From Bacteroidales bacterium (lineage in GTDB: Bacteria > Bacteroidota > Bacteroidia > Bacteroidales > UBA3824), in assembly GCA_017544805.1 (NCBI GenBank), contig JAFYDK010000122.1, forward strand, positions 1,764 through 65,763: a DNA stretch of 64,000 bases, given 5' to 3'. The translations under genes and the position numbers were made by a program. The notes under the pieces were generated by a model. The model ran no database searches. It was not told where the DNA came from and worked only from the letters and a program-made list of their open reading frames with translations. Shown in pieces: positions 1 through 64,000 of the stretch; positions within the stretch are counted from its first letter, which is position 1; every line of letters begins with the position of its first letter.

Positions 1-301
1 GAAGGAGGAAGGTTCAGAATTTTACAAAGATGTAAATGAATACACTGTTGAACAATGGAACCAAATGGAGAGTGCAGGAGCGGTGTTTCTGCCAGCTGCT
101 GGTTTCCGTAGCGGCTCCGATGTGGACAATGTCGGCATCGGCGGCTACTACTGGTCGGCTACGGCTGACGGCACCTTGTACGTGTGGTACTTGGACTTCG
201 ATCCAAGACACGCGTTTGGGAGCCTAAAACCCCGTTCCCGCGGGCTGTCGGTTCGGTTGGTGCGGGTTTTGCAGAACCACAATATCCCACCCCAAAAATA
301 A
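1..301 (+). CDS. 3' fragment of a FISUMP/DUF1566-like surface protein (5' end lies outside the window)
   Basis: Frame is open from base 2 to the TAA at 299-301. The tail ...WNQMESAGAVFLPAAGFRSGS...GGYYWSAT...RSRGLSVRLV fits the LPAAGxR / YWSS / GxSVRxV pattern of Fibrobacter-type major paralogous domains. Visibly GC-rich compared with the rest of the window. Confidence 0.55.
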   Translation, partial: KEEGSEFYKDVNEYTVEQWNQMESAGAVFLPAAGFRSGSDVDNVGIGGYYWSATADGTLYVWYLDFDPRHAFGSLKPRSRGLSVRLVRVLQNHNIPPQK

Positions 302-315
302 AAATTTTTAGCATT

Positions 316-356
316 AACAGCGAAATCGTTAGAAATAATGGTTTCGCTGTTTTTGT
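316..356 (+). terminator. Rho-independent terminator after the FISUMP-like gene
   Basis: Perfect 10-bp stem aacagcgaaa (316-325) / tttcgctgtt (342-351), followed by a T-run. Confidence 0.6.
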
Positions 357-364
357 TATAAAAA

Positions 365-372
365 TATTTTTG
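365..372 (+). promoter_or_regulatory. Bacteroidota -7 promoter box (TAnnTTTG)
   Basis: tatttttg lies 50 nt upstream of the ATG at 422. Confidence 0.4.
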
Positions 373-421
373 CATTTTTCTCCTAAAAAAGTTATTTTTG
401 CCGTCAGAAAAACATATTGCA

Positions 422-1288
422 ATGAAATACTACGACCCACGAGCCGACATATTATTCAAAAAGATTTTCGGTAGGAACGAAGATTTAACTATCAGTTTCC
501 TTAACGCCATGTTGCCGTTGGAAGGCGATGGCTTGGTAAAAACGATAAAATATCTTCAGCCGGAAGAGTTGCCGATAATCCCCGACCTTAAAGACAGTAT
601 TGTAGATGTTTTGTGTGTTGATATTAAGGGTCGGACATTTGTTGTTGAAATGCAGATGTATTGGACATCGTATTTTAAACAACGCATACTTTTCAATGCT
701 GCGAAAATGTATGTTACGCAAATCGAACGCGGTGAAAATTACGATGCCTTGATGCCTGTTTACGGTCTTAACCTTGTGAATGATATTTTTGACACCACGA
801 GCGAAGATTATTATCACCGTTATACGATGTGCGAACCGTCTAATCCCGAAAAAACTATTGACGGTATCGAATTGTTTTTCTTTGAGTTACCGAAATTCAA
901 GCCGAAAACATTTTCGCAAAAGAAAATGCAAGTTTTGTGGTTAAAATTCTTGACTGAAATCAACGAAAAAACCATCGTCGTAGACCCTGAACTTTTAAAA
1001 AATCCCGAAATTTCTAAGGCGTTAGATATTTGTACGTATTTAACACAAGAGGAATTATTAGGTTACGACCGTTATTGGGATGCTATCAGCACCGCAAAAA
1101 CTCTCGCATCGGGCAAGTACAAAGACGGTTTGGATGCAGGTCTTGCAAAGGGACGAGAAGAAGGCCGCGCGGAAGGCGAAAAACAAGCTCACATAGAGAT
1201 GGCACGTATGATGAAAGCTGACCACGAACCGCTTGAAAAAATCATGCGATATTCCGGCTTAACTTTAGACGAAATCCAAAAAATCTAA
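422..1288 (+). CDS. Rpn-family recombination-promoting nuclease / PD-(D/E)XK putative transposase (YhgA-like)
   Basis: The N-terminus MKYYDPRADILFKKIFG and the ...DVLCVD...FVVEMQ... core are typical of this family. The C-terminal tail is GREEGRAEGEKQ...MMKAD...LTLDEIQKI. The ATG at 422 is preferred over the TTG at 398 used in the ORF track. Confidence 0.8.
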   Translation: MKYYDPRADILFKKIFGRNEDLTISFLNAMLPLEGDGLVKTIKYLQPEELPIIPDLKDSIVDVLCVDIKGRTFVVEMQMYWTSYFKQRILFNAAKMYVTQIERGENYDALMPVYGLNLVNDIFDTTSEDYYHRYTMCEPSNPEKTIDGIELFFFELPKFKPKTFSQKKMQVLWLKFLTEINEKTIVVDPELLKNPEISKALDICTYLTQEELLGYDRYWDAISTAKTLASGKYKDGLDAGLAKGREEGRAEGEKQAHIEMARMMKADHEPLEKIMRYSGLTLDEIQKI

Positions 1289-1312
1289 ACTAACAATATT
1301 GAATAATAAAAA

Positions 1313-1350
1313 AACAACGGTTACAAAAAAAATGCAGCCGTTGTTTTTTT
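1313..1350. terminator. Bidirectional hairpin terminator between convergent genes
   Basis: Stem aacaacgg (1313-1320) / ccgttgtt (1338-1345) with an A-run before it and a T-run after it. Confidence 0.55.
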
Positions 1351-1379
1351 GCGTAGACACCATATTATGGCATCTGATT

Positions 1380-2279
1380 TTATTTTAATTTTGTTTCGAT
1401 TTGTTCTTGCAAATATTTTTTATAATCGTCTGAACTTTCAATTGCGTTAGAAACTTCCTCGATGAACGACATTAACAAAAGATTTTGCGCTGTCTTTTCT
1501 GAAATTCCGCGGCTGCGCATATAAAAAAGTGCTTCTTTGTCTAACATTCCTGTTGTACTGCCGTGCGAACATTTTACGTCATCGGCATAAATTTCCAACT
1601 GAGGTTTGGAATTTATCGTAGCATCTTCCGATAACAAAATATTGTTGTTTACTTGTTCTGCTTCAGTTTTTTGAGAATTTTTTGCAACTTTTATGAGTCC
1701 GAAAAAATTCGCAAAACCGTTACCGCTGGCTATTGTCCTTACTACTTGTTTCGATTTGCAATTAGCAACATTATGATTGATAAATGTTTGAAAATCAAAA
1801 TGTTCTTCTGCTTCAGGCAACAAGAGGGCGGGGGCGTTGAAACAAGAATTTTCACCTAAAAAGTCCACATTAACAACGGTTTTAATATCTTTGCCCGAAA
1901 TGCCGACAAACGAAATTTGAACATCGGAATTTTTCCCGATTTTAACGTTAATCGTGTGATTGATAATTGTTTCTTCGGCTCCGGCGCAAAAAATATGAAA
2001 GCGGAGTTTACTGTTATCACCTACAACAACTTCTGTTGAAACCTCTTCTTGAAATTTTTCGGGCGTACCGCTGTACATAACATAAACAAATTCCGAATCC
2101 GTTTCGTCTTCTAAAAGAAGCGAATTTTTGCGTTTTTTGTCCTTGTTGGTAAGGCTCAAAAACACGTGGTTCAGACCGTCGCTTTTGGGAATGTTGTACG
2201 AAAAATCATCTTCAGAGGCTTGTGTGATGACATGATTCGTAAAACGGGTAAAATCTATATCTCTTAATCCGAATTTCAT
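1380..2279 (-). CDS. sufD: Fe-S cluster assembly protein SufD (short form, 299 aa)
   Basis: The C-terminal region ...PQLEIYADDVKCSHGSTTGMLDKEALFYMRSRGISEKTAQNLLLMSFI... is the conserved SufB/SufD beta-helix end. The gene sits 10 nt downstream of sufC. Confidence 0.8.
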   Translation of the reverse strand: MKFGLRDIDFTRFTNHVITQASEDDFSYNIPKSDGLNHVFLSLTNKDKKRKNSLLLEDETDSEFVYVMYSGTPEKFQEEVSTEVVVGDNSKLRFHIFCAGAEETIINHTINVKIGKNSDVQISFVGISGKDIKTVVNVDFLGENSCFNAPALLLPEAEEHFDFQTFINHNVANCKSKQVVRTIASGNGFANFFGLIKVAKNSQKTEAEQVNNNILLSEDATINSKPQLEIYADDVKCSHGSTTGMLDKEALFYMRSRGISEKTAQNLLLMSFIEEVSNAIESSDDYKKYLQEQIETKLK

Positions 2280-2289
2280 AATTAAAATT

Positions 2290-3054
2290 TTACTTGTTGT
2301 AAAGTTCGTCTGCTTGTTTTTTCAACTCGTCATAACCCGTTTTTTCGAGTTCTAATGCGAGATTTTTATCACCCGTTTTAATAATTCTGCCGTTGTAAAG
2401 CACATGAACGACATCCGGCGTAATATAATCCAAAAGCCTTTGATAATGAGTGATTATGATAAACGAATTTTCTGAAGATTTCAATTTATTGACACCGTTT
2501 GCCACTATTCTTAAAGCGTCTATGTCAAGACCTGAATCGGTTTCGTCCAAAACGGCAACTTTGGGATTGAGAACTGCCATTTGAAAAACTTCCAATTTCT
2601 TTTTCTCACCGCCCGAAAAACCTTGATTTACACTTCTTCCGTCAAGTTTTTTGTCTAATTCAACGAGTTCTTTTTTCTCTTTTATGAGTTTTAAGAAATC
2701 AGGAGCGGGAATAGGTTCAAGTCCGTGATATTTACGTTGTTCGTTGATAGCGGCTTTCATAAAATTGTTAATCGAAACTCCCGGAATTTCCACAGGGTAC
2801 TGAAACGCCAAAAAAACGCCTTCTGCCGCACGCTCTTCGGGTTTTAGTTTCAATAAATCTTTGCCGTCAAGTTTTATTTCGCCTTCGGTAACAGAGAAAA
2901 TTTCGTTGCCTGCCAAAACGGATGCCAACGTACTTTTGCCCGAACCGTTAGGACCCATTATTGCATAAACTTTGCCTTTTTCTATATTCAGATTAATGCC
3001 TTTGAGAATCTCCTTTCCGTCGATAGAGGCATGTAAATTTTTGATTTCTAACAT
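2290..3054 (-). CDS. sufC: Fe-S cluster assembly ATPase SufC
   Basis: Walker A GPNGSGKST, ABC signature FSGGEKKK, Walker B VAVLDETDSGLD and the overall SufC layout. Confidence 0.95.
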   Translation of the reverse strand: MLEIKNLHASIDGKEILKGINLNIEKGKVYAIMGPNGSGKSTLASVLAGNEIFSVTEGEIKLDGKDLLKLKPEERAAEGVFLAFQYPVEIPGVSINNFMKAAINEQRKYHGLEPIPAPDFLKLIKEKKELVELDKKLDGRSVNQGFSGGEKKKLEVFQMAVLNPKVAVLDETDSGLDIDALRIVANGVNKLKSSENSFIIITHYQRLLDYITPDVVHVLYNGRIIKTGDKNLALELEKTGYDELKKQADELYNK

Positions 3055-3086
3055 TTTTTGTCAATTATTAAAATCGTTTTGAACCG

Positions 3087-3094
3087 CAAAATTA
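3087..3094 (-). promoter_or_regulatory. -7 promoter box (TAnnTTTG on the minus strand) for sufCD
   Basis: The plus strand reads caaaatta, which is taattttg on the minus strand. It lies about 33 nt upstream of the sufC ATG. Confidence 0.4.
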
Positions 3095-3175
3095 ATAATT
3101 ATTTTTTGAAAAAACTAAAAAATGGATTATTGCATTTTCATAAAAAACGGAGATTCTTTTTTTATATATGTTTCT

Positions 3176-3189
3176 TGCAAACGATTGCA
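3176..3189. promoter_or_regulatory. LacI-family-type palindromic operator candidate TGCAAACGATTGCA (copy A)
   Basis: 14-bp near-palindrome TGCAAnCGnTTGCA located 106 nt upstream of the GH65 ATG. Its reverse complement is identical to copy C at 55048-55061. A degenerate second site, cacaaacgttttcg, lies at 3188-3201. Confidence 0.55.
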
Positions 3190-3294
3190 CAAACGTTTTC
3201 GCATTTTTTTTATATGTTTTTGGTGCTAATTTCGGGGTTTTCCGTTAAATTAACTGTAAAATTGCAGTTAGAAATAAAAAAAATTTAAGGACAA

Positions 3295-5559
3295 ATGAAG
3301 AATTATATCAAATACGACCCGTGGAAAATTATCGAGGAAGGTTTTAATCCCGATTACAACAAAATTTCCGAAAGTATCTGTTCGTTAGGTAACGGAAAAT
3401 TTGGACAAAGAGCAAATTTTGAGGAAAGTTTTTCAGGCAAAACTTTGCAGGGAAACTATGTTTCTGGCGTTTATTATCCCGATAAGACCCGTGTTGGCTG
3501 GTGGAAAAACGGTTATCCGGAATATTTTGCAAAAATGCTTAATGCTCCATCTTGGATTGGCATCAAAACAACCGTTCAAGGCGAAGACCTTGATTTGAAT
3601 AAATGCGAAATTCAAGATTTTTCAAGAGTTTTGGATATGAAAAAAGGCGTTTTGGAAAGACGTTTTACGGCTAAAACTCAAAGCGGAAAAATTTTTCAAG
3701 TAGTTGCAACAAGATTTCTTTCTGTTTTAAGGGACGAAATCGGTGCGATTAAATACACGATTATTCCTAAAAATTTCAGCGCTGAGGCAGAAATCCTTTG
3801 TGATGTTGATGCTGACATCAAAAACGAGGATTCAAATTACGACGAAAAATTTTGGATTGAAATTCTGAAAACCTCCGACGATAACAATACTTTTGTTACT
3901 GCTGAAACTAAGAAAACACAGTTTCAGGTTTGTACGGCAGTCAAAATGGAACTTTCAAATTTTTCAAAGGTTGAAAACATTTTGAAAGAAAAATACGCTG
4001 CCAAAAAATACACCGTTCAATTTACTGAAAACGAAGAATTTACGGTTTATAAATACGCCGCCGTTACCTCGACGATGTATTATTCAAAAGAGAAAATTTC
4101 TTCAAAAACGTTGCAAGTTTTGGAAAAGGCTTATAATGACGGTTTTGAAAAACTTCTTGATGAACAAATCAAAACTTGGGACGAAAAATGGAAGGAATCC
4201 GACATTATAATCGAAGGCGACGTTGCCGCTCAACAAGGAATTCGTTTTAATATTTTCCAATTGAATCAGACTTACACGGGCAGAGACGAGCGTTTGAATA
4301 TCGGTCCGAAAGGTTTTACGGGCGAAAAATACGGTGGCACAACATATTGGGACACAGAGGCTTATTGTTTACCGTTTTATCTTGCAACAGCAGACAAAAA
4401 AGTTGCTCATTCGCTTTTAGTTTATCGTTGGAAACACCTTAAAAAAGCAATCGAAAATGCCGAAAAACTTGGTTTTACAGGTGGTGCGGCACTTTATCCG
4501 ATGGTAACAATCAACGGTGAAGAATGTCATAACGAATGGGAAATCACTTTTGAGGAAATTCACCGCAATGCTGCAATCGCTAATGCTGTAAAAATTTACG
4601 TTGATTATACCGGCGAGAAAAAATATTTGGCAGATTACGGTTTGGAAGTTTTAATTTCAATTTCAAGATTTTGGGCTCAAAGGGTCAATTGGTCGGAAGA
4701 CAAGCAGAAATATGTTATGCTCGGCGTTACCGGTCCTAACGAATACGAAAACAATGTTAATAACAATTGGTACACTTCGTTTTCGGCTGTTCAAAACATG
4801 AAATACACTATTAAGGCGATAGATTTTGTTAAAAACAATTATCCCGAGGATTTCTTACGTATCAAAAACGTTTGCAACTTTGACGAAAAAGAAACCGAAA
4901 AATGGAATGAGATAATTGCTAATATGTATCTCGGTTTTGACGAAAAACGTCAGATTTTTGTTCAAAACGACGGATTTTTGGATAAGGAATTAATTCCGGT
5001 TTCAAAACTTGCCGCTTCTGAGCGTCCGATTAATCAGCATTGGTCTTGGGATAGAATTTTAAGAAGTTGTTATATCAAGCAGGCTGACGTTTTGCAAGGA
5101 ATTTATTTCTTTGAGGAAGAGTTTGATACTCAAACGATAAAACGCAATTTTGAATTTTACGAACAATTTACTGTTCACGAGTCCTCGCTTTCAAGTTGTA
5201 TTCATAACATTTTGGCTGCCAGAGTCGGACTTTATGACAAAGCATATCAGTTTTATTTGAATGCGAGCCGTTTGGATTTGGACGATTACAACAACGATAC
5301 TTGCGATGGTTGTCATATTACCTCAATGGGCGGTACTTGGATGACGATAGTTCAAGGTTTTGGCGGCATGAGGATAAAGGATGGTTTACCTTCATTCAAT
5401 CCGATAATCCCGAAACAATGGCAAAAATATGCGTTCAAAATCCGTCATCAAGACAATTTGTTTTTGATTGAGGTTACTCAGAGTGGCACTAAAATTCAAA
5501 AACTCGAAGGTCCTGATGCAAAAGTACTTATCAATGGTGTTTTAACAGAAATAAAATAG
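3295..5559 (+). CDS. Glycoside hydrolase family 65 phosphorylase (maltose/kojibiose phosphorylase type)
   Basis: 754 aa. The N-terminus ...DPWKIIEEGFNP...ESICSLGNGKFGQRANFEE and the ...GFTGEKYGGTTYWDTEAY... catalytic region are typical of GH65. Confidence 0.9.
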   Translation: MKNYIKYDPWKIIEEGFNPDYNKISESICSLGNGKFGQRANFEESFSGKTLQGNYVSGVYYPDKTRVGWWKNGYPEYFAKMLNAPSWIGIKTTVQGEDLDLNKCEIQDFSRVLDMKKGVLERRFTAKTQSGKIFQVVATRFLSVLRDEIGAIKYTIIPKNFSAEAEILCDVDADIKNEDSNYDEKFWIEILKTSDDNNTFVTAETKKTQFQVCTAVKMELSNFSKVENILKEKYAAKKYTVQFTENEEFTVYKYAAVTSTMYYSKEKISSKTLQVLEKAYNDGFEKLLDEQIKTWDEKWKESDIIIEGDVAAQQGIRFNIFQLNQTYTGRDERLNIGPKGFTGEKYGGTTYWDTEAYCLPFYLATADKKVAHSLLVYRWKHLKKAIENAEKLGFTGGAALYPMVTINGEECHNEWEITFEEIHRNAAIANAVKIYVDYTGEKKYLADYGLEVLISISRFWAQRVNWSEDKQKYVMLGVTGPNEYENNVNNNWYTSFSAVQNMKYTIKAIDFVKNNYPEDFLRIKNVCNFDEKETEKWNEIIANMYLGFDEKRQIFVQNDGFLDKELIPVSKLAASERPINQHWSWDRILRSCYIKQADVLQGIYFFEEEFDTQTIKRNFEFYEQFTVHESSLSSCIHNILAARVGLYDKAYQFYLNASRLDLDDYNNDTCDGCHITSMGGTWMTIVQGFGGMRIKDGLPSFNPIIPKQWQKYAFKIRHQDNLFLIEVTQSGTKIQKLEGPDAKVLINGVLTEIK

Positions 5560-5584
5560 TTTTTTTTAATAACCGATTTTTCAT

Positions 5585-5693
5585 TGAGGTTGTCTAATTA
5601 AAGTGAAAAAAAATATATTTTAAGCAAGGGTACATTTATTTTTCTTTTTTTATGAAAAAAATACATCACTTAAAAAGAAGTTAGACAACCTCA
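5585..5693. repeat. 13-bp inverted repeat pair separated by 83 nt, followed by a T-run
   Basis: tgaggttgtctaa (5585-5597) and ttagacaacctca (5681-5693). An inner pair aagtga / tcactt lies within, and ttttttt follows at 5694-5700. Confidence 0.6.
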
Positions 5694-5768
5694 TTTTTTT
5701 TACTTAGTTTCAGGTTTCTTTGTTGAAAATTTAAACATAAGATAACATTATAATTTTTAAATAATTAA

Positions 5769-5776
5769 TAATTTTG
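5769..5776 (+). promoter_or_regulatory. -7 promoter box (TAnnTTTG) for typA
   Basis: taattttg lies 33 nt upstream of the ATG at 5809. Confidence 0.45.
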
Positions 5777-5808
5777 CAGGTCAAAAAAACGTAAATAATT
5801 CAATAACA

Positions 5809-7617
5809 ATGCAGGACATAAGAAATATTGCAATCATCGCTCACGTTGACCACGGTAAAACCACATTGGTTGACAGAATTTTGCACCAGTCCCATCTCTT
5901 CAGGGAAAATCAGGAAGTTCAGGATTTAATCCTTGACAACAACGACCTCGAAAGAGAAAGAGGTATAACAATTCTTTCCAAAAACGTTTCGGTAAGATAT
6001 AAAGGCGTTAAAATCAATATCATAGATACTCCCGGACACTCTGATTTCGGCGGCGAAGTAGAGCGTGTGCTCAATATGGCTGACGGCGTTATCCTTTTGG
6101 TTGACGCTTTTGAAGGTCCTATGCCGCAGACAAGATTCGTTCTTCAAAAGGCTATTGAATTGAAACTCAAACCGATAGTAGTTGTTAATAAAGTTGATAA
6201 ACCAAATTGTACACCCGAACAAGTTTACGAACAGGTTTTTGACCTTATGTTTTCGCTTGAGGCGAGTGAAGACCAGTTGGATTTTCCCGTTGCATACGGT
6301 AGTTCAAAAGCTGGTTGGATGGGTCCCGATTGGAAAACTCCGACACAAGATGTGTCATATCTTTTGGATTTGATTATCAAACACATACCTGCTCCCAAAT
6401 ATGTAGAAGGTCCGCTTCAGATGCAAATCAGTTCTTTGGATTATTCTTCTTATCAGGGCAGAATTGCAATCGGAAGAATTTACAGAGGTTCTATCAAACC
6501 GGGTCAAACCGTAGCCGTAATGAAAGCTGACGGCAAAATCGAACGTTCAACAGTAAAAGAGCTTTATACTTTTGAAGGTTTGGGCAAAGAGAAATCAAAA
6601 CAAGAGCTTCCTTGCGGTGAGATTTGTGCTATTTTAGGTCTTGATAATTTTGACATCGGTGATACTGTTGCTGATCCGGAAAATCCTGAAGAACTCAAAC
6701 GTATCCATGTTGATGAGCCTACGATGAGTATGCTTTTCACTATCAACAATTCGCCGTTCTTTGGAAAAGAAGGTAAATTTGTAACATCAAGACATTTAAG
6801 AGAAAGACTTTTCAAAGAGACTGAAAAGAATCTTGCTTTGAAAATTGAAGAAACCGATTCTCCTGAAAAACTTCAAGTTTACGGTCGAGGAATCCTGCAT
6901 TTGGCTGTTTTGGTTGAAACTATGCGCCGTGAGGGTTACGAACTTCAGCTTGGTCAGCCGAAAGTTATTATCAAGGAAGAAAACGGTGTTAAATACGAAC
7001 CGATTGAACTTTTAACAGTGGAAGTTCCTGAGAATTTTTCATCACGTGTTATTGACCTTGTTCAAAAACGTAAAGGCGATATTCTCAACATTGAAAGCAA
7101 AGATGACAGAGTTTTCTTGGAATTCAATATTCCTTCAAGAGGTATTATCGGTTTAACGAATCCGATTTTGACAGCAACGGAAGGCGAGGCTATAATTTCG
7201 CATCGTTTCAAAGATTTTGAACCTTGGAGAGGCGAACTTTCACGCGAGCGCAACGGTTCACTTATCGCAATGGAAACGGGAACTGCTATTCCGTATTCTA
7301 TCAACAACTTACAAAGCCGCGGTAAATTTTTCATTTCTCCGGGTGATGAGGTTTATGCTGGTCAGATAATCGGTGAGACTACACGTCAGGACGACATTGT
7401 TGTTAATGTTACCAAGACGAAAAAACTTACGAATATGCGTGCTGCCGGCAGCGATGACAAAATCATTATTGAACCGGCTACCGTTATGAGTTTGGAAGAA
7501 AATATGGAATATATCAACGATGACGAATACGTTGAAGTTACTCCAAAATCTATACGTCTTAGAAAAATTATCCTTGACGAAATCGAAAGAAAACGTGCTT
7601 CAAGACAGACTGAATAA
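5809..7617 (+). CDS. typA: Translational GTPase TypA/BipA
   Basis: The N-terminus [19 protein letters not shown], then DTPGH and NKVD G-motifs, and a 602-aa length match TypA. Confidence 0.95.
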
Positions 7618-7636
7618 GTTTTTTAGATAAAAAAAA

Positions 7637-7671
7637 GAAACCCTCGTCGAAGAAAATCGGCGGGGGTTTTT
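7637..7671. terminator. Imperfect GC hairpin terminator between convergent typA and parC
   Basis: gaaaccc...gggtttt arms with a flanking A-run and T-run. Confidence 0.5.
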
Positions 7672-7692
7672 AATTTTATAAGTTTTAAAATT

Positions 7693-10323
7693 TTATAATT
7701 TTAGAACTGTTTGTGCCACATTGTCAATGACTTCAAAATCGGGTTCTTCCCAATCATCGGGATTGTCAGAGCCTTCGTCATCGTTTTCTGGAACATCGGG
7801 GTTGTGTTCAAATTTCATTGTTGCAACCGAATAAATGCTTACTCTTTTGCCGTGAGCGCGATAACTCTTTTCGCCGATAAATTCCACAGCATCAATCGTT
7901 TCTTCGGGTCTGCCTTCGTTTTTGCCGCCGAATGTAACTTTCAAAATAGGATTTTGATCTACCGTTAAATCATAAAGTTTGCTTTGTAAACTGTCGCCTA
8001 ACAAATATAGTTCTTTGTCGGTATCCTCTATTTTGAAACGTTTCAAATAACAGAATCCCAAATCTTCATCGTAATAAGCCAAAGAATAAATTTCTTCGGG
8101 ATTGAATTTTCGGATTAAAATTATATCATCGTCGAAATGAGTGCTCAAATCATAACCGGTAACTCTGTAATGACCTGTTTTTCTAATAGTTACGATTTTG
8201 TCATCGCCCGAAAATTCACCCAAAAATTCACCAATTTCCTGCGTGTTGAGTTTTGAAACCGAAGAATCGAACCAAATTTTCAAACCGCCTAACGTGCTTA
8301 CCCCGTTTGTTACTTTGTTGATTCTCAAAACGGGATATTTCGTAACGATATTACCCATTGACGCGCGGTTTTTCACCGCTAACGTGCCGAAATCAAATTC
8401 CCAACTGCGTTTTTTTAGTTTGGCTTTCGGTCTTAAAATTACTTTTACGGTCTCGGCCTCGCCGTTGGAATTTCCTGAAAAATAAGTTACCGTAGTCCCC
8501 GGAGTGCCTTGTGTTAAATCGTATTCTTTATCTCTTGTTATACCTTTGACAGAGAATCGTTTAGCGTATGTTATGCCCGTTGCGCCGTCTCTGTAAATGG
8601 CATTGTAAATCGTTCTTTCGTCGTTTTTGCGGAAAATATTGATGTACATTGCATCTTGTCCGATGAAAAACTTATCCGAAATTTTTGAAATCGTATATTT
8701 ACCGTTTTTGCGGAAAACGATTACATCGTCAAGGTTGGAACAGTTGCAAACAAATTCGTCTTTTTTGAGCGACATTCCTGCAAAACCGTCTTCCCAATTT
8801 ACGTAAAGTTTTTCGTTAGCAACCACAACTTCTTGAGCTACAATGTTGTCAAAGTTTTTGATTTCGGTGTGGCGGGGATATTTTTTGCCGTATTTTTCTT
8901 TTATGCCTTGATAATATTCTATTGCATAATCAATTATATGGTCGAGCTTGTATTGAGCCTCTTCCATTTGTTTTTCAAGGCCTTTGATATAATTATCGGC
9001 TCTGAAAGCATCGTATTTGGATATTCTCTTGATTTTAAGTTCGGTAAGTCTTGTTATGTCGTCAATTGTTACCGGCTTTTTGAGTAAGTGTTTAAACGGG
9101 TCTAACGCCGTGTCAATGGTTTGAACTATAGCCTCCCAAGTCTCGCAGTCTTCAATCAGATTATAAATATGGTTTTCGATGAAGATTTTTTCTAACGACG
9201 CATCGTGCCAACTATCAGCGAGTTCGTTTAATAGGATATTAAGTTCCATTGTAAGTAGGCTCACCGTTTTGTCTACCGAATGTTTAAGAATTTCGGTTGT
9301 TGATAGAAAACACGGTTTGTCGTTGAGGATAACGCAAGAGTTAGCCGAAATCGAAACTTCGCAATCCGTAAAAGCATAAAGAGCGTCAATCGTAACATCG
9401 GGTGAAACGTCAGCGTTAAGATACAAAAGTATTTCAACGTTGGCAGCCGTTTTGTCTTCGATTTTTTTGACTTTGATTTTGCCTTTATCGTTAGCGGAAA
9501 TAATTGATTCGATAAGACTTCCAGTAGTTGTTCCGAAAGGAATTTCCGTTATTGCGAGAACTCTTTTGTCTTGTTTTTCGATTTTAGCCCTAACGCGCAA
9601 TTTTCCGCCGCGTTTTCCGTCTTGATAGCGTGAAACGTCAATAGAACCGCCCGTTAAAAAGTCTGGATAAAGTTCAAATTCTTCGTTTCTAAGGTACGAA
9701 ATAGAAGCGTCCATCAACTCGTTGAAGTTGTGGGGCAGAATTTTTGACGACAAACCTACGGCAATACCTTCAACGCCTTGAGCCAAAAGTAACGGAAATT
9801 TTACGGGGAGAGTTATAGGTTCTTTGTTTCTTCCGTCGTAACTTAATTTCCATTGAGTTGTTTTGGGATTGAAAACTACGTCTAAAGCAAGTTTTGAAAG
9901 TCTTGCTTCGATGTAACGGGGAGCTGCTGCCGAGTCTCCGGTTAAAATATTTCCCCAGTTACCCTGCGTGTCAATCATTAAATCTTTTTGACCGAGTTGC
10001 ACCAACGCATCTCCGATAGAAGCATCTCCGTGCGGGTGATATTGCATTGTGAAACCGACGATGTTAGCAACTTTGTTGTAACGACCGTCGTCCAAACGTT
10101 TCATTGCATGGAGAATACGTCTTTGAACGGGTTTCAGACCGTCGTCGATTTCGGGGACTGCGCGTTCAAGGATAACGTAAGATGCGTAATCAATGAACCA
10201 GTTTTTGAACATTCCCGAAACTGATTTCAATTGCAAGTGGTTTTGAACACCGCCCGAGATTTTCTCGTCTGAATCCTCGAGGGCTTCTTTATTTTTATCT
10301 TCTGGATTTATATTTTCTGACAT
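7693..10323 (-). CDS. parC: DNA topoisomerase IV subunit A
   Basis: ERAVPEIDDGLKPVQRRILHAM and YHPHGDASI motifs. The 876-aa length and acidic C-terminal tail match the Bacteroidota ParC type rather than GyrA. Confidence 0.85.
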   Translation of the reverse strand: MSENINPEDKNKEALEDSDEKISGGVQNHLQLKSVSGMFKNWFIDYASYVILERAVPEIDDGLKPVQRRILHAMKRLDDGRYNKVANIVGFTMQYHPHGDASIGDALVQLGQKDLMIDTQGNWGNILTGDSAAAPRYIEARLSKLALDVVFNPKTTQWKLSYDGRNKEPITLPVKFPLLLAQGVEGIAVGLSSKILPHNFNELMDASISYLRNEEFELYPDFLTGGSIDVSRYQDGKRGGKLRVRAKIEKQDKRVLAITEIPFGTTTGSLIESIISANDKGKIKVKKIEDKTAANVEILLYLNADVSPDVTIDALYAFTDCEVSISANSCVILNDKPCFLSTTEILKHSVDKTVSLLTMELNILLNELADSWHDASLEKIFIENHIYNLIEDCETWEAIVQTIDTALDPFKHLLKKPVTIDDITRLTELKIKRISKYDAFRADNYIKGLEKQMEEAQYKLDHIIDYAIEYYQGIKEKYGKKYPRHTEIKNFDNIVAQEVVVANEKLYVNWEDGFAGMSLKKDEFVCNCSNLDDVIVFRKNGKYTISKISDKFFIGQDAMYINIFRKNDERTIYNAIYRDGATGITYAKRFSVKGITRDKEYDLTQGTPGTTVTYFSGNSNGEAETVKVILRPKAKLKKRSWEFDFGTLAVKNRASMGNIVTKYPVLRINKVTNGVSTLGGLKIWFDSSVSKLNTQEIGEFLGEFSGDDKIVTIRKTGHYRVTGYDLSTHFDDDIILIRKFNPEEIYSLAYYDEDLGFCYLKRFKIEDTDKELYLLGDSLQSKLYDLTVDQNPILKVTFGGKNEGRPEETIDAVEFIGEKSYRAHGKRVSIYSVATMKFEHNPDVPENDDEGSDNPDDWEEPDFEVIDNVAQTVLKL

Positions 10324-10479
10324 AAAAATTGCTCTAACTTTTTATTAATTTGCAAAAGTACAAACTTTTTTTTTATTTCTGAAAATATTTTTTGTTGTGG
10401 AATTTTTTTTAAAATTTAATCTTATATTTGTAAAGAAAAAAACATCGTATTTATTTAAATAAAAAAAATATTTAGGTTT

Positions 10480-10893
10480 ATGAAAAAAGTATTATTATCA
10501 TTGTTATTTTTAGTGATGTTTGTCGGTCTTGGTTTTGCGCAAAGATCTTATATTAAGCACAATATGCAAAACGCTAACGGAATAAAAGGAATGGTTGTCG
10601 GTCTTGATCAGTGGCAACTTTCTGCTCCAACCGAAGTGTATACTTGTGTTGTGTTTTTTGATGTAAACGGAAATCAATTGGAACTAAACGGTGAACCTTT
10701 TGAAATTCCGTGTGATAACGTTTTTACCTTGCCTCAAGGTAATGTTTATGCGGAACAATTTGTACCGTATAACGAAATCAGCCCTTATCTCCAAAGACAA
10801 GTTGAATATGGCGTTGGATTATACATATATCGGTCATCTAACGACGATTTGTTGATTAGTGCAAGTTACATGGAGACATTTCATTTGAATTAA
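10480..10893 (+). CDS. Hypothetical secreted protein
   Basis: Clear signal peptide MKKVLLSLLFLVMFVGLGFAQ. No recognisable domain. Confidence 0.6.
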   Translation: MKKVLLSLLFLVMFVGLGFAQRSYIKHNMQNANGIKGMVVGLDQWQLSAPTEVYTCVVFFDVNGNQLELNGEPFEIPCDNVFTLPQGNVYAEQFVPYNEISPYLQRQVEYGVGLYIYRSSNDDLLISASYMETFHLN

Positions 10894-10956
10894 TTTTCAT
10901 AATAATCAGATTCTTTTAGTGCATTTTGGAGTTTTTTTACTAACTATGCAAAGAAC

Positions 10957-12030
10957 TTAAACAACGTGTTTTTTTTCGTCTAAATATTCTCCGTAATAGG
11001 TTCTGACTAAGCACGTAAAAGGTATTGCTACGATTAATCCCAAAAAGCCTAAAAGTTTGCCCCAAATACTTAGTGATAGTAATATCATTGCCGGATTCAG
11101 GCCAGTGTGTTTGCCCATGAAATAGGGCGTAAGTATCAAATCCTGAATTATTTGAACAAATACAAAAACCGCTGCCGTCATAAAAATTGCTGCCCAAAGC
11201 GGTGTGTCAGTTTCAACGGATTTTATGACCGTTAAAAGTAGTGCCGGCAAAAAACCCGCAATCTGAAGGTACGGCACAAGGTTTAAAATTCCTACCAAAA
11301 TTCCGAGCGTAATTCCTACCGGCAAACCGATAATTTTGAATCCTGAGGCATAAAGTATTGTAACACACAATACCACAAGCAGTTGTCCGCGAAAATAATT
11401 GCTCATTTCTTTCTGAAAACGTTTTATAAATGTATCAAAACGTTCTTTGTATTTTTGCGGAATAAGATTTTTGGCTCCAAGAGAAATTTCGTCATAATCT
11501 TTCATAATAAAAATTATGTACAAAATGATGATTGTCAGACCGAAAGCTGCAGAAATAACGTTTACTGTCCCGGAAAAAAATCCGGCAATTCTCGGCAAAA
11601 TAATTTTTGAAAACATGTCAAAAATTTTGGATAAATTACCGTCCGCAAAATATTTTTCAATGTTTTCGTCAAACGTAAAATTTTTGATATAATCTCTTAA
11701 AAATTCGGGCAAATTTTCACTCCATTGCGTTGATGAGGCCTTTTCTTTCAGCAAGTCATAAAGCGAACTTATTTCCGAAATCATTGACGGAAAAATCAAA
11801 ACCGATGCCCCGAAAACTACGGCTGATAAAAGCAAAAGTGTTACGATAACCGATAAAATGCGCTTTTTCAGGTATTTGTTGAAAAAGTTTACTACGGGAT
11901 TAAGAATGTAGGCTATCATAAAAGCAATCGCAAACGGTAATAACACATTCCTTAAATAATAGATTATCAGCAGTGTAACAACTATTAATGCAATTTTTAG
12001 CCAAATATTTTTTTCTATCGTTTTTAGCAT
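10957..12030 (-). CDS. AI-2E family transporter (PerM/UPF0118)
   Basis: Multi-TM protein with an N-terminus typical of the family (...LLPFAIAFMIAYILNPVVNFF...). The ATG at 12030 is preferred because a -7 box (caaaagta on the plus strand, 12051-12058) covers the GTG start in the ORF track. Confidence 0.8.
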   Translation of the reverse strand: MLKTIEKNIWLKIALIVVTLLIIYYLRNVLLPFAIAFMIAYILNPVVNFFNKYLKKRILSVIVTLLLLSAVVFGASVLIFPSMISEISSLYDLLKEKASSTQWSENLPEFLRDYIKNFTFDENIEKYFADGNLSKIFDMFSKIILPRIAGFFSGTVNVISAAFGLTIIILYIIFIMKDYDEISLGAKNLIPQKYKERFDTFIKRFQKEMSNYFRGQLLVVLCVTILYASGFKIIGLPVGITLGILVGILNLVPYLQIAGFLPALLLTVIKSVETDTPLWAAIFMTAAVFVFVQIIQDLILTPYFMGKHTGLNPAMILLSLSIWGKLLGFLGLIVAIPFTCLVRTYYGEYLDEKKHVV

Positions 12031-12217
12031 TTTTTTTAGTTTTTTTACCACAAAAGTACAAAAAAAAAAATCAAAAAAATCTGCGAAAGGTGTGTTTTTG
12101 TGCTTTTTTGTATTATCTTTGCGCTATGTTTCACTCTGTTTTAGTTGGTTTGCAGTACTAATTTTTAAGTGAAATGTGTTGTAATGTCCGTCTTGTCAGA
12201 ACATTAAAGAAAAACCA

Positions 12218-12476
12218 ATGGTAATTCAAAAAACTAAAAATGTAAGAATCAAAAGAATTATGTTCATAATTTTTTTGATTCTTTCCGTTAAAATATCATA
12301 TTCTCAGAGTAAGCATGCTGCGCTTTGGAATGTAGATAATTATCGTACAACCGATTCATCAGTATAAAACACCGGGAAAGTATACTGTAAAACTCATAAT
12401 TGACGGCAATGGTACATACGAGACAACGATTGAAGTTTATCCGAATCCAACGCCCCCTAAAATAATTGAAGAATAG
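12218..12476 (+). pseudogene. Remnant of a secreted PKD-domain protein (signal peptide frame-shifted onto the last half of a PKD domain)
   Basis: Frame 1 (12218-12367) reads MVIQKTKNVRIKRIMFIIFLILSVKISYSQ... then TAA. The +1 frame (12336-12476) reads ...PIHQYKTPGKYTVKLIIDGNGTYETTIEVYPNPTPPKIIEE then TAG, which is the classic HxYxxxGxYxVxL PKD motif. Confidence 0.55.
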
Positions 12477-12504
12477 TAAATTTTTGGGGGAAAGTTTAGG
12501 AATT

Positions 12505-13560
12505 TTAAACAGAATTTTTTAAAAATTCCATCGTATCAACACCGTCGGCAAAGTCAAAAACACTCGGAGTTTGTGCCGAACCTAATTTTACGGTTTCAAC
12601 GTTAGGTATTTGAGTTTTTGAAACAACGCATTGCAAATTTTCCGTCAAAAATGTTAATTTTTTTGATAATTCTTCAAGATTTTCATAACGTTCGGCAAAC
12701 AAAACTCCCACCGGCGAGGACAAATTTTCGTCTTCTTTCAGAATCAAGAAGTTATTAATCAGAATTTTGTTTTCTGCCATCAAATATATCGCTTTGTTAT
12801 AATCATAATTATCAGCGTATTTTGAATTGTTGATTATAAACGAAAAATCTACAATATTTTTGAAAAACTCTTGATAATCATAATCTTTAGGGACATAAAT
12901 TTTTGAAACACTCCGACAGCCTAAACCGTAATATGCAAAAATATCTTCTGCCAAAAGTTTGTAATCTTCCGCCGTTTCTTCTCCTGTTATAACGGCTACG
13001 GAATTTCTGTTGTGCCTTATAATGTGAGGATATTTTGCAAAATAATATTCAAAATAGCGGCTTGAATTATTGCTTCCCGTTGCAATAATCGCATCAAAAT
13101 TTTCTTTAGTGTCTTTCTCCTCGATGATTCTATCTGTTAATTCAGGGTTGATGTGTTTTAAAATTTCAGTTACCAAATAGGGTAGGAGTTTATCTTTTTG
13201 AGAAAATTTTATAACGCATTTTTTACCCGAAAACAATATGCAAAAAATATCATGAAAACAAACCAAAGGAATGTTTCCCGCCGCAATTATTTTTACTTTT
13301 TTCTCAGAAAGAGTTCCTTGTCCGTATTTCACTTCAAATGCTGTTAAATCTTTTTCGTTCAGCATATTAGCGAGCGAAATAAGCTGCATTTTAACGAACT
13401 TTTCTTCAAACCAGCCGTTATAATTGTGATAATCTTTTATGATGTTTTTTAAGTTTTCGACGTCGTTTTTGTAAGGCAATAAATCCTCTGACAAAACACC
13501 GTTTTCCTCAACCGAAGCCTTAAAAATTTTTCCCAAGGTTATAAAAGTTTCTTTAAACAT
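12505..13560 (-). CDS. LuxC-like acyl-CoA reductase family protein
   Basis: 351 aa. The motif ...IIAAGNIPLVCFHDIFCILFSG... and the size are typical of the Bacteroidota acyl-CoA reductase (LuxC) family. Confidence 0.55.
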   Translation of the reverse strand: MFKETFITLGKIFKASVEENGVLSEDLLPYKNDVENLKNIIKDYHNYNGWFEEKFVKMQLISLANMLNEKDLTAFEVKYGQGTLSEKKVKIIAAGNIPLVCFHDIFCILFSGKKCVIKFSQKDKLLPYLVTEILKHINPELTDRIIEEKDTKENFDAIIATGSNNSSRYFEYYFAKYPHIIRHNRNSVAVITGEETAEDYKLLAEDIFAYYGLGCRSVSKIYVPKDYDYQEFFKNIVDFSFIINNSKYADNYDYNKAIYLMAENKILINNFLILKEDENLSSPVGVLFAERYENLEELSKKLTFLTENLQCVVSKTQIPNVETVKLGSAQTPSVFDFADGVDTMEFLKNSV

Positions 13561-13568
13561 AACTCCTT

Positions 13569-15074
13569 TTAATTTTTTTTAGGTTTACTAATTAAAAACA
13601 ATCCCAAAACCGTAATCAAGGCATTGTAAAGCAAAAGTTCGTATCCCATTTTGTAACCCGAAAACCATTGCATGGAATTAAGGCTCAAAACAAGACATAT
13701 CACCGGCGACAAAATACAAACCACCGGCACAAATTTATCCTTAACTTGTTTTTTGGAATAAAGTCCGAACAAATAAAGCCCGAGCAAAGGTCCGTAAGTA
13801 TAACTTGCTACAACATAAACTGCATCAATTACGCTGTTGTCGCCGATTAACGAAAACATACAAATCAAAACGCCCATCACAACGGTATTAATAATATGAA
13901 CGTAAAAACGCGTTTTTGAAAGTTGTTCTTCGTCTTGCTTTTTGTCAGCACGCAAAATGTCTATTGTAACGGAAGTTGTTAGAGCTGTAACGGCACTTCC
14001 TGCTGAAGAAAAAGCCGCCGCTATCAATCCGATTACAAACAAAACACCTACAATCTGCGGCAAAAACAAATTTCCATCAAGATTAGTGCCCGTTGCAAGA
14101 TACGGAAAAAGTTCGTCAGCTTTTAACGGATTACCGTTAATATCGCTTAAAACACCGTCAGAAAACATTCCCAAACTTCCGGCGTATTGATAAAGTAAAA
14201 CTCCCAAAGCCAAAAACAACAGATTAACAGGGAAAAAACTGAACCCGTAACTAACAACGTTTTTTTGCGCTTCTTTCAAATTCTTACAACTGAGATTTTT
14301 CTGCATCATGTCTTGATCCAAACCTGTCATGGCTATTGTCGTAAACATTCCCGCAAAAAACTGCTTGAAAAAATATTGTTTAGAATTAACATCGTCAAAA
14401 TACCAAAGTCTTGACATTCCGGAATTTACAATAGAAGAACACATCGCACTAAAATCCAAGCCCATAGCCTTGCCGACATAATAAATACACAAAACAACCG
14501 CCGCAATCAGCGACAATGTCTGAATCATATCCGTCCAAACAAGCGTTTTGACTCCGCCTCTAAAAGTATAAAGCCAAACAATCAGCATCGTAACGGCGAC
14601 ATTAAGCCAAAACGGTATGCCCAAAGAGTTAAAAATTATCAGCTGCAAGACCAACGCCGTCAAATACATTCTAACACCGCAACCCAAAAACTTAGAAATC
14701 AAGAAGAATCCGGCTCCTACTTTATAACCAGAATTTCCAAACCTTTGGTCTAAATACGTATAAATTGAATTTAAATTCAATTTGTAATAGAGCGGTAAAA
14801 GTATATATGCAATAGCAAAATATCCGGCAACAAAGCCTAACGCCATTTGCAAATATCCAAAGCCCGAAAACTGAACCATGCCGGGAACGGAAATAAACGT
14901 TACCCCTGAAATCGAGGTTCCAACCATCGCAATGGCTACAACATACCATGGGGATTTTTTTGAACCCGAAAAAAAATCTTTGTTATTACTGCTTTTTCTC
15001 GTTGTTAAATGACTGATAAACAATATAATTGCAAAATACACTGCAATTATAGTCAATACCAAAACCGATGACAT
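13569..15074 (-). CDS. Sodium:solute symporter family transporter
   Basis: About 13 predicted TM segments and an SSF-like N-terminus (...DFFSGSKKSPWYVVAIAMVGTSISGVTFISVPG...). The ATG at 15074 is preferred; the ORF track extends to 15137. Confidence 0.85.
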   Translation of the reverse strand: MSSVLVLTIIAVYFAIILFISHLTTRKSSNNKDFFSGSKKSPWYVVAIAMVGTSISGVTFISVPGMVQFSGFGYLQMALGFVAGYFAIAYILLPLYYKLNLNSIYTYLDQRFGNSGYKVGAGFFLISKFLGCGVRMYLTALVLQLIIFNSLGIPFWLNVAVTMLIVWLYTFRGGVKTLVWTDMIQTLSLIAAVVLCIYYVGKAMGLDFSAMCSSIVNSGMSRLWYFDDVNSKQYFFKQFFAGMFTTIAMTGLDQDMMQKNLSCKNLKEAQKNVVSYGFSFFPVNLLFLALGVLLYQYAGSLGMFSDGVLSDINGNPLKADELFPYLATGTNLDGNLFLPQIVGVLFVIGLIAAAFSSAGSAVTALTTSVTIDILRADKKQDEEQLSKTRFYVHIINTVVMGVLICMFSLIGDNSVIDAVYVVASYTYGPLLGLYLFGLYSKKQVKDKFVPVVCILSPVICLVLSLNSMQWFSGYKMGYELLLYNALITVLGLFLISKPKKN

Positions 15075-15147
15075 TTTTTTAATATTTCTTTTATAATAAT
15101 TCGCGGCAAAGTTAAGACTTTTTTTCAAGAAAAGCAAATCACCGTGC

Positions 15148-15330
15148 TCATTCTGCGATTATCTTGAAATTCAAAGTCTTTACGCCGTTCCAAAAGACAG
15201 TACCGTTGTAAAAACCGTCTTTCAAAACAATGGAATTAATTTTTTTAACATCAGAAATTCTGTTGACAACAATACCGAGTTGGTTGTAAATTTCAATTTC
15301 AGCATTAGAAAAATCATCATCCGAATAAGT
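15148..15330 (-). pseudogene. Orphan T9SS C-terminal sorting domain remnant
   Basis: The minus-strand frame has no start codon and has a TGA immediately upstream. It reads TYSDDDFSNAEIEIYNQLGIVVNRISDVKKINSIVLKDGFYNGTVFWNGVKTLNFKIIAE then stop, the IxIYNxxGxxV...GxY...K pattern of type A T9SS CTDs. Confidence 0.6.
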
Positions 15331-15410
15331 TCAGTGTTTTTTATTATGCAAAATAATACTAATCATAATAAATTTTCTGATAAAAATTGCAACTTTTCCC
15401 AAAAAATAAA

Positions 15411-15418
15411 TAATTTTG
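15411..15418 (+). promoter_or_regulatory. -7 promoter box (TAnnTTTG) for the oxidoreductase operon
   Basis: taattttg lies 43 nt upstream of the ATG at 15461. Confidence 0.45.
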
Positions 15419-15460
15419 TGCCTTAGAAAAAACAAACAGTCAAGATAATTTTAGAAAAAA

Positions 15461-15691
15461 ATGGCAAAAGTCAGAGGGGCAGTTGTCATTGACAAAGAAA
15501 AATGCAAAGGTTGTGGACTTTGTGTCGAGACCTGCAAATTTCAAGTCTTGCAACTTTCCCAACAAGTTAATTTAAAGGGTTATAATCCCGCTTTTATGGT
15601 TAATCCGCAAAATTGCACGGGTTGTACTAATTGCGCCGTTATATGTCCTGATGCAGTTATCACAGTTTATCGAGCAAAAGAGAATGAGTGA
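15461..15691 (+). CDS. 4Fe-4S dicluster ferredoxin-type delta subunit of 2-oxoacid:ferredoxin oxidoreductase
   Basis: Two CxxCxxCxxxCP motifs (CKGCGLCVETC, CTGCTNCAVICP). The stop overlaps the next start (ATGAGTGA). Confidence 0.85.
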   Translation: MAKVRGAVVIDKEKCKGCGLCVETCKFQVLQLSQQVNLKGYNPAFMVNPQNCTGCTNCAVICPDAVITVYRAKENE

Positions 15692-16781
15692 ATTAAGATT
15701 AATGAAAGGCAATGAAGCCTTGGCAGAGGCCGCTATTAGGGCAGGAGTTGATGCTTATTACGGTTATCCTATCACACCTCAATCAGAGGTTATGGAATAT
15801 TTAATGGCGGCCAATCCCGAAAAAACAACGGGTATGGTGGTGCTTCAAGCAGAAAGCGAAGTTTCTTCCATCAATATGGTTTACGGTGCGGCTGGTGCGG
15901 GCAAAATGGCGATGACTTCATCCTCAAGTCCGGGCGTATCGTTGATGCAAGAGGGTATTTCGTATATTGCAGGTGCGGAATTACCGTGCGTGGTTGTTAA
16001 TGTTGTAAGAGGCGGCCCCGGATTAGGAACGATTCAGCCTTCACAGGCGGATTATTTTCAGACCGTTAAAGGCGGTGGACACGGTGATTACAAGCTTATA
16101 ACATTAGCTCCGGCTTCGGTTCAGGAAATGTCTGATTTTATGCGTCTTGCGTTTGAATTAGCATTTAAATACAGAAATCCCGCAATGATATTGTCAGACG
16201 GAGCAATTGGTCAGATGATGGAAAAAGTGGAATTGTTTGACCCTATACCGCGCCGCACTGACGAGGAGGTTGCTCAACAATGTCCTTGGGCTACAACGGG
16301 CAGAAAACGCGGAACACAAAAACGTGTTATCACCTCGCTCAGACTTGTTGCATCTGTTCAAGAAGAGTTTAATATAAAACTTCAGAAAAAATACAAACAA
16401 ATTCAAGAAAACGAGGTACGTTGCGAAATGATAGGTTGCGAGGACGCACAATTTGTTATCGTGGCTTATGGTTCGAGTGCGAGAACGAGTATGAAAGCTG
16501 TTGAACTCGCAAGAAAAAGCGGTTTGAGAGCGGGACTTTTAAGACCTCAGACGCTTTGGCCTTTTCCGACGAAAGAACTTCGCTCGTTAGCCGAAAGAGG
16601 CGTTCAAGGTTTCTTATCGGTTGAGATGAGTGCTGGTCAAATGGTTGAAGATGTCAGACTTGCTGTTAACGGACGCTCAAGAGTGGAACATTTTGGAAGA
16701 ATGGGCGGTGTTATAGCCTCGCCTTTGGATATTTTTGAAGCGTTGAAACAATTCGCTGCTGGCGAGAAAAAACTTTTTTAA
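15684..16781 (+). CDS. 2-oxoacid (2-oxoglutarate-type):ferredoxin oxidoreductase alpha subunit
   Basis: MSELRLMKGNEALAEAAIRAGVDAYYGYPITPQSE... is the typical KorA/VorB N-terminus. The ATG at 15684 is chosen because it is translationally coupled to the upstream gene. Confidence 0.9.
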   Translation: MSELRLMKGNEALAEAAIRAGVDAYYGYPITPQSEVMEYLMAANPEKTTGMVVLQAESEVSSINMVYGAAGAGKMAMTSSSSPGVSLMQEGISYIAGAELPCVVVNVVRGGPGLGTIQPSQADYFQTVKGGGHGDYKLITLAPASVQEMSDFMRLAFELAFKYRNPAMILSDGAIGQMMEKVELFDPIPRRTDEEVAQQCPWATTGRKRGTQKRVITSLRLVASVQEEFNIKLQKKYKQIQENEVRCEMIGCEDAQFVIVAYGSSARTSMKAVELARKSGLRAGLLRPQTLWPFPTKELRSLAERGVQGFLSVEMSAGQMVEDVRLAVNGRSRVEHFGRMGGVIASPLDIFEALKQFAAGEKKLF

Positions 16782-16788
16782 GAAAATC

Positions 16789-17586
16789 ATGGAGTTAGAA
16801 GATATTATAAAAGAGGAAAATATAGTTTTCAAAAAGACTAAACTTCTGAACGATAAGCCTCTGTCATATTGTCCGGGTTGCGGACACGGTACTGTTCACA
16901 GAATCTTGATGGAGACGATTGAAGAACTCGGCATCGACGAACAAACTATCGGTATTGCGCCCGTAGGTTGTGCCGTTATGGCATACGAGTTCATGGAAAT
17001 TGATATGCAGGAGGCTGCACATGGACGCGCTCCGGCGTTAGCAACGGGTATAAAAAGGGTTTATCCTAACAAATACGTTTTCACTTATCAAGGCGACGGC
17101 GATTTGGCTGCAATCGGTACAGCCGAGACGATGCACTGTTGCAACCGTGGTGAAAATATTTTGATAATTTTCATCAACAACGGTATTTACGGTATGACCG
17201 GTGGTCAAATGGCTCCGACAACCTTGGAAGGTGCAAAAACTTCTACATCGCCTTACGGTAGGGACGTTTCAACGATGGGTTATCCGATAAGAATAACGGA
17301 ATTGATAGCGCAACTTCCTGCTGTCAGATACGTTACAAGACAGTCAGTACACACTCCGGCTGCTGTTAGAAAAGCAAAAGCCGCTATTAAAAAAGCTTTT
17401 GAATATCAGGCGGAAGGTAAACAAGGAACTTGTTTTATTGAGTTTTTGTCCAACTGCAATTCGGGTTGGAAAATGTCTGCTGTTCAAGCGAACAAATGGA
17501 TGGAAGAAAACACTTTCAAATATTATGTTCCGGGCGATATAAAAGATAATTTCAAACTTTTAAAAAATCCTGTCGTAGAATTATGA
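16789..17586 (+). CDS. 2-oxoacid:ferredoxin oxidoreductase beta (TPP-binding) subunit
   Basis: SYCPGCGHG and GDGD...NNGIYGMTGGQ thiamine-diphosphate motifs. Confidence 0.9.
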   Translation: MELEDIIKEENIVFKKTKLLNDKPLSYCPGCGHGTVHRILMETIEELGIDEQTIGIAPVGCAVMAYEFMEIDMQEAAHGRAPALATGIKRVYPNKYVFTYQGDGDLAAIGTAETMHCCNRGENILIIFINNGIYGMTGGQMAPTTLEGAKTSTSPYGRDVSTMGYPIRITELIAQLPAVRYVTRQSVHTPAAVRKAKAAIKKAFEYQAEGKQGTCFIEFLSNCNSGWKMSAVQANKWMEENTFKYYVPGDIKDNFKLLKNPVVEL

Positions 17587-18143
17587 ACGGAGAATTTATG
17601 AATGAAGAGATAATAATAGCCGGATTTGGCGGACAAGGTGTTTTGTCGATGGGCAAAATACTTGCGTATTCGGGTTTAATGCAGGGTTTGGAGGTGAGTT
17701 GGATGCCTTCATACGGTCCTGAAATGCGCGGCGGAACGGCTAATGTTACCGTTATTTTGAGTACAGAAAGAATCAGCTCGCCGATTTTAACGGCTTTTGA
17801 TACGGCTATAATTCTTAATCAGCAGTCGTTGGACAAATTTGAAAATACCGTTAAACCTGGTGGACTTTTGATTTACGATCCTAACGGTATTTCAAGACCG
17901 CCGGAGAGAACGGATTTGAGAATTTATTCGGTAGAGGCTTCAAAAACGGCTAACGAAAAAAATATGCACAAGATTTTCAACATGATAGTTTTGGGCGGTT
18001 ATTTGAAAGTTAAACCCGTAGTTTCTTTGGATTTCATCGAAGCCGGCTTGAAAAAATCATTACCGGAAAGACATCACAAGCTTATTCCTGCAAATTTAGA
18101 AGGAGTAAAATTAGGCGGTGAAATAATTAACCGTGTAAACTAA
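17583..18143 (+). CDS. 2-oxoacid:ferredoxin oxidoreductase gamma subunit
   Basis: IIIAGFGGQGVLSMGKILA motif. ATGA overlap with the beta subunit stop. Confidence 0.9.
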   Translation: MNGEFMNEEIIIAGFGGQGVLSMGKILAYSGLMQGLEVSWMPSYGPEMRGGTANVTVILSTERISSPILTAFDTAIILNQQSLDKFENTVKPGGLLIYDPNGISRPPERTDLRIYSVEASKTANEKNMHKIFNMIVLGGYLKVKPVVSLDFIEAGLKKSLPERHHKLIPANLEGVKLGGEIINRVN

Positions 18144-18219
18144 AGAGAAAAAAACAGTTTTTTATTAAAAATTATCTTTGTTTGAATCTTTATTAGGGTT
18201 CTAACGAAGATAATTTTTT

Positions 18220-20175
18220 TTATTTACCATTGTTTGCGGGTTGGTATTTCAGTTTGATGAAAAACGTAGTGCCTAAGCCCGGTTTTGATTCGAGCCAAAT
18301 CTCTCCGCCCATCAAGTCCACAAAACCTTTACTGATTGTTAAACCTACGCCTACACCGCTGTATTTACGTTCGAGGACGTTTTCGTCTTGCATAAAGGAG
18401 GTAAAAATTATGCTGTGCAATTCTTTTCTGATACCGATTCCTGTATCAGAAATTGTGAATAATAAATTGCCGTTACTCATCGAATAACTGAGTTTTACGC
18501 CGCCGGTTTCTGTGAATTTTATACCGTTTGAAACTATTGAACGCAAAATTCTTTCTAATTTCGGTTTGTCGCCGATGATATTTGCCGCCTTGTCGTCAAG
18601 GCCTTTTTCTACCATGAGATAGATATTTTTGATTGTAGCCTCGCCGATTAATTCCGAGTAGACTTTATCTATCAAATGATTGAGATTAAGCGGCATCGGA
18701 TTCAGTTTAGTCTGTTTTGTCTGAAGTTTTGCAACATCTTTTATGTCATTGACAACAGATAGTAACTGATTGCAACCCAAATTTATCATTTCCATAAATT
18801 TGGCGTTTTTTTCGTCGAAATCGTAATGAGAAAGCAGTTTGCTAAAACCCATAATCGAATTTAGCGGCGTGCGTATTTCATGCGAAATATTGCCTAAAAA
18901 CAATGATTTCAAACGTTCGCTTTCTTCGGCTTTTTCTTTTGCTTCTTTTAGATCTCTTTTGTAATTTCTCTCTTTGATTTCCGAAAGCATAAACGGCGAG
19001 ATGTAAGTTGCAAGCGATTTTATGTAATTCATCTCTTTTTCCGAATACCCCGTCGGACAATCAGAAGTACCGATAATGCCTATCACATTATTTTCCTCGC
19101 TTATAATGGGAGTTGCCAAAACGACTTTGTGTCCTAAAATGTTAGTATCGATTTCCTGCTTTAATGAGTATTGAGCCTTAAACGAGGTGTAATCAGACGA
19201 TACCATAACTCTTTCAAAGCCGTGTTCGTCAGTTATAGTTGGGAGCGTTTCGTCTTTACGGGCAAGACAAACAATATCTCCTTTGCGTGAAAAATATCCG
19301 ATATAACCCGTCGGACTTCCCGTATTTTTTAGGACTAATTCAAGCACGGCATTATAAAGGCTGACATTGTGTCCTAAAGCAAATGCTTTAGAAATTTCAT
19401 TTTTGACGATAAGGTCGTTTCTTATCATCATTTCAGTTTTCAAATCGTTGAAAACCGCAACACAATAGCCTCTGTACGGTATTGATGTGCAAACCTGATA
19501 TGTGGTTTGCGTTAAATTGTTGTAATAATTATTGTCGTTTGAACTGCCGATTCTTGCCGGTCTTGCAAGAATTTTTATAAGCGTGTCTTTGTTTGGCAAC
19601 CAAGTCTGACTGATGTTTTTGCCAACAATAGAACTTTTCTTGACCTCAAAAACCGATTCAAAAATAGGATTGATGTCAAGTATCTGAAAATCAACAATTC
19701 TGTGCTTGTTGCCCATTATAGCTTTTGCGTACATAAAAGCAGAAGACATATTGTCGAACAAGAGTTTAAAACCGCGTTCACCGATATTTTCCAACTTCAG
19801 AGTAGTTCTTTTGACAACGAAGAGCAATTCGTTGTTGAAAAGCGAAACTCTCAAGTAATAAGTATCTTTGTTTTCGGAAGTAAAATCGTATTCTAAATAT
19901 GGGTTTTCAACAGAGAGATTTTGGATTTTTTCGATTTTTGAGTCTTCGACATCAAAAGGAAGGACTTTGAAAACACTATCGCCTATTATAGTTTGTTGAT
20001 AACGAAAAAACTGTTTTGCAGTCTGATTGGCACATTTTACCGCAAAATTTTGTTTGTCGCACAACAAAACAGAATCCTCATGGGTATCAATCAAGTAGTT
20101 GAGAATATGATTCTCGTTTCTGCAAGTGATACCCGTGAGGTCTGTAAAAAAATTATCCTTATTTTCGATGTCCAT
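18220..20175 (-). CDS. Cytoplasmic PAS/GAF sensor histidine kinase
   Basis: H-box SHEIRTPLNSIMGF, and N/G boxes ...NGIKFT... and DTGIGI...GVGVGLTISK. No TM segment or signal peptide. The ATG at 20175 is preferred over the TTG at 20226. Confidence 0.85.
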   Translation of the reverse strand: MDIENKDNFFTDLTGITCRNENHILNYLIDTHEDSVLLCDKQNFAVKCANQTAKQFFRYQQTIIGDSVFKVLPFDVEDSKIEKIQNLSVENPYLEYDFTSENKDTYYLRVSLFNNELLFVVKRTTLKLENIGERGFKLLFDNMSSAFMYAKAIMGNKHRIVDFQILDINPIFESVFEVKKSSIVGKNISQTWLPNKDTLIKILARPARIGSSNDNNYYNNLTQTTYQVCTSIPYRGYCVAVFNDLKTEMMIRNDLIVKNEISKAFALGHNVSLYNAVLELVLKNTGSPTGYIGYFSRKGDIVCLARKDETLPTITDEHGFERVMVSSDYTSFKAQYSLKQEIDTNILGHKVVLATPIISEENNVIGIIGTSDCPTGYSEKEMNYIKSLATYISPFMLSEIKERNYKRDLKEAKEKAEESERLKSLFLGNISHEIRTPLNSIMGFSKLLSHYDFDEKNAKFMEMINLGCNQLLSVVNDIKDVAKLQTKQTKLNPMPLNLNHLIDKVYSELIGEATIKNIYLMVEKGLDDKAANIIGDKPKLERILRSIVSNGIKFTETGGVKLSYSMSNGNLLFTISDTGIGIRKELHSIIFTSFMQDENVLERKYSGVGVGLTISKGFVDLMGGEIWLESKPGLGTTFFIKLKYQPANNGK

Positions 20176-20270
20176 TGCTGAATAATTAAGACACCCCAAA
20201 GATAGAATGTTTTTTTGAAAAAACAAATATTTCTGTTATTATTTTTTCAAAAAATGAAATTTTCTATCTG

Positions 20271-21344
20271 TTATTTTTTAGGCGGCAATATTTCTCCGTC
20301 ATCAGAAATTTGCGGCAAATTGTCGTAAATATCTTCTTTCGTTAAATTCTGAATTACTTGAATTACACGTTTTTGCGAATCAATATGCGGGCCTTTGTTA
20401 GGCGGTTTGATTTGGTAAGTCGGGATAATTTTGGCTGAAATAAAATTACCCGTTTCCTTATCTATTTTAACACGGAAAATAGGAGCAAGGCCGTTAACAC
20501 CTTTGATGTTGATGTTGCTGTATGTTGCAAAATTTCCCATGCTGTAAGCGATAAATTTACCTTTATAAATCTCCACAGCCCTTGTAACGTGAGGTCCATG
20601 TCCTAAAACGATGTCGGCACCTGCATCAATAACCTCGTGAGCAAAAGCATAAACGTTGCCTCGGTTTTGACCTAAAAATGTTTCGTATTTTCTCGGTACG
20701 TGCTGATAATTAGCACCTTCAGCTCCTCCGTGAAACGATACGATAACGATTTGACAGGTGTCTTCCCTTAGTTTTTTAACCAAAGCGCAGGCGTTGGCAT
20801 GGTCTGTTATCTGAACGGTTCCTTTGTTTGGAGCAAAAGCACAAAATCCGTATTTTATGCCGTTTACAACAAACTCTGTAACAGGTTTTTCCGTAAAACC
20901 CGCCCAGTTGATTTCAAGACTATCCAAGAGGTGTTTCGCATTGGTTTTGCCTAATTCACCGAAATCGCCGCTGTGATTGTTTGCAACGCTGACAAGATTA
21001 AAACCTGCATCTTTGAAACATTTAGCGTATTTTTTCGGCATGCCGAAAGTAAAACACGTTTTTGGGTCGTTACAGTTTTTTGCTCCGGTTTTGGTGTCGG
21101 TAAAAGTACCTTCTACGTTACAAAAAACAATGTCCGAATTCTCAAAATACGGTTTTACTTCGTCTAACAAATGACTTGCATCGTTGTTTGGCGGACAATA
21201 CGACATATCCGGCACAATACTGCCCAACATTATATCGCCGACAGCTGTAATTGTCAGTGTATCAACTTTTGGGGTTGCATCTTGGGCGTATGTGCCGCCG
21301 CAAAACATTGCTGCTGAAAAAACAGTAAATAAAAGTTTTTTCAT
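20271..21344 (-). CDS. CapA-family metallophosphatase-like protein (secreted)
   Basis: Signal peptide, then ITAVGDIMLG, VSVANNHSGDFG, VSFHGGAEG and LGHGPH motifs of the PGA_cap/CapA family. The ATG at 21344 is preferred over the GTG at 21362. Confidence 0.8.
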   Translation of the reverse strand: MKKLLFTVFSAAMFCGGTYAQDATPKVDTLTITAVGDIMLGSIVPDMSYCPPNNDASHLLDEVKPYFENSDIVFCNVEGTFTDTKTGAKNCNDPKTCFTFGMPKKYAKCFKDAGFNLVSVANNHSGDFGELGKTNAKHLLDSLEINWAGFTEKPVTEFVVNGIKYGFCAFAPNKGTVQITDHANACALVKKLREDTCQIVIVSFHGGAEGANYQHVPRKYETFLGQNRGNVYAFAHEVIDAGADIVLGHGPHVTRAVEIYKGKFIAYSMGNFATYSNINIKGVNGLAPIFRVKIDKETGNFISAKIIPTYQIKPPNKGPHIDSQKRVIQVIQNLTKEDIYDNLPQISDDGEILPPKK

Positions 21345-21364
21345 AAAAGTTTTATTGTTCACTT

Positions 21365-23650
21365 TTATTTTTTCTTTTGTTTATCCGTAATAGCGTCGAT
21401 GACAGCTACTGCAACGATATTTACGATGTCGTTTACCGAAGATTCAAAATCGATGAAGTGAATCGGTTTGTTAAGACCCATTTGGATAGGACCGATGAGT
21501 TCAACGTTTTTGTTCATGGCTGCTAACATCTTATAACTTGTGTTTGCACTACCTAAGTTCGGGAAAATGAGCGTATTAACGACTTTTCCTTTGAGACGGT
21601 TGAACGGGAATGTTTTGTCGCGGAGTTCGTCGTCAATTGCAAAATTAACCTGCATTTCACCGTCGATGTCGAGTTCAGGCATTTGTTCGTGAACGATTTC
21701 AACGGCTTGATGAACGGTTGCCGGAGTTCCGACCTCGTCAGCACCGAAGTTAGAATACGAAAGCATTGCGATAACCGGCTCGTTGTTGAAGAATTTTACA
21801 GTGTGAGCCGCAAGTTTTGCTGTATCAACCAAAGTGTCTACGTCAGGGTGGCGGTTAATCAAAGTGTCAGCCAAGAAGAAAGTACCTTTTTCGGAGTTAA
21901 GAATGTGCATTGTTCCGAAATGTGTGAAACCTTCTTTTATACCGATAACATCTTTTGCAACTTGAATCGTATCTCTGTAACGGGTGTATACGCCGGTAAT
22001 GAAAGCGTCAGCCTCGCCGGTTTCTACCATCATCATACCGAAATAGTTGCGGTCAAACATTTTATCATTGGCCTCTTGGAATGTCATACCGTTGCGCTGA
22101 CGTTTTTCTGCAAGGATTTTTGCAAATTTTTCACGACGGTCTGCTTCACGGTCTGCACGAAGGTTGATAATTTCGATACCGTCAAGATTGAGTTCGAGTT
22201 CGGCAGCGATTTTTGTAATTTTTTCGGTGTTACCGAGCAAAATCGGGAAACAAATACCTTCGTTTTTAGCTTCAACGGCAGCTTTCAACATATTGGGGTG
22301 AATACCCTCTGCGAAAACCACTTTTTGTGGATTTTGTTTTGCGATATTGAAAAGTTGAGCCGAAAGTTTTGATTCATAGTCCATTAACTCTTTCAAGTGC
22401 TGACGGTAAGCGTCCCAATCCTCGATTTTCTTTCTTGCAACTCCTGATTCTATTGCAGCCTTTGCAACAGCTGAAGAAACCTCAGTGATAAGTCTTGGGT
22501 CTACGGGTTTGGGAATAAAATATGACGGACCGAATGTCAAATTATTAACATTATAAACCTTGTTAACAACATCGGGAACTCTTTGTTTTGCGAGGTTTGC
22601 GATAGCGTAAACGGCAGCGAGTTTCATTTCTTCGTTGATAGCCGTTGCTGCAACGTCCAATGCACCGCGGAAAATGTACGGGAAACCGATAACGTTGTTG
22701 ATTTGGTTAGGATAATCGCTTCTGCCCGTAGACATCAAAACATCGGGTCTTGAAGCCATAGCCTCTTCGTATGTGATTTCAGGAACGGGGTTTGCAAGGG
22801 CGAAAACGATAGGTTTTTCAGCCATTGAACGTACCATATCCTGTGTTAAAATGTTGCCTTTTGAAAGTCCCAAAAATACATCAGAGCCTTTGATTGCCTC
22901 TTCCAAAGTGTGAACATCACGTCTTGAGGTTGCAAAGAATTTCTTTTCGGGTGTAAGATTTGGACGGTCATCGGTGATAACGCCTTTTGAATCGAGCATT
23001 ACGATGTTTTCAACTTTTGCGCCTAATGCAACGTAAAGTTTTGTACAAGAAATAGCCGCAGCACCTGCACCGTTTACAACGATTTTTACGTCTTCGATTT
23101 TTTTGCCGGCAACCTCCAGAGCGTTGATAAGACCAGCTGAAGAAATAATTGCTGTTCCGTGTTGATCGTCGTGCATAACGGGAATATCAAGTTCTTCTTT
23201 CAATCGGCGTTCTATTTCAAAACATTCGGGAGCTTTGATGTCTTCGAGGTTGATACCACCGAAAGTAGGAGCAATAGCTTTAACAGCTTGAATAAATTTA
23301 TCGGGATCTTTTTCATTGACTTCAATATCGAAAACGTCAATACCGCCATAGATTTTGAAAAGCAAACCTTTACCTTCCATAACGGGTTTTCCGCTGACAG
23401 CACCTATATCACCCAAACCAAGGACAGCCGTACCGTTTGAAATAACGGCAACAAGGTTTCCTTTGTCGGTATATTTATACGCATCGTCGGGGTTTTTCTG
23501 AATTTCAAGACACGGCTCTGCCACACCGGGTGAATAAGCGAGTGAAAGGTCGGTTTGAGTTCTGTACGGTTTGGTGGGAACGACTTCAATCTTTCCCGGA
23601 CGGCCTTCTGCATGGTATTTCAATGCGGCCTCTTTAGTTATCTTTGCCAT
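21365..23650 (-). CDS. maeB: NADP-dependent malic enzyme with a C-terminal phosphotransacetylase-like domain
   Basis: 761 aa. N-terminus [18 protein letters not shown]...[13 protein letters not shown], a GxGxxG NAD(P) site and a PTA-like C-terminal half. Confidence 0.95.
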
Positions 23651-23812
23651 TTTATAATTTTATTTTTAAACTAATTTTCGGCAAATATATTTATTTCTTT
23701 GCAAATTTTACTAATTTTGTATGTAATTTTTATGTAAAAATATTTGTATAATTGTATATTTATACAGTTAGCGGTTCAAAAAAAGTATAATTTTGCAAAA
23801 GAAGGAATCTGT

Positions 23813-24637
23813 ATGAAAAAAATATTTTTAATTTTTGCGTTTTTCTTGCAAGTTATTAATTGTTGTTCTCAAAAAATATCTCCGGATTATGATTACCGCA
23901 ATATCGGCAGTGCTAAAAAATTAAGCGGAAAAACATACGTTTTAGTGCTTTTTGTTTCTTATAAATATGCTCAAGATTGGACGAAGGAGGAGATGGACGA
24001 AATTTATCAAAAAATTTTTAATGCTTTTTCGTGGTTGAAAAAATCCGCTAAAAAATATAATTCTGAAGTTGATTTTTCGCTTTTTGTTTTGGGTGATAAT
24101 GAAAAAATAAAAATGGATTATATTCCGCAAGGTCCGTTTGAGGGCGCGTATTCTACCGAAATGTTAAAACTCGCGATGTACGAGGCGGATTATGACAAAA
24201 AATTTGATTTTGAGGAATATGCACATCAGACAATCGGGAGTGATAATTGCGTCGTTTATGTTTGTTGCAATACTTACGGACGCAGTTTTGCGCTACCGGT
24301 GAGCCTGAATTTTTTTGATTATTATAAAAAAAACGGAAGCAACCGCGACCTTTTGGAAGGATGTGTGCTTTATAAAGGTTTTGACACTTTGAGGCCTTTG
24401 TATTCTTCGGTGATAGCTCACGAAACGTTGCATCTTTTTGGGGCTGCCGATTTGTATGACGTTTACGGCGGAGATGATTCCGTATTGGACAAAAAAATGC
24501 AACGTTATTTCCCTACTTCCATAATGCGGCGCACTCCTTATGATATTGAAGATGCCGAGGTTGATAAATTAACAGCCTTTCTTGTCGGAATTTCAAGTAG
24601 TTATGAAAGCCGTTTTGACGAATTTTTAAACCAGTGA
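23813..24637 (+). CDS. Secreted hypothetical protein with an HExxH motif (putative Zn-metallopeptidase-like)
   Basis: Signal peptide MKKIFLIFAFFLQVINCCSQ. Motif SSVIAHETLHLFGAADLYD. A -7 box taattttg lies at 23788-23795. Confidence 0.5.
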   Translation: MKKIFLIFAFFLQVINCCSQKISPDYDYRNIGSAKKLSGKTYVLVLFVSYKYAQDWTKEEMDEIYQKIFNAFSWLKKSAKKYNSEVDFSLFVLGDNEKIKMDYIPQGPFEGAYSTEMLKLAMYEADYDKKFDFEEYAHQTIGSDNCVVYVCCNTYGRSFALPVSLNFFDYYKKNGSNRDLLEGCVLYKGFDTLRPLYSSVIAHETLHLFGAADLYDVYGGDDSVLDKKMQRYFPTSIMRRTPYDIEDAEVDKLTAFLVGISSSYESRFDEFLNQ

Positions 24638-24641
24638 TTCA

Positions 24642-27437
24642 TTATACAAAAAAGCCGTATTTCCCCATTATGAGTTTGAATTTCATGATGTTTATCGGTT
24701 TGGCAATAAAATTTGTACAACCGGCTTTCAAGGCGTTTTCTCTGTCGCTTTGATACGCATTAGCAGTTACGGCGATTATCGGAATCGTTATGCCTTTTTC
24801 CCTTAACATTTTGGTTGCCCAAAGTCCGTCGTATTCGGGCATGGTAATATCCATTAAAATTATTGCGTAATCTTGTGTTAAAGCTTTGTCTACTGCCTCT
24901 TTTCCGTTGTAAGCGCGGTCTATGATGTAATTATCTTTGAGATAAGTTTTTAATAATGAGAAATTTCCGTCTTCGTCCTCGGCTATCAAAACTTTTTTGT
25001 TGATAGGAGTTGTTATAACATCTTCTCCTTGCGGGGATTCGTAATCGGTCGGAGCTTTTTCAAAGATTTTGACCTCGCACGGAAACCATGCCCAAAATTT
25101 TGAACCGTGTCCTTCCTCGGATTTAAAACCGACGTAACCGCCTGCACTTTCAATAATTGATTTGCTTATTGCAAGACCTAAACCCGAACCTTGAATGTGC
25201 GGATCTATTTTTTCAAAACGGCAAAAAACTTTGTCTCTATGTTCAACCGAAATACCCGAACCCGTATCCTCAACGCTGAAATAAATTCCGTCTTCTTGGT
25301 ATTTGTAATCCATTTTAACATAACCGTTTTCTGTATTTTTCAATGCGTTTGAAACATAATTTCCCATTACTTGTTTTAATCTGTCAATATCGCCGTTGAT
25401 AATACAATGCGGATAAGGATTGCTGCATAAAAATTCCGTATTAGGATTTTTTCTGTCTTGATACGTTTCGTAAATATGACGGAACAATTTGGCAAAGTCA
25501 AAACTGCTGTATGTTAAATCCACATAACCAGCAGCTATTTTGGAGGTGTCCAAAATATTATCCAAAAGTTCCAAAAGCATATTATTGTTTTGCCTTATAA
25601 TATCGTAATACGATTTCATTTTTTCCGATTTGTTTTCTTTTGCCATGAGTTCGGAAAAACCGCAAATCGCATTCAAAGGTGTGCGTATTTCGTGATTGAT
25701 GTTGTTTAAGAATGCGGATTTCAATTTGTCGGAGCGTTCCGCATTGTTTTTAGCTTCTTTGAGTTGTTTTATTGTGGAGCGCAATTCAGAATCGTTGATG
25801 GCACTGCTGATAATGTATTTCCTGCCTTGCATATCCGTAAAAAGTGTTTTGGTGATGTGCAGGGAATATTTTACGTCGTTGAGCGTAAATTCTGTGTCAA
25901 AGGATACAGGTTCGCCGTCTTTGAGGACTTTGTTGTCCATTACGTAACACTCGTTTGATATTTTGTTGTCTCCGAAAATTTCAAAATCGTTATGGCGTTT
26001 TAGAGTGTTTTGGTTCATTTCGGTAATTTCACAAAAATTGTTGCTTGCCATAATGTAGCGGAAATCGTCTTCGGGGTCTTTAACGGTCAGCATACACGGA
26101 ACGGAATTCATAATGGTTTTTAAGAAACGGTCGGTATCTTGAGCCGAATTTATAAGTTTGTCCCATTTCGGATTGGAACTAACCACACCTTTATATACAA
26201 GAACTTTTCCGCCTGAAATTTCTTTTGGTGTGATAAAAAACTGACGGTCTGTCCATTCTCCATTTATACAAAGATTGTAACTCTCTGATGTAGTGATTAT
26301 TGCTCCATTTTTCATGCTTGAGATAATCTCTTTGTTAACATCCAAATCCTCAGGTTTTATATTCTTTAGATATTCCTCAAACGGTATTTTTTCTTTTCTG
26401 CCCGAGATTATGAGTTCGTCTTTTTTAACGTCGTAGATGAAACTTGTTATAAAACTTTTATCGGGATTGCTTTCTGTTTTTTGGGATTTGATATTGTTGA
26501 GAATGGTTCTGTACGTGATTTTGTTGCAAAGGCCTTCTATTGATACGACTTTTCCGTTTTCAAAAACGCTTCTTACCTCGGTGTTCCAATACGAATAGCC
26601 GCCTTCAACGCTTTCGTCAATGGCTCTTAAAACGAATATCGTATTTTCGGTTTTTCCTTCAATATGCTTTTGAAGGGCATCTTTTAGCATTACGATGTCT
26701 TGAGGCACAAAAAACGAATAAAAATCCTCCAATGAGCCGTAAGCACTCAATCCCGCCTCGTTTAAATATTCCATACAAGAATTTTCGATGTGATAACACC
26801 ATATTTTCAGAATGTCGAGTGCATTGATTTTGCTGAAAAGCTCTTGTGTCTTTTTTTGATACTGCAACAGATGTTCTTGCGGTGTCATGTCAATTACCGT
26901 GATAAAAATATACGGTTCGGTATCGGGCGAAATTTTTTGTTTTGAGAAAAAAACATTGAAATATTTTGTGTCGGAATTAATAGATTGATACCATTGTCTG
27001 ACATCTTCGTTTTTGAAATCTATTTTAAGGTTTACGCTTCCTGAGTCGGATTCACGGATTTTGTTGATTAAATTAGTGCTGTTTGCGGGTGAGTTCCAAA
27101 GCAGGTGTTTGTCGTCCTTAATATAATTTTCGTCCGTGATGCCAAACAAATTTATGAATTTTTGGTTCGTAAAAATTCTTTTGCCTTCACTGTTGAAAAC
27201 CGAGATTGCAAATTCAACGCTGTTGATGTAACTTGATAAAAAATCCATGAGATTGTCAATGCAATAATTTTTCGGGGCAGGACACTCGGGTTTTGAAGAT
27301 TGACTTTGATGAGTAATCTTTTCTTGATTGTTGCCATTTTTAATTTCTGTATGGCGTCTGTCTTTCAAAATTATTGCAGCAAGTATTGCTAATGCTGCAT
27401 TTGTTATGACAAGAGTAAGTAATAATGCCGTATTCAT
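24642..27437 (-). CDS. Hybrid sensor histidine kinase / response regulator (TM anchor, PAS repeats, HisKA, HATPase, REC)
   Basis: N-terminal TM segment, H-box NHEIRTPLNAICGF, G-boxes DTGSGI...GSGLGLAISK, and a C-terminal receiver ...VLIAEDE...ILMDITMPEYDG.... Confidence 0.9.
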   Translation of the reverse strand: MNTALLLTLVITNAALAILAAIILKDRRHTEIKNGNNQEKITHQSQSSKPECPAPKNYCIDNLMDFLSSYINSVEFAISVFNSEGKRIFTNQKFINLFGITDENYIKDDKHLLWNSPANSTNLINKIRESDSGSVNLKIDFKNEDVRQWYQSINSDTKYFNVFFSKQKISPDTEPYIFITVIDMTPQEHLLQYQKKTQELFSKINALDILKIWCYHIENSCMEYLNEAGLSAYGSLEDFYSFFVPQDIVMLKDALQKHIEGKTENTIFVLRAIDESVEGGYSYWNTEVRSVFENGKVVSIEGLCNKITYRTILNNIKSQKTESNPDKSFITSFIYDVKKDELIISGRKEKIPFEEYLKNIKPEDLDVNKEIISSMKNGAIITTSESYNLCINGEWTDRQFFITPKEISGGKVLVYKGVVSSNPKWDKLINSAQDTDRFLKTIMNSVPCMLTVKDPEDDFRYIMASNNFCEITEMNQNTLKRHNDFEIFGDNKISNECYVMDNKVLKDGEPVSFDTEFTLNDVKYSLHITKTLFTDMQGRKYIISSAINDSELRSTIKQLKEAKNNAERSDKLKSAFLNNINHEIRTPLNAICGFSELMAKENKSEKMKSYYDIIRQNNNMLLELLDNILDTSKIAAGYVDLTYSSFDFAKLFRHIYETYQDRKNPNTEFLCSNPYPHCIINGDIDRLKQVMGNYVSNALKNTENGYVKMDYKYQEDGIYFSVEDTGSGISVEHRDKVFCRFEKIDPHIQGSGLGLAISKSIIESAGGYVGFKSEEGHGSKFWAWFPCEVKIFEKAPTDYESPQGEDVITTPINKKVLIAEDEDGNFSLLKTYLKDNYIIDRAYNGKEAVDKALTQDYAIILMDITMPEYDGLWATKMLREKGITIPIIAVTANAYQSDRENALKAGCTNFIAKPINIMKFKLIMGKYGFFV

Positions 27438-27621
27438 AATTGGTTATCGTTTTTTTTTAGGTTTTTTCAAATTATTTTTGGGGCAAGGTAATAATAATAT
27501 TTTATTAAAAAAAATTAATTTCTCTTTTTTATTAAAATAAAATTGTGGTACGCTGTTTGCTTTTTAGGGTATAGGAAAACAGTAAATTTTAATAACTCTA
27601 TGGTCTTGATTAACTAAAAAA

Positions 27622-28095
27622 ATGAAAATTAAATTTGTCGTTATCGGTAAAACCGTGGAGAAATATTTGATTGATGCGTGTAACGAATACGAAAAAAGGA
27701 TAAAAAAATACGTCCGTTTTGAGTATATCGTGCTAAAAGACTTGAAAAATATTTCTGCTCTTACTTTTGACCAAGTCAAAGAGCAGGAGGCAAAACTTTT
27801 GGAGCCGTATATGAATGAAAATTCGTTCAAAATTATTTTGGACGAACATGGTCAGGTGTATACATCAAAAGATTTTTCAGATTTTTTGGAAAAAAAGATT
27901 GCCAATTTGTCAAAAGATATTACCTTTGTGGTCGGTGGGCCTTATGGTTTTGCCCCGAAAGTTGTCTTGAAAGCAGACGGCAAAATATCGCTCTCAAAAA
28001 TGACTTTCTCGCACCAGATGGTAAGATTAATCTTTTTGGAGCAGTTGTATCGTGCATTTACGATTATGCACAATGAGCCGTATCATCACGAGTAA
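27622..28095 (+). CDS. rlmH: 23S rRNA (pseudouridine1915-N3)-methyltransferase
   Basis: 157 aa SPOUT-fold protein. MKIKFVVIGKT... and ...FVVGGPYGF...LSLSKMTFSHQMVRLIFLEQLYRA... are characteristic of RlmH. Confidence 0.9.
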   Translation: MKIKFVVIGKTVEKYLIDACNEYEKRIKKYVRFEYIVLKDLKNISALTFDQVKEQEAKLLEPYMNENSFKIILDEHGQVYTSKDFSDFLEKKIANLSKDITFVVGGPYGFAPKVVLKADGKISLSKMTFSHQMVRLIFLEQLYRAFTIMHNEPYHHE

Positions 28096-28221
28096 AAAAA
28101 GAAGTGAAAAAAATGAATTTGGGAATTATTTTATTAAAAAGGAAAAAACTACTCAAGGAAAAAAACTAATTTAAAGGACAACTAACGGATTTTAAGAACC
28201 TTTTTTAACAAGGGAAAACAA

Positions 28222-31200
28222 GTGAAAGAAAAGTTAATAAAATTTCAGTTTCTTATATATGCGGTTATACTTTTTATAACTGCCTCTGTATTAGAATCAT
28301 ATCTGAGCGGTCTAAACTCGGGCGGCATCAATGTCGATAGAGTGGAGTCCGTGCTGCACCGTAAGGAGGCGGGGTTGGACAGCGCAATCAATTTCATCAA
28401 AAACGAAATTGAGAGTGGTGAAAATCTCGTTAAGGAAAATTCCGTATGGGTTAGTTCGCGGGATTTAACCTACTTGAGGCGGCAAGGTCTTACCGTACTT
28501 GTTTACGAAAACGATACGTTAAGATTTTGGACAGACAATACCGCACCTGCTGACCGATTGTATTCGCAATCGGCTCTCAATAATCGTATCGCTAATCTTA
28601 ACAATGCGTGGTACGAAATCCGTATGCTTAATAGCGGAAATCTTCGTTATGTTGGTCTTATTTTTATCAAAAACAAATATAATATCAACAATAAATATCT
28701 CAAAAATGATTTTATACCGGAATTGAATCTGCCCTCTTCGGTACAGGTTTCGATGATTCCGCTAAGTTATAGTTTTGATATTAAGGACAAAGAAGATAAG
28801 TATATTTTCTCGTTGGTTCCAACCAATAGTTATGATATTGATTCTAATAGAGTTAATATTGCGGGAATATTGTTTTTCATGGCGTTGCTCTCTCTTTTGG
28901 TTTATGTTTATTCCGTAGTTGAGAGTCTTACCAAGAAAGAGGGTAATTCGCTGAAAATCATTGCTATAATTTCAGGCGTTGTGATAACGGCGTTTATAAT
29001 GTTGATTTTCAGATTTCCGTTTAATGTTTATTCTTTGGACTTTTTTGACCCCGTTTATTTTTCCGGACCGGGTATTTTCAGAACAATTGGTGATTTTATT
29101 CTGAACGTTAGTTTTATGTTTGCTGTTGTGGTTTATATCTTTAAACTTGCTGAATACAAACGAATTAACGAGAAAATAAACGAAATGCCTGATTCCAAAT
29201 TTTTAACGGTTTGGTTTATAGTTTTGGGTGCTGTTTTTTTGGTTTTTGGCTACTTGTATCACGCGGCAAAACTTCTTGTTAAGGAGAGTAAAATTTCTTT
29301 TCAGCTGACAAATGTTATTTCGCTTGATATTTTCAGTTATTCTGGTATTTTGATAATGATAATCCTTGTCGGCATTATGATTTATGTTTTGATGCAGCTG
29401 ACGGGTTATTTCAGATATTCGATTATCAAGGATTTCAACAAAACGCTGATTATTTTTGCTTTAGTTACTATTCTGATTTTTATTATAACGGTTTTAATAG
29501 CGGATTATAAAATAGCTTTTGTCTTTTTGTTTTTTATGCTTTTGACAGGCTCAGCCATGCTTACGCATTATCACAAAGCAGAAAAAAGTGTTTACCGTTA
29601 TATTTTTATGGTGTTTTTGAGTGCGGTTTTCTCTTGTTTTTTAATAACGGTTACAACCGAAGAAAAACTCACTGAGGATAGTAAAAAATTTGTTACATAT
29701 CCTTCCGATGAACACGATCAAATTGCGGAATTGCTGTTGAATGATATTTCCGAAAAACTTCCGAATGACGGCATGATTTCGGACTTTTTGCGCAAGACAG
29801 ACCGTCAAGTTGGCGAAATAAAACTTCGTGATTATATTCAGCGTCAGTATTTTAACGGATATTGGAGCAAATATAATTTGAGTATCGACATTTTGGAATT
29901 TGCTCAAGGTGAGTTGTTTTCAAACTCTGACAGCGAATTTGCAAAAACCGTTAATGAATTGGCTACGGAGGTCAATGGAACGGGTTTTTATTTCGTTGAT
30001 AAACCCGATGGTACGATAAGTTATCTTGCGCCTTTGAGGTTTTCGGTTCAGGACAAAATTTGTTATGTCTGCATTTCGCTTGATTTGAAACCCGTACCGC
30101 AAGAACTCGGTTATCCCGAATTGTTGATGGATAAAAACGTTAAGCCTTCAGTTATAAGCGGTTATGATTACGCAAAATATTGTAAAGGCAGAAAAGTTTC
30201 TCAAAACGGAGAGTTTTCTTACGACTTTTCCGATGAGGTTTTTATCGGGGCTTTTGACCAAGACACCGATACGATAGCCGTTACAAGACTTGCGGATTAT
30301 GTTCATACAGTTTACCGTAACGGTGAAAATACGGTTGTGATTTCACGAAAATCTGTTTCGCTTTTGGAAATCGTAACGTGTTTTGCATATTTGTTTATAA
30401 TTTACATTTTTGTAATGCTTTTGGTCGTTATTATACGACTGATTGTAATGCACAACACCGATTATCGTTATCAGATAAAAACGAGATTGATTTTTTCAGT
30501 AACCTTTATTTTAATGCTTTCGTTTGTGTTGATTTGTGTTGGTTCTATATATCTTAATATCAGAACTTTCAGAGAAAATAATGCTCAAAGCATCGACGAA
30601 AAAGTTAAAAGCGTTTACATGGAATTGGAGCATACGTGTTCTGATACGACAAAATTTCATTCGGTTTGGAATCCTAACGAAAATTCAGCGATGGACGAAT
30701 ATTTGATAACCTTATCACATATTTTCTTCATTGACATCAATCTTTATGGTGCTGATGGAGAGTTAGTTGCAACTTCACGTCCTGAAATTTTCAAACAAGG
30801 TTTGATTTCAACGAGGCTCAATACAAGAGTTTTGCAGGAGTTTGTTATCGAGAGCAAATCGAATTATACTCAGGAGGAAAAAATTGGAAAAATGACATAC
30901 GCCTCAGCGTACATTCCGTTTTATAATTCTTCTGACGAGTTGGCGGCTTATATCAACTTGCCGTATTTTACCAAGCCCGAAGTTTTGCAGAAAGAACTTG
31001 GAACTTTGATTGTTTCGATTGTGAATTTTTATGTTATCCTGATGATGATTTCGATTGTGATTGCCGTGATAATTTCCGAGAGGATTGTTCATCCGATCAA
31101 ATTGATTCAGAATAAGTTGGAAAAAATAGAACTTGGTAAGCAGCACGAAAAGATAGAGTACGGACGCAAAGACGAACTCGGACAACTTGTTGCCGAATAC

Positions 31201-31917
31201 AACAGCATGGCTGAAAAATTGGAAGAAAGTGCCAAACTTTTAGCACAAGGCGAGCGCGAAAGCGCATGGCGTGAAATGGCAAAACAAATCGCCCACGAAA
31301 TCAAAAACCCGTTAACGCCTATGAAACTTTCCATTCAGTTTCTCATGCGTAGTAAAGAAAACAATGATGCGGATTTTGATAAAAAATTGGAAAAAGTTTC
31401 CAATACGTTGATTCAGCAGATTGACACGTTGTCGTCTATCGCAACGGGTTTCAGCAACTTTGCTAAAATGCCCAAACCAAACGAACATCCGTTCAACGTA
31501 ATCGAAACACTTTCCAATGTGATTCAACTTTTTAACAACGTTGATAACATCGACATAACCTCCGACCTCGGCGGATACGAAGATATTACAATCGTTGCTG
31601 ACAAAGAACAAATTTCAAGGGTTTTTATCAACCTTATCAAAAACGCAACTCAAGCAATACCCGAAGGTATTAGAGGTAAGATTCATGTCAGCCTCGAAAA
31701 ACAGGACAAGCTGATAATTAAAATTTCTGACAACGGTTGCGGTATACCCGACGAAATACGCGGAAAACTTTTTACGCCAAGTTTCACAACCAAATCCAGC
31801 GGTTCAGGACTCGGCCTCGCAATGGTTAAAAACATAATAATCAACGCTAAAGGTAATATCACTTTTGAATCCGAAGTCGGAAAAGGTACTACTTTTATTG
31901 TTACGTTACCGTTGTAG
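28222..31917 (+). CDS. Very large (1231 aa) multi-TM sensor histidine kinase, NtrY-like H-box
   Basis: GTG start. Two blocks of TM helices flank a large extracytoplasmic or loop region. A HAMP-like linker is followed by the H-box IAHEIKNPLTPM and G-boxes DNGCGI...GSGLGLAMVK. Confidence 0.85.
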   Translation: MKEKLIKFQFLIYAVILFITASVLESYLSGLNSGGINVDRVESVLHRKEAGLDSAINFIKNEIESGENLVKENSVWVSSRDLTYLRRQGLTVLVYENDTLRFWTDNTAPADRLYSQSALNNRIANLNNAWYEIRMLNSGNLRYVGLIFIKNKYNINNKYLKNDFIPELNLPSSVQVSMIPLSYSFDIKDKEDKYIFSLVPTNSYDIDSNRVNIAGILFFMALLSLLVYVYSVVESLTKKEGNSLKIIAIISGVVITAFIMLIFRFPFNVYSLDFFDPVYFSGPGIFRTIGDFILNVSFMFAVVVYIFKLAEYKRINEKINEMPDSKFLTVWFIVLGAVFLVFGYLYHAAKLLVKESKISFQLTNVISLDIFSYSGILIMIILVGIMIYVLMQLTGYFRYSIIKDFNKTLIIFALVTILIFIITVLIADYKIAFVFLFFMLLTGSAMLTHYHKAEKSVYRYIFMVFLSAVFSCFLITVTTEEKLTEDSKKFVTYPSDEHDQIAELLLNDISEKLPNDGMISDFLRKTDRQVGEIKLRDYIQRQYFNGYWSKYNLSIDILEFAQGELFSNSDSEFAKTVNELATEVNGTGFYFVDKPDGTISYLAPLRFSVQDKICYVCISLDLKPVPQELGYPELLMDKNVKPSVISGYDYAKYCKGRKVSQNGEFSYDFSDEVFIGAFDQDTDTIAVTRLADYVHTVYRNGENTVVISRKSVSLLEIVTCFAYLFIIYIFVMLLVVIIRLIVMHNTDYRYQIKTRLIFSVTFILMLSFVLICVGSIYLNIRTFRENNAQSIDEKVKSVYMELEHTCSDTTKFHSVWNPNENSAMDEYLITLSHIFFIDINLYGADGELVATSRPEIFKQGLISTRLNTRVLQEFVIESKSNYTQEEKIGKMTYASAYIPFYNSSDELAAYINLPYFTKPEVLQKELGTLIVSIVNFYVILMMISIVIAVIISERIVHPIKLIQNKLEKIELGKQHEKIEYGRKDELGQLVAEYNSMAEKLEESAKLLAQGERESAWREMAKQIAHEIKNPLTPMKLSIQFLMRSKENNDADFDKKLEKVSNTLIQQIDTLSSIATGFSNFAKMPKPNEHPFNVIETLSNVIQLFNNVDNIDITSDLGGYEDITIVADKEQISRVFINLIKNATQAIPEGIRGKIHVSLEKQDKLIIKISDNGCGIPDEIRGKLFTPSFTTKSSGSGLGLAMVKNIIINAKGNITFESEVGKGTTFIVTLPL

Positions 31918-31920
31918 TAA

Positions 31921-32102
31921 TCGCCTCAAGCCGGCGGGCTGTTCTTTCTTGAAAGAAAGAACCGAAGAACTTTTAATTACTTATTTTAAATGCGTTAGGG
32001 GCTGTGGTTATTAGACCACAGCCCCTAACGCATTTAAAATAAATTTTATAAAAGTTTTCCGGTTCCCTTTTTCAAAAGGGAACGCCCCCGCCTCGAGCGG
32101 CG
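31921..32102. repeat. Nested palindromic element of about 180 bp filling a convergent intergenic gap (also a likely bidirectional terminator)
   Basis: Perfect 28-bp arms at 31981-32008 and 32015-32042 with a 6-nt loop. The outer 60-nt arms are imperfectly complementary. Each outer arm carries its own hairpin (31941-31962 and 32062-32083). Both ends are GC-rich. Confidence 0.85.
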
Positions 32103-32103
32103 T

Positions 32104-32532
32104 TTACTTCACCGTAACGACAATCGGAGTGTTTATTTGTCCTAATCTGTTTTTGACTTGGTAGCTGAAATAACCGGGGATTTGGTATTTTCCGGGTTTA
32201 ACGCCTTGAGATACGGTGATATTGTATTTAAGGGTAACGGTACTTCTTTCGATAGGGAGTTTATACCATTGATAGAAGACTTTGTTGTTTTCAAAATAGA
32301 AGTTAGCGTTATCGGATTCGCCGCTTATTTCGGTTGCTGCGAAACCTTCCGGCAAGAGTTGTTGGAATTGAGCGTAGCAAGCTAAATCGCATTTGTTAAT
32401 TTTTACGGACATAACGAAGGAGTTACCTTGTTTTACGATTGTGTCCGAGGTGCAATTTGCTGAAGGTATTTGGGCTTTTAAGTTGATAGCCGCTAAGAGT
32501 ATTGTCGCTAAAAGTAAAAAAAGTTTTTTCAT
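32104..32532 (-). CDS. Hypothetical secreted protein
   Basis: Signal peptide MKKLFLLLATILLAAINLKAQ. No recognised domain. Confidence 0.6.
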   Translation of the reverse strand: MKKLFLLLATILLAAINLKAQIPSANCTSDTIVKQGNSFVMSVKINKCDLACYAQFQQLLPEGFAATEISGESDNANFYFENNKVFYQWYKLPIERSTVTLKYNITVSQGVKPGKYQIPGYFSYQVKNRLGQINTPIVVTVK

Positions 32533-32590
32533 TTTTTTTATGCGTTTAATTTTATTTGTTGATAATTATATATTTTTTGTTGCTAATAAA

Positions 32591-33211
32591 TTATGCGTTT
32601 ATTATTCGTTGTATTGTTTCTTCAGGGGAGTCAGACAAGGTGAAGAGGTCGATGTCGGACTGTTTGATTGTTTTGTAATCATTTTTTAATGTATTTTTTA
32701 GCCAATCTGTCATTGGTTGCCAAAAAGTTTTGTCCTGCAGTATAAGCGGACGTTTTTCGATGTTTCCCATTTGCATAAGGGTCAGACATTCAGTGATTTC
32801 GTCTAACGTTCCTAATCCGCCGGGCAGAGCAATGAAAGCTTTGGCATATTTCCAAAACAGATATTTTCTTGCTGCCATATCGGTTAATAGGAGATGGTTT
32901 TCTTTGTCGATAAAATCGTTTTGAATACATATATCAGGAAATTCCATGCAAATTCCGATGGATTTTCCTTTGGCATTTTGAACGCCTTTGTTTACGGCTT
33001 CCATTATGCCCGGACCGCCGCCGGTGATAACTTCAAAACCTGCGAGGGCAAGTTTTTCGCCCGTTAAGACGGCATCTTCGTAATATTTTGTACCCGCTTT
33101 GATTGCTGACGAGCCGAAAACGCAAATGCAGTTTTTATGTTTGTCCAAAACGCTTTTGGCATTTATGATTTCGTCCAAAGATTTTTGCAGTTTTTCTTTT
33201 TCTGTTACCAT
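32591..33211 (-). CDS. LOG-family protein (TIGR00730-type lysine-decarboxylase-like Rossmann fold / nucleotide phosphoribohydrolase)
   Basis: Motifs ...VITGGGPGIMEA... and ...ALPGGLGTLDEITE... (PGGxGTxxE). Confidence 0.85.
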   Translation of the reverse strand: MVTEKEKLQKSLDEIINAKSVLDKHKNCICVFGSSAIKAGTKYYEDAVLTGEKLALAGFEVITGGGPGIMEAVNKGVQNAKGKSIGICMEFPDICIQNDFIDKENHLLLTDMAARKYLFWKYAKAFIALPGGLGTLDEITECLTLMQMGNIEKRPLILQDKTFWQPMTDWLKNTLKNDYKTIKQSDIDLFTLSDSPEETIQRIINA

Positions 33212-33291
33212 TTTTTCTTGATTAAAGTTTTATGCAAAAATAGAAATATTTTGTTTATTTTTGAAAAAAATATTTACACAAAAAACTTATT

Positions 33292-34377
33292 ATGAAAATA
33301 TTGAAAGAATTTAAACATTTTGTTTTCAGGCAGTATCGAAGGCGTGAAATAAAAAAACACGAACTTGATTATTTGTTTTGGGAGTGTACTTTGAGGTGCA
33401 ATTTGAATTGTCTGCATTGTGGAAGCGATTGTTTGAAAAATTCTCAAATTCCTGATATGCCGAAGGAAGATTTTTTTTCGGTTTTGGATGATATTTCTTC
33501 TTCGGGTTTAAGTCGAAATCTTACAATTTGTATTACGGGAGGAGAGCCGCTTTTGAGGGAGGATTTGCTACTTGTGGGAAGAAAAATCCGCGAGAAAGGT
33601 TTTAAATGGGGAATTGTTACAAATGGCTTAATGCTTGATAGAGAGCGTTTTATTTCGCTTTTGAATGCTAAAATGTCATCTCTTAGCATAAGTCTTGACG
33701 GTTTTGAATTGCAACACAACAAATTGCGTTGCAATTCTAATTCTTTTTCAAAGGCTTTTGAGGCGGTGAAAACGGCGGTGGAATTTTCTCAAAAAGGTTT
33801 TCTTATTTTTGACGTTATAACTTGTGTTAGCAGTTTAAACTTTTCTTCGCTTGGAAAATTTCGTGATTTTTTGATTGACAGCGGAGTAAAAAGATGGCGG
33901 ATTTTTTCGATTTTTTCAAGCGGTAGGGCGGACAAAAACTTAGAATTTCTTTCGCTTTCCAAAACGCAATACAGAGAATTGTTGGATTTTATAAGTTTTA
34001 CACGGAAAAATTTTGGCAACAAAATCAGTTTGAATTATTCTTGTGAAGGCTTTTTAGATGATTATGAATTGGAAGTCAGAGATTATTTTTATTTCTGTCG
34101 GGCGGGAATTAGTGTGGCCTCCGTTATGTGTGATGGAAGTTTAACGGGTTGTCTTAGTGTTAGAGCAAAGGATTTTATTCAAGGCAACATTTACGAAAAA
34201 AGTTTTTCAGAAATTTGGAAAAACGGTTTTTCTGTTATGCGGGATAGGAGATGGGCTAAAAAAAATAAATGTCAAAAATGTAGTTTTTGGCAAAAATGTT
34301 TAGGCGGCGGACTTCATCTTTATAAAAGTGTTGATTCTGAGATTTCACATTGTAATTTGAAGGATTTTTTAACTTAA
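33292..34377 (+). CDS. Radical SAM enzyme with a C-terminal SPASM domain
   Basis: CxxxCxxC cluster motif CTLRCNLNCLHCG. The C-terminal Cys-rich region ...FCRAG...VMCDGSLTGC...CQKCSFWQKCLGGG is typical of SPASM auxiliary clusters. Confidence 0.85.
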   Translation: MKILKEFKHFVFRQYRRREIKKHELDYLFWECTLRCNLNCLHCGSDCLKNSQIPDMPKEDFFSVLDDISSSGLSRNLTICITGGEPLLREDLLLVGRKIREKGFKWGIVTNGLMLDRERFISLLNAKMSSLSISLDGFELQHNKLRCNSNSFSKAFEAVKTAVEFSQKGFLIFDVITCVSSLNFSSLGKFRDFLIDSGVKRWRIFSIFSSGRADKNLEFLSLSKTQYRELLDFISFTRKNFGNKISLNYSCEGFLDDYELEVRDYFYFCRAGISVASVMCDGSLTGCLSVRAKDFIQGNIYEKSFSEIWKNGFSVMRDRRWAKKNKCQKCSFWQKCLGGGLHLYKSVDSEISHCNLKDFLT

Positions 34378-34494
34378 AAAGAAGGAAATGCGCTGTCGTT
34401 TGAAAAAAAAATATTCCTTTTTGTGCACAATTTAATTAAAAAGTTTGTATGTTTGCAACTCAAAAGTAAAACAAATTTTAACTATTATAAATCA

Positions 34495-34716
34495 ATGAAA
34501 TCAAAATTATTAGCATATTTGCTGTGGTTTTTTTTAGGAGTATTTGGTGTTCATAAATTCTACTTGCACAAATGGTTGTGGGGCGTATTATATTTTTTTA
34601 CTGGTGGTTTTGCTTGTATAGGTTGGTTGATAGACCTATTCACGCTTGGAACGCAAGTTGATGCCTACAATTTAGCAACTTTCAATAAAAAACTTATTGA
34701 AAATAATATTAAGTAG
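34495..34716 (+). CDS. TM2 domain-containing small membrane protein
   Basis: AYLLWFFLGVFGVHKFYLHKW...GGFACIGWLIDLF matches the TM2 signature. A -7 box tatgtttg lies at 34448-34455. The ATG at 34495 is preferred over the ORF-track start at 34423. Confidence 0.8.
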   Translation: MKSKLLAYLLWFFLGVFGVHKFYLHKWLWGVLYFFTGGFACIGWLIDLFTLGTQVDAYNLATFNKKLIENNIK

Positions 34717-34752
34717 TTTTTTTTAAGTCTTAAAAATTTAGGAGAAAAAATT

Positions 34753-35118
34753 ATGAAAAGTTTGAAAAAAATATCCGCTTCGTTATTGGCATTTTTTGGT
34801 ATCGGGACTTTAACGGCCTGTTACGGAATGCCTCCGCAAAATTTTGATGAGACGTTTACGGTTTACGGGCGCGTTTCAAAACTTGACGGTAACGGAGATA
34901 CCGTTAATCTTGAGGGAATAAAAGTCTCCGTTTTGGGTGCTCCTGAAATTTTTACGCAAACCGACAAAAGCGGTTATTATGAGCTTACCTTTACGGATTC
35001 CTCAGTGCAGACAATCTGTTTTGAGAGCACAAATTTTGAGAATGATACCGTCAAAATTCGTTTTAACTCGCCCGGACCTCAAACTTGCGATGTGTTGTTG
35101 AAAGAAAATAAAGAATAA
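34753..35118 (+). CDS. Small lipoprotein with a carboxypeptidase-regulatory-like fold (resembles the radical-SAM-associated putative lipoprotein class)
   Basis: Lipobox GIGTLTAC. The YGRVSK...GIKVSVLG...TQTDKSGYYEL pattern is typical of CarboxypepD_reg-like domains. Confidence 0.7.
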   Translation: MKSLKKISASLLAFFGIGTLTACYGMPPQNFDETFTVYGRVSKLDGNGDTVNLEGIKVSVLGAPEIFTQTDKSGYYELTFTDSSVQTICFESTNFENDTVKIRFNSPGPQTCDVLLKENKE

Positions 35119-35134
35119 ATTTTTTTTTCTTTTT

Positions 35135-35581
35135 TTATCTTTTAATAACACTCAAAATTGCAACTGCGCACGTTGTTTTAGGGCTCAGAGGCATGATGTG
35201 AACCCAATAAACATCGGTTTTGGGACAGAAAAACGTAAATTTGAAATTTCTGGTCGTCGTTGCTAAAATATTATTGTTGTTGTCATAAAGCGATAACATT
35301 GAGTTTACCGCAAGTCCTGTGGCTAAAGATGAATTTCCCTCTTCAAGGTATTGTGTGTCGGAGGGGTTGCAAAGTTGTAAAGTGTACATATATCCTTTGT
35401 TGAGGATAACTTTGTGTTTTTGAATTTTCCCTGACGAGAATTTTGTGTTGAATTCTTTTAAGAAAATAACGCCGGAGTTTTGCAAAGCACACTCGTACAC
35501 AAATCTTTGTTTGCATTGAGCATTAACGCAAAGACTTGATAATGTGATAAATATAACGATAACTAATCTTAGTAACTTCAT
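35135..35581 (-). CDS. Hypothetical secreted protein
   Basis: The ATG at 35581 gives the signal peptide MKLLRLVIVIFITLSSLCVNAQ. The longer ORF-track start (35692) would overlap the divergent radical SAM gene. Confidence 0.5.
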   Translation of the reverse strand: MKLLRLVIVIFITLSSLCVNAQCKQRFVYECALQNSGVIFLKEFNTKFSSGKIQKHKVILNKGYMYTLQLCNPSDTQYLEEGNSSLATGLAVNSMLSLYDNNNNILATTTRNFKFTFFCPKTDVYWVHIMPLSPKTTCAVAILSVIKR

Positions 35582-35671
35582 AATTGAAAATAAATTTTTA
35601 CGTTTCAAAGGTAATATATTTTTTTGATTTAAACAAAAAGCAATCCAAAAACAATTTACAATAAAAAAATT

Positions 35672-36445
35672 ATGTCTACGTTTTTGTTTCACGATTTGGT
35701 TTATGGACCTATAAAATCCAGACGGCTTGGAAATTCTCTTGGTATCAATTTGTTACCGACTGAAAAAAAATATTGTAATTTCAACTGCATCTATTGCGAA
35801 TGTGGAGCTAATATTCCGGGGCATGTCGGACTTTTGCCCGGGCGTGCGGAAATTGCCGCTGCTTTAGAAAAAAAACTTATCCACCTCAAAGAAAAAAACG
35901 AAAAAGTTGATTCAATAACTTTTGCGGGAAACGGTGAACCTACAATTCACCCCGATTTTCACGAAGTAATTTCTGATACTGTTAATTTAAGAAATAAGTT
36001 TTCGCCTGATGCAAAAATTTCCGTTTTGAGCAATGCAACAAGGATTGTAAACGAAAATACCGTTGCAACTCTCAAGATGATAGATAATTGCATTTTGAAA
36101 ATTGACTCTGGCATCGAAGAAACTGCCAAAGCCATCGACCGTCCCGTCGGAAATTATTCTTTGAAACATCAAGTTGAACTTCTTAAACAATTTGACGGAA
36201 ATTTTGTACTTCAAACTATGTTTTTGTCGGGCGAGGTTTCGGGCAAAAAAATTGACAATACGACCACTGAAGAAGTTTCAGCATGGTTGAAAATTGTTGA
36301 AGAATTGCGTCCGAAAAAAGTTATGATTTACACCATTGCACGCGATACACCGGAGAAAAATCTCCAAAAAGCCTCAAAAGAAACTCTTGATAATATTCAA
36401 AAAAAGGTTCAGAATTTAGAAATTGAAATTTCGGTTTCGTATTAG
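35672..36445 (+). CDS. Radical SAM protein (COG0731-like, function unknown)
   Basis: YGPIKSRRLGNSLGINLLP...CNFNCIYCECG N-terminus (CxxxCxxC) and a GNGEPT motif. Confidence 0.8.
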   Translation: MSTFLFHDLVYGPIKSRRLGNSLGINLLPTEKKYCNFNCIYCECGANIPGHVGLLPGRAEIAAALEKKLIHLKEKNEKVDSITFAGNGEPTIHPDFHEVISDTVNLRNKFSPDAKISVLSNATRIVNENTVATLKMIDNCILKIDSGIEETAKAIDRPVGNYSLKHQVELLKQFDGNFVLQTMFLSGEVSGKKIDNTTTEEVSAWLKIVEELRPKKVMIYTIARDTPEKNLQKASKETLDNIQKKVQNLEIEISVSY

Positions 36446-36453
36446 AAAAAATA

Positions 36454-37455
36454 GTGAAAATAATTTCGGACATTAAGTGTAAAAACGTGCTTGTCAGTCC
36501 TTTGGATTGGGGATTAGGACATTCCTCAAGAATGATTCCCGTGATTGAAGAACTGAAAAAAAATCAAAACAAGGTAACGGTGGTTTGCGGTTTTGGCAGT
36601 TATGATTTTTTACGGGCTGAACTTCTTGGTTCTGAGATTATTAAAATCAAAGAAAAACGCATAAAATATCCTCAAGGAAAAATTAATTTTTTTACTTTTC
36701 TTAATTGGATTTTCGTTATGATTTTTAATACTATTAACGAAAAACTGAAAATAAAAAAAATAATCCGAGAAAAAAATATTGAGGTTGTAATTTCTGATAA
36801 CCGTTATGGCCTGAATTTCAAAGGGTTGGAATGTTATATCGTAACACATCAAATATGTCCGAGATTGCCTGAAAGAATGAAAATTTTTCAGAGAATCTCG
36901 GATTTTGTTTTCAAAACGGTTTTGAAACGGTTCAAAAAAGTTTTGATTCCGGATTTAGAAACAGGATTTTCTTTGACGGGAAAACTCGGCGCGGATTCTT
37001 CAGACGGAAAGAAATTTGTTAAAATCGGAATTTTATCACGTTTTTCTTCTAAAAAAAAAACTGAAATAACTAAAAAATATGATTATTTGATTTTGATTTC
37101 GGGACAAGAAAAACAGCGCACCGTTTTTGAAAATTTCTTATTGAAAAAAATCTCGAATACTGCCAAAAAAATACTTTTCATTCGTGGCGTTTTTTCTTCT
37201 CAAGTTGCTGAATTAAAGGATTTTAATAACGTAAAATTTCTTAATAATTTAACGGGTGAAGATTTAAAGCAAGCCTTTTTGGAGGCCGAAACAGTGATTT
37301 GCAGAGCGGGTTATAGTACAATTTGCGATATTATGGCATTGAACAAAAAAGCGATTATTTTTCCTACACCGGGTCAGACGGAACAGGAATTTTTGGCACA
37401 AAGGCTTAACAAAAAATACGGTTTTGTTTTCGGTGATAATTCTTTGTCGTTCTGA
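36454..37455 (+). CDS. Glycosyltransferase (MurG/GT28-GT1-like fold)
   Basis: The GTG start preserves the conserved VSPLDWGLGHSSRMIPVIEEL N-terminus. The C-terminal ...ICRAGYSTICD...P..GQTEQ... matches a nucleotide-sugar binding motif. The gene starts 8 nt after the radical SAM gene. Confidence 0.7.
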   Translation: MKIISDIKCKNVLVSPLDWGLGHSSRMIPVIEELKKNQNKVTVVCGFGSYDFLRAELLGSEIIKIKEKRIKYPQGKINFFTFLNWIFVMIFNTINEKLKIKKIIREKNIEVVISDNRYGLNFKGLECYIVTHQICPRLPERMKIFQRISDFVFKTVLKRFKKVLIPDLETGFSLTGKLGADSSDGKKFVKIGILSRFSSKKKTEITKKYDYLILISGQEKQRTVFENFLLKKISNTAKKILFIRGVFSSQVAELKDFNNVKFLNNLTGEDLKQAFLEAETVICRAGYSTICDIMALNKKAIIFPTPGQTEQEFLAQRLNKKYGFVFGDNSLSF

Positions 37456-37506
37456 AAAAAATGTAATTCCCCACTTTTTAATAAAAAAAAATCCGAAAAA
37501 AATTAT

Positions 37507-37514
37507 TACTTTTG
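37507..37514 (+). promoter_or_regulatory. -7 promoter box (TAnnTTTG) for sufB-sufS
   Basis: tacttttg lies 37 nt upstream of the sufB ATG. Confidence 0.45.
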
Positions 37515-37550
37515 TGCCTTAAAAAAGCGAACAATCAATAACGAGACAAA

Positions 37551-39002
37551 ATGTCAGAAAATAGTGATAAAAATCTAATAGAGCAACTCGAAAATAGCGG
37601 TTACGAAGCAGGTTTTGTAACTGATATTGAGATGGAAACGTTTGAAAAAGGGCTTAACGAAAATATTATCAGAAAACTTTCAGCCCTTAGAAACGAACCT
37701 AAAGAGATGCTTGAATTCCGTTTGAAGGCATACGAAAAATGGAAAACGATGAAAATGCCTCATTGGGCGCATCTTGATTTTGAAGAGCCTGATTATCAGG
37801 ATTTAATATATTATGCAGCACCGAAGAAAAAAGCAAAACTCAACAGTTTGGACGAGGTGGATCCCGAACTTTTGAAAACTTACGAAAAACTTGGTATTCC
37901 GCTTTCAGAGCAGAAGGAACTTGCAGGCGTGGCTGTTGATGCCGTTTTCGATTCGGAATCGGTGCATACCACGATGAAAAATCAATTAGCGGAAAAAGGC
38001 ATAATTTTTTGTCCGATAAGCGAGGCGATAAGGGATTATCCCGACCTTATAAAAAAATATCTCGGTAGTGTTGTCCCTCTCGGTGATAATTTTTATGCGG
38101 CTTTGAACTCTGCTGTTTTTACTGACGGCTCGTTTGTTTATATTCCCAAAGGTGTGCGTTGCCCTGTGGAACTTTCAACATATTTCCGTATCAACGCCGC
38201 AAAAACGGGTCAGTTTGAACGCACTTTAATCGTTGCCGATGAAGGTAGTTACGTTTCGTATCTTGAGGGTTGTACCGCTCCGATGAGGGACGAGAGTCAG
38301 CTTCATGCCGCTGTTGTGGAATTGGTTGCGCTTGATAATGCCGAAATAAAATATTCAACGGTTCAGAATTGGTATCCGGGCGATAAAGATGGCAAAGGCG
38401 GAATTTATAATTTCGTTACAAAACGCGGAATGTGCAAAGGTGATAATTCCAAAATTTCATGGACTCAGGTCGAAACAGGTTCGGCTATCACGTGGAAATA
38501 TCCTTCAACAATTCTTAAAGGAAATTATTCAACTTCAGAGTTTTACTCTGTGGCTGTGACAAATAATTATCAACAGGCTGATACCGGAACCAAAATGATT
38601 CATATCGGCAAAAACACCAAATCAACGATTATCAGCAAAGGTATTTCGTTGGGTAAAAGTCAAAATTCGTACCGCGGACTTGTGAAAGTTGCAAAGGGAG
38701 CGCAAAACGCCCGCAATTATTCGCAATGCGACAGCCTTTTAATCGGGGACAAATGCGGTGCGCATACGTTTCCTTTCATTGAGTGTTCCAACAAAACGGC
38801 AACGCTCGAACACGAGGCAACGACTTCTAAAATTTCTGACGAACAACTTTTTTATTGCCGTCAAAGAGGAATTTCAACGGAAAATGCAGTAAGTCTTATT
38901 GTTAATGGTTTTGCAAAGGACGTTTTGAACAAACTTCCGATGGAATTTGCCGTTGAGGCGAGAAAATTACTTTCAATAACTTTGGAGGGTTCGGTAGGAT
39001 AA
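37551..39002 (+). CDS. sufB: Fe-S cluster assembly protein SufB
   Basis: 483 aa. ...[34 protein letters not shown]... and ...[22 protein letters not shown]... are diagnostic SufB blocks. Confidence 0.95.
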
Positions 39003-39037
39003 CAAAAAATATACTAATTTTTAAATGACAAGAAAAA

Positions 39038-40255
39038 GTGGACATACAGCAAATTAGAAACGATTTTCCGATTCTCGGACAAAAAATATACGGGCATCCG
39101 TTGGTTTATTTGGACAATGCCGCTACTACGCAAAAACCTCAGTGTGTGTTGGATTCTATTATGAAATTTTACACATTATATAATAGTAATATTCACCGGG
39201 GAGTGCATTATTTAAGCGAAAAAGCCACCGAAATTTACGAAAACGCGCGTCTTAAAGTCAAGGAGTTTATTAATGCAAAATCCCGTACCGAAATTGTTTT
39301 TACAAAGGGAAGTACTGAGGCTATCAACACTTTGGCTTCATCGTTTTCGCAGCGTTTTATTAATCCCGGTGACGAATTGATTATTAGCGAGATGGAACAT
39401 CATTCGGATATTGTTCCTTGGCAGTTGAACGCTCAAAACAAGGGAGCTGTTATTAAGGTTTTGCCTTTTGATGATAGGGGAGAACTTTTGATTGATAAAT
39501 TGGAAAATCTTATCACAAACAAAACCAAAATCATTTGTGTAACCTACGCTTCCAATACTTTAGGAACGGTAAATGACGTTGAAAAAATCATTAAAATTGC
39601 TCATTCGCATAATATTCCCGTTTTGGTGGACGCTGCACAAGCTATTCAGCATTTAAAGATTGACGTTCAAAAACTTGACTGTGATTTTCTTGCGCTTTCG
39701 GGACATAAAATTTATGCTGAAACCGGTATTGGTATTCTTTACGGAAAAGAAAAATATTTAGAGGAACTTCCTCCGTATCAAGGCGGTGGTGATATGATAA
39801 AAAATGTCAGTTTTGCCAAAACGACATACGCCGAATTGCCTTTGAAATTTGAAGCGGGAACCTCCAATTTCGTTGGGGCAGGTTCACTTCATACGGCTTT
39901 GGATTATGTTGATAAACTTGGTTTGGAAAATATTGCCGCTCACGAGGCGGAACTTTTGAAATATGCGACTCAAAAAGTGGAAGCTTTGGGCGGTATTACA
40001 ATTTACGGTAAGGCTGACAACAAAGTTTCAGTACTTTCATTTAACATTGACGGAGCGCATCATTACGATACGGGTATGATTTTAGACAAACTCGGAATTG
40101 CAGTCCGCACGGGTACGCATTGCACCGAACCTATAATGCAGCATTTTGGCATCACGGGTACAGTTCGTGCAAGTTTTGCTCTTTACAACACTTTCGAGGA
40201 GGTTGACGCTTTGGTAGATGGTATTAAAAGAGCTCAAAAAATGTTAGTAGGATAA
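39038..40255 (+). CDS. sufS: Cysteine desulfurase SufS (group II)
   Basis: GTG start. IRNDFPIL...YLDNAATTQKP, SGHKIY (PLP lysine) and ...RTGTHCTEP (active-site Cys) motifs. Confidence 0.95.
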   Translation: MDIQQIRNDFPILGQKIYGHPLVYLDNAATTQKPQCVLDSIMKFYTLYNSNIHRGVHYLSEKATEIYENARLKVKEFINAKSRTEIVFTKGSTEAINTLASSFSQRFINPGDELIISEMEHHSDIVPWQLNAQNKGAVIKVLPFDDRGELLIDKLENLITNKTKIICVTYASNTLGTVNDVEKIIKIAHSHNIPVLVDAAQAIQHLKIDVQKLDCDFLALSGHKIYAETGIGILYGKEKYLEELPPYQGGGDMIKNVSFAKTTYAELPLKFEAGTSNFVGAGSLHTALDYVDKLGLENIAAHEAELLKYATQKVEALGGITIYGKADNKVSVLSFNIDGAHHYDTGMILDKLGIAVRTGTHCTEPIMQHFGITGTVRASFALYNTFEEVDALVDGIKRAQKMLVG

Positions 40256-40284
40256 AAAATTATAGTTGCTCGATAATCTCGGTT

Positions 40285-40320
40285 TCAACAGAGGAGCGCA
40301 TTAAGTACCTTTTCTGTTGA
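40285..40320 (+). terminator. Hairpin downstream of sufS (candidate terminator)
   Basis: Stem tcaacaga (40285-40292) / tctgttga (40313-40320) followed by a T-rich tract. Confidence 0.45.
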
Positions 40321-40541
40321 GCCGATTTCTTTTTCTGACATTGAAAAATCTAATTTTTTAAATTTTCCCGTTTTTGTTTGAATTTTTTTTTAAGGCTTGG
40401 GCGTTGGAGAAAATGACAAAAAAAATTAGTTCAACGCTTTTTATAAAAATTAACCATAAGAAAAAACAATAAATTTTACTATTGAAAAAAATATGTTTAA
40501 TTTTGCACATTAAAAATCAGCAATTAAGATAACACAATACA

Positions 40542-40970
40542 ATGTTGACTATCAACGAAATACAAGATGAAATCATAGAGGAATTTTCTGTCTATGACGA
40601 GTGGCTTGATAAGTATGAATATCTAATCGAACTTGGAAATTCACTCGAGATAATTGACGAAAGCCAAAAAACACCCGATAATATTATTCAAGGCTGTCAG
40701 TCAAGGGTTTGGCTTGATGCTAAAATGGATTCTGACGGAACTTTGAATTTTAAAGCCGATAGCGACGCAATAATCACTAAAGGTATTATCGCATTGTTAA
40801 TCAGGGTTTTCAATCATCAAAAGCCGCAAGATATTATTGATGCACAATTATATTTTATTGACGAGATAGGTTTGTCAGCAAATCTTTCGCCCACACGTGC
40901 TAACGGTCTTTTGGCTATGATAAAACAAATAAGGTATTACGCATTGGCATTCAACGCATTAAACAAATAA
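40542..40970 (+). CDS. sufE: SufE-like sulfur acceptor protein
   Basis: 142 aa. The ...IQGCQSRVWL... motif contains the conserved acceptor Cys. A -7 box taattttg lies at 40498-40505. Confidence 0.85.
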   Translation: MLTINEIQDEIIEEFSVYDEWLDKYEYLIELGNSLEIIDESQKTPDNIIQGCQSRVWLDAKMDSDGTLNFKADSDAIITKGIIALLIRVFNHQKPQDIIDAQLYFIDEIGLSANLSPTRANGLLAMIKQIRYYALAFNALNK

Positions 40971-40972
40971 AA

Positions 40973-41305
40973 ATGGCAGAGGAAACAAAAAAAGTTCCTT
41001 TTTTGGAACTTGAAACAAAAATAATTGAAGTTTTAAGAACGGTTTATGACCCCGAAATTCCGGTAAATGTTTACGACCTCGGTCTTATTTACAAAATAGA
41101 TGTCGATGACGACAAAAATGTAAATATTGATATGACATTAACCGCTCCTAATTGTCCGATTGCAGACGATATTTTCTTAGACGTTAAAACTAAAATTGAA
41201 GGTATACGTGAAATTAAAAGCGCAACTATAAACCTCGTTTTTGAACCGGCTTGGACAATGGACATGATGAGCGAAGAGGCAAGAAATATGTTGGATTTGG
41301 ATTAA
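40973..41305 (+). CDS. DUF59 / SufT-like Fe-S assembly protein
   Basis: ...VYDPEIPVNVYDLGLIY...LTAPNCPIAD... is typical of the MIP18/DUF59 family. Confidence 0.85.
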   Translation: MAEETKKVPFLELETKIIEVLRTVYDPEIPVNVYDLGLIYKIDVDDDKNVNIDMTLTAPNCPIADDIFLDVKTKIEGIREIKSATINLVFEPAWTMDMMSEEARNMLDLD

Positions 41306-41320
41306 AAAAAACAACGTATT

Positions 41321-42328
41321 ATGAAATGCAAAATTTTAACGGTATTGGTTTTGTCCGTTTTGGTTTCGTGTAGTACTAAAACGGATTTTCATATTGACGT
41401 TTCTAATATAAACGCTGAAATTAAAGTCAGTCGTTTCGATATGGATTTCAATGTTATAAACCCTGAAAACATATACGATTCGTTGCCAATGCTTAAAAAA
41501 AAATACGGCGATTTTTTTGACCTTTACGTTGAGAGTATTGCCGGTTTAACAAGTACTGAAAGTTCTTCTTTTTTAACTAATTACAGCGATTTTTACAGTT
41601 ATTGCAAATTGAATTCGGTGTTTTCTGACATCGAAAAAACTTTTCCGAGAGATTTTGATTTCAAGGCTCTTTTTTCTTCAGGAGCAAAGCATTATAAATA
41701 TTATTTTCCAAATGATAGTTTGCCTAAAGTTTATACTATAATTTCGGGTTTTCAGGAATCGGTTTTTCCTACCGAGGATATAATTGCATTCAGTTTGGAA
41801 AAATATTTCGGCGTTGATTATCCCTCTTATCCGCAATTGGGAATCGAAAACTACAAACGCCGCAGAATGACAAAAGAAATGCTTCCGGTGGATTATTTCC
41901 GCACGTTAGCCACTATAAAATATCCTAAAGCCGAAACTATTGAGGCAAATCTTCTTAACGAGATGATTTATAAGGGCAGACTTCAATTCTTTTTGAAATC
42001 AATGCTGCCTGAGACCGCAGATTCTTTACTTTGGGGATATTCCGATTATCAGTACCGTTGGGCTGAAACTTACGAAAGCAATGTTTGGACTTATCTTATT
42101 GATAGGAAACTACTTTTTGATACTAATCCGTTGGCTATCAGAAATTTAACGGGAGAAGGACCTTTTACCAACGCTTTCGGTAATCAGTCCGCTCCGGGAG
42201 TTGCTTCGTTTTGCGGATTTGGTATTGTTTGCAGTTTTATGCGCAAAAATCCTGAAGTTAGCCTTAAAAGTTTAATGGAAATTACTGATTTGAATCAGAT
42301 TTATATCCGTTCAAGATACAATCCTTAA
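41321..42328 (+). CDS. Lipoprotein, GldB-like / DUF2268-like (tentative)
   Basis: Lipobox LVSCS. The ...VSRFDMDF... start and the size (335 aa) resemble gliding-motility lipoprotein GldB relatives. Recognition is weak. Confidence 0.45.
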   Translation: MKCKILTVLVLSVLVSCSTKTDFHIDVSNINAEIKVSRFDMDFNVINPENIYDSLPMLKKKYGDFFDLYVESIAGLTSTESSSFLTNYSDFYSYCKLNSVFSDIEKTFPRDFDFKALFSSGAKHYKYYFPNDSLPKVYTIISGFQESVFPTEDIIAFSLEKYFGVDYPSYPQLGIENYKRRRMTKEMLPVDYFRTLATIKYPKAETIEANLLNEMIYKGRLQFFLKSMLPETADSLLWGYSDYQYRWAETYESNVWTYLIDRKLLFDTNPLAIRNLTGEGPFTNAFGNQSAPGVASFCGFGIVCSFMRKNPEVSLKSLMEITDLNQIYIRSRYNP

Positions 42329-43755
42329 AGCAGTTCGTCTCTTGAGGCGTCCATTCTTATAAAGATAAACAGCAGAATTGTAAACGACCAAAGCGAACTT
42401 CCTCCGTAAGAAAAAAACGGCAGAGGTATTCCTATGACAGGCACTAATCCTATTGTCATTCCGAGATTTATGGCTATGTGGAAAAACAAAATACTTGCCA
42501 CGCAATAGCCGTAAATCCTCGCAAAGGCAGAGCGTTGAAGTTCTGCTAAATGTATGATTCTCAGTATTAAAGCTAAAAACAAGAGGATTACTATCGTTGA
42601 GCCTAAAAAGCCCCATTCTTCGCCTACCGTGCAGAAAATAAAGTCCGTTGCTTGTTCGGGCACGAAATTAAATTTTGTTTGAGTTCCTTGCAGATAACCT
42701 TTTCCTGTAAAACCGCCTGAGCCGATTGCAATTTTACTTTGTTCAACATTATAACCTGTACCTTTGGGGTCGTTTTCAAGTCCTAAAAATACGTTTATAA
42801 GGGTTTGCTGATGTGCGGTCATAATATTGTTGAAGACAAAATCCACTGAAAAAACCACCACAAACGAGGCTATTAAACCCGCTGCAATAAAAGTTGCAAC
42901 CCATTCTTTTCTTATGTAACTATAAATTGCACTCGGAATCAGCAAAATAAAGCATGACAAAACTATTAAATAATGCAATTGAAATTTGTCAGATAGGGCA
43001 AAATGGTTTATAGTCCAAAATATAGCCGTTAAAACAGCTATTGCGCCCCATGCTATAAAAGCGTTTAATAGGTTTTTGCCTAAAACCAGATACCAAATTC
43101 CCGCCACGATAACAAGTGCTACAATTACCACAATTAGCTGATATTGAAGCGTTGTAACGAAAATTCCTATTCCTAAAACCACTAACCATAAGAAAATTCC
43201 GGAAAGGCCTTCTCTGTAAAAAACGAAAATCATGCTGAAATATACCAAAACCGAACCCATATCGGGTTGAAGCAGTATCAGAGCGGCAGGCAAAAGAATT
43301 ATGCTGACAGAGATTGCTATGTTTCTGAATTTGGTTAAATCGAATTCAAAGGCGGACATAAATTTTGACAGAGCAAGGGCAGTTGCAAATTTTGCAAATT
43401 CGGAAGGTTGTATTTTAAACATTCCGAGTTCAAACCAAGATTTAGCACCGTGGCTTTCTTTTCCCACTATGAGGACTAAGGCAAGCAAGACGATAATTCC
43501 TCCGTAAATAAAGTAAGACAGGACGGAATAAATTCTGTAATTAGATGCCATTATCAGAATTATGATAATGTACGACACGCCTATCCAAACGAGTTGTTTT
43601 CCGTAACGGGCGCCGAAATCGAAAATGCTGTTGTATTTTTCGTCATAAACAGCGGCATAAATGTTACCCCAACCCATAAAAACTAATATTGTGTATAGTA
43701 TCAATACTATCCAGTCTAACGATAGAAATATGTTTGAACCTCTTTGCTTGCTCAT
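42325..43755 (-). CDS. rodA: Rod shape-determining protein RodA (SEDS family)
   Basis: Ten-TM SEDS protein with ...LQPSEFAK..., ...EQATDFIFCTVGEEWGF... and ...PLPFFSYGGSS... motifs. It lies immediately downstream of mrdA. Confidence 0.9.
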   Translation of the reverse strand: MSKQRGSNIFLSLDWIVLILYTILVFMGWGNIYAAVYDEKYNSIFDFGARYGKQLVWIGVSYIIIILIMASNYRIYSVLSYFIYGGIIVLLALVLIVGKESHGAKSWFELGMFKIQPSEFAKFATALALSKFMSAFEFDLTKFRNIAISVSIILLPAALILLQPDMGSVLVYFSMIFVFYREGLSGIFLWLVVLGIGIFVTTLQYQLIVVIVALVIVAGIWYLVLGKNLLNAFIAWGAIAVLTAIFWTINHFALSDKFQLHYLIVLSCFILLIPSAIYSYIRKEWVATFIAAGLIASFVVVFSVDFVFNNIMTAHQQTLINVFLGLENDPKGTGYNVEQSKIAIGSGGFTGKGYLQGTQTKFNFVPEQATDFIFCTVGEEWGFLGSTIVILLFLALILRIIHLAELQRSAFARIYGYCVASILFFHIAINLGMTIGLVPVIGIPLPFFSYGGSSLWSFTILLFIFIRMDASRDELL

Positions 43756-43787
43756 TTTTTAGTTTTGCCTTGTAAATTTTATTTATT

Positions 43788-45626
43788 TTAATTTTTCATC
43801 TGTGCGTTTGCATCCATTAAATTGGCGTTAAACATTCTTTGTTCAACGTCTTTTCTTGTGATGGTATCGTTAAGGTATTTTTCCATCATAAGACCGGCAA
43901 TCGGTGCTGCGTATTGAGCTCCGAAACCGCCGTTTTCTACATAAACGGCAATTGCAATTTTAGGATTTTCCATGGGAGCAAATGCCTCAAAAATTGAGTG
44001 GTCTTTACCGTGCGGGTTTTGAGCCGTACCTGTTTTACCGCAGACTTTTACGCCCGGAACCTTAGCCGCACGTCCCGTACCCATTTCGCAAACCTGATAC
44101 ATACCTTGAATTACGGCGTCAAAATATTCTTTTTTGATGCCCGTTTCTTGTTTTTGATAAAATCTTTCATCAATCGAACTGCTTTTGCCGTCGTCGATTT
44201 GTTTTACGATATGCGGAATGTGATAATAACCTCTGTTAGCAATCGTTGCGCAGGCGTTACAAATCTGAAACGGCGTAAAACCCAACTCGCCTTGTCCGAT
44301 TGACAACGAAATTATAGTAAATGCGCTCCAATGTCCTTCTCCGTAATAACGGTTGAAATAATCTTTTGAATAAATAATTCCGTTAACCTCTTGTGAAAGG
44401 TCGGAGTTAAGTTTTTTTCCGAGTCCGAAGGATTGAACTCTTCTGCGCCAGTTTGAATACGCGCTGTCTACTCTGTGATATTTTGCATCACCGATGATTT
44501 TTGTAAATTCGTAACAAAAATATGCGTTGCACGAATGTTGAATAGCTGTTACCAAATCGAGCGAACCTCCGTGGTGACATTTTACGACGTGTTTTCCAAT
44601 GCTGAAACCACCGTTACAAGGGAAAGATGTATTAATGTTGATAACGCCTTCCTGTAAGCCAATCAGCGCATTGATAGTCTTGAAAGTAGAACCCGGAGGA
44701 TAGCAGGCCATTAATGCACGGTTGTACATCGGCTTGAATTTATCACGGATAAGTTTCGGATAATTTATCGCCATGTCGCTGCCCACCAATAGGTTAGGGT
44801 CGTAACCCGGAGTAGAAACCAATGCTAAAATTTCTCCCGTCGAAGGCTCTATCGCAACAATAGCTCCGACTTTGTTTTGCATTAATTTTTCGCCGTACAT
44901 CTGAAGGTCAATATCAAGGGTGGATGTAATATTTTTTCCCACAGTGGCAAGAGTATCGTAAATACCGTCTTTGTATTTGCCTTGAACACGGTTTTTAACG
45001 TCTACGACATAAATTTTCATGCCTTTGTGTCCCCTTAAATATTCCTCGTAGGATTTTTCAATACCGGCAACGCCGACATAATCTCCGGGTTTGTAATAAG
45101 GATTACGGTTGATAAGAGCCGTATCCGCTTCACGGACATAACCCAAGATATGAGCCGCTGCGGGATAAACATAACGCCTTGCAGTACGTTTTTGAACTTC
45201 AAAACCGGGAAATTTATACATTTTTTCCTGCAAATGCGAATATCTGAGTTTGGTTATCTGTTTGAAAATAACACTCTCTTTGTACGGAGCATATTTAACG
45301 GCTTTTTGAAATTCTTTTCTGAAATTTTCTATTGTAGTACCGAGTATTTCACAAAGGTCGAGAGTATCGAATGCTTCAACTTTTTTAGGAGTAACGAGCA
45401 AATCGTATGAGCTCTCGTTATAAATCAAAAGTTTACTGTTTCGGTCAAAAACCAAACCGCGTGCTGGATAATCAACGACTTTTCTGAACACATTACTTTC
45501 AGCCGAAAGTTTGTATCCTGAGTCCATCACTTGAATCGTAAAAAGTTTTACGATGTATATCACGACAATAACGGTGAAAATTATGCCGATTACAAATTTT
45601 CTGTTAGAATATCTTGTAACATTCAT
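43788..45626 (-). CDS. mrdA: Penicillin-binding protein 2 (elongasome transpeptidase)
   Basis: N-terminal TM anchor, then STFK (PPGSTFKT), the SxN region and KTGTAQ motifs. Confidence 0.9.
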   Translation of the reverse strand: MNVTRYSNRKFVIGIIFTVIVVIYIVKLFTIQVMDSGYKLSAESNVFRKVVDYPARGLVFDRNSKLLIYNESSYDLLVTPKKVEAFDTLDLCEILGTTIENFRKEFQKAVKYAPYKESVIFKQITKLRYSHLQEKMYKFPGFEVQKRTARRYVYPAAAHILGYVREADTALINRNPYYKPGDYVGVAGIEKSYEEYLRGHKGMKIYVVDVKNRVQGKYKDGIYDTLATVGKNITSTLDIDLQMYGEKLMQNKVGAIVAIEPSTGEILALVSTPGYDPNLLVGSDMAINYPKLIRDKFKPMYNRALMACYPPGSTFKTINALIGLQEGVININTSFPCNGGFSIGKHVVKCHHGGSLDLVTAIQHSCNAYFCYEFTKIIGDAKYHRVDSAYSNWRRRVQSFGLGKKLNSDLSQEVNGIIYSKDYFNRYYGEGHWSAFTIISLSIGQGELGFTPFQICNACATIANRGYYHIPHIVKQIDDGKSSSIDERFYQKQETGIKKEYFDAVIQGMYQVCEMGTGRAAKVPGVKVCGKTGTAQNPHGKDHSIFEAFAPMENPKIAIAVYVENGGFGAQYAAPIAGLMMEKYLNDTITRKDVEQRMFNANLMDANAQMKN

Positions 45627-45695
45627 TTTACATCCTAAAAAAAGTAACAGACAAAATTATATATTTTTTTTGAAACTTTTTCTGCGTTTTTTTTG

Positions 45696-46940
45696 TTATA
45701 TTTCTACGCTTTTTTCAAAATCTTCCCAAAATCTCGGATAAGATTTTTTTACGGACTGAGCATCGGTTATGACGATTTGTTTGTCAGCATTTAGAGTGGC
45801 AACGGCTAACGAAAATGCCATTCTGTGGTCATTTCTTGACGAAACTGTTACTCCGCCCGAAATTTTTCCACCTTTTATCTTCATAAAATCGCCCTCCAAA
45901 TCTACTTGAATACCTATTTTAAAAAATTCTTCTTTAATTGCCAAAGCTCTGTCCGACTCTTTATGCGCCAATCTCGAAACGCCTTTTATAATGCTTTCTC
46001 CGCTGCAATTTGCTGCAAGTGAAGCTAATACGGGAAACAAATCAGGACAATCAGTCGCATCAAAATTATAAGCCCTTAAATCCTTTTTGCTTACTTTTAT
46101 TTCGTCATTGCTGATAACAATTTCTGCGCCGACCTGTTCTAAAACTTTCATAACAGCTCTGTCGGCTTGTAACGAATTAGGATTAAGACCTTTAACAACG
46201 GCTTTTCCTGCTATTGCACCTGCAATTAAATGTGCTGCGGCACTCGACCAATCGCCTTCCACTTGATACTCAGTGGCTGTGTATTTTTGTTTGCCTTTGA
46301 TTCTAAACTCCTTAAAATCAATATTTTGAATTTGTCCGCCGAATTTTTCAATTATATCCAATGTCATTTGAACGTATGGCACGCTTTTCAAATTTTCAAC
46401 TTTCAGAACAGAATCTTTTTCGGCTTTTGGCAGTGCTGTTAAAAGTCCCGTTAAAAATTGAGAGGATTGACTGCCGTCTATTTCAGCAAAACCGCCTTTT
46501 AGTCCCGAATGAATCGTTATCGGCACAAAACCGTTTGAAAGCGAGATTTTTGCGCCTAAATCTGCCATAGGTTTTTCCATCATTGACATCGGACGTTTTA
46601 GAAGCGAACCTTCGCCTTGAATCGTTAAACCGCCATCCAAAAGCGCACAAACCGGCGTAAAAAGTCTTAATCCCAAACCTGCCTCGCCGACAGAAATTTG
46701 TTTTGCTTTAAGTGGATTTTTTGGCGTGATTTTCACCAAAGAGTCTTCCCTTACAACTTTGCAGCCCAAGGTTTCGGCAATTTTCAAGGCCGAGGAAGAA
46801 TCGTTGCTGAAATCAGGATTTTTCAAAACGGTTTCTCCTTGTGAAAGAATTGCAAGAGCCACTGCTCTTTGCATATAGCTTTTTGACGAAGGAATCATCA
46901 AAGAAGCATTATATTTTGAAGGTTTTACTAATTTGTCCAT
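45696..46940 (-). CDS. aroA: 3-phosphoshikimate 1-carboxyvinyltransferase (EPSP synthase)
   Basis: ...LMIPSSKSYMQRAVALAIL..., ...DHRMAFSLAVA... and a 414-aa length. An alternative ATG at 46898 would remove the 32-nt overlap with the upstream gene. Confidence 0.95.
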   Translation of the reverse strand: MDKLVKPSKYNASLMIPSSKSYMQRAVALAILSQGETVLKNPDFSNDSSSALKIAETLGCKVVREDSLVKITPKNPLKAKQISVGEAGLGLRLFTPVCALLDGGLTIQGEGSLLKRPMSMMEKPMADLGAKISLSNGFVPITIHSGLKGGFAEIDGSQSSQFLTGLLTALPKAEKDSVLKVENLKSVPYVQMTLDIIEKFGGQIQNIDFKEFRIKGKQKYTATEYQVEGDWSSAAAHLIAGAIAGKAVVKGLNPNSLQADRAVMKVLEQVGAEIVISNDEIKVSKKDLRAYNFDATDCPDLFPVLASLAANCSGESIIKGVSRLAHKESDRALAIKEEFFKIGIQVDLEGDFMKIKGGKISGGVTVSSRNDHRMAFSLAVATLNADKQIVITDAQSVKKSYPRFWEDFEKSVEI

Positions 46941-48201
46941 AAATTTTTTCTGCTATTTTCTCTCTGTTAAGATTTTCTACATTGACAACTGCGTATGCTG
47001 CATCAGCATAAAAAGGCACGCGTGAGAGGAACATTTCGCGGGCTTTTTCCACAGGGTTTTCGCATTGCAAAAGCGGACGGTTGCTAATATCAAGACCGTC
47101 CAAACAATATTCTACGGGAGCGTAAAGCCAAAGATTCAAAAAGTTTTCGCGTAAGATTTTGCGGTTTTCTTCATTTTTGACAGTACCGCCGCCGCACGAG
47201 AGAATTATATTTTTCTCTTTTGATAATGTTTTCAAAAATTCGGTTTCGATTTTGCGGAAATAATCTTCGCCTTTTTTTGAAAAAATTTCTGAAATTTTCA
47301 TTCCCTCGTTTTTTTCAATTTCGTCGTCAGAATCTATGAATTTATAACCTGTAAGTTTTGCGAGTTCTTTTCCTGAGGTCGTTTTGCCGACTCCCATAAA
47401 ACCTGTCAAAGCAATTCTGCCTTGAAAATCGAATTTATAGTTTTTCAAAGCTTCATACATTTTTTCGGGAGCAATTTTTCCGCCCGTAAAATTTTCGTAA
47501 GAGGGAACTGCTTGATTTACAAGCCAATTTTTGCCGCTCAAAAATTTAAAGCCGATTTTCTTTGCCGGAGTTTCAAAAATCGAATCCTTATAATTAGCGT
47601 CCAAAACGACATGGTCTTTTGTTAATAATTCTGGCTCAAAAACTTTTACGCCCGAGGGCAAAGCCTGAACGATAACAGCAAAATCGTTAATAAAATTTTC
47701 TATGTTTTTTAATTCTTTGATGTTGATGTTAAAGCGCTCTTTCAACGCCTCTAACGCATTGATATTACGAGCGGTAACAGTAACTTCAAGACCGAGATTT
47801 TTTCCTGCGATAATTACCGCGGGAGTTGCACCGCCAGAGCCGATTACAAGCATTTTTTTCTGCTGTAGAAATTCAGGATAGAGTTTGAGAGTAAGTTCAA
47901 CTCCTTTTATATCGGTGTTGTCGCCGCAAAGTTTATTGTCCGAAGAATAAAAAATACAATTAACCGCCTCGGCTTTTTTAGCATTTTCCGAAAGACAATC
48001 AAGGTATTTTATAACATCTTTTTTGAAAGGTGCGGTAACATTAAGACCTTTAAAATCAAGCTGTTTGAAAGTTTTTATCGCTTCCTCCGCTGTTTCGGCG
48101 CAGAGCCTGAAATAATTGAAACTGTCAGAAACCGACATTAAAACAGGGCTTAACGAATGTAAAACGGGGTTTCCCGTTACCGCAAAGAGTTTTGTGTTCA
48201 T
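46909..48201 (-). CDS. Bifunctional shikimate dehydrogenase (AroE) / shikimate kinase (AroK) fusion
   Basis: The N-terminal half has FAVTGNPVLHSLSPVLM and GSGGATPAV (AroE). The C-terminal roughly 170 aa have the P-loop LTGFMGVGKTTSG and ...FIDSDDEIE... (AroK). Confidence 0.85.
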   Translation of the reverse strand: MNTKLFAVTGNPVLHSLSPVLMSVSDSFNYFRLCAETAEEAIKTFKQLDFKGLNVTAPFKKDVIKYLDCLSENAKKAEAVNCIFYSSDNKLCGDNTDIKGVELTLKLYPEFLQQKKMLVIGSGGATPAVIIAGKNLGLEVTVTARNINALEALKERFNINIKELKNIENFINDFAVIVQALPSGVKVFEPELLTKDHVVLDANYKDSIFETPAKKIGFKFLSGKNWLVNQAVPSYENFTGGKIAPEKMYEALKNYKFDFQGRIALTGFMGVGKTTSGKELAKLTGYKFIDSDDEIEKNEGMKISEIFSKKGEDYFRKIETEFLKTLSKEKNIILSCGGGTVKNEENRKILRENFLNLWLYAPVEYCLDGLDISNRPLLQCENPVEKAREMFLSRVPFYADAAYAVVNVENLNREKIAEKIYGQISKTFKI

Positions 48202-48275
48202 ATTTTATGAGTAAAAAAATCTTTGCAAATTTAATTTATTTTTTCGGATTCGGACAATAAAAACGTTAAAAAAAA

Positions 48276-48704
48276 TTATTTCACTATCTGGTAAACACCC
48301 TCTTGATAATCATCTTTATCTACAACGGGTTCGGTTTCGATAAACTGAAAATTAAGGTTAAGAATTGAAGAATATTTTTGTCCTATTTTTAGCATTTCAT
48401 GGTCTTCTTTCTCATAATACCATTTTACGAATATTTGGTTTTTGTTTTTGCACTCGTTGATTGCGGTAATAAGTTTTGCAATTTGTTTTGCGCTTGAGGT
48501 ATTAAAATATGAGAGACTAAACTCAATATCGGTTTTGGGTTGCGGGTTTTCAAAATAATCCTTTATCCATTGAATCAGCGGTTTATAAAAACTTAAAGCA
48601 TCTTCAGCCCAAGAAGTCCCGCTAAAACTTATGAACCCTTTTACACCGTTCATTATTACCTCCGGCGTATCTTCCGTTGCACTGATATTGAGATTTTCAA
48701 CCAT
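48276..48704 (-). CDS. DUF1987 / SiaC-like regulatory phosphoprotein
   Basis: ...TEDTPEVIM...FSGTSWAEDALSFYKPLIQWIKDY...LSYFNTSSAKQI...VKWYYEKED... follows the SiaC/DUF1987 pattern. The gene starts 3 nt after the upstream gene. Confidence 0.7.
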   Translation of the reverse strand: MVENLNISATEDTPEVIMNGVKGFISFSGTSWAEDALSFYKPLIQWIKDYFENPQPKTDIEFSLSYFNTSSAKQIAKLITAINECKNKNQIFVKWYYEKEDHEMLKIGQKYSSILNLNFQFIETEPVVDKDDYQEGVYQIVK

Positions 48705-48707
48705 TTT

Positions 48708-49844
48708 TTATCTGTTAATACATGAAGTCATTTTGAATAATGAATATTCACCTTCGCCTTCTATAAATTCGTATTCTAATGGATTGCGGCTTTTATTTCT
48801 GATTTCGATTAAACCTAATCCCGCCTCTTTGCTTGAATTGATTCTAAAATCGAAAAGTCTTTCGTTATAGAAGTCTTCCCTTTGTTGTTCGTTGAGTGAG
48901 TTAATATGGTCGAGTTTTGCTTTCAAATCATCGACTTTTGATTTTTTTATGTAGTTAATTGTAGTAAGACAATATTTGTCATCTTTTAATGAAATATAAA
49001 AAATTCCTTGACAACCTTCTATGCCAGAAACATTTACATTACCGTGATGAATAATATTTTGCAGCATTTCGACCATAATGCTAATGATTTTTTTCTTGGA
49101 GTTCAGAGTTTCCTTCATTCTGTTTTTCATGATAGAAATCAGACTAAGGAGGCTGTCTTGGTCGAAAACGGCACTGTAAATCAATAATATTGAGTTTTTC
49201 ATGATAAAACTGTGGAGTTTTACCATATAGTTTACGGAATAAACCGATTCGGGTGATTGCTCCGGGGCTTGTTCCAAGGTCGTACCATTGATATTGCTGT
49301 GAAGATAAAAGAACGAAATTTCATCGTTTACTTTTTCGAGTTGATACGAGAGTTTGTTGCCTGATTTTCTTACCATTTCGATAAGACCGAGGCCTGCACC
49401 GCCTTTGCTTGAGAGTTGTCCGTTGCCTAAAACTTCTCTGTAAAATTTATCAAGTTCTTCCGAATCAAGACTATTGATTTTGTCAAGTTTTGATTTCAAA
49501 TCACTGACTTTGCCGTTTTCTATAATATTACCCGTGGTGATATAATACCATTTGTTTTCTTTCTGAATAGAAAACATTGAGTCGGTGATTTCGTTGGAAT
49601 CCTCCGCAGCATCACCATGTCGGGAAATGTTTTGAATACTTTCCACCATGATATGGAAAATACGTTTTTTTATTTTTCCCGAAATTTTGTCCCTGTCGAT
49701 ATTCTTTTCGGCAAGTGATAAAATATGCTGTTGCAGATTTTGAGTAAATTCACCGCGATAGATATAATTGAGGTCTTCTTTTTGAGTAGACTTCATCAAT
49801 TCTATCACAAAATCTTTGTTTGCTATATTGTTATCTGAACCCAT
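48708..49844 (-). CDS. Tandem-duplicated SiaB-like GHKL-type protein kinase (two modules of about 185 aa in one polypeptide)
   Basis: The two halves align to each other: IMVESIQNISRHG vs IMVEMLQNIIHHG; SDLKSKLDKINSLDSEELDKFY vs DDLKAKLDHINSLNEQQREDFY; GGAGLGLIEMVRKSGN vs EAGLGLIEIRNKSRN. The N-box and G-box resemble anti-sigma/SiaB-type kinases. Confidence 0.6.
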   Translation of the reverse strand: MGSDNNIANKDFVIELMKSTQKEDLNYIYRGEFTQNLQQHILSLAEKNIDRDKISGKIKKRIFHIMVESIQNISRHGDAAEDSNEITDSMFSIQKENKWYYITTGNIIENGKVSDLKSKLDKINSLDSEELDKFYREVLGNGQLSSKGGAGLGLIEMVRKSGNKLSYQLEKVNDEISFFYLHSNINGTTLEQAPEQSPESVYSVNYMVKLHSFIMKNSILLIYSAVFDQDSLLSLISIMKNRMKETLNSKKKIISIMVEMLQNIIHHGNVNVSGIEGCQGIFYISLKDDKYCLTTINYIKKSKVDDLKAKLDHINSLNEQQREDFYNERLFDFRINSSKEAGLGLIEIRNKSRNPLEYEFIEGEGEYSLFKMTSCINR

Positions 49845-49909
49845 TGAGTAATATTTTGAAAAAAAACATTAATTTTATTTCGGCAAAAATCAGTGCCAGA
49901 AGTCGCCTT

Positions 49910-49917
49910 CAAAATTA
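49910..49917 (-). promoter_or_regulatory. -7 promoter box (TAnnTTTG on the minus strand) for the SiaB/SiaC-like pair
   Basis: The plus strand reads caaaatta, which is taattttg on the minus strand. It lies about 66 nt upstream of the ATG at 49844. Confidence 0.35.
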
Positions 49918-49991
49918 ATAAATATATTGCAAATTTCTTGCCTTGTTTCAAATTTTTTTTTATTTTTTTTTATTCCTAAAAAAAAACGGCA

Positions 49992-50024
49992 AAGGGCAGA
50001 TTCTTTTTCAAGAAAACTGCCCTT
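49992..50024. terminator. Hairpin terminator downstream of rpoD (T-runs on both strands)
   Basis: Stem aagggcag (49992-49999) / ctgccctt (50017-50024). An A-run precedes it and a T-run follows it. Confidence 0.6.
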
Positions 50025-50144
50025 CCTTTTTTTATAAAAATTCTTTTTTTTATTCAGTCGGCGGGAGTTTTTTTTCACCCGCTAAAAAATTTATTCAAGT
50101 AAATTAACCTTTTTCATTTCATTGGATTAGAAAGAAAATCTTCA

Positions 50145-51005
50145 TTAACCGAGATAGGCTTTCAAAAGATTGCTTCTTGAGGTGTTTCTTAATCTGCGGA
50201 TTGCTTTTTCGCGGATTTGACGCACCCTCTCACGAGTCAGGCCGTACTGATCACCGATTTCCTCGAGGCTGAGCTCCTGACAACCGATTCCAAACGAAAG
50301 TTTCAAGATAGAACGTTCTCTTTCTGTCAAGGTTGAAAATGCTCTTTCAATCTCCTTGCTCAAAGACTCGTCCATCAAATTTCCGTCAGCAACCTGTGAA
50401 TCAGGGTTTTCCAAGACATCAAGCAGGCTGTTTTCTTCGCCTTGTACAAAAGGAGCGTCCACACTTACGTGCTTGCCTGAAACGCGCATCGTATCAACAA
50501 CTTTTTCCTGCGGCAATTCCAAAATACCGCTCAATTCCTCCGGTGAGGGTTTGCGTTGATGCTTTTGTTCAAAATCAGACACCGCCTTGTTGTACTTGCT
50601 CAAAGAACTTACCTGATTGAGCGGCAACCGTACAATTCTTGACTGTTCGTTAATCGCCTGCATAATGGATTGACGAATCCACCAAACGGCATACGAAATA
50701 AATTTGAAACCGCGGGTTTCGTCAAATTTTTCAGCAGCCTTAATCAAACCTAAATTGCCTTCGTTGATAAGGTCAGGCAAGCTAAGTCCTTGATTTTGGT
50801 ACTGTTTTGCAACGGAAACAACGAATCTCAAGTTTGCTCTCGTAAGTTTTTCGATAGCAGACTGATCGCCTTTGCGTATACGCTGAGCGAGTTCTACTTC
50901 TTCTTCTACTGAGATTAACTCGTATTTGCCGATTTCTTGCAAATACTTGTCAAGAGATGCACTTTCTCTGTTGGTAATTGACTTTGTAATTTTTAACTGT
51001 CTCAT
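50145..51005 (-). CDS. rpoD: Primary RNA polymerase sigma factor (Bacteroidota sigma-A)
   Basis: 286 aa. Motifs include ...[37 protein letters not shown]..., ...[10 protein letters not shown]... and ...[18 protein letters not shown]. Confidence 0.95.
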
Positions 51006-51198
51006 ATTACAATCAGATTATTATAAAAAATGAATCCTTCTATTTATAAGGACTCCTTTACTTAAACGTATTTTTTATCAAAAAGTTGCGCAAAAGAATA
51101 TATTTAATATTATCTTTACGTTAAGTACAATGTTAATTTTTTTTAATCTTAAAATACGCTTTTTTATTGATATTTTTGCACAAAACAAAATTTTCGTT

Positions 51199-52107
51199 AT
51201 GAAAAAACTTTTAGCGGTGATAGGTCCTACTGCTTCGGGCAAAACGGATATGGCTGTAAAAATAGCGCAAATGCTTGATACTGAAATAATTTCAGCGGAT
51301 TCACGTCAGATCTTTCGCGAGATGACAATCGGTACGGCAGTCCCGGATAATGACACATTAAATAAAGTGAAGCATCATTTTATTCAAACACATTCTGTTA
51401 CGGATTATTATAATGCTTATAAATACGAGCAAGAGGTTTTAACGCTTTTGGAAAACGATATTTTCAAAAGGAAAGATATTGTGGTAATGTGCGGCGGTTC
51501 GATGCTTTATGTTGATGCGGTTTTAAACGGAATTGATTATGCTCCTGACAGGGATGAAAATTTGCGCAACGAGCTTTGGACGCGTTTTGAGATGGAAGGA
51601 ATTGAACCGTTGAAAGAGGATTTAAAGAGGTTGGATCCTTTTTATTATTCTCAATGTGATTTAAAAAATCATACGAGGATTATAAAAGCTTTGGAGGTTT
51701 GTATTCAGACGGGAAAACCTTATTCATCTTTTCGGACGGGAAACGTTAAAAAACGAAATTTTGAGTTTTTTAGAATACCTCTTAATATGGAGCGCAGTCT
51801 TCTTCATCAGAGAATTAACCTAAGAGTTGATAAAATGATGGAAAGCGGACTTTTGCTTGAGGTAAAAAGCCTTGAAAAATATAAAACTTTGATGCCTCTT
51901 AATACTGTGGGTTACAAGGAATTGTTTGAATATTTAGACGGTAAAACGGATTTGCAAACCGCTGTCGAACTTATAAAACGAAACACCCGCCGTTATGCCC
52001 GCAAGCAGATAACTTGGTTTTCCAAAGAGGTTAATAACTCTTGGTTTAATCCGCTTACGGACGAAGAAAAAATTTTAACGGAGGTGGAAAGAATTTCAAA
52101 ACTTTGA
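51199..52107 (+). CDS. miaA: tRNA dimethylallyltransferase
   Basis: MKKLLAVIGPTASGKTDMAV...ISADSRQIFREMTIGTA.... A -7 box tatttttg lies at 51171-51178. The ATG at 51199 is preferred over the ORF-track start at 51130. Confidence 0.95.
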   Translation: MKKLLAVIGPTASGKTDMAVKIAQMLDTEIISADSRQIFREMTIGTAVPDNDTLNKVKHHFIQTHSVTDYYNAYKYEQEVLTLLENDIFKRKDIVVMCGGSMLYVDAVLNGIDYAPDRDENLRNELWTRFEMEGIEPLKEDLKRLDPFYYSQCDLKNHTRIIKALEVCIQTGKPYSSFRTGNVKKRNFEFFRIPLNMERSLLHQRINLRVDKMMESGLLLEVKSLEKYKTLMPLNTVGYKELFEYLDGKTDLQTAVELIKRNTRRYARKQITWFSKEVNNSWFNPLTDEEKILTEVERISKL

Positions 52108-52144
52108 AAAAAAAAACTTTTTTTCTCGGAGAAAAGTTGGTGAA

Positions 52145-54922
52145 TTATTTTTTCACCAACTTTTTAACTGCTTGATTTTTTTCGGTTTTAACGATTACGA
52201 AATAAATGCCGCTTGTTAAATCCGAAATGTCAAATTTATTTTGATTGGTCTCTAATGTTTTTACCTTTTGACCCGAAATATTTAAAATCGAAATATCTTG
52301 AATTTTCTCCTTGGTATCTATCGTAATAAATTCAGAGCAAGGGTTGGGATAAACGGTTAAATTGATTTCGGATTTTGGCATGATGTCAGCAGTGGCTGTT
52401 TCTACGTCATCTTCATTATCGGAGAAAATAACGGTTTGACCCGGAGTCATCGGATAATTAACCGTTTGGTTGCTCACTTCTAATTTTTCTCCCGAAATAA
52501 TCTCGTACCAAGTGCCGCCTTTAGGGAATGCAATTCTTGCGTTCGTGTTGTCGGTGTTGAAATTAACAGCGAAAATCAAATTAGCTTTTTCGGATTTTCT
52601 GTAAATAATTTTCATTAAACTTGAAGCGTCAATTTTCGCCGTGCCATTTGTCATAGCCTCGTTGGTTCTGCGCAATTTGCAGAGTTTTGAATAAAAATCA
52701 TAGAGGCTTTTACGGTTTTCGTTATCCAAGTAGTTTTCAGGATAAGGTTTTTTGTCGGTGCGGGCACCATCGTCTTCTTTTCCCGTTGTCGGATTGTAAT
52801 TGATTGAATAATCATAACCTAATTCGCCGAATTGCCAAATCATTTTAGGACCGGGCATTGAAAGTAAAACCGCTGCCGCACCTTTCATACGCTCAAGAGC
52901 CGTTTTTAAATCTTTAACGTCATATTTTGCCGTTGTTTGACCGTATCTCAAACATTTGAACATCATGCGTTCTTCGTCGTGGCTTTCTGCGTAAGAAATC
53001 AAACCGGGCTTATCAAAATCGTGTTGCTTATAATTCAAAGAATTTAAATCGCAGCCTGAGGAGTAACCCATGGTTGCTTGACAAAACGCATAATTCAAAT
53101 TTCCCCAAAGCATAATGCCGTAATTTGCTAAAACTTTTTCTTCCGAATTGTCAGTTAAATGTTCGCAAATCATGTATGCTTTTGGATTGATTTCTTGCAT
53201 TTTATCATAAATTCTTTTCAAAATATTTATTCTTGACTCATCGTATGCAGAGCATTGTGCATCGTTTGTTGCAGGCGTGTTCGTAAAACCTTTGGTAAAG
53301 TCAAAACGGATACCGTCAATTTTGTACTGTGTCATCCAATAATTCATAACGGAATCTACAAGAGCTTGAGTTTCAGGTGCTTCATGGTTGAAGTCATATC
53401 CCCAAGAATAGACGGTATTGGGAGAATTAACATTAAACCAAGGACTCTCTGAAGTCGTTTTTTCTCCGTCAAAATACAATTTAACGAAAGGGGAGGAGCC
53501 GAAAGCGTGGTTTAGAACAACGTCTTGAATGACAGCTATTCCGCGTTTATGACATTCGTCAATAAATTCTTTGTAATCGTTTTCAGTGCCGTAAGCCTTG
53601 TCCACAGCGAAATAATACGACGGATTATAACCCCAAGAATTGTTGCCTTCAAATTCTGAAAACGGCATTAATTCTATTGCGTTAATTCCTAAATTTTCAA
53701 GATAATCGAGATTTTCTTTTGCGGCTTTAACAGTGCCTTCTTTGGTAAAATCACGGATTAACAATTCATAAATGATGAGGTTTTTTGATTCCGGGGCATC
53801 GAAATTTTTAACTTGCCAATTATAGGCCTTTTTATCAAGTTGAAACGTTGAAACTATGCCGTAAGTTTTGTCTTGCGGATAAGTTAAATTACCGTCATAA
53901 ATATCTTTCGTTAAATATTTGTCGTTGTCGGGATCAAGTATTTTTTCGGTGTAAGGATCTGCTATTCTGATAGTTTCATCAACGATGTATTGATAACCGT
54001 ATTCCTTGTCTTTGTCCAAACCGCTGATGGTGCAGAAAAAATATTTTCCGTCTTCAGAGACTGTCATGGCAGAATTTTGGTTGATTTGCCAATTAGAAAA
54101 ATCTCCTATTAAATAAGCGTTTTTTTTGCCGGGGGCAAACAAAACGAAAGTCGCCGAATTGTCAGAAATTTTGTTAACACCGCGTCTTAAATTTTGGGGC
54201 ATTTCGCCCGTTTTAGCATTTTCTCTTACCACGTATGAAATTGATTTTTCTGCGGTTTCTTGGTTGTTGTTTTTAGCGGTTATTTTTATGATATGACAGC
54301 CGGAAGTTTCAGCGTTGATTTTTATTGAATTACCGCTTTTTGAAAGTTTTTCATCGTCGAGAAAGTAAGAAATTTCTGCTTCTGACGAAGTTGAAACTTC
54401 AACCTCAATTTCTTCGCCGCCGTTTACGAAAATAACTGATTCTGAAGGCTTTTTAACGGTCAGATTAAACTCGTTAGCGGCATAAACTTCTTGAAAAATA
54501 TTTGTTCCGCCGGTGTTTTTGCCTTCTTTTTTGCCGTCAGCACTACGGAAAACGAAAGCCAATTTTTTGACTTTTGCTGCTTGTAAGTCGTCTAAGCCGT
54601 AAAAATCTTTGATATTGCCGATATTTAGCGTGTAAGTGTTTGTTGAAATGCGGCTTAATTTGCATTTTTCGACGTTTTTGTCCCAATCGGCGACAACTTT
54701 TTCCCAATCGCTGTCAGTGCCGCCTTCCAAAATAACGCCTGTGTGGGCATAAATATCGCCGGTGTATCCGCTAAGTCCGCGACTTCCTTGGTCAGCGTGG
54801 AAAGTTATTACAACATTTTGGGATTTAATGTTCGGAAATTCTGGCGAACATTCTATAACTTGACCGCATGAAAAACTTATCGCAGTCAATAAAATCAGTA
54901 ATGTATAAAACAGTCTTTTCAT
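52145..54922 (-). CDS. Secreted GH13 alpha-glucan hydrolase (pullulanase/amylase-like) with N-terminal accessory domains and a T9SS C-terminal sorting domain
   Basis: GH13 regions ...VIQDVVLNHA..., ...IDGIRFDFTKGF..., ...MICEHL... and ...YAESHDEERM. The C-terminus ...LTVYPNPCSEFITI...SGIYFVIVKTEKNQAVKKLVKK is a type A T9SS CTD. Confidence 0.9.
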   Translation of the reverse strand: MKRLFYTLLILLTAISFSCGQVIECSPEFPNIKSQNVVITFHADQGSRGLSGYTGDIYAHTGVILEGGTDSDWEKVVADWDKNVEKCKLSRISTNTYTLNIGNIKDFYGLDDLQAAKVKKLAFVFRSADGKKEGKNTGGTNIFQEVYAANEFNLTVKKPSESVIFVNGGEEIEVEVSTSSEAEISYFLDDEKLSKSGNSIKINAETSGCHIIKITAKNNNQETAEKSISYVVRENAKTGEMPQNLRRGVNKISDNSATFVLFAPGKKNAYLIGDFSNWQINQNSAMTVSEDGKYFFCTISGLDKDKEYGYQYIVDETIRIADPYTEKILDPDNDKYLTKDIYDGNLTYPQDKTYGIVSTFQLDKKAYNWQVKNFDAPESKNLIIYELLIRDFTKEGTVKAAKENLDYLENLGINAIELMPFSEFEGNNSWGYNPSYYFAVDKAYGTENDYKEFIDECHKRGIAVIQDVVLNHAFGSSPFVKLYFDGEKTTSESPWFNVNSPNTVYSWGYDFNHEAPETQALVDSVMNYWMTQYKIDGIRFDFTKGFTNTPATNDAQCSAYDESRINILKRIYDKMQEINPKAYMICEHLTDNSEEKVLANYGIMLWGNLNYAFCQATMGYSSGCDLNSLNYKQHDFDKPGLISYAESHDEERMMFKCLRYGQTTAKYDVKDLKTALERMKGAAAVLLSMPGPKMIWQFGELGYDYSINYNPTTGKEDDGARTDKKPYPENYLDNENRKSLYDFYSKLCKLRRTNEAMTNGTAKIDASSLMKIIYRKSEKANLIFAVNFNTDNTNARIAFPKGGTWYEIISGEKLEVSNQTVNYPMTPGQTVIFSDNEDDVETATADIMPKSEINLTVYPNPCSEFITIDTKEKIQDISILNISGQKVKTLETNQNKFDISDLTSGIYFVIVKTEKNQAVKKLVKK

Positions 54923-55012
54923 GGTATTTTTGATCTATGGTTTCACGTTGCAATAATAAAGGTTATTATGCTGAAAATCTAACTTTTAGTCATTAAAACA
55001 ACTGAAAAAAAG

Positions 55013-55026
55013 CGCAAACGATTGCA
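55013..55026. promoter_or_regulatory. LacI-type operator candidate CGCAAACGATTGCA (copy B)
   Basis: Lies in the divergent GH13/GH13 intergenic region. Its reverse complement is identical to copy D at 59100-59113. Confidence 0.55.
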
Positions 55027-55047
55027 GTTTTTTGGAAAATAAAATTT

Positions 55048-55061
55048 TGCAATCGTTTGCA
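55048..55061. promoter_or_regulatory. LacI-type operator candidate TGCAATCGTTTGCA (copy C)
   Basis: 35 bp centre-to-centre from copy B. It is the exact reverse complement of copy A at 3176-3189. Confidence 0.55.
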
Positions 55062-55149
55062 CAAGTTTTCTTTTAATTTCGTGCTGAAAATGCTTATTTT
55101 TATTTCAATATGTTTTAACATTGCACAAAATAATTATTTAAAAAAAGCG

Positions 55150-56406
55150 ATGAAAAAATTTTTATTATATTCGTTAGTTGCATTGTTTGCTTCATGCAGC
55201 GGCGGACAAGTTGAAAACAAGGAAGTTACAATTCCTCAAAGTAACATTTACGAGGTAAATATTCGTCAATACACTCAGGAAGGCACATTGAAGGCCTTTG
55301 AAGAACAACATTTGGAGCGACTAAAACAGCAAAATGTTGATATTCTATGGCTTATGCCTGTTTTCCCGATTAGTGAAGAAGGCAGAAAAGGCACTTTGGG
55401 CAGTTATTATGCCGTAAAAAATTACACCGAAATTAATCCTGAGTTTGGCACGTTGGAAGATTTAAAAAGTCTTGTCAATCACGCACACAACCTCAAAATG
55501 AAAGTCATTCTCGACTGGGTTGCCAATCACACGGGCAGGGACAACGTTTGGACAAAAGAGCATAAAGATTTTTACAATCTCGATTCGCTCGGCAATCCGG
55601 CTGTTCCCGAAGGCACAGATTGGAATGATGTTGCCGACCTTAATTACGACAATCCTCAAATGCGTAAGGCGATGATTGACGCCATGAAATTTTGGCTCAA
55701 AAATGCTGACATAGATGGTTTTAGGTGCGATGTTGCAGGCATGGTTCCGACAGATTTTTGGGTAGAATGTCGCAAAGAATTAGAAACTATTAAAAAGCCG
55801 ATTTTTATGCTCGCCGAGGACGACAATCCCGAAATTCACAAGGCTTTTGACGCTTCTTACAATTGGAAATGTCATCATATCCTCAACGGCATTGCGCAAG
55901 GCAAAAATACAGCGCAAGACCTTGTGGCTCTGTATGATACGTTGCAGCAAAAATTCCCCAAAAATGCAATCCTGATGAATTTTACGTCCAATCACGACGA
56001 AAATTCTTGGAGCAAATCCGAATACGACCGTATGGGCGATTACGTAAAGCAAATGGCTGCATTGACATATTTTTTGCCCGGAATGCCGCTTTGTTATTCA
56101 GGTCAAGAGGCTGCTAACAAAAAAGCGTTGGAATTTTTTGAAAAGGACGTTATTGATTTTTCTAATTTGCCGTTGAAAGATTTTTATGCCGAACTCAACA
56201 ATATAAAACATTCACATTCAGCATTATGGAACAACGATGTTAAGTTTTTGAGTAGCAACGACAATGTTTTGGTCTTTGAACGTAAAAGCAACGACGAGAA
56301 AATAATTTGTGTTTTTAATTTCAACGCTGACGAAAAAGAAGTGGCGTTAGACGGCGGAAAAACGATTAAAGTAGAAGGCAAAGGTTACAAAACTTTGTTT
56401 GAATAA
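55150..56406 (+). CDS. GH13 alpha-amylase lipoprotein
   Basis: Lipobox LFASCSGG. GH13 regions ...VILDWVANHTG..., ...IDGFRCDVAGMV..., ...MLAEDD... and ...FTSNHDENS.... The ATG at 55150 is preferred over the ORF-track start at 55057. Confidence 0.9.
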   Translation: MKKFLLYSLVALFASCSGGQVENKEVTIPQSNIYEVNIRQYTQEGTLKAFEEQHLERLKQQNVDILWLMPVFPISEEGRKGTLGSYYAVKNYTEINPEFGTLEDLKSLVNHAHNLKMKVILDWVANHTGRDNVWTKEHKDFYNLDSLGNPAVPEGTDWNDVADLNYDNPQMRKAMIDAMKFWLKNADIDGFRCDVAGMVPTDFWVECRKELETIKKPIFMLAEDDNPEIHKAFDASYNWKCHHILNGIAQGKNTAQDLVALYDTLQQKFPKNAILMNFTSNHDENSWSKSEYDRMGDYVKQMAALTYFLPGMPLCYSGQEAANKKALEFFEKDVIDFSNLPLKDFYAELNNIKHSHSALWNNDVKFLSSNDNVLVFERKSNDEKIICVFNFNADEKEVALDGGKTIKVEGKGYKTLFE

Positions 56407-56438
56407 ATATTAAAAAAAATAGATATTTTTGATATGAA

Positions 56439-56467
56439 CCTCGATAGTTGTACAAAAACTATCGGGG
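56439..56467. terminator. Hairpin between convergent genes (weak terminator candidate, no clear T-run)
   Basis: Arms cctcgatagtt / aactatcgggg match at 10 of 11 positions, with a 7-nt loop. Confidence 0.35.
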
Positions 56468-56513
56468 GCATATCAATAATAACATTTCGATAGTCGTTTT
56501 TATAAAATTAGTG

Positions 56514-57554
56514 TTAATTATTAAAAATCAACCTGCGAAGTTCAGGGATTTGCTCGGTTGGGACTTTTAACGCTTCGACTGCTTTGTCGAAATCAAAGCC
56601 GCTCGAGATGAGATTTTTGATACTTTCAACGAGTTGTTCGGTGCGTCCTTGTTCGATGCCTTCTGCACGTCCTTGCTCAATACCTTCTGCACGACCTTGT
56701 TCAATACCTTCGGCACGTCCCTCTGCTCGACCTTTTGTCTCACCCTCTATGAAACCGATTTCTTTGCCTTCTCTTAATTTTGTTGCCAACTGTCCGTAAT
56801 AACTTATATAGTTGTGAAAACTTGAATCGTACTGCCATTGCTGTTCCCTTGTCATGTCGGAATACGATGCAAGTTTTTCCAACCGCATAAAAAGCGGACT
56901 ATCTTCTTTAAAGGCTAATTGTGTTTTCATTTTCGCCATATTTGATAAGTTATATATCCATTTGTCAATGACAGTTTTGCAGTCAGATTCTTTCATCTTC
57001 CTGTAAAGCGGCATTTGTATTTTCCAATATTGAAGCGTGTCAGAATCTTTGTAATGTTCTTTCGTTTCCATAAATTGGAAATGTGATAGTTTTTGCGGGT
57101 GTTCTTTATCAATAAAATTCATAAAGAAAACTCCGTAAATGTTTTTCATATTGTATTTCCACGGCTCTTTTTGAACTTCACCGTTTTCATCTACAAACTT
57201 TAAATATCCTTTACCTTGCTGCCGCGATGCCGCACGTGCAAGGTAAAGAACTATTCTGTCTGAGAAAAAGTCTTGCGAATCGTTTTGCATCTCTATGATA
57301 AACTCTTCGCCGGTATCAGTAACGCAATTTACATCGTAAACAACTCGTCGAATGTCTTTGTTTGCTTCATCGGCTTCGGCATCGGTGATTGTAACGCTTG
57401 CAATATGAACATCAGGGTTGTCTTTCTGTAACAAGTCGTTAAGAAAACCGCGTGTTATTTCTTCGTCCTTAAAAATCCGTTTAAAACCGAAATCTGTCGT
57501 CGGGTCGATATATTTCGGCGGCCAAATTATCGGTTCGTTAATCATTATATCCAT
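56514..57554 (-). CDS. Rpn-family recombination-promoting nuclease / PD-(D/E)XK putative transposase (second, inverted paralog)
   Basis: ...YIDPTTDFGFKRIFKDEE... N-terminus and a ...DVNCV...FIIEMQ... nuclease core. The C-terminal tail carries GRAEGIEQ repeats. Confidence 0.8.
   Translation of the reverse strand: MDIMINEPIIWPPKYIDPTTDFGFKRIFKDEEITRGFLNDLLQKDNPDVHIASVTITDAEADEANKDIRRVVYDVNCVTDTGEEFIIEMQNDSQDFFSDRIVLYLARAASRQQGKGYLKFVDENGEVQKEPWKYNMKNIYGVFFMNFIDKEHPQKLSHFQFMETKEHYKDSDTLQYWKIQMPLYRKMKESDCKTVIDKWIYNLSNMAKMKTQLAFKEDSPLFMRLEKLASYSDMTREQQWQYDSSFHNYISYYGQLATKLREGKEIGFIEGETKGRAEGRAEGIEQGRAEGIEQGRAEGIEQGRTEQLVESIKNLISSGFDFDKAVEALKVPTEQIPELRRLIFNN
56645..56731. repeat. Imperfect 24-bp tandem repeat (3 full units plus 1 partial) inside the Rpn-like gene
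   Basis: Units gtccttgttcgatgccttctgcac / gtccttgctcaataccttctgcac / gaccttgttcaataccttcggcac / gtccctctgctcgac encode (GRAEGIEQ)x3 on the minus strand. Confidence 0.8.
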
Positions 57555-57720
57555 AAGAATCTGATTTAATGCAAAGATGAAAAGTTTTTATGAAAAAACA
57601 AAATCTTTTTTTGCATAAATAAATTTGCAAATTGGTAAAAAGATTTTGCGTAATGATTAAAAAAAATACGAACATACAAAGTAAAGACTAAAAAAAATTC
57701 TGTATTTTCAATTTTTTTTC

Positions 57721-57728
57721 TATTTTTG
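57721..57728 (+). promoter_or_regulatory. -7 promoter box (TAnnTTTG) in front of the rod-like RNA candidate
   Basis: tatttttg lies about 40 nt upstream of the first long helix. Confidence 0.45.
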
Positions 57729-57734
57729 CACTGA

Positions 57735-57976
57735 AAATATTGGGCGTTTATTTACGCTATTAGTTTTTGACGCACTGAAACTTCGCAACTTTCACTGAAA
57801 TAGTCAGAAACGATAGCAGCGATAAACGCCGTGGGTAGATAATGCAGGTACGCATCTTTTGTGTGCCTTTATTATACTTACGGCGTGAGGATTCGTTGCT
57901 TGTTTCTACTATTTCAGGTAATGCGAAGACCTCAGTGCGTGGAACGAGCAGAATATGGATTCCACGCTTATTTTTT
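57735..57976 (+). ncRNA. Candidate structured RNA: extended rod-like hairpin of about 60 bp plus an intrinsic terminator (6S-like rod or long cis-regulatory leader; identity unknown)
   Basis: Eight consecutive helices pair 57770-57854 with 57860-57940. All three non-Watson-Crick pairs are G-U only in the plus sense. The terminator gcgtggaa/ttccacgc plus a T-run lies at 57937-57976. The 5' end is approximate. Confidence 0.5.
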
Positions 57977-58051
57977 GTCAAGTCTGAAATTGGAATCTAA
58001 TCGGACGAAAAAAACTTTCTTTTTTTTGATATGTGCATACATGTGGGGCAA

Positions 58052-58258
58052 ATGATACAACAACGTTTGAAACAACAGGGGCAAAGCGTTACTTGGTTTG
58101 CAAAACAATTATGTTGTAACCGCACAAATATTTATAATATTTTCAAAAAAGAAAACGTTGATACAGAATTACTTAAACATATTTGTATCATTCTTAATTA
58201 CAATTTTTTTCAAGACATGGCTGACGATATAAACGGAAATATGTCTACAAATTCGTAA
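58052..58258 (+). CDS. Small XRE-family helix-turn-helix protein
   Basis: MIQQRLKQQGQSVTWFAKQLCCNRTNIYNIFKKENVDTELL is a typical HTH_3-like layout (68 aa from the ATG at 58052). Confidence 0.65.
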   Translation: MIQQRLKQQGQSVTWFAKQLCCNRTNIYNIFKKENVDTELLKHICIILNYNFFQDMADDINGNMSTNS

Positions 58259-58359
58259 CATTTTTGTCGAGATATTGGAAACGGCGTTTTCTTGTATAAG
58301 GATTATTTTGTGTATAATTTTGTTGCATATTTAATCAACAAAATAATCATATAAAAAAC

Positions 58360-59010
58360 ATGAAAAAAGTAAAATTTTTATTTGCCACGTTACTCATGAT
58401 AACGATGGTTGGTTTTTCCGCTTGTAATAAAGATGACGAAGAAAGCGACGTAAGAGAACAAGCTGTAGGAAATTACTCCTACACTACAACGTTGTATGTA
58501 GAAGAAGATGGTAAATTGGTGTCATTTGCCTCAGCACTTTCTGAAATTACAGAGGCTCTTGGTACCAAAATCAACGAAAGTGATTTGCAAGATAAAGGCA
58601 CTGCAACAGTTTCTCTAAGCGATAACAATCAAATCGTTGTAAAACAAGATGGTTCAGACGGCGAGCAATAGTTCTTGAACAACATTAGAGAGGCTTCTAA
58701 TGGTTTTATATTTGATGTTGCTAAAACTACTGCTACTGAGGTAACCTTTACAAATTATGATGGTTATTATCTTGAAGGCGAAACAAAAATGTATGGTGGT
58801 GGCTATATCGCAGCTTCTAAGAAATTAGAATTCTACGTTTATACTACCATGGAAGAAGTTTTGGATGCTGCTCTCGATGAAGCAGATCTCAGCGATGAAG
58901 AAGTAGAAGGTTTAGTTCAACTTCTTGTTGCAGCTGGGTACACCGAAGAGGATGCCGAAGAAGACGCAAAACAAAAAGTTGTTTTTGAATATACTCTTAC
59001 AAAAAAATAA
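58360..59010 (+). pseudogene. Lipoprotein gene interrupted by a single in-frame TAG (58669-58671)
   Basis: ORFs 58360-58671 (lipobox GFSACNKDD) and 58675-59010 are in the same frame, separated only by TAG and one codon. The second ORF has no ATG (TTG in the ORF track) and no promoter or terminator between it and the first. Confidence 0.6.
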
Positions 59011-59050
59011 CATTACAAAAAATAATTCCGACAAATTATTTTATTGTGTA

Positions 59051-59087
59051 CGGTTTTGATTTCAAGAATCAAAACCGTTTTTTTTTA
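59051..59087 (+). terminator. Canonical Rho-independent terminator
   Basis: Perfect 11-bp stem cggttttgatt / aatcaaaaccg, a 5-nt loop and a T-run of about 10. Confidence 0.8.
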
Positions 59088-59099
59088 TTTTTAGGTAAT

Positions 59100-59113
59100 T
59101 GCAATCGTTTGCG
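59100..59113. promoter_or_regulatory. LacI-type operator candidate TGCAATCGTTTGCG (copy D)
   Basis: Lies 91 nt upstream of the GH13 ATG at 59204. It is the exact reverse complement of copy B. Confidence 0.55.
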
Positions 59114-59203
59114 CATTTTCCCATTTTATTTCTTAACAAAATATTATGCTTTTAGTCCGAAAAAAAATAAATTTGCAACTATAAACATAATATTAAGTAA
59201 GAC

Positions 59204-61063
59204 ATGCAAAATAAATTTTTGACGGCGTTGTTGGCTGCTACTGCCCTCAATGTCAGCGCACAAAACCTAAAAGTTCAGCCCGAATTTTGGTATTCGGGAT
59301 TCAAAAATCCTGAGGTTCAGGTGTTGATTTACGGCGAAAATATCAGCCGTTCAAAAGCCACAATCACAGCCAAAGAAGCAAAACTGCTTAGCGAACAAAG
59401 AGTTCAAAACAAAAATTATCTGTTTTTGAATCTCAAAGCCGGCGGTGCTGAAACGTTTGAAATCATCTTGCAGGATTCAACTTCCAAAAAGAAAAAGCCG
59501 CAAAAAATCGCTTACGAAATCAAAGAACGCACCAATCGCACTTACGGTTTTTCTGACAAGGATTTTATGTGCCTTATCATGCCCGACCGCTTTGCCAACG
59601 GCGACCCCAACAACGACAACATGCCCGGAATGTTGGAAAAAGCAAACAATTCCGATCCTAACGGCAGACACGGCGGCGACCTCAAAGGCATCGAAGACCA
59701 CATCGACTACCTTAAAAAAATCGGCTTGACGGCTATCTGGCTAAATCCCGTTTTGGAAAACAACATGCCCGTTTGCTCTTATCACGGTTATGCTGTTACA
59801 GATTTTTATAAAGTAGACGCACGTTTCGGCACAAACGAAGATTACAGACGTTTAGCCGAAAAACTCCGTCAAAACGGCATAAAACTCGTTATGGACATGA
59901 TTTTCAACCACTGCGGAAGCAACAACTTTTTGTATACTGACGTACCGGATTCCACATGGTTTCATTTCTGGAAAGAGGGTTACACGCCTTCAAATTACAG
60001 AGGAACGGCTTGTTTTGACCCGCACGTTTCAAAAAGCGACTACAAGAAGATGGACGAAGGTTGGTTCGACAAGACAATGCCCGACATCAATCAAAAAAAC
60101 GATATGTTTATGACCTACTTGATTCAAAATTCGATGTGGTGGGCAGAATATCTTGGCTTGTCGGGAATCCGTATGGACACTTATCCTTACAACGACAAAT
60201 ACGCCATGAATCGTTGGTGTAAACGTATGCACGAAGAGTTTGAAGATTTTTCGCTGCTTGGAGAATGTTGGCTCAACGACAATCCGTTCACGACTTATTA
60301 TGCAAAAGGCGTTAAAAATCTTGACGGCTTTGTCTCTGACCTTGACCACGTTACGGATTTCCCGTTGTATTTTGCACTCAACAAAGGTTTCAACGAGGAA
60401 AACGGTTGGGATACCGGCATAGCGAGAGTTTATCAGAATTTTGTGTCTGACTTTTTGCAGCCGTACCCTGAGAAGAATTTGGTATTTTTCTCAAATCACG
60501 ACGTTGACCGCCCCGCAACGGTTGTAAAAGGCGATGTCGATAAGTTGAAAATGATTTACTCTATCGTCTTGACAACTCGTGGTATTCCGTGTTTCTATTA
60601 CGGCGACGAAATTTTGTACGAAAGTCCCGAATCGGGCGACGGTTTCAAACGTCAGAACATGGCGGGCGGTTGGCAGGGCGACAAGAAAAACGCTTTCACC
60701 GGCGAAAATCTTTCCCCGAAAGAAAAAGACATGCAGGATTTTGTTTCAACACTTGCCAATTTCAGAAAAAAATCATCGGCATTTTCTGGTAAATTGATAC
60801 ATTTTGTTCCTGAAAACGGTGTTTACGTTTATTTTAGAATTAACGGCAACGACAAAGTAATGGTTGTTATCAACACCTCCGACAAGGAGCAAACACTTGA
60901 TTTAAAGCGTTTTGAAGAGTGCATGGACGGTGTTAAATCTATGGAAGATGTTTTAAGCGACATCGTGTGTACCAAAATGTCTAAAACTCTTACAATCAAG
61001 GGTAAAACTCCGCAAGTTTGGAAATTGAATAATTACGAAATAAAGGCAGAAATGTCAGAATAA
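59204..61063 (+). CDS. Periplasmic GH13 neopullulanase/cyclomaltodextrinase-like enzyme (SusA-like)
   Basis: Signal peptide. ...DRFANGDPNNDN...GGDLKGIEDHIDYLKKIGLTAIWLNP..., ...VMDMIFNHCG..., ...GIRMDTYPY..., ...LLGECW... and ...FFSNHDVDR. Confidence 0.9.
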   Translation: MQNKFLTALLAATALNVSAQNLKVQPEFWYSGFKNPEVQVLIYGENISRSKATITAKEAKLLSEQRVQNKNYLFLNLKAGGAETFEIILQDSTSKKKKPQKIAYEIKERTNRTYGFSDKDFMCLIMPDRFANGDPNNDNMPGMLEKANNSDPNGRHGGDLKGIEDHIDYLKKIGLTAIWLNPVLENNMPVCSYHGYAVTDFYKVDARFGTNEDYRRLAEKLRQNGIKLVMDMIFNHCGSNNFLYTDVPDSTWFHFWKEGYTPSNYRGTACFDPHVSKSDYKKMDEGWFDKTMPDINQKNDMFMTYLIQNSMWWAEYLGLSGIRMDTYPYNDKYAMNRWCKRMHEEFEDFSLLGECWLNDNPFTTYYAKGVKNLDGFVSDLDHVTDFPLYFALNKGFNEENGWDTGIARVYQNFVSDFLQPYPEKNLVFFSNHDVDRPATVVKGDVDKLKMIYSIVLTTRGIPCFYYGDEILYESPESGDGFKRQNMAGGWQGDKKNAFTGENLSPKEKDMQDFVSTLANFRKKSSAFSGKLIHFVPENGVYVYFRINGNDKVMVVINTSDKEQTLDLKRFEECMDGVKSMEDVLSDIVCTKMSKTLTIKGKTPQVWKLNNYEIKAEMSE

Positions 61064-61085
61064 AAACAAAAAACACAATTTGTAG

Positions 61086-61117
61086 AGCCGCAAAAAAAAA
61101 TTGCGGCTTTTTTTTTA
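61086..61117. terminator. Rho-independent terminator between convergent genes
   Basis: Stem agccgcaa / ttgcggct with an A-rich loop, followed by a T-run. Confidence 0.75.
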
Positions 61118-61166
61118 TTCCTCCGACAATTGCTGACTCATGGTTGAATGAAAAAATGACAATCTT

Positions 61167-61523
61167 TTATTTCTTTTTTAGCCAAACGGTTATTTCTCCT
61201 TTTTCGGAATCTTCTTTGATGTTTGGATAAACAAAATAAGTTTCTGGTTTTAGTTCGTAGCCAGAAGCGCGGTTGATAAATTTTTCAGACCAAAAAGCTT
61301 TGACTGGTTTTTTTTCGTTTTTTCCTTTCATAATCCAAAAACCGTCGCAATCGCATGATAAACTGTCAATTACCATGGTGCGTGAAATTTTTACGCCTTT
61401 ACATTCCAAGACCGCATTAGTATCGGTTTGTCTGTACTGAAAACCTTTGAGTTCAATGCGTTGCGCTGAAACTTCTGAAACGAAAAAACAAAATGTCAAT
61501 ATAAAAAACAATGTTTTTTTCAT
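61167..61523 (-). CDS. Hypothetical secreted protein
   Basis: Signal peptide MKKTLFFILTFCFFVSEVSAQ. No recognised domain. Confidence 0.55.
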   Translation of the reverse strand: MKKTLFFILTFCFFVSEVSAQRIELKGFQYRQTDTNAVLECKGVKISRTMVIDSLSCDCDGFWIMKGKNEKKPVKAFWSEKFINRASGYELKPETYFVYPNIKEDSEKGEITVWLKKK

Positions 61524-61526
61524 TGA

Positions 61527-62279
61527 TTATTCCATTCTAAAACTTTTCTTTACGAAATCCAAATATTTCTTTGAAAACAAATTGTTGTTTTCTTCAGGGT
61601 AACGGATATTCGTGAAAACTTGCGCTAAATTTTCAAGATTGTTTTCTTGAACGAAATTTTTCATTTTGTCTAATTTTTCCAACTCCGAATAGTATTTTTC
61701 GATGTCAGAATCGCTGTAATCATGATAACGCTCAAAATGTACAACAGCTTGATATGGAAGTCGTTCCGTTAATTCGTCAGTTGGTTTTGCGGGATAACCG
61801 GCCACCATTGTTACAACCGGTACTACACCTTTTGGAAGCGTTAAAACCTTGGCAATCTCTTCGGCATTGTACATTGTCGTGCCCAAAAAGCAGATGCCTA
61901 AACCGGCATTTTCCGCAGCTAAAGCCGCATTTTCAGCAGCCAAAATCGTATCGGTTACAGCCGTTGAAAACCACAAAAAATTATCGTAAGATGGTTTTGC
62001 ATTGCGCAGTTTGCACCATTTGTTGAAGCGGTTGATGTCAGCGCAAAACGTAAAAACCAAAGGTGCCCGTTTTACCATTTCTTGGTTGAAATGCAGCGGC
62101 AAAAGGTCTTCTTTGACTTTCGGTTGTGTTGATAATATGATGCTGTACAATTGCATATTACCGGTATTTGATGCCCTGATTGCGGCGTTGAAAATCTTCA
62201 TTATAATGGAATCGTCCACAATTCTTGGCAAAAAACTCCTTATGCTTTTGTGATTTAATAATATACCTTTTTTGTCCAT
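61527..62279 (-). CDS. Nitroreductase-family NAD(P)H oxidoreductase (NfsA-like)
   Basis: ...LLNHKSIRSF...AAIRASNTGNMQ... N-terminus and ...ENAGLGICFLG... are typical of the nitroreductase fold. Confidence 0.8.
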   Translation of the reverse strand: MDKKGILLNHKSIRSFLPRIVDDSIIMKIFNAAIRASNTGNMQLYSIILSTQPKVKEDLLPLHFNQEMVKRAPLVFTFCADINRFNKWCKLRNAKPSYDNFLWFSTAVTDTILAAENAALAAENAGLGICFLGTTMYNAEEIAKVLTLPKGVVPVVTMVAGYPAKPTDELTERLPYQAVVHFERYHDYSDSDIEKYYSELEKLDKMKNFVQENNLENLAQVFTNIRYPEENNNLFSKKYLDFVKKSFRME

Positions 62280-62294
62280 TGTGTTTGCCTTTTT

Positions 62295-62705
62295 TTATGA
62301 GTATACCGTTACTATAATTTGTCTTGAACCGCCCGAATTTCTGAACTCGCAAAGATAAATACCCTGCCATGTTCCTAAAGCGAGTTTTCCGCCTGAAATC
62401 GGAATTGTTATGGAGCAGCCGAACATCGAACTTTTGAAATGCGCCGGCATATCGTCGTCGCCTTCCATGTCATGAACATAATTTGATGCACCGTCAGGAA
62501 TCAGTCTGTCGGATATTGTTTCCATATCTAAACGCACTGACGGGTCGTAATTCTCGTTTATGGAAAGTCCTGCCGAGGTATGTTTGATGAAAACATTCAC
62601 CAAACCTTTTTCGGGAAGTTTTCCTAATTCCTTTGTTATTAAAGGTGTAATAAGATGAAAACCTCTTTTTACAGCAGGGACTGTTATGTATTTTTGTTCA
62701 ATCAT
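62295..62705 (-). CDS. yjbQ: YjbQ/UPF0047 family protein (secondary thiamine-phosphate synthase type)
   Basis: ...FIKHTSAGLSINENYDPSV...DDMPAHFKSSMFGCSITIPISGGKLALGTWQGIYLCEF.... Confidence 0.85.
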   Translation of the reverse strand: MIEQKYITVPAVKRGFHLITPLITKELGKLPEKGLVNVFIKHTSAGLSINENYDPSVRLDMETISDRLIPDGASNYVHDMEGDDDMPAHFKSSMFGCSITIPISGGKLALGTWQGIYLCEFRNSGGSRQIIVTVYS

Positions 62706-63178
62706 TTTTTTGCACCTTTTTTAATCGGGACTTTGTAAGAATTTTTTACAACGCCCATAATAAAGCAACTATTAAGACTGCCGATACAATCCAATTCGCC
62801 GAGTATTCTCAAAACGAATTGTTGATATTCTTTCAGGCTTGAAACATAAACTTTCATTTGAAAGTCATAATCGCCCGTAACATTGTAACATTCGCCGACT
62901 TCGTCCATATTTTGAACCGCTTCCATAATTTTCGTTGCGTTTTCGAGCGAATGTTGTTTCATTTTGATATTGCAAAGTGCCATAAAAGCACAATCCAATT
63001 TATCAACGTCCAAAACAGCAACGTATTTTTTTATGTAGCCTTCGTCTTCGAGTTTTTTTACTCTCTCAAAAACGGGAGTGGGCGATAAATGCACTTTTAA
63101 GGCTAACTGTTTGTTTGTCAGTGAGCCATCTTCTTGAAGTGCTGCCAAGATTCTGTAATCAGTTTCGTCTAAAATCAT
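62702..63178 (-). CDS. Lrp/AsnC-family transcriptional regulator
   Basis: MILDETDYRILAALQEDGSLTNKQLALKVHLSPTPVFERVKKLEDEGYIKKY is a wHTH region. It is followed by a RAM/AsnC_trans_reg C-terminal domain. Confidence 0.9.
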   Translation of the reverse strand: MILDETDYRILAALQEDGSLTNKQLALKVHLSPTPVFERVKKLEDEGYIKKYVAVLDVDKLDCAFMALCNIKMKQHSLENATKIMEAVQNMDEVGECYNVTGDYDFQMKVYVSSLKEYQQFVLRILGELDCIGSLNSCFIMGVVKNSYKVPIKKGAKK

Positions 63179-63260
63179 GTTATATTCATTAACCTATATC
63201 AAATCAAGACAAAAATAGATATTTTTTTCTGTAAAAAAAAGAAATGACGGAAAAATATTT

Positions 63261-63268
63261 TACTTTTG
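63261..63268 (+). promoter_or_regulatory. -7 promoter box (TAnnTTTG)
   Basis: tacttttg lies 17 nt upstream of the ATG at 63285. Confidence 0.4.
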
Positions 63269-63284
63269 TAAAAAATTTTTTGTG

Positions 63285-64000
63285 ATGATAAAAAGAAAAA
63301 TTGCTGTTGTTGGAGCGGGAGCTGCGGGTTGTTTTTGTGCCGTTAATATTGCTGAACAAAATCCTGATTGTGAGATTTTTATCTACGAATCGGGGTTAAT
63401 GCCCTTACACAAATTGTCTTTGACGGGAGGCGGGCGTTGCAATTTGACGAATACTTTTGAAAGCGTGGAAAGTCTTTCAAAAGTTTATCCGAGAGGTGAT
63501 AAATTTTTGAAAAGTCTTTTTTATGTTTTTGACCATGAAAAAACTATGGAATGGTTTGAAAATCATGGAGTTGAGCTTTATTCACAAGACGATGCAAGGG
63601 TATTCCCGAAGTCAAACAAGGCGATGGAAATCGTTGAAAATTTGCTTGGAAAACTTCGTAAGTACGGCGTTTGGATTTTCACGGGGAAAAAAGTTTCTGA
63701 AATTCTTAAAGACGAAGGCGGAAAATTCTCTTTGCTGTTTTCTAGCGGTGAAGAAACTTTAGAGAGTTTTGATTCTCTGATTGTTACTGTTGGCGGAATG
63801 AGCCGTTCGCCACTTATGGAGTCTTTAAAAAAATTGGGTGTTGAAATTATAGATCCCGTGCCTTCGCTGTTTAGTTTTAAGGTTAAAAGCAACGTTTTGA
63901 CATCGCTCATGGGCGCAAGCGTGGAAAATGCTTCGGTTATGATAGCGGGTCAGAAATTCCGTGCTGAAGGCGGTTTGTTGATAACGCATTTTGGTTTTTC
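63285..64000 (+). CDS. HI0933/YhiN-like NAD(P)/FAD-dependent flavoprotein (3' end outside the window)
   Basis: MIKRKIAVVGAGAAGCFCAV...SLTGGGRCNLTN... is the characteristic N-terminus. The frame is open to the window edge, and this ORF is not listed in the ORF track. Confidence 0.85.
   Translation, partial: MIKRKIAVVGAGAAGCFCAVNIAEQNPDCEIFIYESGLMPLHKLSLTGGGRCNLTNTFESVESLSKVYPRGDKFLKSLFYVFDHEKTMEWFENHGVELYSQDDARVFPKSNKAMEIVENLLGKLRKYGVWIFTGKKVSEILKDEGGKFSLLFSSGEETLESFDSLIVTVGGMSRSPLMESLKKLGVEIIDPVPSLFSFKVKSNVLTSLMGASVENASVMIAGQKFRAEGGLLITHFGF

Follow-up and report, generated by a model that had tools for sequence, protein, structure and literature searches.

A fused tandem SiaB-family kinase and a SiaC-family protein encoded near rpoD in a Bacteroidales genome: putative arms of a partner switch

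The 64-kb window analyzed here (the whole stretch of DNA) carries two adjacent genes, one for a tandem SiaB-family kinase of 378 aa and one for a SiaC-family phosphoprotein of 142 aa. We suggest, with a probability of about 0.6, that they supply the kinase and the substrate of a partner switch resembling SiaABC, in which the N-terminal half of the kinase is catalytic, the phosphatase is supplied in trans, and the output is not of the SiaD type. In the SiaABCD system of Pseudomonas, the kinase SiaB and the PP2C phosphatase SiaA toggle SiaC, which activates the diguanylate cyclase SiaD. To our knowledge, SiaB/SiaC signaling is known only from Pseudomonas, where it serves to switch this cyclase on and off. 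The fused-dimer kinase and its substrate are widespread where such cyclases are rare, and no cyclase is linked to the module in the loci examined, which indicates that the DUF1987 switch is a general-purpose module. The Bacteroidota would accordingly possess a layer of Ser/Thr partner switching with multiple sensor phosphatases, and this naturally fused "dimer", in which one ATP site is conserved and the other diverged, offers a system for studying the division of labor in GHKL dimers.

The tandem kinase and its putative substrate

The kinase gene (48708..49844) and the SiaC-like gene (48276..48704) both lie on the minus strand and are separated by the 3 nt of a TAA-AAA-ATG junction, so the ORF coordinates and the junction letters agree with the original prediction of two minus-strand frames 3 nt apart. 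The 378-aa protein matches Pfam DUF6272 (PF19788; E = 1.3e-68, 229.3 bits against a cutoff of 26.6) and the NCBIfam model SiaB_fam_kinase (NF038262; 246.8 bits against a cutoff of 85), each in two stretches. Its AF2 model (pLDDT 80, pTM 0.82) holds both halves in one compact structure, for which the Foldseek search returned SiaB chain 6kko_A with a target TM of 0.85 (E = 8e-9), followed by the anti-sigma kinases SpoIIAB (including 1l0o, with sigma F) and RsbW. The HMM matches and the predicted fold thus identify it as the duplicated GHKL-type kinase of the SiaB family that had been proposed from the letters. The head-to-tail duplication is evident in the protein itself, since residues 1-189 and 190-378 are 36% identical over 184 columns (E = 1e-29). 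The N-terminal half (aa 1-195; 49260..49844, minus strand) is 28% identical to P. aeruginosa SiaB (E = 1e-14), and the C-terminal half (aa 196-378; 48711..49259, minus strand) is 25% identical (E = 7e-11). SiaB acts as a dimer (PMC7278518), and the 378-aa protein may replace the SiaB homodimer by a pseudo-dimer in which two SiaB-type GHKL domains are covalently joined.

The N-halves of the family are monophyletic, as are the C-halves, and therefore the duplication happened once and is old. The N-half is the more conserved (column entropy of 1.25 vs 1.56) and is nearer in distance to single-domain SiaB; the C-half is the diverged copy. N-box- and G-box-like motifs were found in both halves where they had been predicted. 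The N-box-like motif of the N-half is MVESIQNISRHG (aa 66-77, with E68 and N72; 49614..49649, minus strand), located by alignment to IEMTQN of SiaB, and that of the C-half is MVEMLQNIIHHG (aa 257-268, with E259 and N263; 49041..49076, minus strand), located by conservation. Both E68/N72 and E259/N263 align with IEMTQN and are invariant in 80 sequences. The Glu of IEMTQN, with which E68 is aligned, was equated with SiaB E61, allowing for a one-residue offset in chain numbering; E61 is the predicted catalytic Glu of SiaB (PMC7647112). The invariant residues of the C-half itself are E259, Q262, N263, H267, N297, Y326, and G342-L343-G344, the first four of them counted in the same 80 sequences.

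The two glycine loops differ. That of the N-half, KGGAGLGLIE (aa 147-156; 49377..49406, minus strand), aligns with SGAGLGLLD of SiaB; K147-I155 is invariant in 80 family members, and the residues of KGGAGLGLI...RKSGNKL are invariant or nearly so. In the degenerate loop of the C-half, KEAGLGLIE (aa 339-347; 48804..48830, minus strand), K339-E340 occupy the place of G148-G149, where P. aeruginosa SiaB has S-G. Within this loop only G342-L343-G344 is invariant, and the remainder varies across the family. A G-box glycine has thus been lost from the second copy, as had been noticed, and the alignment of the halves to each other and to SiaB leaves the full glycine loop in the N-half and the catalytic-type Glu/Asn in both. 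From these residues, the N-half, with its complete glycine loop, is the likely catalytic copy, and the anciently diverged C-half probably serves for binding, scaffolding, or regulation, with residual activity possible. The second copy may be a pseudokinase, as originally suspected, given the lost glycine, but it has kept the N-box and the Glu/Asn equivalent to E61, and because this pair is retained the C-half may be active too.

Were both halves active, the fused protein could handle two SiaC-like molecules (or two substrates) in a 1:2 complex like SiaB2:SiaC2. The E..QN..H and GLG residues that are invariant in each half would suit such a complex, as would the five loci in which two SiaC-like genes follow one fused kinase and the common occurrence of tandem SiaC-SiaC fusions. 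However, the window and most loci have a single SiaC-like gene, and Lys-Glu replaces the first two loop glycines of the C-half, in a loop that is variable across the family. We therefore regard a doubly active kinase as rather unlikely and retain the N-half as the putative catalytic copy.

The 142-aa protein matches Pfam SiaC (PF09345, formerly DUF1987) with E = 1.8e-33 and 115.2 bits, against a cutoff of 24.5, and the SiaC chains in the PDB with E of about 1e-10. For its AF2 model (pLDDT 85), Foldseek gave a TM of 0.90 to apo-SiaC 6kkp and of 0.83-0.90 over the SiaC chains of 6kkp, 7e6g, and 6kko. The assignment to DUF1987/SiaC, with a phospho-threonine motif, which had first been made from a residue pattern, is thereby established by HMMs and predicted fold. 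The motif Y-F-N-T-S-S (aa 66-71; 48492..48509, minus strand) aligns with N67-T68-S69 of SiaC, and its Thr69 (codon 48498-48500), the predicted phospho-acceptor, aligns with T68, the phosphosite of Pseudomonas SiaC (PMC7647112). Among 73 relatives, the position is Thr in 67 and Ser in 6, within a conserved Y-x-N-T-[AS]-S-x-K-Q motif, and in the model Thr69 stands at the N-terminus of helix 69-88, like T68 in SiaC. The kinase would phosphorylate Thr69, and the SiaC-like protein in its phosphorylated state would be blocked from its target. An acidic C-terminal tail is confined to the versions of 142-145 aa in the window's sub-clade, with its last residues conserved as EGVYxIxK. Comparison within the sub-clade places the end of the tail (EGVYQIVK) at 48279..48302 on the minus strand; residues 128-137 have low pLDDT.

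Compared with SiaABCD of P. aeruginosa, the window has the same two protein families and folds, adjacent kinase and substrate genes in unchanged order, and an acceptor Thr whose N-T-S motif opens helix alpha-2. The kinase differs in being one chain of two diverged SiaB domains, whereas SiaB is a homodimer, and neither protein reaches its NCBIfam equivalog cutoff: 103.1 bits against 225 for the SiaB equivalog (NF038264, biofilm regulation kinase) and 74.3 bits against 150 for the SiaC equivalog (NF038265). They are therefore not orthologues of the Pseudomonas pair, from which their biochemistry is extrapolated. Both proteins also show weak, sub-threshold HMM similarity to the slr1658/slr1659 regulators of cyanobacteria (NF047703/NF047705), with scores far under the cutoffs (39 vs 100 and 17 vs 100), which suggests a wider superfamily of paired kinase-like and SiaC-like proteins.

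Phosphatase linkage and family history

The original prediction described the module as an orphan with no phosphatase partner, and noted that neither a PP2C nor a GGDEF protein was visible in the 64 kb. For the window this stands: Pfam scans of 40 further ORFs and of the two genes of the module gave no PP2C/SpoIIE, a six-frame HMM search for SpoIIE gave nothing significant, and the ORF and six-frame searches for GGDEF were likewise negative in the window. One weak six-frame SpoIIE match at 12670-12822 (E = 0.0018) was discarded as noise, since its 51 residues run antisense to the gene at 12505-13560. For the system as a whole the description does not stand. A SpoIIE/PP2C sensor phosphatase lies within the fetched flank in 25 of the 80 related loci, usually right after the SiaC gene, and in 20 of these it is no more than 1.5 kb from the kinase gene. 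The comparison of neighborhoods has thus yielded a recurrent third partner, and the orphan state is a local feature rather than a property of the system. Within the window's own clade, the phosphatase gene follows the SiaC gene by 19 nt on the same strand in locus L087, where it encodes a 1314-aa protein, is two genes away in L005, and is 7 kb away in L001 (JAFXUC01). Of the 32 loci whose flanks reach 8 kb or more on each side, 20 have no phosphatase nearby, so some lineages may run without a dedicated one.

As in SiaABCD, then, a PP2C-superfamily phosphatase is genetically linked to the pair in many relatives. Those of the relatives are SpoIIE-type (Pfam SpoIIE) with TPR, PAS, GAF, or Reg_prop/Y_Y_Y input domains, whereas SiaA has been predicted to be a membrane protein that ends in a PP2C-like domain. 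We suggest that a sensor SpoIIE/PP2C phosphatase of this kind reverses the phosphorylation, and that in the genome of the window its gene would have to lie outside the 64 kb. In its logic the arrangement also resembles SpoIIE-SpoIIAA-SpoIIAB and RsbU-RsbV-RsbW of the Firmicutes, in which a small antagonist is phosphorylated by a GHKL Ser/Thr kinase and dephosphorylated by a PP2C/SpoIIE phosphatase. The structural matches that follow SiaB are SpoIIAB and RsbW, and the linked phosphatases match Pfam SpoIIE. In contrast to these systems, the substrate here has the SiaC/DUF1987 fold, whose resemblance to STAS is distant (4qtp, E = 0.09), the two kinase domains are joined in tandem, and a sigma factor is at most a candidate target.

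The lack of a phosphatase within 64 kb could also be taken to mean that the pair is an orphan or decaying remnant without signaling, in which loss of the phosphatase has left the SiaC-like protein permanently phosphorylated. Ala33, which occurs in the window's SiaC-like protein alone and is Pro in 71 of 73 relatives, would fit such decay. However, in comparisons with L001, L085, L086, and L003 both genes have pN values far lower than pS, and the window vs L001 dN/dS is 0.07 for the kinase gene and 0.16 for the SiaC-like gene; purifying selection on the two genes is strong where no phosphatase gene adjoins them. In addition, the catalytic-type and acceptor residues are all intact, the promoter region is conserved, and an independent assembly contains an almost identical copy in which the gene order is unchanged. 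We consider decay very improbable and keep to a functional switch with its phosphatase in trans.

The fused-kinase/SiaC pair occurs in Bacteroidales and in related lineages of the FCB group (Marinilabiliales, Ignavibacteria-like bacteria, and Flavobacteriales), with a total of at least 574 species genomes, among them those of rumen and gut organisms, and forms an operon in almost all loci. A word-based homologue search with the SiaC-like protein gave 20 matches, and an exhaustive search of representatives was used instead. No publication on this family came up in literature searches on DUF6272 or on partner switching in combination with Bacteroidetes/Bacteroidota, and neither protein matched the defense-system models of PADLOC.

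The transcription unit of the module

In the window, the neighbors of the module are rpoD, miaA, an aroE-aroK fusion, and aroA. Between rpoD and the kinase gene lies an intrinsic terminator of rpoD, a hairpin with a U-run (49977..50026, minus strand), which had been predicted to insulate the module and which is backed by RNA folding of the hairpin and U-run at about 49988-50026 (z = -2.8). A simple terminator scan admits loops of up to 8 nt and for that reason missed this hairpin; RNA folding took its place. A comparable hairpin and T-run can be seen by eye after rpoD in the aligned sequences of L001, L003, and L085. The Bacteroidetes -7 promoter consensus is TAnnTTTG, and the candidate box TAATTTTG (49910..49917, minus strand), earlier proposed as the module's own, fits it; a TAnnTTTG box recurs at a comparable position in L001, L085, and L002.

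Upstream of the kinase gene, sequence comparison revealed a 17-nt element, AAGGCAAGAAATTTGCA (49928..49944, minus strand), which contains GCAA-N5-TTGC and is identical in the window, L001, L085, and L002, despite a different upstream gene in L002. As a regulon motif it was rejected, with one exact copy in the window and five matches at three mismatches where six were expected. A search for structured RNA with Rfam gave no family at threshold anywhere in the window, including the 300-nt rpoD-kinase spacer. A 62-aa GTG ORF at 49890-50078 was treated as non-coding, for it crosses the terminator within A-rich spacer and encodes a low-complexity, Lys-rich sequence.

Candidate outputs

Pfam scans found no GGDEF, EAL, or PilZ domain among the ORFs of the 64-kb window. 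HMM and phmmer searches of 1095 ORFs from 80 related loci and of the six-frame window found no GGDEF, with a probe that recovered E. coli DgcC in a control (E = 3e-34), and none appears in the Pfam annotation of seven further loci (L081-L083, L085-L088). Bacteroidetes are reported to have few or no GGDEF genes (PMC1183210, PMC7288161). Taken together, the phosphatases near the pairs of relatives and the lack of GGDEF in the 80 and the seven loci point to a partner switch of three components with an output of another type than the diguanylate cyclase SiaD. It is therefore likely, as had been suspected from the window alone, that the output is something other than c-di-GMP, and in this respect, too, the system differs from SiaABCD, the host phylum being largely without c-di-GMP cyclases.

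It could nevertheless be an ordinary split Sia system, in which c-di-GMP is the output and the genes for a SiaA-like phosphatase and a SiaD-like GGDEF cyclase lie elsewhere in the genome. Of the SiaA/SiaD pair whose co-occurrence would indicate this, the phosphatase has its counterpart in relatives and can clearly be unlinked, as within the window's clade, but the cyclase has none: no GGDEF gene lies within about 10 kb in any related locus, and GGDEF proteins are reportedly absent or very scarce in Bacteroidetes genomes. The N-T-S surface by which Pseudomonas SiaC contacts SiaD (PMC8457831) is conserved here, but this patch doubles as the recognition site for kinase and phosphatase, so its conservation says nothing specific about SiaD. 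A split Sia system thus appears improbable.

A second candidate for the output is suggested by the gene for the 286-aa primary sigma factor (rpoD; 50145..51005, minus strand; Sigma70 r1.2/r2/r3/r4), which is adjacent to the pair or one gene off in the window, L001, L003, L085, L086, L087, and L088, and within two genes of it in a second clade with a different arrangement. This linkage across the window's clade is suggestive of a connection, though no proof of one. The kinase itself might be the output arm, a fused SiaB pseudo-dimer that sequesters RpoD or another protein and releases it when the unphosphorylated SiaC-like protein binds, as with SpoIIAB/RsbW and with Chlamydia RsbW on sigma-66. 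In its fullest form, the asymmetric pseudo-dimer would be an anti-sigma-like sequesterer of the Bacteroidota primary sigma factor, with the C-half specialized for target binding and inputs arriving through TPR, PAS, or Y_Y_Y SpoIIE phosphatases. If this were true, Bacteroidales would have a global post-translational throttle on housekeeping transcription, and the recurring position of rpoD makes it one concrete, testable candidate.

The rank of SpoIIAB (including 1l0o) and RsbW directly after SiaB among the structural matches would accord with sequestration. SpoIIAB binds one sigma per dimer, a mode that an asymmetric fused dimer would suit. rpoD is also the sole neighbor kept in the window, L001, L003, L085, L086, and L087 while both flanks change, and it recurs in the second clade. 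A precedent exists in Chlamydia, where a partner switch acts on the primary sigma factor (PMC4552016). The Rsb network of Chlamydia trachomatis is likewise a non-Firmicute partner switch, with housekeeping sigma-66 as its proposed target, and the module here is found by rpoD in two clades; however, Chlamydia has a classical RsbW/RsbV (STAS) pair, whereas the link to RpoD here is positional. Moreover, the module is transcribed separately from rpoD, from which it is divided by the terminator and by its own candidate promoter; most paralogous loci are away from rpoD, and there is no report of SiaB binding a sigma factor. The unrelated genes htrA, dapF, and gyrB are likewise conserved alongside the pair in the second clade, so plain synteny explains much of the rpoD linkage. 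We consider both the sequestration of a target by the kinase and its fuller form, acting on the primary sigma factor, doubtful, and favor an output that is governed by the SiaC-like protein and is not of the SiaD type.

No enzyme domain emerged when fusions to SiaC were searched, by the Rosetta-stone approach, for an output domain; the fusions found were SiaB-SiaC, SiaC repeats such as SiaC-SiaC, HEAT-SiaC, zinc-ribbon-SiaC, and one doubtful SLT-SiaC, and natural kinase-kinase-SiaC fusions of roughly 505 aa exist as well, for example at L029:9959-11473. The recurrent neighbors other than SpoIIE were set aside as partners, as they are mostly housekeeping and clade-specific. They include htrA, dapF, gyrB, uvrB, ftsZ, a murC-like gene, and ppk1, together with genes for an OMP, a DEAD helicase, MacB/FtsX, and CheR.

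The kinase gene and its SiaC-like partner

The genes for the 378-aa kinase (48708-49844, minus strand) and the 142-aa SiaC-like protein (48276-48704, minus strand) form an operon in which the junction of the two ORFs is only TAA-AAA-ATG. Upstream of the kinase gene, across a 300-nt A-rich spacer, is rpoD, which encodes a 286-aa sigma-70 factor with regions 1.2, 2, 3, and 4; an aroE-aroK fusion and then aroA lie downstream of the module. In this downstream region (45696-48201, minus strand), shikimate dehydrogenase and shikimate kinase are combined in a single 430-aa protein, and the first 32 nt of aroA lie within the aroE-aroK gene. The same gene order, with a 98%-identical SiaC-like protein, is present on a contig of the metagenome assembly GCA_024712465.1. 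The organism belongs to Bacteroidota, as shown by Pfam matches in the window to the gliding protein GldB and a T9SS sorting tail and by homologues that are nearly all from Bacteroidales.

The 378-aa protein is a member of the SiaB family. It was matched in two stretches by Pfam DUF6272 (E = 1.3e-68) and, also in two stretches, by the NCBIfam model "SiaB family protein kinase" (246.8 bits against a cutoff of 85), and its N-half (aa 1-195) matched P. aeruginosa SiaB (6kko_A) in a PDB sequence search (E = 1.6e-9). Aligned singly to SiaB, the N-half and the C-half (aa 196-378) showed identities of 28% (E = 1e-14) and 25% (E = 7e-11), respectively. The AlphaFold2 model, for which 80 homologues formed the alignment input (pLDDT 80.4, pTM 0.82), has an identical order of helices and strands in both halves, and Foldseek placed SiaB at the top (target TM 0.85), followed by the anti-sigma kinases SpoIIAB and RsbW.

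The 142-aa protein is a member of the SiaC family by curated cutoff and fold. It was matched by Pfam SiaC (E = 1.8e-33) and aligned with SiaC crystal chains at E of about 1e-10, and its model (pLDDT 85) superposes on apo-, SiaB-bound, and SiaD-bound SiaC with TM values of 0.83-0.90. Both proteins already have names in the databases. Since the scores are below the equivalog cutoffs (103 against 225 for SiaB proper and 74 against 150 for SiaC), neither protein is an orthologue of SiaB or SiaC. T68 of SiaC, which SiaB and SiaA toggle (PMC7647112), is part of the N67/T68/S69 patch that contacts SiaD (PMC8457831). It is aligned to Thr69 in the Y-F-N-T-S-S motif of the 142-aa protein, and Thr69 is the first residue of helix 69-88 in the model, as T68 is in SiaC. 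The acceptor residue is T in 67 and S in 6 of 73 SiaC-like sequences, among which Y-x-N-T-[AS]-S-x-K-Q is nearly invariant. At another position, the window's protein has Ala33 (S-W-A-E-D; 48600-48614, minus strand), a site at which P. aeruginosa SiaC and 71 of the 73 relatives carry Pro (S-x-P-E).

The tandem kinase and the spread of the pair

The two halves of the kinase are 36% identical (E = 1e-29). In a tree built from both halves of 35 diverse members, for which P. aeruginosa SiaB served as the outgroup, the N-halves form one clade and the C-halves another, and the duplication is therefore a single ancient event. The N-half is nearer to single-domain SiaB and more conserved (column entropy of 1.25 vs 1.56), and its invariant or nearly invariant residues include V67-E68, Q71-N72, H76, T103-T104, N106, K147-GGAGLGLI-155, and R159-K-S-G-N-K-L165. 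Those retained in the C-half are E259, Q262-N263-I264, H267, N297, Y326, and G342-L343-G344. The original prediction had noticed the loss of a G-box glycine in the second copy, which is correct and holds across the family: K339-E340 of the C-half correspond to G148-G149 of the N-half and to S-G of SiaB. However, both halves keep the N-box Asn and a Glu aligned with that of the SiaB IEMTQN motif, which we take to be E61, the predicted catalytic residue of SiaB (PMC7647112), so that the C-half can be called a pseudokinase only as a hypothesis. SiaB reportedly functions as a dimer (PMC7278518), and the simplest structural reading would be that the tandem kinase is a covalent, asymmetric version of this dimer.

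A search of 5.8 billion proteins with the fused kinase gave more than 2000 matches. Among the best 120, nearly all are 363-416 aa long, with identity down to 43% (three shorter proteins are apparently truncated), every named one is from Bacteroidales, and some carry the NCBI label "SiaB family protein kinase." In GTDB contigs, with one genome per species, relatives are encoded in at least 574 stretches, and the hosts are Bacteroidales, Marinilabiliales/Salinivirgaceae, Draconibacterium, Ignavibacteria-like "Chlorobi," and Flavobacteriales; several genomes have two or three paralogues. ORFs were called and clustered at 80 related loci. The SiaC-like gene directly follows the kinase gene in about 60 of them, and about nine encode both as a single chain of roughly 505 aa (Pfam 2x DUF6272 plus SiaC). 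In five loci linked to rpoD/htrA/dapF (L018, L027, L030, L031, and L053), one fused kinase is followed by two SiaC-like genes (134 and 124 aa). L025 differs in having two adjacent fused-kinase genes, of 379 and 366 aa (about 9900-12300), with no SiaC gene called.

When 1.84 billion representatives were searched exhaustively with a profile, 5790 SiaC-family clusters were found. SiaC-SiaC tandems of about 245-280 aa are numerous, and there are SiaB-SiaC fusions of 305-322 aa, a SiaB-SiaCx3 protein of 654 aa, a HEAT-repeat-SiaCx2 protein of 715 aa, and a double-zinc-ribbon-SiaC protein of 233 aa (fusion forms P0141, P0142-P0153, P0183, P0190, P0243, and P0258 of the representative library). No fusion of SiaC to an enzymatic output domain was found among these clusters. 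The recurrence of kinase-kinase, kinase-substrate, and substrate-substrate fusions fits a complex of two kinase units with up to two substrates, as would be expected from SiaB2:SiaC2.

Phosphatase genes near the module

The module had been described as an orphan, with no phosphatase or cyclase partner. Within the window, this description is accurate: a Pfam scan of the 40 further ORFs (the module genes were scanned separately) found no PP2C/SpoIIE, GGDEF, EAL, or PilZ domain, and an HMM of SpoIIE, a PP2C-superfamily phosphatase domain, built from the relatives found nothing credible in the six frames. At the family level, however, the emphasis on "orphan" is overstated. The largest neighbour cluster of the 80 loci consists mainly of multidomain proteins with a C-terminal SpoIIE domain and TPR, PAS, GAF, or Reg_prop/Y_Y_Y input domains. 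A SpoIIE gene is present inside the fetched flank at 25 of the 80 loci and nearby at 12 of the 32 loci with at least 8 kb on each side; at 20 loci it is no more than 1.5 kb from the kinase gene, just beyond the SiaC gene and usually convergent, and up to three such genes occur in a row. If a genome of 3000 genes is assumed to have about ten SpoIIE genes, the chance of one being an immediate neighbour is roughly estimated at well below 1%, and the linkage therefore seems genuine.

The transition is visible within the window's own clade. In L087 (GCA_024413595.1, about 69% identity), a single gene separates rpoD from the kinase gene, and the gene for a 125-aa SiaC-like protein comes next; at a distance of 19 nt from it, in the same orientation, is a gene for a 1314-aa Reg_prop/Y_Y_Y/GAF/SpoIIE protein. 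A 1323-aa SpoIIE protein is encoded two genes off in L005 (63%) and a TPR-SpoIIE protein 7 kb off in L001 (79%), and L085 (81%) and L086 (74%) have no SpoIIE within 10 kb, as in the window. The comparison with L001 gave dN/dS values of about 0.07 (kinase gene) and 0.16 (SiaC-like gene), and in the other comparisons within the sub-clade the synonymous sites are saturated; both genes are under strong purifying selection there. On the most economical reading, the phosphatase gene would have moved off the locus, and the switch would still have its "off" enzyme. The SiaC-like proteins of the window, L001-L004, L085, and L086 carry an acidic C-terminal tail of about 18 extra residues ending in the conserved EGVYxIxK (48279-48335, minus strand), and these are exactly the genomes in which the SpoIIE gene no longer adjoins; in L087 and L005, the protein is 125 aa and the phosphatase is adjacent.

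Output of the switch and neighbouring genes

In its logic the module resembles SiaABC and, in a wider sense, the partner switches of the RsbU/V/W type, but it is not a SiaABCD system, because SiaD is nowhere at the module loci and SiaA is not in cis here. We propose that a sensor SpoIIE/PP2C phosphatase encoded elsewhere in the genome would oppose the fused kinase, the two jointly setting the phosphorylation state of Thr69. The N-half would be the probable catalytic site, and the C-half, a diverged site, may serve binding or regulation. The unphosphorylated SiaC-like protein might then bind a non-cyclase target through its N-T-S/helix alpha-2 surface or, alternatively, titrate the kinase off a protein that the kinase sequesters. 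A literature search found no paper on DUF6272, tandem SiaB proteins, or SiaB/SiaC-type switches in Bacteroidota.

A SiaD-type output is unlikely, since no GGDEF domain was found at related loci, whether by a probe search of the window and 1095 ORFs of the 80 loci (E. coli DgcC, the control, was recovered at E = 3e-34) or among the Pfam domains listed for another seven loci, and none or very few GGDEF proteins have been reported in Bacteroidetes (PMC1183210, PMC7288161). The recurrent neighbours other than SpoIIE are clade-specific and mostly housekeeping, including htrA, dapF, gyrB, uvrB, ftsZ, ppk1, and an outer-membrane beta-barrel protein. In one clade (L029:9959-16048, L036, L047, L048, L050, L051, and L052), both kinase domains and SiaC are fused in a protein of roughly 440-515 aa; the next gene regularly encodes a protein of 620-670 aa, whose sole Pfam match is a C-terminal Ion_trans_2 (K+ channel pore), followed by ppk1 (polyphosphate kinase), and a MORN-caspase, a papain-like peptidase, and a 1313-aa SpoIIE protein are often encoded upstream. 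The channel-like protein is a candidate for the output in this clade.

Among the neighbours, rpoD is the one that is conspicuous. Its adjacency is suggestive of another output, control of the sigma factor itself, and the Chlamydia Rsb switch, whose target is the primary sigma factor, provides a precedent (PMC4552016). In the window's clade, rpoD-kinase-SiaC is the sole block kept (the window's locus, L001, L003, L085, L086, and, with one inserted gene, L087), and both flanks vary by genome. In a second clade (Salinivirgaceae/Marinilabiliales), rpoD is one or two genes off on the opposite strand, in the order rpoD<- htrA<- [dapF->] kinase->. However, unrelated genes are conserved alongside rpoD in the second clade, and the module has its own transcription signals, apart from rpoD; control of the sigma factor is therefore retained here as an improbable, minority reading. 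Inspection of aligned sequences revealed a hairpin and T-run 3' of rpoD in the window's locus, L001, L003, and L085. A TAnnTTTG box and the conserved 17-nt element AAGGCAAGAAATTTGCA (49928-49944, minus strand; one exact copy in the window) precede the kinase gene, and they do so in L002 as well, although its upstream gene is not rpoD. The element, which holds the inverted repeat GCAA-N5-TTGC, is identical in the window's locus, L001, L085, and L002, where the module protein B is only 76-81% identical, and could be an operator or part of a promoter.

Elsewhere in the window, three histidine kinases are encoded close together (18220-31917): a GAF-HisKA-HATPase kinase (18220-20226, minus strand), a hybrid kinase with a receiver domain (24642-27437, minus strand), and a 1231-aa HAMP kinase (28222-31917, plus strand). 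The window ORFs that were scanned yielded no response regulator carrying an output domain, and the ORFs at 23744-24637 (plus strand, 297 aa) and 35135-35692 (minus strand, 185 aa) have no Pfam match. A starch/maltodextrin gene group comprises GH13 enzymes (52145-54922, with a T9SS tail, 55057-56406, and 59204-61063) and a GH65 enzyme (3295-5559). PD-(D/E)XK_2 family transposase-like genes are located at 398-1288 (plus strand) and, inside this group, at 56514-57554 (minus strand). The suf genes for Fe-S assembly occur separately at two sites 34 kb apart (1380-3054, minus strand, and 37551-40970, plus strand), with sufD-like and sufC genes at one and sufB, sufS, and sufE at the other.

What the first reader, a model, noticed from the sequence alone, without database searches (positions are those of the whole stretch)
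57721..57976. Promoter-to-terminator unit encoding an unusually long rod-like RNA hairpin between an Rpn-like gene and an XRE gene
Seen in sequence:
- A TAnnTTTG -7 box (57721-57728) is followed by a region in which 57770-57854 pairs almost continuously with 57860-57940.
- The pairing forms eight helices:
  - 57770-78/57932-40
  - 57781-87/57922-28
  - 57795-804/57908-17
  - 57806-11/57902-07
  - 57815-22/57893-900
  - 57826-32/57880-86
  - 57839-43/57871-75
  - 57847-54/57860-67, closed by a 5-nt loop
- By hand count this gives about 60 bp with only small internal loops.
- The three non-canonical pairs (57819/57896, 57849/57865, 57852/57862) are G-U in the plus sense and would be C-A mismatches on the other strand. 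This argues for a plus-strand RNA rather than a DNA-level palindrome.
- An intrinsic terminator (gcgtggaa/ttccacgc plus T-run, 57937-57976) follows directly and shares 4 nt with the outermost helix.
- I found no canonical -7 box between the terminator and the XRE ATG at 58052.

Inference, two options:
- A stand-alone sRNA. The rod shape recalls 6S RNA, but I see no large central bubble, so I do not call it 6S.
- A long structured leader or attenuator controlling the downstream XRE and lipoprotein genes.

I do not recognise it as tmRNA, RNase P RNA or SRP RNA.
Basis: partly seen in the sequence, partly recalled or inferred. Interest (0 to 1): 0.7.

Follow-up and report, generated by a model that had tools for sequence, protein, structure and literature searches.

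The report
Conserved rod-shaped leader RNA before XRE gene
The long hairpin is real and belongs to a conserved, uncatalogued family of rod-shaped RNAs in gut and rumen Bacteroidales that sits in front of a small XRE regulator gene and most likely acts as its transcribed leader, so it is a new regulatory RNA candidate of unknown function rather than a known housekeeping RNA or a mobile DNA repeat.

Summary
**Observation: confirmed.**
- Window 57770-57940 folds on the + strand into an unbranched rod of 69 bp. The 57735-57976 stretch has MFE -103 kcal/mol, z = -9.9.
- Upstream lies a TAnnTTTG -7 box (57721-28). Downstream lies a hairpin plus T-run terminator (57937-76) that shares 4 nt with the rod base.

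**Conservation.**
- I recovered about 20 distinct homologues from uncultured Bacteroidales (goat, yak, horse gut) and from Prevotella sp.
- In all of them the RNA folds as a 64-79 bp rod.
- Covariation is strong: 14 of 58 pairs changed on both sides, against 6.4±1.5 in shuffles. On an alignment fitted to the model this rises to 32 of 58.
- Wobble pairs are strand-specific: 93 G·U against 7 A·C. The + strand is therefore the folded strand.

**Not a known family.**
- No Rfam 15 family matches, even at E ≤ 10.
- The Bacteroidales 6S RNA is a different family (Bacteroidales-1, RF01693), and this rod has no central bubble.
- It is single-copy in the window and absent from the phage, plasmid and viral collections.

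**Link to the XRE gene.**
- The RNA sits directly upstream of, and co-oriented with, a 66-79 aa XRE gene in at least 10 different genomic contexts. No spacer contains a promoter box.
- Variants exist without the terminator (L040, L046) and without the rod (L038).

**Best reading:** a structured 5' leader/attenuator of the XRE operon that also yields a stable ~240-nt RNA. A stand-alone trans-acting role remains possible. Function is unknown.

The parts
57721..57728 (+). Bacteroidetes-type -7 promoter box TATTTTTG (TAnnTTTG). The inferred transcription start is about 57733-57735.
   Evidence: Sequence. A TAnnTTTG box lies upstream of the RNA in the window, L014, L001, L020, L015, L002/L017, L041, L029, L018, L021 and L038; L013 has one mismatch. 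The start site is inferred, not measured.
57743..57758 (+). P0: a 5-bp 5' clamp hairpin, GGCGU-UUAUUU-ACGCU.
   Evidence: RNAfold. Conserved in all homologues with compensatory changes: U-A to C-G in Prevotella, C-G to U-A in L038.
57759..57769 (+). Conserved U-rich single-stranded linker (AUUAGUUUUUG; the family core is GUUUUUGAC).
   Evidence: TTTTGAC is invariant in alignment A4. The linker is retained in the remote homologues L040 and L046.
57770..57940 (+). Unbranched rod: 69 bp in 8 helices, a 5-nt apical loop (57855-59), and 7 G·U pairs.
   Evidence: Covariation. All 16 homologues fold as rods of 64-79 bp.
57779..57780 (+). 5' side (AA) of the near-invariant AA/ACC internal loop between P1 and P2. 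The 3' side is ACC at 57929-57931.
   Evidence: AA/ACC is kept even in L040 and L046, where P1 and P2 are fully re-paired with different sequence. Prevotella has GCC and L029 has CC.
57823..57825 (+). 5' side (UAA) of a conserved asymmetric 3x6 internal loop. The 3' side is GAGGAU at 57887-57892, inside the conserved block GGCGUGRGGAUUCG.
   Evidence: 3x6 is the largest loop in most homologues. The conserved block is visible in A4/A5 and in L040.
57937..57976 (+). Intrinsic terminator: an 8-bp stem GCGUGGAA/UUCCACGC, a 15-nt loop with conserved ACGRG, then a U-run. Its first 4 nt (57937-40) are also the last 4 nt of rod helix P1.
   Evidence: The isolated hairpin is -13.4 kcal/mol, but only -4.3 without the 4 shared nt. 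Whole-RNA energies are -103.0 (full rod) against -99.4 (full terminator). Conserved in A4/A5. Decayed in L040 and L046.
57982..58006 (+). Conserved hairpin (or palindrome) in the spacer: GUCUGA - loop with CGGAAUCU - UCGGAC, 25 nt upstream of the XRE start codon.
   Evidence: The stem covaries (AUCUGA/UCAGAU in L015, GCCUG/CAGGC in L043). The window has a U·G pair in the + sense. The loop sequence is conserved.
58031..58258 (+). Small XRE-family HTH gene (75 aa), the gene that follows the RNA in most homologous loci.
   Evidence: Pfam HTH_26, E = 2e-4. 238 homologues. The RNA lies directly upstream in the loci (detected).
58360..59010 (+). Lipoprotein gene downstream in the same orientation, probably in the same operon. 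In this window it is interrupted by a TAG at 58669-71.
   Evidence: Operon membership is inferred from orientation and spacing only.

Best explanation
The locus encodes a + strand structured RNA of about 240 nt (roughly 57734-57976) that belongs to a conserved Bacteroidales family absent from Rfam.

**Anatomy, 5' to 3'.**
- A sigma-ABfr-type promoter.
- A 5-bp clamp hairpin (P0).
- A U-rich linker.
- A 170-nt unbranched rod. Its base is conserved in sequence: P1, the AA/ACC loop, P2 and the UUUCA/GGGUA junction. Its apex is free to vary.
- An intrinsic terminator whose 5' arm re-uses the last 4 nt of the rod base.

**Proposed role.** The RNA is the 5' leader of the small XRE regulator gene (58031-58258) and the lipoprotein gene behind it.
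- Transcription starts at the promoter upstream of the rod.
- Most polymerases stop at the terminator, releasing a stable rod RNA.
- XRE is made only from transcripts that read through.
- The rod base and the terminator compete for the same GCGU. Anything that stabilises or opens the rod base would therefore set the amount of read-through. Candidates are a protein bound to the conserved AA/ACC region, possibly the XRE protein itself, or an RNase.
- A second small conserved hairpin just before the start codon may add translational or operator control.

**Shown here:** the structure, its conservation and covariation, the strand, the linkage to XRE, the lack of an intervening promoter box, and the 4-nt overlap.

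**Inferred:** transcription itself, terminator leakiness, the regulatory factor, and any trans function of the released RNA.
For: **Structure and stability.**

**Covariation.**
- A5: 96.1% of cells paired; 14 pairs with changes on both sides against 6.4±1.5 in shuffles (0/500) and 2-5 when the partner is slid.
- Basal alignment that includes the remote homologues: 12 of 23 pairs against 2.8±1.3.
- Alignment fitted to the covariance model: 32 of 58 pairs against 9.8±2.2.

**Strand.**
- 93 G·U against 7 A·C.
- The covariance model scores 249 bits on + and 32 bits on -.

**Promoter.** A TAnnTTTG box lies upstream in nearly all loci.

**Linkage to XRE.**
- The RNA lies immediately upstream of, and co-oriented with, XRE while the upstream neighbours differ. 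They are an Rpn-like gene, amylase, an AAA ATPase, an ABC-type membrane protein, GroEL, a PIN toxin-antitoxin pair, glycogen synthase, ThiE and a phosphoribosyltransferase.
- XRE identity falls to 37-48% across these loci.
- The 55-70-nt spacer contains no TAnnTTTG in any locus.

**Informative variants.**
- L038/L039: the same promoter, P0 and linker are fused directly to XRE, with no rod.
- L040 and L046: the rod is present but the terminator has decayed, so the rod must lie inside the XRE mRNA.

**Competition between rod base and terminator.**
- The shared GCGU makes the two states differ by 3.6 kcal/mol.
- When GCGU mutates to GUGU (L041, L043), the rod partner compensates (ACGC to ACAC), whereas the terminator partner only wobbles.
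Against: - No expression data exist. The transcription start, the 3' end and read-through are all inferred.
- The terminator is strong (-13.4 kcal/mol plus a U-run) and conserved in most lineages, as expected for an independent sRNA gene.
- Prevotella (L018/22/23/24) and L021 retain the full RNA and terminator with no XRE downstream. In L018 the next gene has its own TACTTTTG box. The RNA can therefore persist as a stand-alone unit.
- The overlap with the terminator is only 4 nt. Losing it shortens a 9-bp helix but does not unfold the rod, so a genuine two-state switch is unproven.
- Some XRE homologues have no such RNA: L032-34 have a 36-nt gap, and Paramuribaculum L035-37 carry a different leader.
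- No candidate ligand or protein is identified.
Confidence: 0.5

Rival explanations
1. Stand-alone trans-acting RNA. The rod is an independent, terminated sRNA gene. Its conserved base is a docking site that binds or sequesters a protein, for example a dsRNA-binding protein, an RNase III-type enzyme or another regulator. XRE is simply its neighbour or its transcription factor, expressed from a weak non-canonical promoter or by incidental read-through.
For: - The promoter and strong terminator are conserved.
- Prevotella and L021 carry the RNA without XRE, and the structure is still maintained by compensatory changes plus an apical insertion.
- In L018 the downstream gene has its own -7 box.
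- Sequence conservation is concentrated in internal loops and at the helix base rather than spread evenly over the rod. That pattern fits a recognition site.
Against: - L038 (5' module fused directly to XRE) and L040/L046 (rod without a working terminator) place the element inside the XRE mRNA.
- No promoter box lies in any spacer.
- Tight tandem synteny is kept at 37-48% XRE identity.
- The second Prevotella copy and L021 directly precede small secreted or lipoprotein genes, again as leaders would.
Confidence: 0.3
2. A 6S-like RNA. The rod mimics promoter DNA and sequesters RNA polymerase, acting as a second 6S paralogue.
For: The rod shape and a size of about 170-240 nt recall 6S. Some bacteria have two 6S RNAs (established knowledge).
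Against: - There is no hit to RF00013, 6S-Flavo or Bacteroidales-1 (RF01693) at E ≤ 10. Bacteroidales-1 is the 6S RNA of Bacteroidales.
- The largest internal loop is 3x6 nt in the window and at most 8 nt in any homologue, so there is no central bubble.
- At least two paralogous copies lie 5.6 kb apart in one Prevotella genome.
Confidence: 0.03
3. A DNA-level element: an imperfect palindrome acting as a MITE/REPIN-type mobile repeat, a recombination or attachment site, or a single-stranded DNA hairpin.
For: - The region is a long inverted repeat.
- The neighbours are often mobile or accessory genes: Rpn-like PDDEXK_2, IS200-like Y1 transposase, PDDEXK_9 ATPases and toxin-antitoxin pairs.
- L022 shows a 13-nt duplication of the terminator arm.
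Against: - It is single-copy in the window.
- There are no matches in plasmid, phage or viral collections.
- The strand bias of 93 G·U against 7 A·C is not expected for a double-stranded palindrome.
- The promoter and terminator are conserved in one orientation.
- The sequence diverges while pairing is kept, as in functional RNAs.
Confidence: 0.04
4. A small protein-coding gene or a type I toxin. Candidates are the 52-aa ORF at 57842-58000 (+) and the 73-aa ORF at 57760-57981 (-).
For: ORFs of 52-73 aa overlap the region.
Against: - The ORFs overlapping the RNA in homologues have different start positions and different peptide sequences.
- No Pfam hit.
- The substitutions are compensatory for base pairing rather than synonymous.
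Confidence: 0.01

Closest known systems
6S RNA of Bacteroidales (Rfam Bacteroidales-1, RF01693; also RF00013 and 6S-Flavo)
   Same: Both are abundant-type rod-like RNAs of about 200 nt with their own promoter and terminator, found in the same order of bacteria.
   Different: There is no covariance-model match. The open-promoter-like central bubble is missing. The RNA is tied to an XRE gene rather than to a housekeeping context, and paralogues occur within one genome.
Terminator/antiterminator leaders (riboswitch expression platforms; BglG/LicT RAT hairpins that overlap a terminator by a few nucleotides)
   Same: The layout is promoter, then structured leader, then intrinsic terminator, then regulated gene, with no intervening promoter. 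The leader helix shares nucleotides with the terminator 5' arm, so stabilising it would weaken termination.
   Different: The leader is a 69-bp rod rather than a compact aptamer or a 29-nt RAT. No PRD-type antiterminator protein or ligand is evident. The overlap is only 4 nt. Some family members lack the terminator or the downstream XRE.
[quoted passage not shown]
   Same: A small HTH protein is encoded directly behind conserved hairpins in its own 5' UTR. A small conserved hairpin lies just before the start codon (57982-58006).
   Different: The XRE here matches only HTH_26 weakly and is not Aca2's DUF1870 domain. The context is neither phage nor anti-CRISPR. The RNA is far larger. RNA binding is untested.
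5'-UTR-derived sRNAs released by premature termination (reported among Bacteroides thetaiotaomicron noncoding RNAs, PMC7366714)
   Same: A terminated leader fragment could accumulate as an sRNA while read-through makes the mRNA.
   Different: No named Bacteroides or Segatella sRNA matches. The probe primers of the Northern-validated S. copri sRNAs do not match the Prevotella homologue.
REPIN/MITE-type palindromic repeats
   Same: Both are long imperfect inverted repeats in an intergenic region near transposase-like genes.
   Different: This element is single-copy, biased towards G·U on one strand, and flanked by a promoter and terminator. It covaries like an RNA.

Membership tests
6S RNA (RF00013 / 6S-Flavo RF01685 / Bacteroidales-1 RF01693) | Match to the family covariance model | tested here: not met
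   cmscan found no hit at gathering score in the window. It found none at E ≤ 10 over 57560-58100, and none at E ≤ 5 in the divergent homologues L021, L022 and L002.
6S RNA (RF00013 / 6S-Flavo RF01685 / Bacteroidales-1 RF01693) | Large central bubble that mimics an open promoter, flanked by a closing stem and a terminal stem | tested here: not met
   The largest internal loop is 3x6 nt in the window. In the 16 homologues it never exceeds 8 unpaired nt on one side.
6S RNA (RF00013 / 6S-Flavo RF01685 / Bacteroidales-1 RF01693) | Binding to RNA polymerase holoenzyme and synthesis of product RNAs | not testable with these tools
   This needs co-immunoprecipitation or small-RNA sequencing.
Any Rfam 15 family (tmRNA, RNase P, SRP, riboswitches, large ncRNAs such as OLE/GOLLD/ROOL/HEARO) | Covariance-model match | tested here: not met
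   Searches returned only chance-level hits (CRISPR-DR26 at 18 bits, eukaryotic miRNA and lncRNA models).
Transcription attenuator (terminator/antiterminator leader) | Promoter upstream of the structure, and no separate promoter between the terminator and the regulated gene | tested here: met
   A TAnnTTTG box lies upstream in about 12 of 13 lineages and in none of the spacers. This is a motif search only; no transcription start data exist.
Transcription attenuator (terminator/antiterminator leader) | Intrinsic terminator immediately before the regulated gene | tested here: met
   An 8-bp GC-rich stem plus a U-run at 57937-76, -13.4 kcal/mol. It is conserved in the main group, L021 and Prevotella, but decayed in L040 and L046.
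Transcription attenuator (terminator/antiterminator leader) | Mutually exclusive antiterminator structure | tested here: inconclusive
   P1 and the terminator share GCGU (57937-40). The two states lie at -103.0 and -99.4 kcal/mol. Only 4 bp are exclusive, and no effector is known.
MITE / REPIN mobile palindromes | Many dispersed copies per genome | tested here: not met
   There is one copy in the 64-kb window by blastn, nhmmer and cmsearch, and one match per genome stretch. Whole genomes were not available.
MITE / REPIN mobile palindromes | Symmetric DNA palindrome with no strand preference | tested here: not met
   93 G·U against 7 A·C cells. The + strand MFE is -103 and the - strand -79 kcal/mol.
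Aca2-type HTH with 5'-UTR RNA motif | Aca2 (DUF1870) or Aca1 protein family and an acr or phage context | tested here: not met
   Pfam gives only HTH_26 weakly. There are no PADLOC hits, and PHROGs gives only a generic regulator at E = 0.0045. No phage or viral matches.
Aca2-type HTH with 5'-UTR RNA motif | The HTH protein binds hairpins in its own leader | not testable with these tools
   This needs EMSA or a reporter assay. Only the arrangement is analogous (a conserved hairpin at 57982-58006 plus the rod).
New family proposed here (XRE-leader rod RNA) | P0 hairpin, U-rich linker, P1, AA/ACC loop, P2 and a long unbranched rod, upstream of and co-oriented with a small XRE gene | tested here: met
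   The window scores 249 bits against model R1 (the window sequence is part of the alignment the model was built from). All features are present.

The most novel reading that the evidence does not exclude
The rod is the RNA half of a previously unrecognised RNA-protein regulatory module. In this reading the small XRE helix-turn-helix protein, or another dedicated factor, reads the conserved AA/ACC rod base and the start-proximal hairpin of its own 170-nt double-stranded leader. The released rod RNA then acts in trans as a decoy or sponge. That would be a new class of long dsRNA-like regulatory RNA, widespread in gut and rumen Bacteroidales including Prevotella.
Probability: 0.2. Interest if true: 0.8.

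Novelty: new variant of a known kind. Interest (0 to 1): 0.6.

Why it matters
- Bacteroidales lack Hfq and ProQ, and very few of their regulatory RNAs are understood.
- This family is large (170-nt rod, 240-300 nt overall) and has unusually clear covariation. It occurs in rumen and hindgut Bacteroidales and in human-gut Prevotella, yet it matches no Rfam family.
- It offers a tractable case of how a small XRE regulator operon is controlled through its leader.
- It could reveal a new RNA-binding partner for the strictly conserved AA/ACC rod base.
- It also gives annotators a covariance model for a recurrent 'empty' 400-500-bp gap upstream of small XRE genes.

Tried and rejected
- **Rfam.** Searches at gathering score and at permissive E-values found nothing, in the window and in divergent homologues.
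- **6S RNA.** Rejected. There is no model hit and no central bubble, and the literature identifies Bacteroidales-1 as the 6S RNA of the order.
- **Mobile repeat or phage/plasmid origin.** Rejected.
- **Identity with published Segatella copri sRNAs.**
  - Sequence fragments of the Prevotella homologue are absent from the paper's supplements.
  - None of the Northern probe primers (SrcF, ScnR282/101/139/125/86/157/247, 6S) matches any locus with up to 3 mismatches.
  - This does not exclude an unvalidated entry in their list of 63 ncRNAs.
- **Conserved small ORF.** Rejected.
- **Alternative pairing of the P0 5' arm.**
  - RNAalifold on A4 suggested pairing with the terminator 3' arm. I also considered pairing with the P1 5' arm.
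  - Neither is supported. The local P0 hairpin covaries (L038, Prevotella). The P1 change in L041/L043 breaks the alternative pairing with the P1 5' arm.
- **Kink-turn reading of the 3x6 loop.** The G·A positions are not conserved (GAGGAU, GAGGGU, UUGGGG), so I dropped it.
- **Pairing between the terminator loop CGRGC and the rod 3' arm GYNYG.** It is consistent in 11 of 12 sequences but not distinguishable from chance or shared ancestry, so I dropped it.
- **Remnant of the XRE gene downstream of the Prevotella copy.** There is only a ~30-nt nucleotide resemblance, and tblastn is not significant.
- **XRE structure prediction.** I did not pursue it.
- **Paramuribaculum XRE leader (L035).** It is structured (z = -4.2) but is not this family.
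Full report
**1.

The sequence at 57721-57728 is TATTTTTG, a match to the Bacteroidetes -7 promoter consensus TAnnTTTG. RNAfold of the + strand 57735-57976 gives -103.0 kcal/mol. Dinucleotide shuffles average -56.9±4.7, so z = -9.9, and none of 200 shuffles folds as well.

The rod 57770-57940 has 69 base pairs, a 5-nt apical loop, and no internal loop larger than 3x6 nt.

The complementary strand folds to only -79.3 kcal/mol.

The terminator has these parts:
- stem GCGUGGAA (57937-44) with UUCCACGC (57960-67);
- a 15-nt loop;
- the tail UUAUUUUUU up to 57976.

Its first four nucleotides are the last four of the outermost rod helix. A small 5' hairpin (57743-47/57754-58) precedes the rod.

**2. 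It is not a known RNA and not a repeat**

- cmscan against Rfam 15 finds nothing in the whole window at gathering score.
- At E ≤ 10 around the element it finds only chance-level hits.
- At E ≤ 5 in three divergent homologues it again finds nothing relevant.
- The element occurs once in the 64-kb window by blastn, nhmmer and a covariance model.
- It has no match in the plasmid, phage or viral-contig collections.

**3. Homologues**

I collected related loci by three routes.
- Contigs encoding the downstream XRE protein and its homologues.
- One exact-pattern scan of species-representative genomes. This gave five uncultured Bacteroidales MAGs from goat, yak and horse.
- One exact-pattern scan of metagenomes.

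nhmmer and a covariance model (R1, built from alignment A5) then located the RNA in the following loci.
- The close relatives of the window.
- Full copies at 73-92% identity: L001, L013/25, L014, L026, L020, L015, L002, L017.
- More divergent full copies that nhmmer still detects: L029-31, L041/42, L043/44.
- Much more divergent copies: L021, and L018/22/23/24, which carry a ~40-nt apical insertion.
- Remote copies that only the structure-aware model recognises: L046/45 at 57.5 bits, and L040 at 43 bits with filters off.

The L018-type copies come from Prevotella sp. The neighbouring SpmA protein is WP_297011016.1, and one contig is 3.46 Mb. Proteins of the window itself are annotated only as 'Bacteroidales bacterium' MAG proteins.

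**4. The structure is under selection as an RNA on the + strand**

All 16 representative sequences fold on their own into unbranched rods of 64-79 bp.

| Alignment | Cells paired | Pairs changed on both sides | Shuffle control | Slid-partner control |
|---|---|---|---|---|
| A5 (MAFFT, 12 main-group sequences, 58 pairs) | 96.1% | 14 | 6.4±1.5, 0/500 | 2-5 |
| A6 (base of the rod only, apex replaced by GAAA, includes L040 and L046, 23 pairs) | 97.9% | 12 | 2.8±1.3 | ≤3 |
| A7 (15 sequences fitted to model R1, 58 pairs) | 96.8% | 32 | 9.8±2.2 | ≤10 |

Two caveats apply:
- A6 is a synthetic alignment.
- A7 leans towards the structure because it was fitted to it.

In L040 and L046 helix P2 is completely re-paired with a different sequence: CUUCGCA/UGCGAAG becomes AUCGCCAA/UUGGCGAU or UCUAGCC/GGCUAGA.

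Non-Watson-Crick cells number 93 G·U against 7 A·C. This rules out a strand-neutral DNA palindrome and identifies + as the folded strand. The covariance model agrees, scoring 249 bits on the + strand of the window and 32 bits on the - strand.

**5. What is conserved**

Sequence conservation concentrates in a few places:
- the 5' hairpin P0;
- the U-rich linker (GUUUUUGAC);
- the rod base, meaning P1, a nearly invariant AA/ACC internal loop, P2 and a UUUCA/GGGUA junction;
- the 3' side of the asymmetric 3x6 loop (GGCGUGRGGAUUCG);
- the terminator, including an ACGRG motif in its loop.

The apical third of the rod is free to change in sequence and length. This pattern suggests recognition of the rod base by some factor. 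It does not identify the factor.

**6. Relationship to the XRE gene**

In the window and in L001, L013, L014, L017, L020, L026, L029-31, L040, L041/42, L043/44 and L045-48, the RNA lies immediately upstream of, and co-oriented with, a 66-79 aa XRE-family gene (L002 and L015 show the same arrangement, but their contigs break close to the gene). XRE identity to the window protein falls to 37-48% across these loci.

The gene upstream of the RNA is different each time:
- an Rpn-like PDDEXK_2 gene in the window;
- amylase;
- an AAA ATPase;
- an ABC-type membrane protein;
- GroEL;
- a PIN toxin-antitoxin pair;
- glycogen synthase;
- ThiE;
- a phosphoribosyltransferase.

The 55-70-nt spacer never contains a TAnnTTTG box. 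Such a box does lie upstream of the RNA in nearly every lineage.

The spacer holds a second conserved hairpin, at 57982-58006 in the window. Its form is GUCUGA, a loop containing CGGAAUCU, then UCRGAC. The stem covaries, and the window copy has a + sense U·G pair.

Three kinds of variant are informative.
- **L038/L039.** The promoter, P0 and linker run directly into the XRE gene, with no rod or terminator.
- **L040 and L046.** The rod is present, but the terminator has lost its 5' arm or its U-run, so the rod must be part of the XRE mRNA.
- **Prevotella (L018-type) and L021.** The RNA and its terminator are intact, but no XRE follows.
  - In L018 the next gene has its own TACTTTTG box.
  - A second, truncated-in-locus paralogue lies 5.6 kb away in the same Prevotella genome and directly precedes a secreted or lipoprotein-like gene.
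  - L043 carries a second partial copy, consisting of the 5' module plus a short hairpin.

Other XRE homologues have no such RNA (L032-34) or a different structured leader (L035-37).

**7. Mechanism: what is shown and what is inferred**

Shown:
- the anatomy;
- the strand;
- selection on pairing;
- the tandem linkage with XRE;
- the lack of an intervening promoter motif;
- competition between the rod base and the terminator for GCGU.

On that last point, the whole-RNA energies are -103.0 kcal/mol with the full rod and -99.4 with the full terminator. The terminator alone is -13.4 kcal/mol with the shared nucleotides and -4.3 without them. In L041 and L043 the shared GCGU has become GUGU. The rod partner compensates (ACAC), whereas the terminator partner is left to wobble. 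Selection therefore favours the rod pairing.

Inferred:
- Transcription starts near 57734.
- Most transcripts end in the U-run, giving a stable ~240-nt rod RNA.
- XRE and the lipoprotein gene are expressed by read-through.
- The extent of read-through depends on the state of the rod base, perhaps set by a protein bound at the AA/ACC region.

A small HTH protein binding hairpins in its own 5' UTR has precedent in Aca2 and Aca1 (PMC13551039). The XRE here is not of those families, and RNA binding is untested.

Because XRE-less copies are maintained, the released RNA may also act in trans. I give the leader/attenuator reading 0.5 and the purely stand-alone sRNA reading 0.3.

**8. Comparison with known systems**

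- **6S RNA.** It looks like 6S RNA but fails both testable defining features, the model match and the central bubble. Bacteroidales already have a 6S RNA of a different family, Bacteroidales-1.
- **Terminator/antiterminator leaders.** It resembles them in layout, but it is far longer and more rod-like than known aptamers or RAT elements. The mutually exclusive segment is only 4 nt.
- **MITE/REPIN.** It does not fit this class.
- **Published S. copri sRNAs.** None of the Northern-validated S. copri sRNAs corresponds to the Prevotella homologue, judged by probe primers. An unvalidated entry in that study's list cannot be excluded.

**9. Verdict**

This is a real, conserved, + strand structured RNA that Rfam does not catalogue. 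It is best described as a rod-shaped leader RNA of a small XRE operon. In this window it is equipped with a terminator that partly overlaps the rod base. The function and the interacting factor are unknown.

Novelty: a new RNA family, and an unusual variant of the leader/attenuator or leader-derived sRNA theme.

Interest: 0.6.

Noticed in passing
window 58669-58671 (within 58360-59010): The lipoprotein gene downstream of XRE carries a premature TAG where sister contigs have TGG (Trp). This splits a 216-219 aa ORF into 103- and 111-aa pieces. The same allele is in L004, and the gene is called as the same two pieces in L009, so it is a population polymorphism or a pseudogenisation in progress.
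   Followed up: yes
window 56514-57554 (-): An Rpn-family PD-(D/E)XK nuclease/putative transposase gene has been inserted between the amylase gene and the RNA. It is absent at this position in L001 and L014 (L013 has only an unrelated 123-aa ORF there). Its C-terminus has a tandem GRAEGIEQ repeat, and strains vary in length (334-346 aa).
   Followed up: partly
L001 3180-3689 (-) and L013 (ORF at +446..+955 relative to the RNA pattern, - strand): An IS200-like Y1 transposase gene overlaps and replaces the 3' end of the XRE gene. The XRE C-terminus changes from ...DDINGNMSTNS to ...DIKLSEK.
   Followed up: no
L024 1-189 (+), 5.6 kb upstream of the main copy at 5651-5928: A second, divergent paralogue of the rod RNA in the same Prevotella genome (31 bits, cut by the locus end). 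It is directly followed by a 200-aa secreted or lipoprotein-like gene (249-851).
   Followed up: partly
L043 4712-4853 (+): A partial copy consisting of promoter, P0 hairpin, linker and a short hairpin whose arms mimic P1. It lies upstream of an unrelated small ORF and an AAA-ATPase/PDDEXK_9 gene. This suggests the 5' module can be reused in front of other genes.
   Followed up: partly
L022 about 590-650: Forty nucleotides after the RNA terminator, the 13-nt terminator arm TAAGTTCCCACGC is duplicated, and from there the flank differs from L018/L023/L024. This may be a scar of integration or recombination at the 3' end of the RNA gene.
   Followed up: no
L035 2215-2500: The Paramuribaculum XRE homologue has a different structured leader (z = -4.2) that ends in a long GC-rich hairpin plus U-run just before the start codon. 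Long structured leaders may therefore be a general trait of this XRE family.
   Followed up: partly
window 52145-56406 and 59204-61063: The RNA-XRE unit sits inside a cluster of three GH13 alpha-amylase/cyclomaltodextrinase genes, one of which has a Por secretion tail. This link to starch use is not kept in other lineages.
   Followed up: partly
loci: Genes typical of variable genomic islands recur next to the RNA-XRE unit: a PIN toxin-antitoxin pair, a HigB-like toxin, AAA-ATPase_like/PDDEXK_9, DUF4143-type ATPases and an Rnl2 RNA ligase. Small DUF6140 proteins recur downstream of XRE.
   Followed up: no
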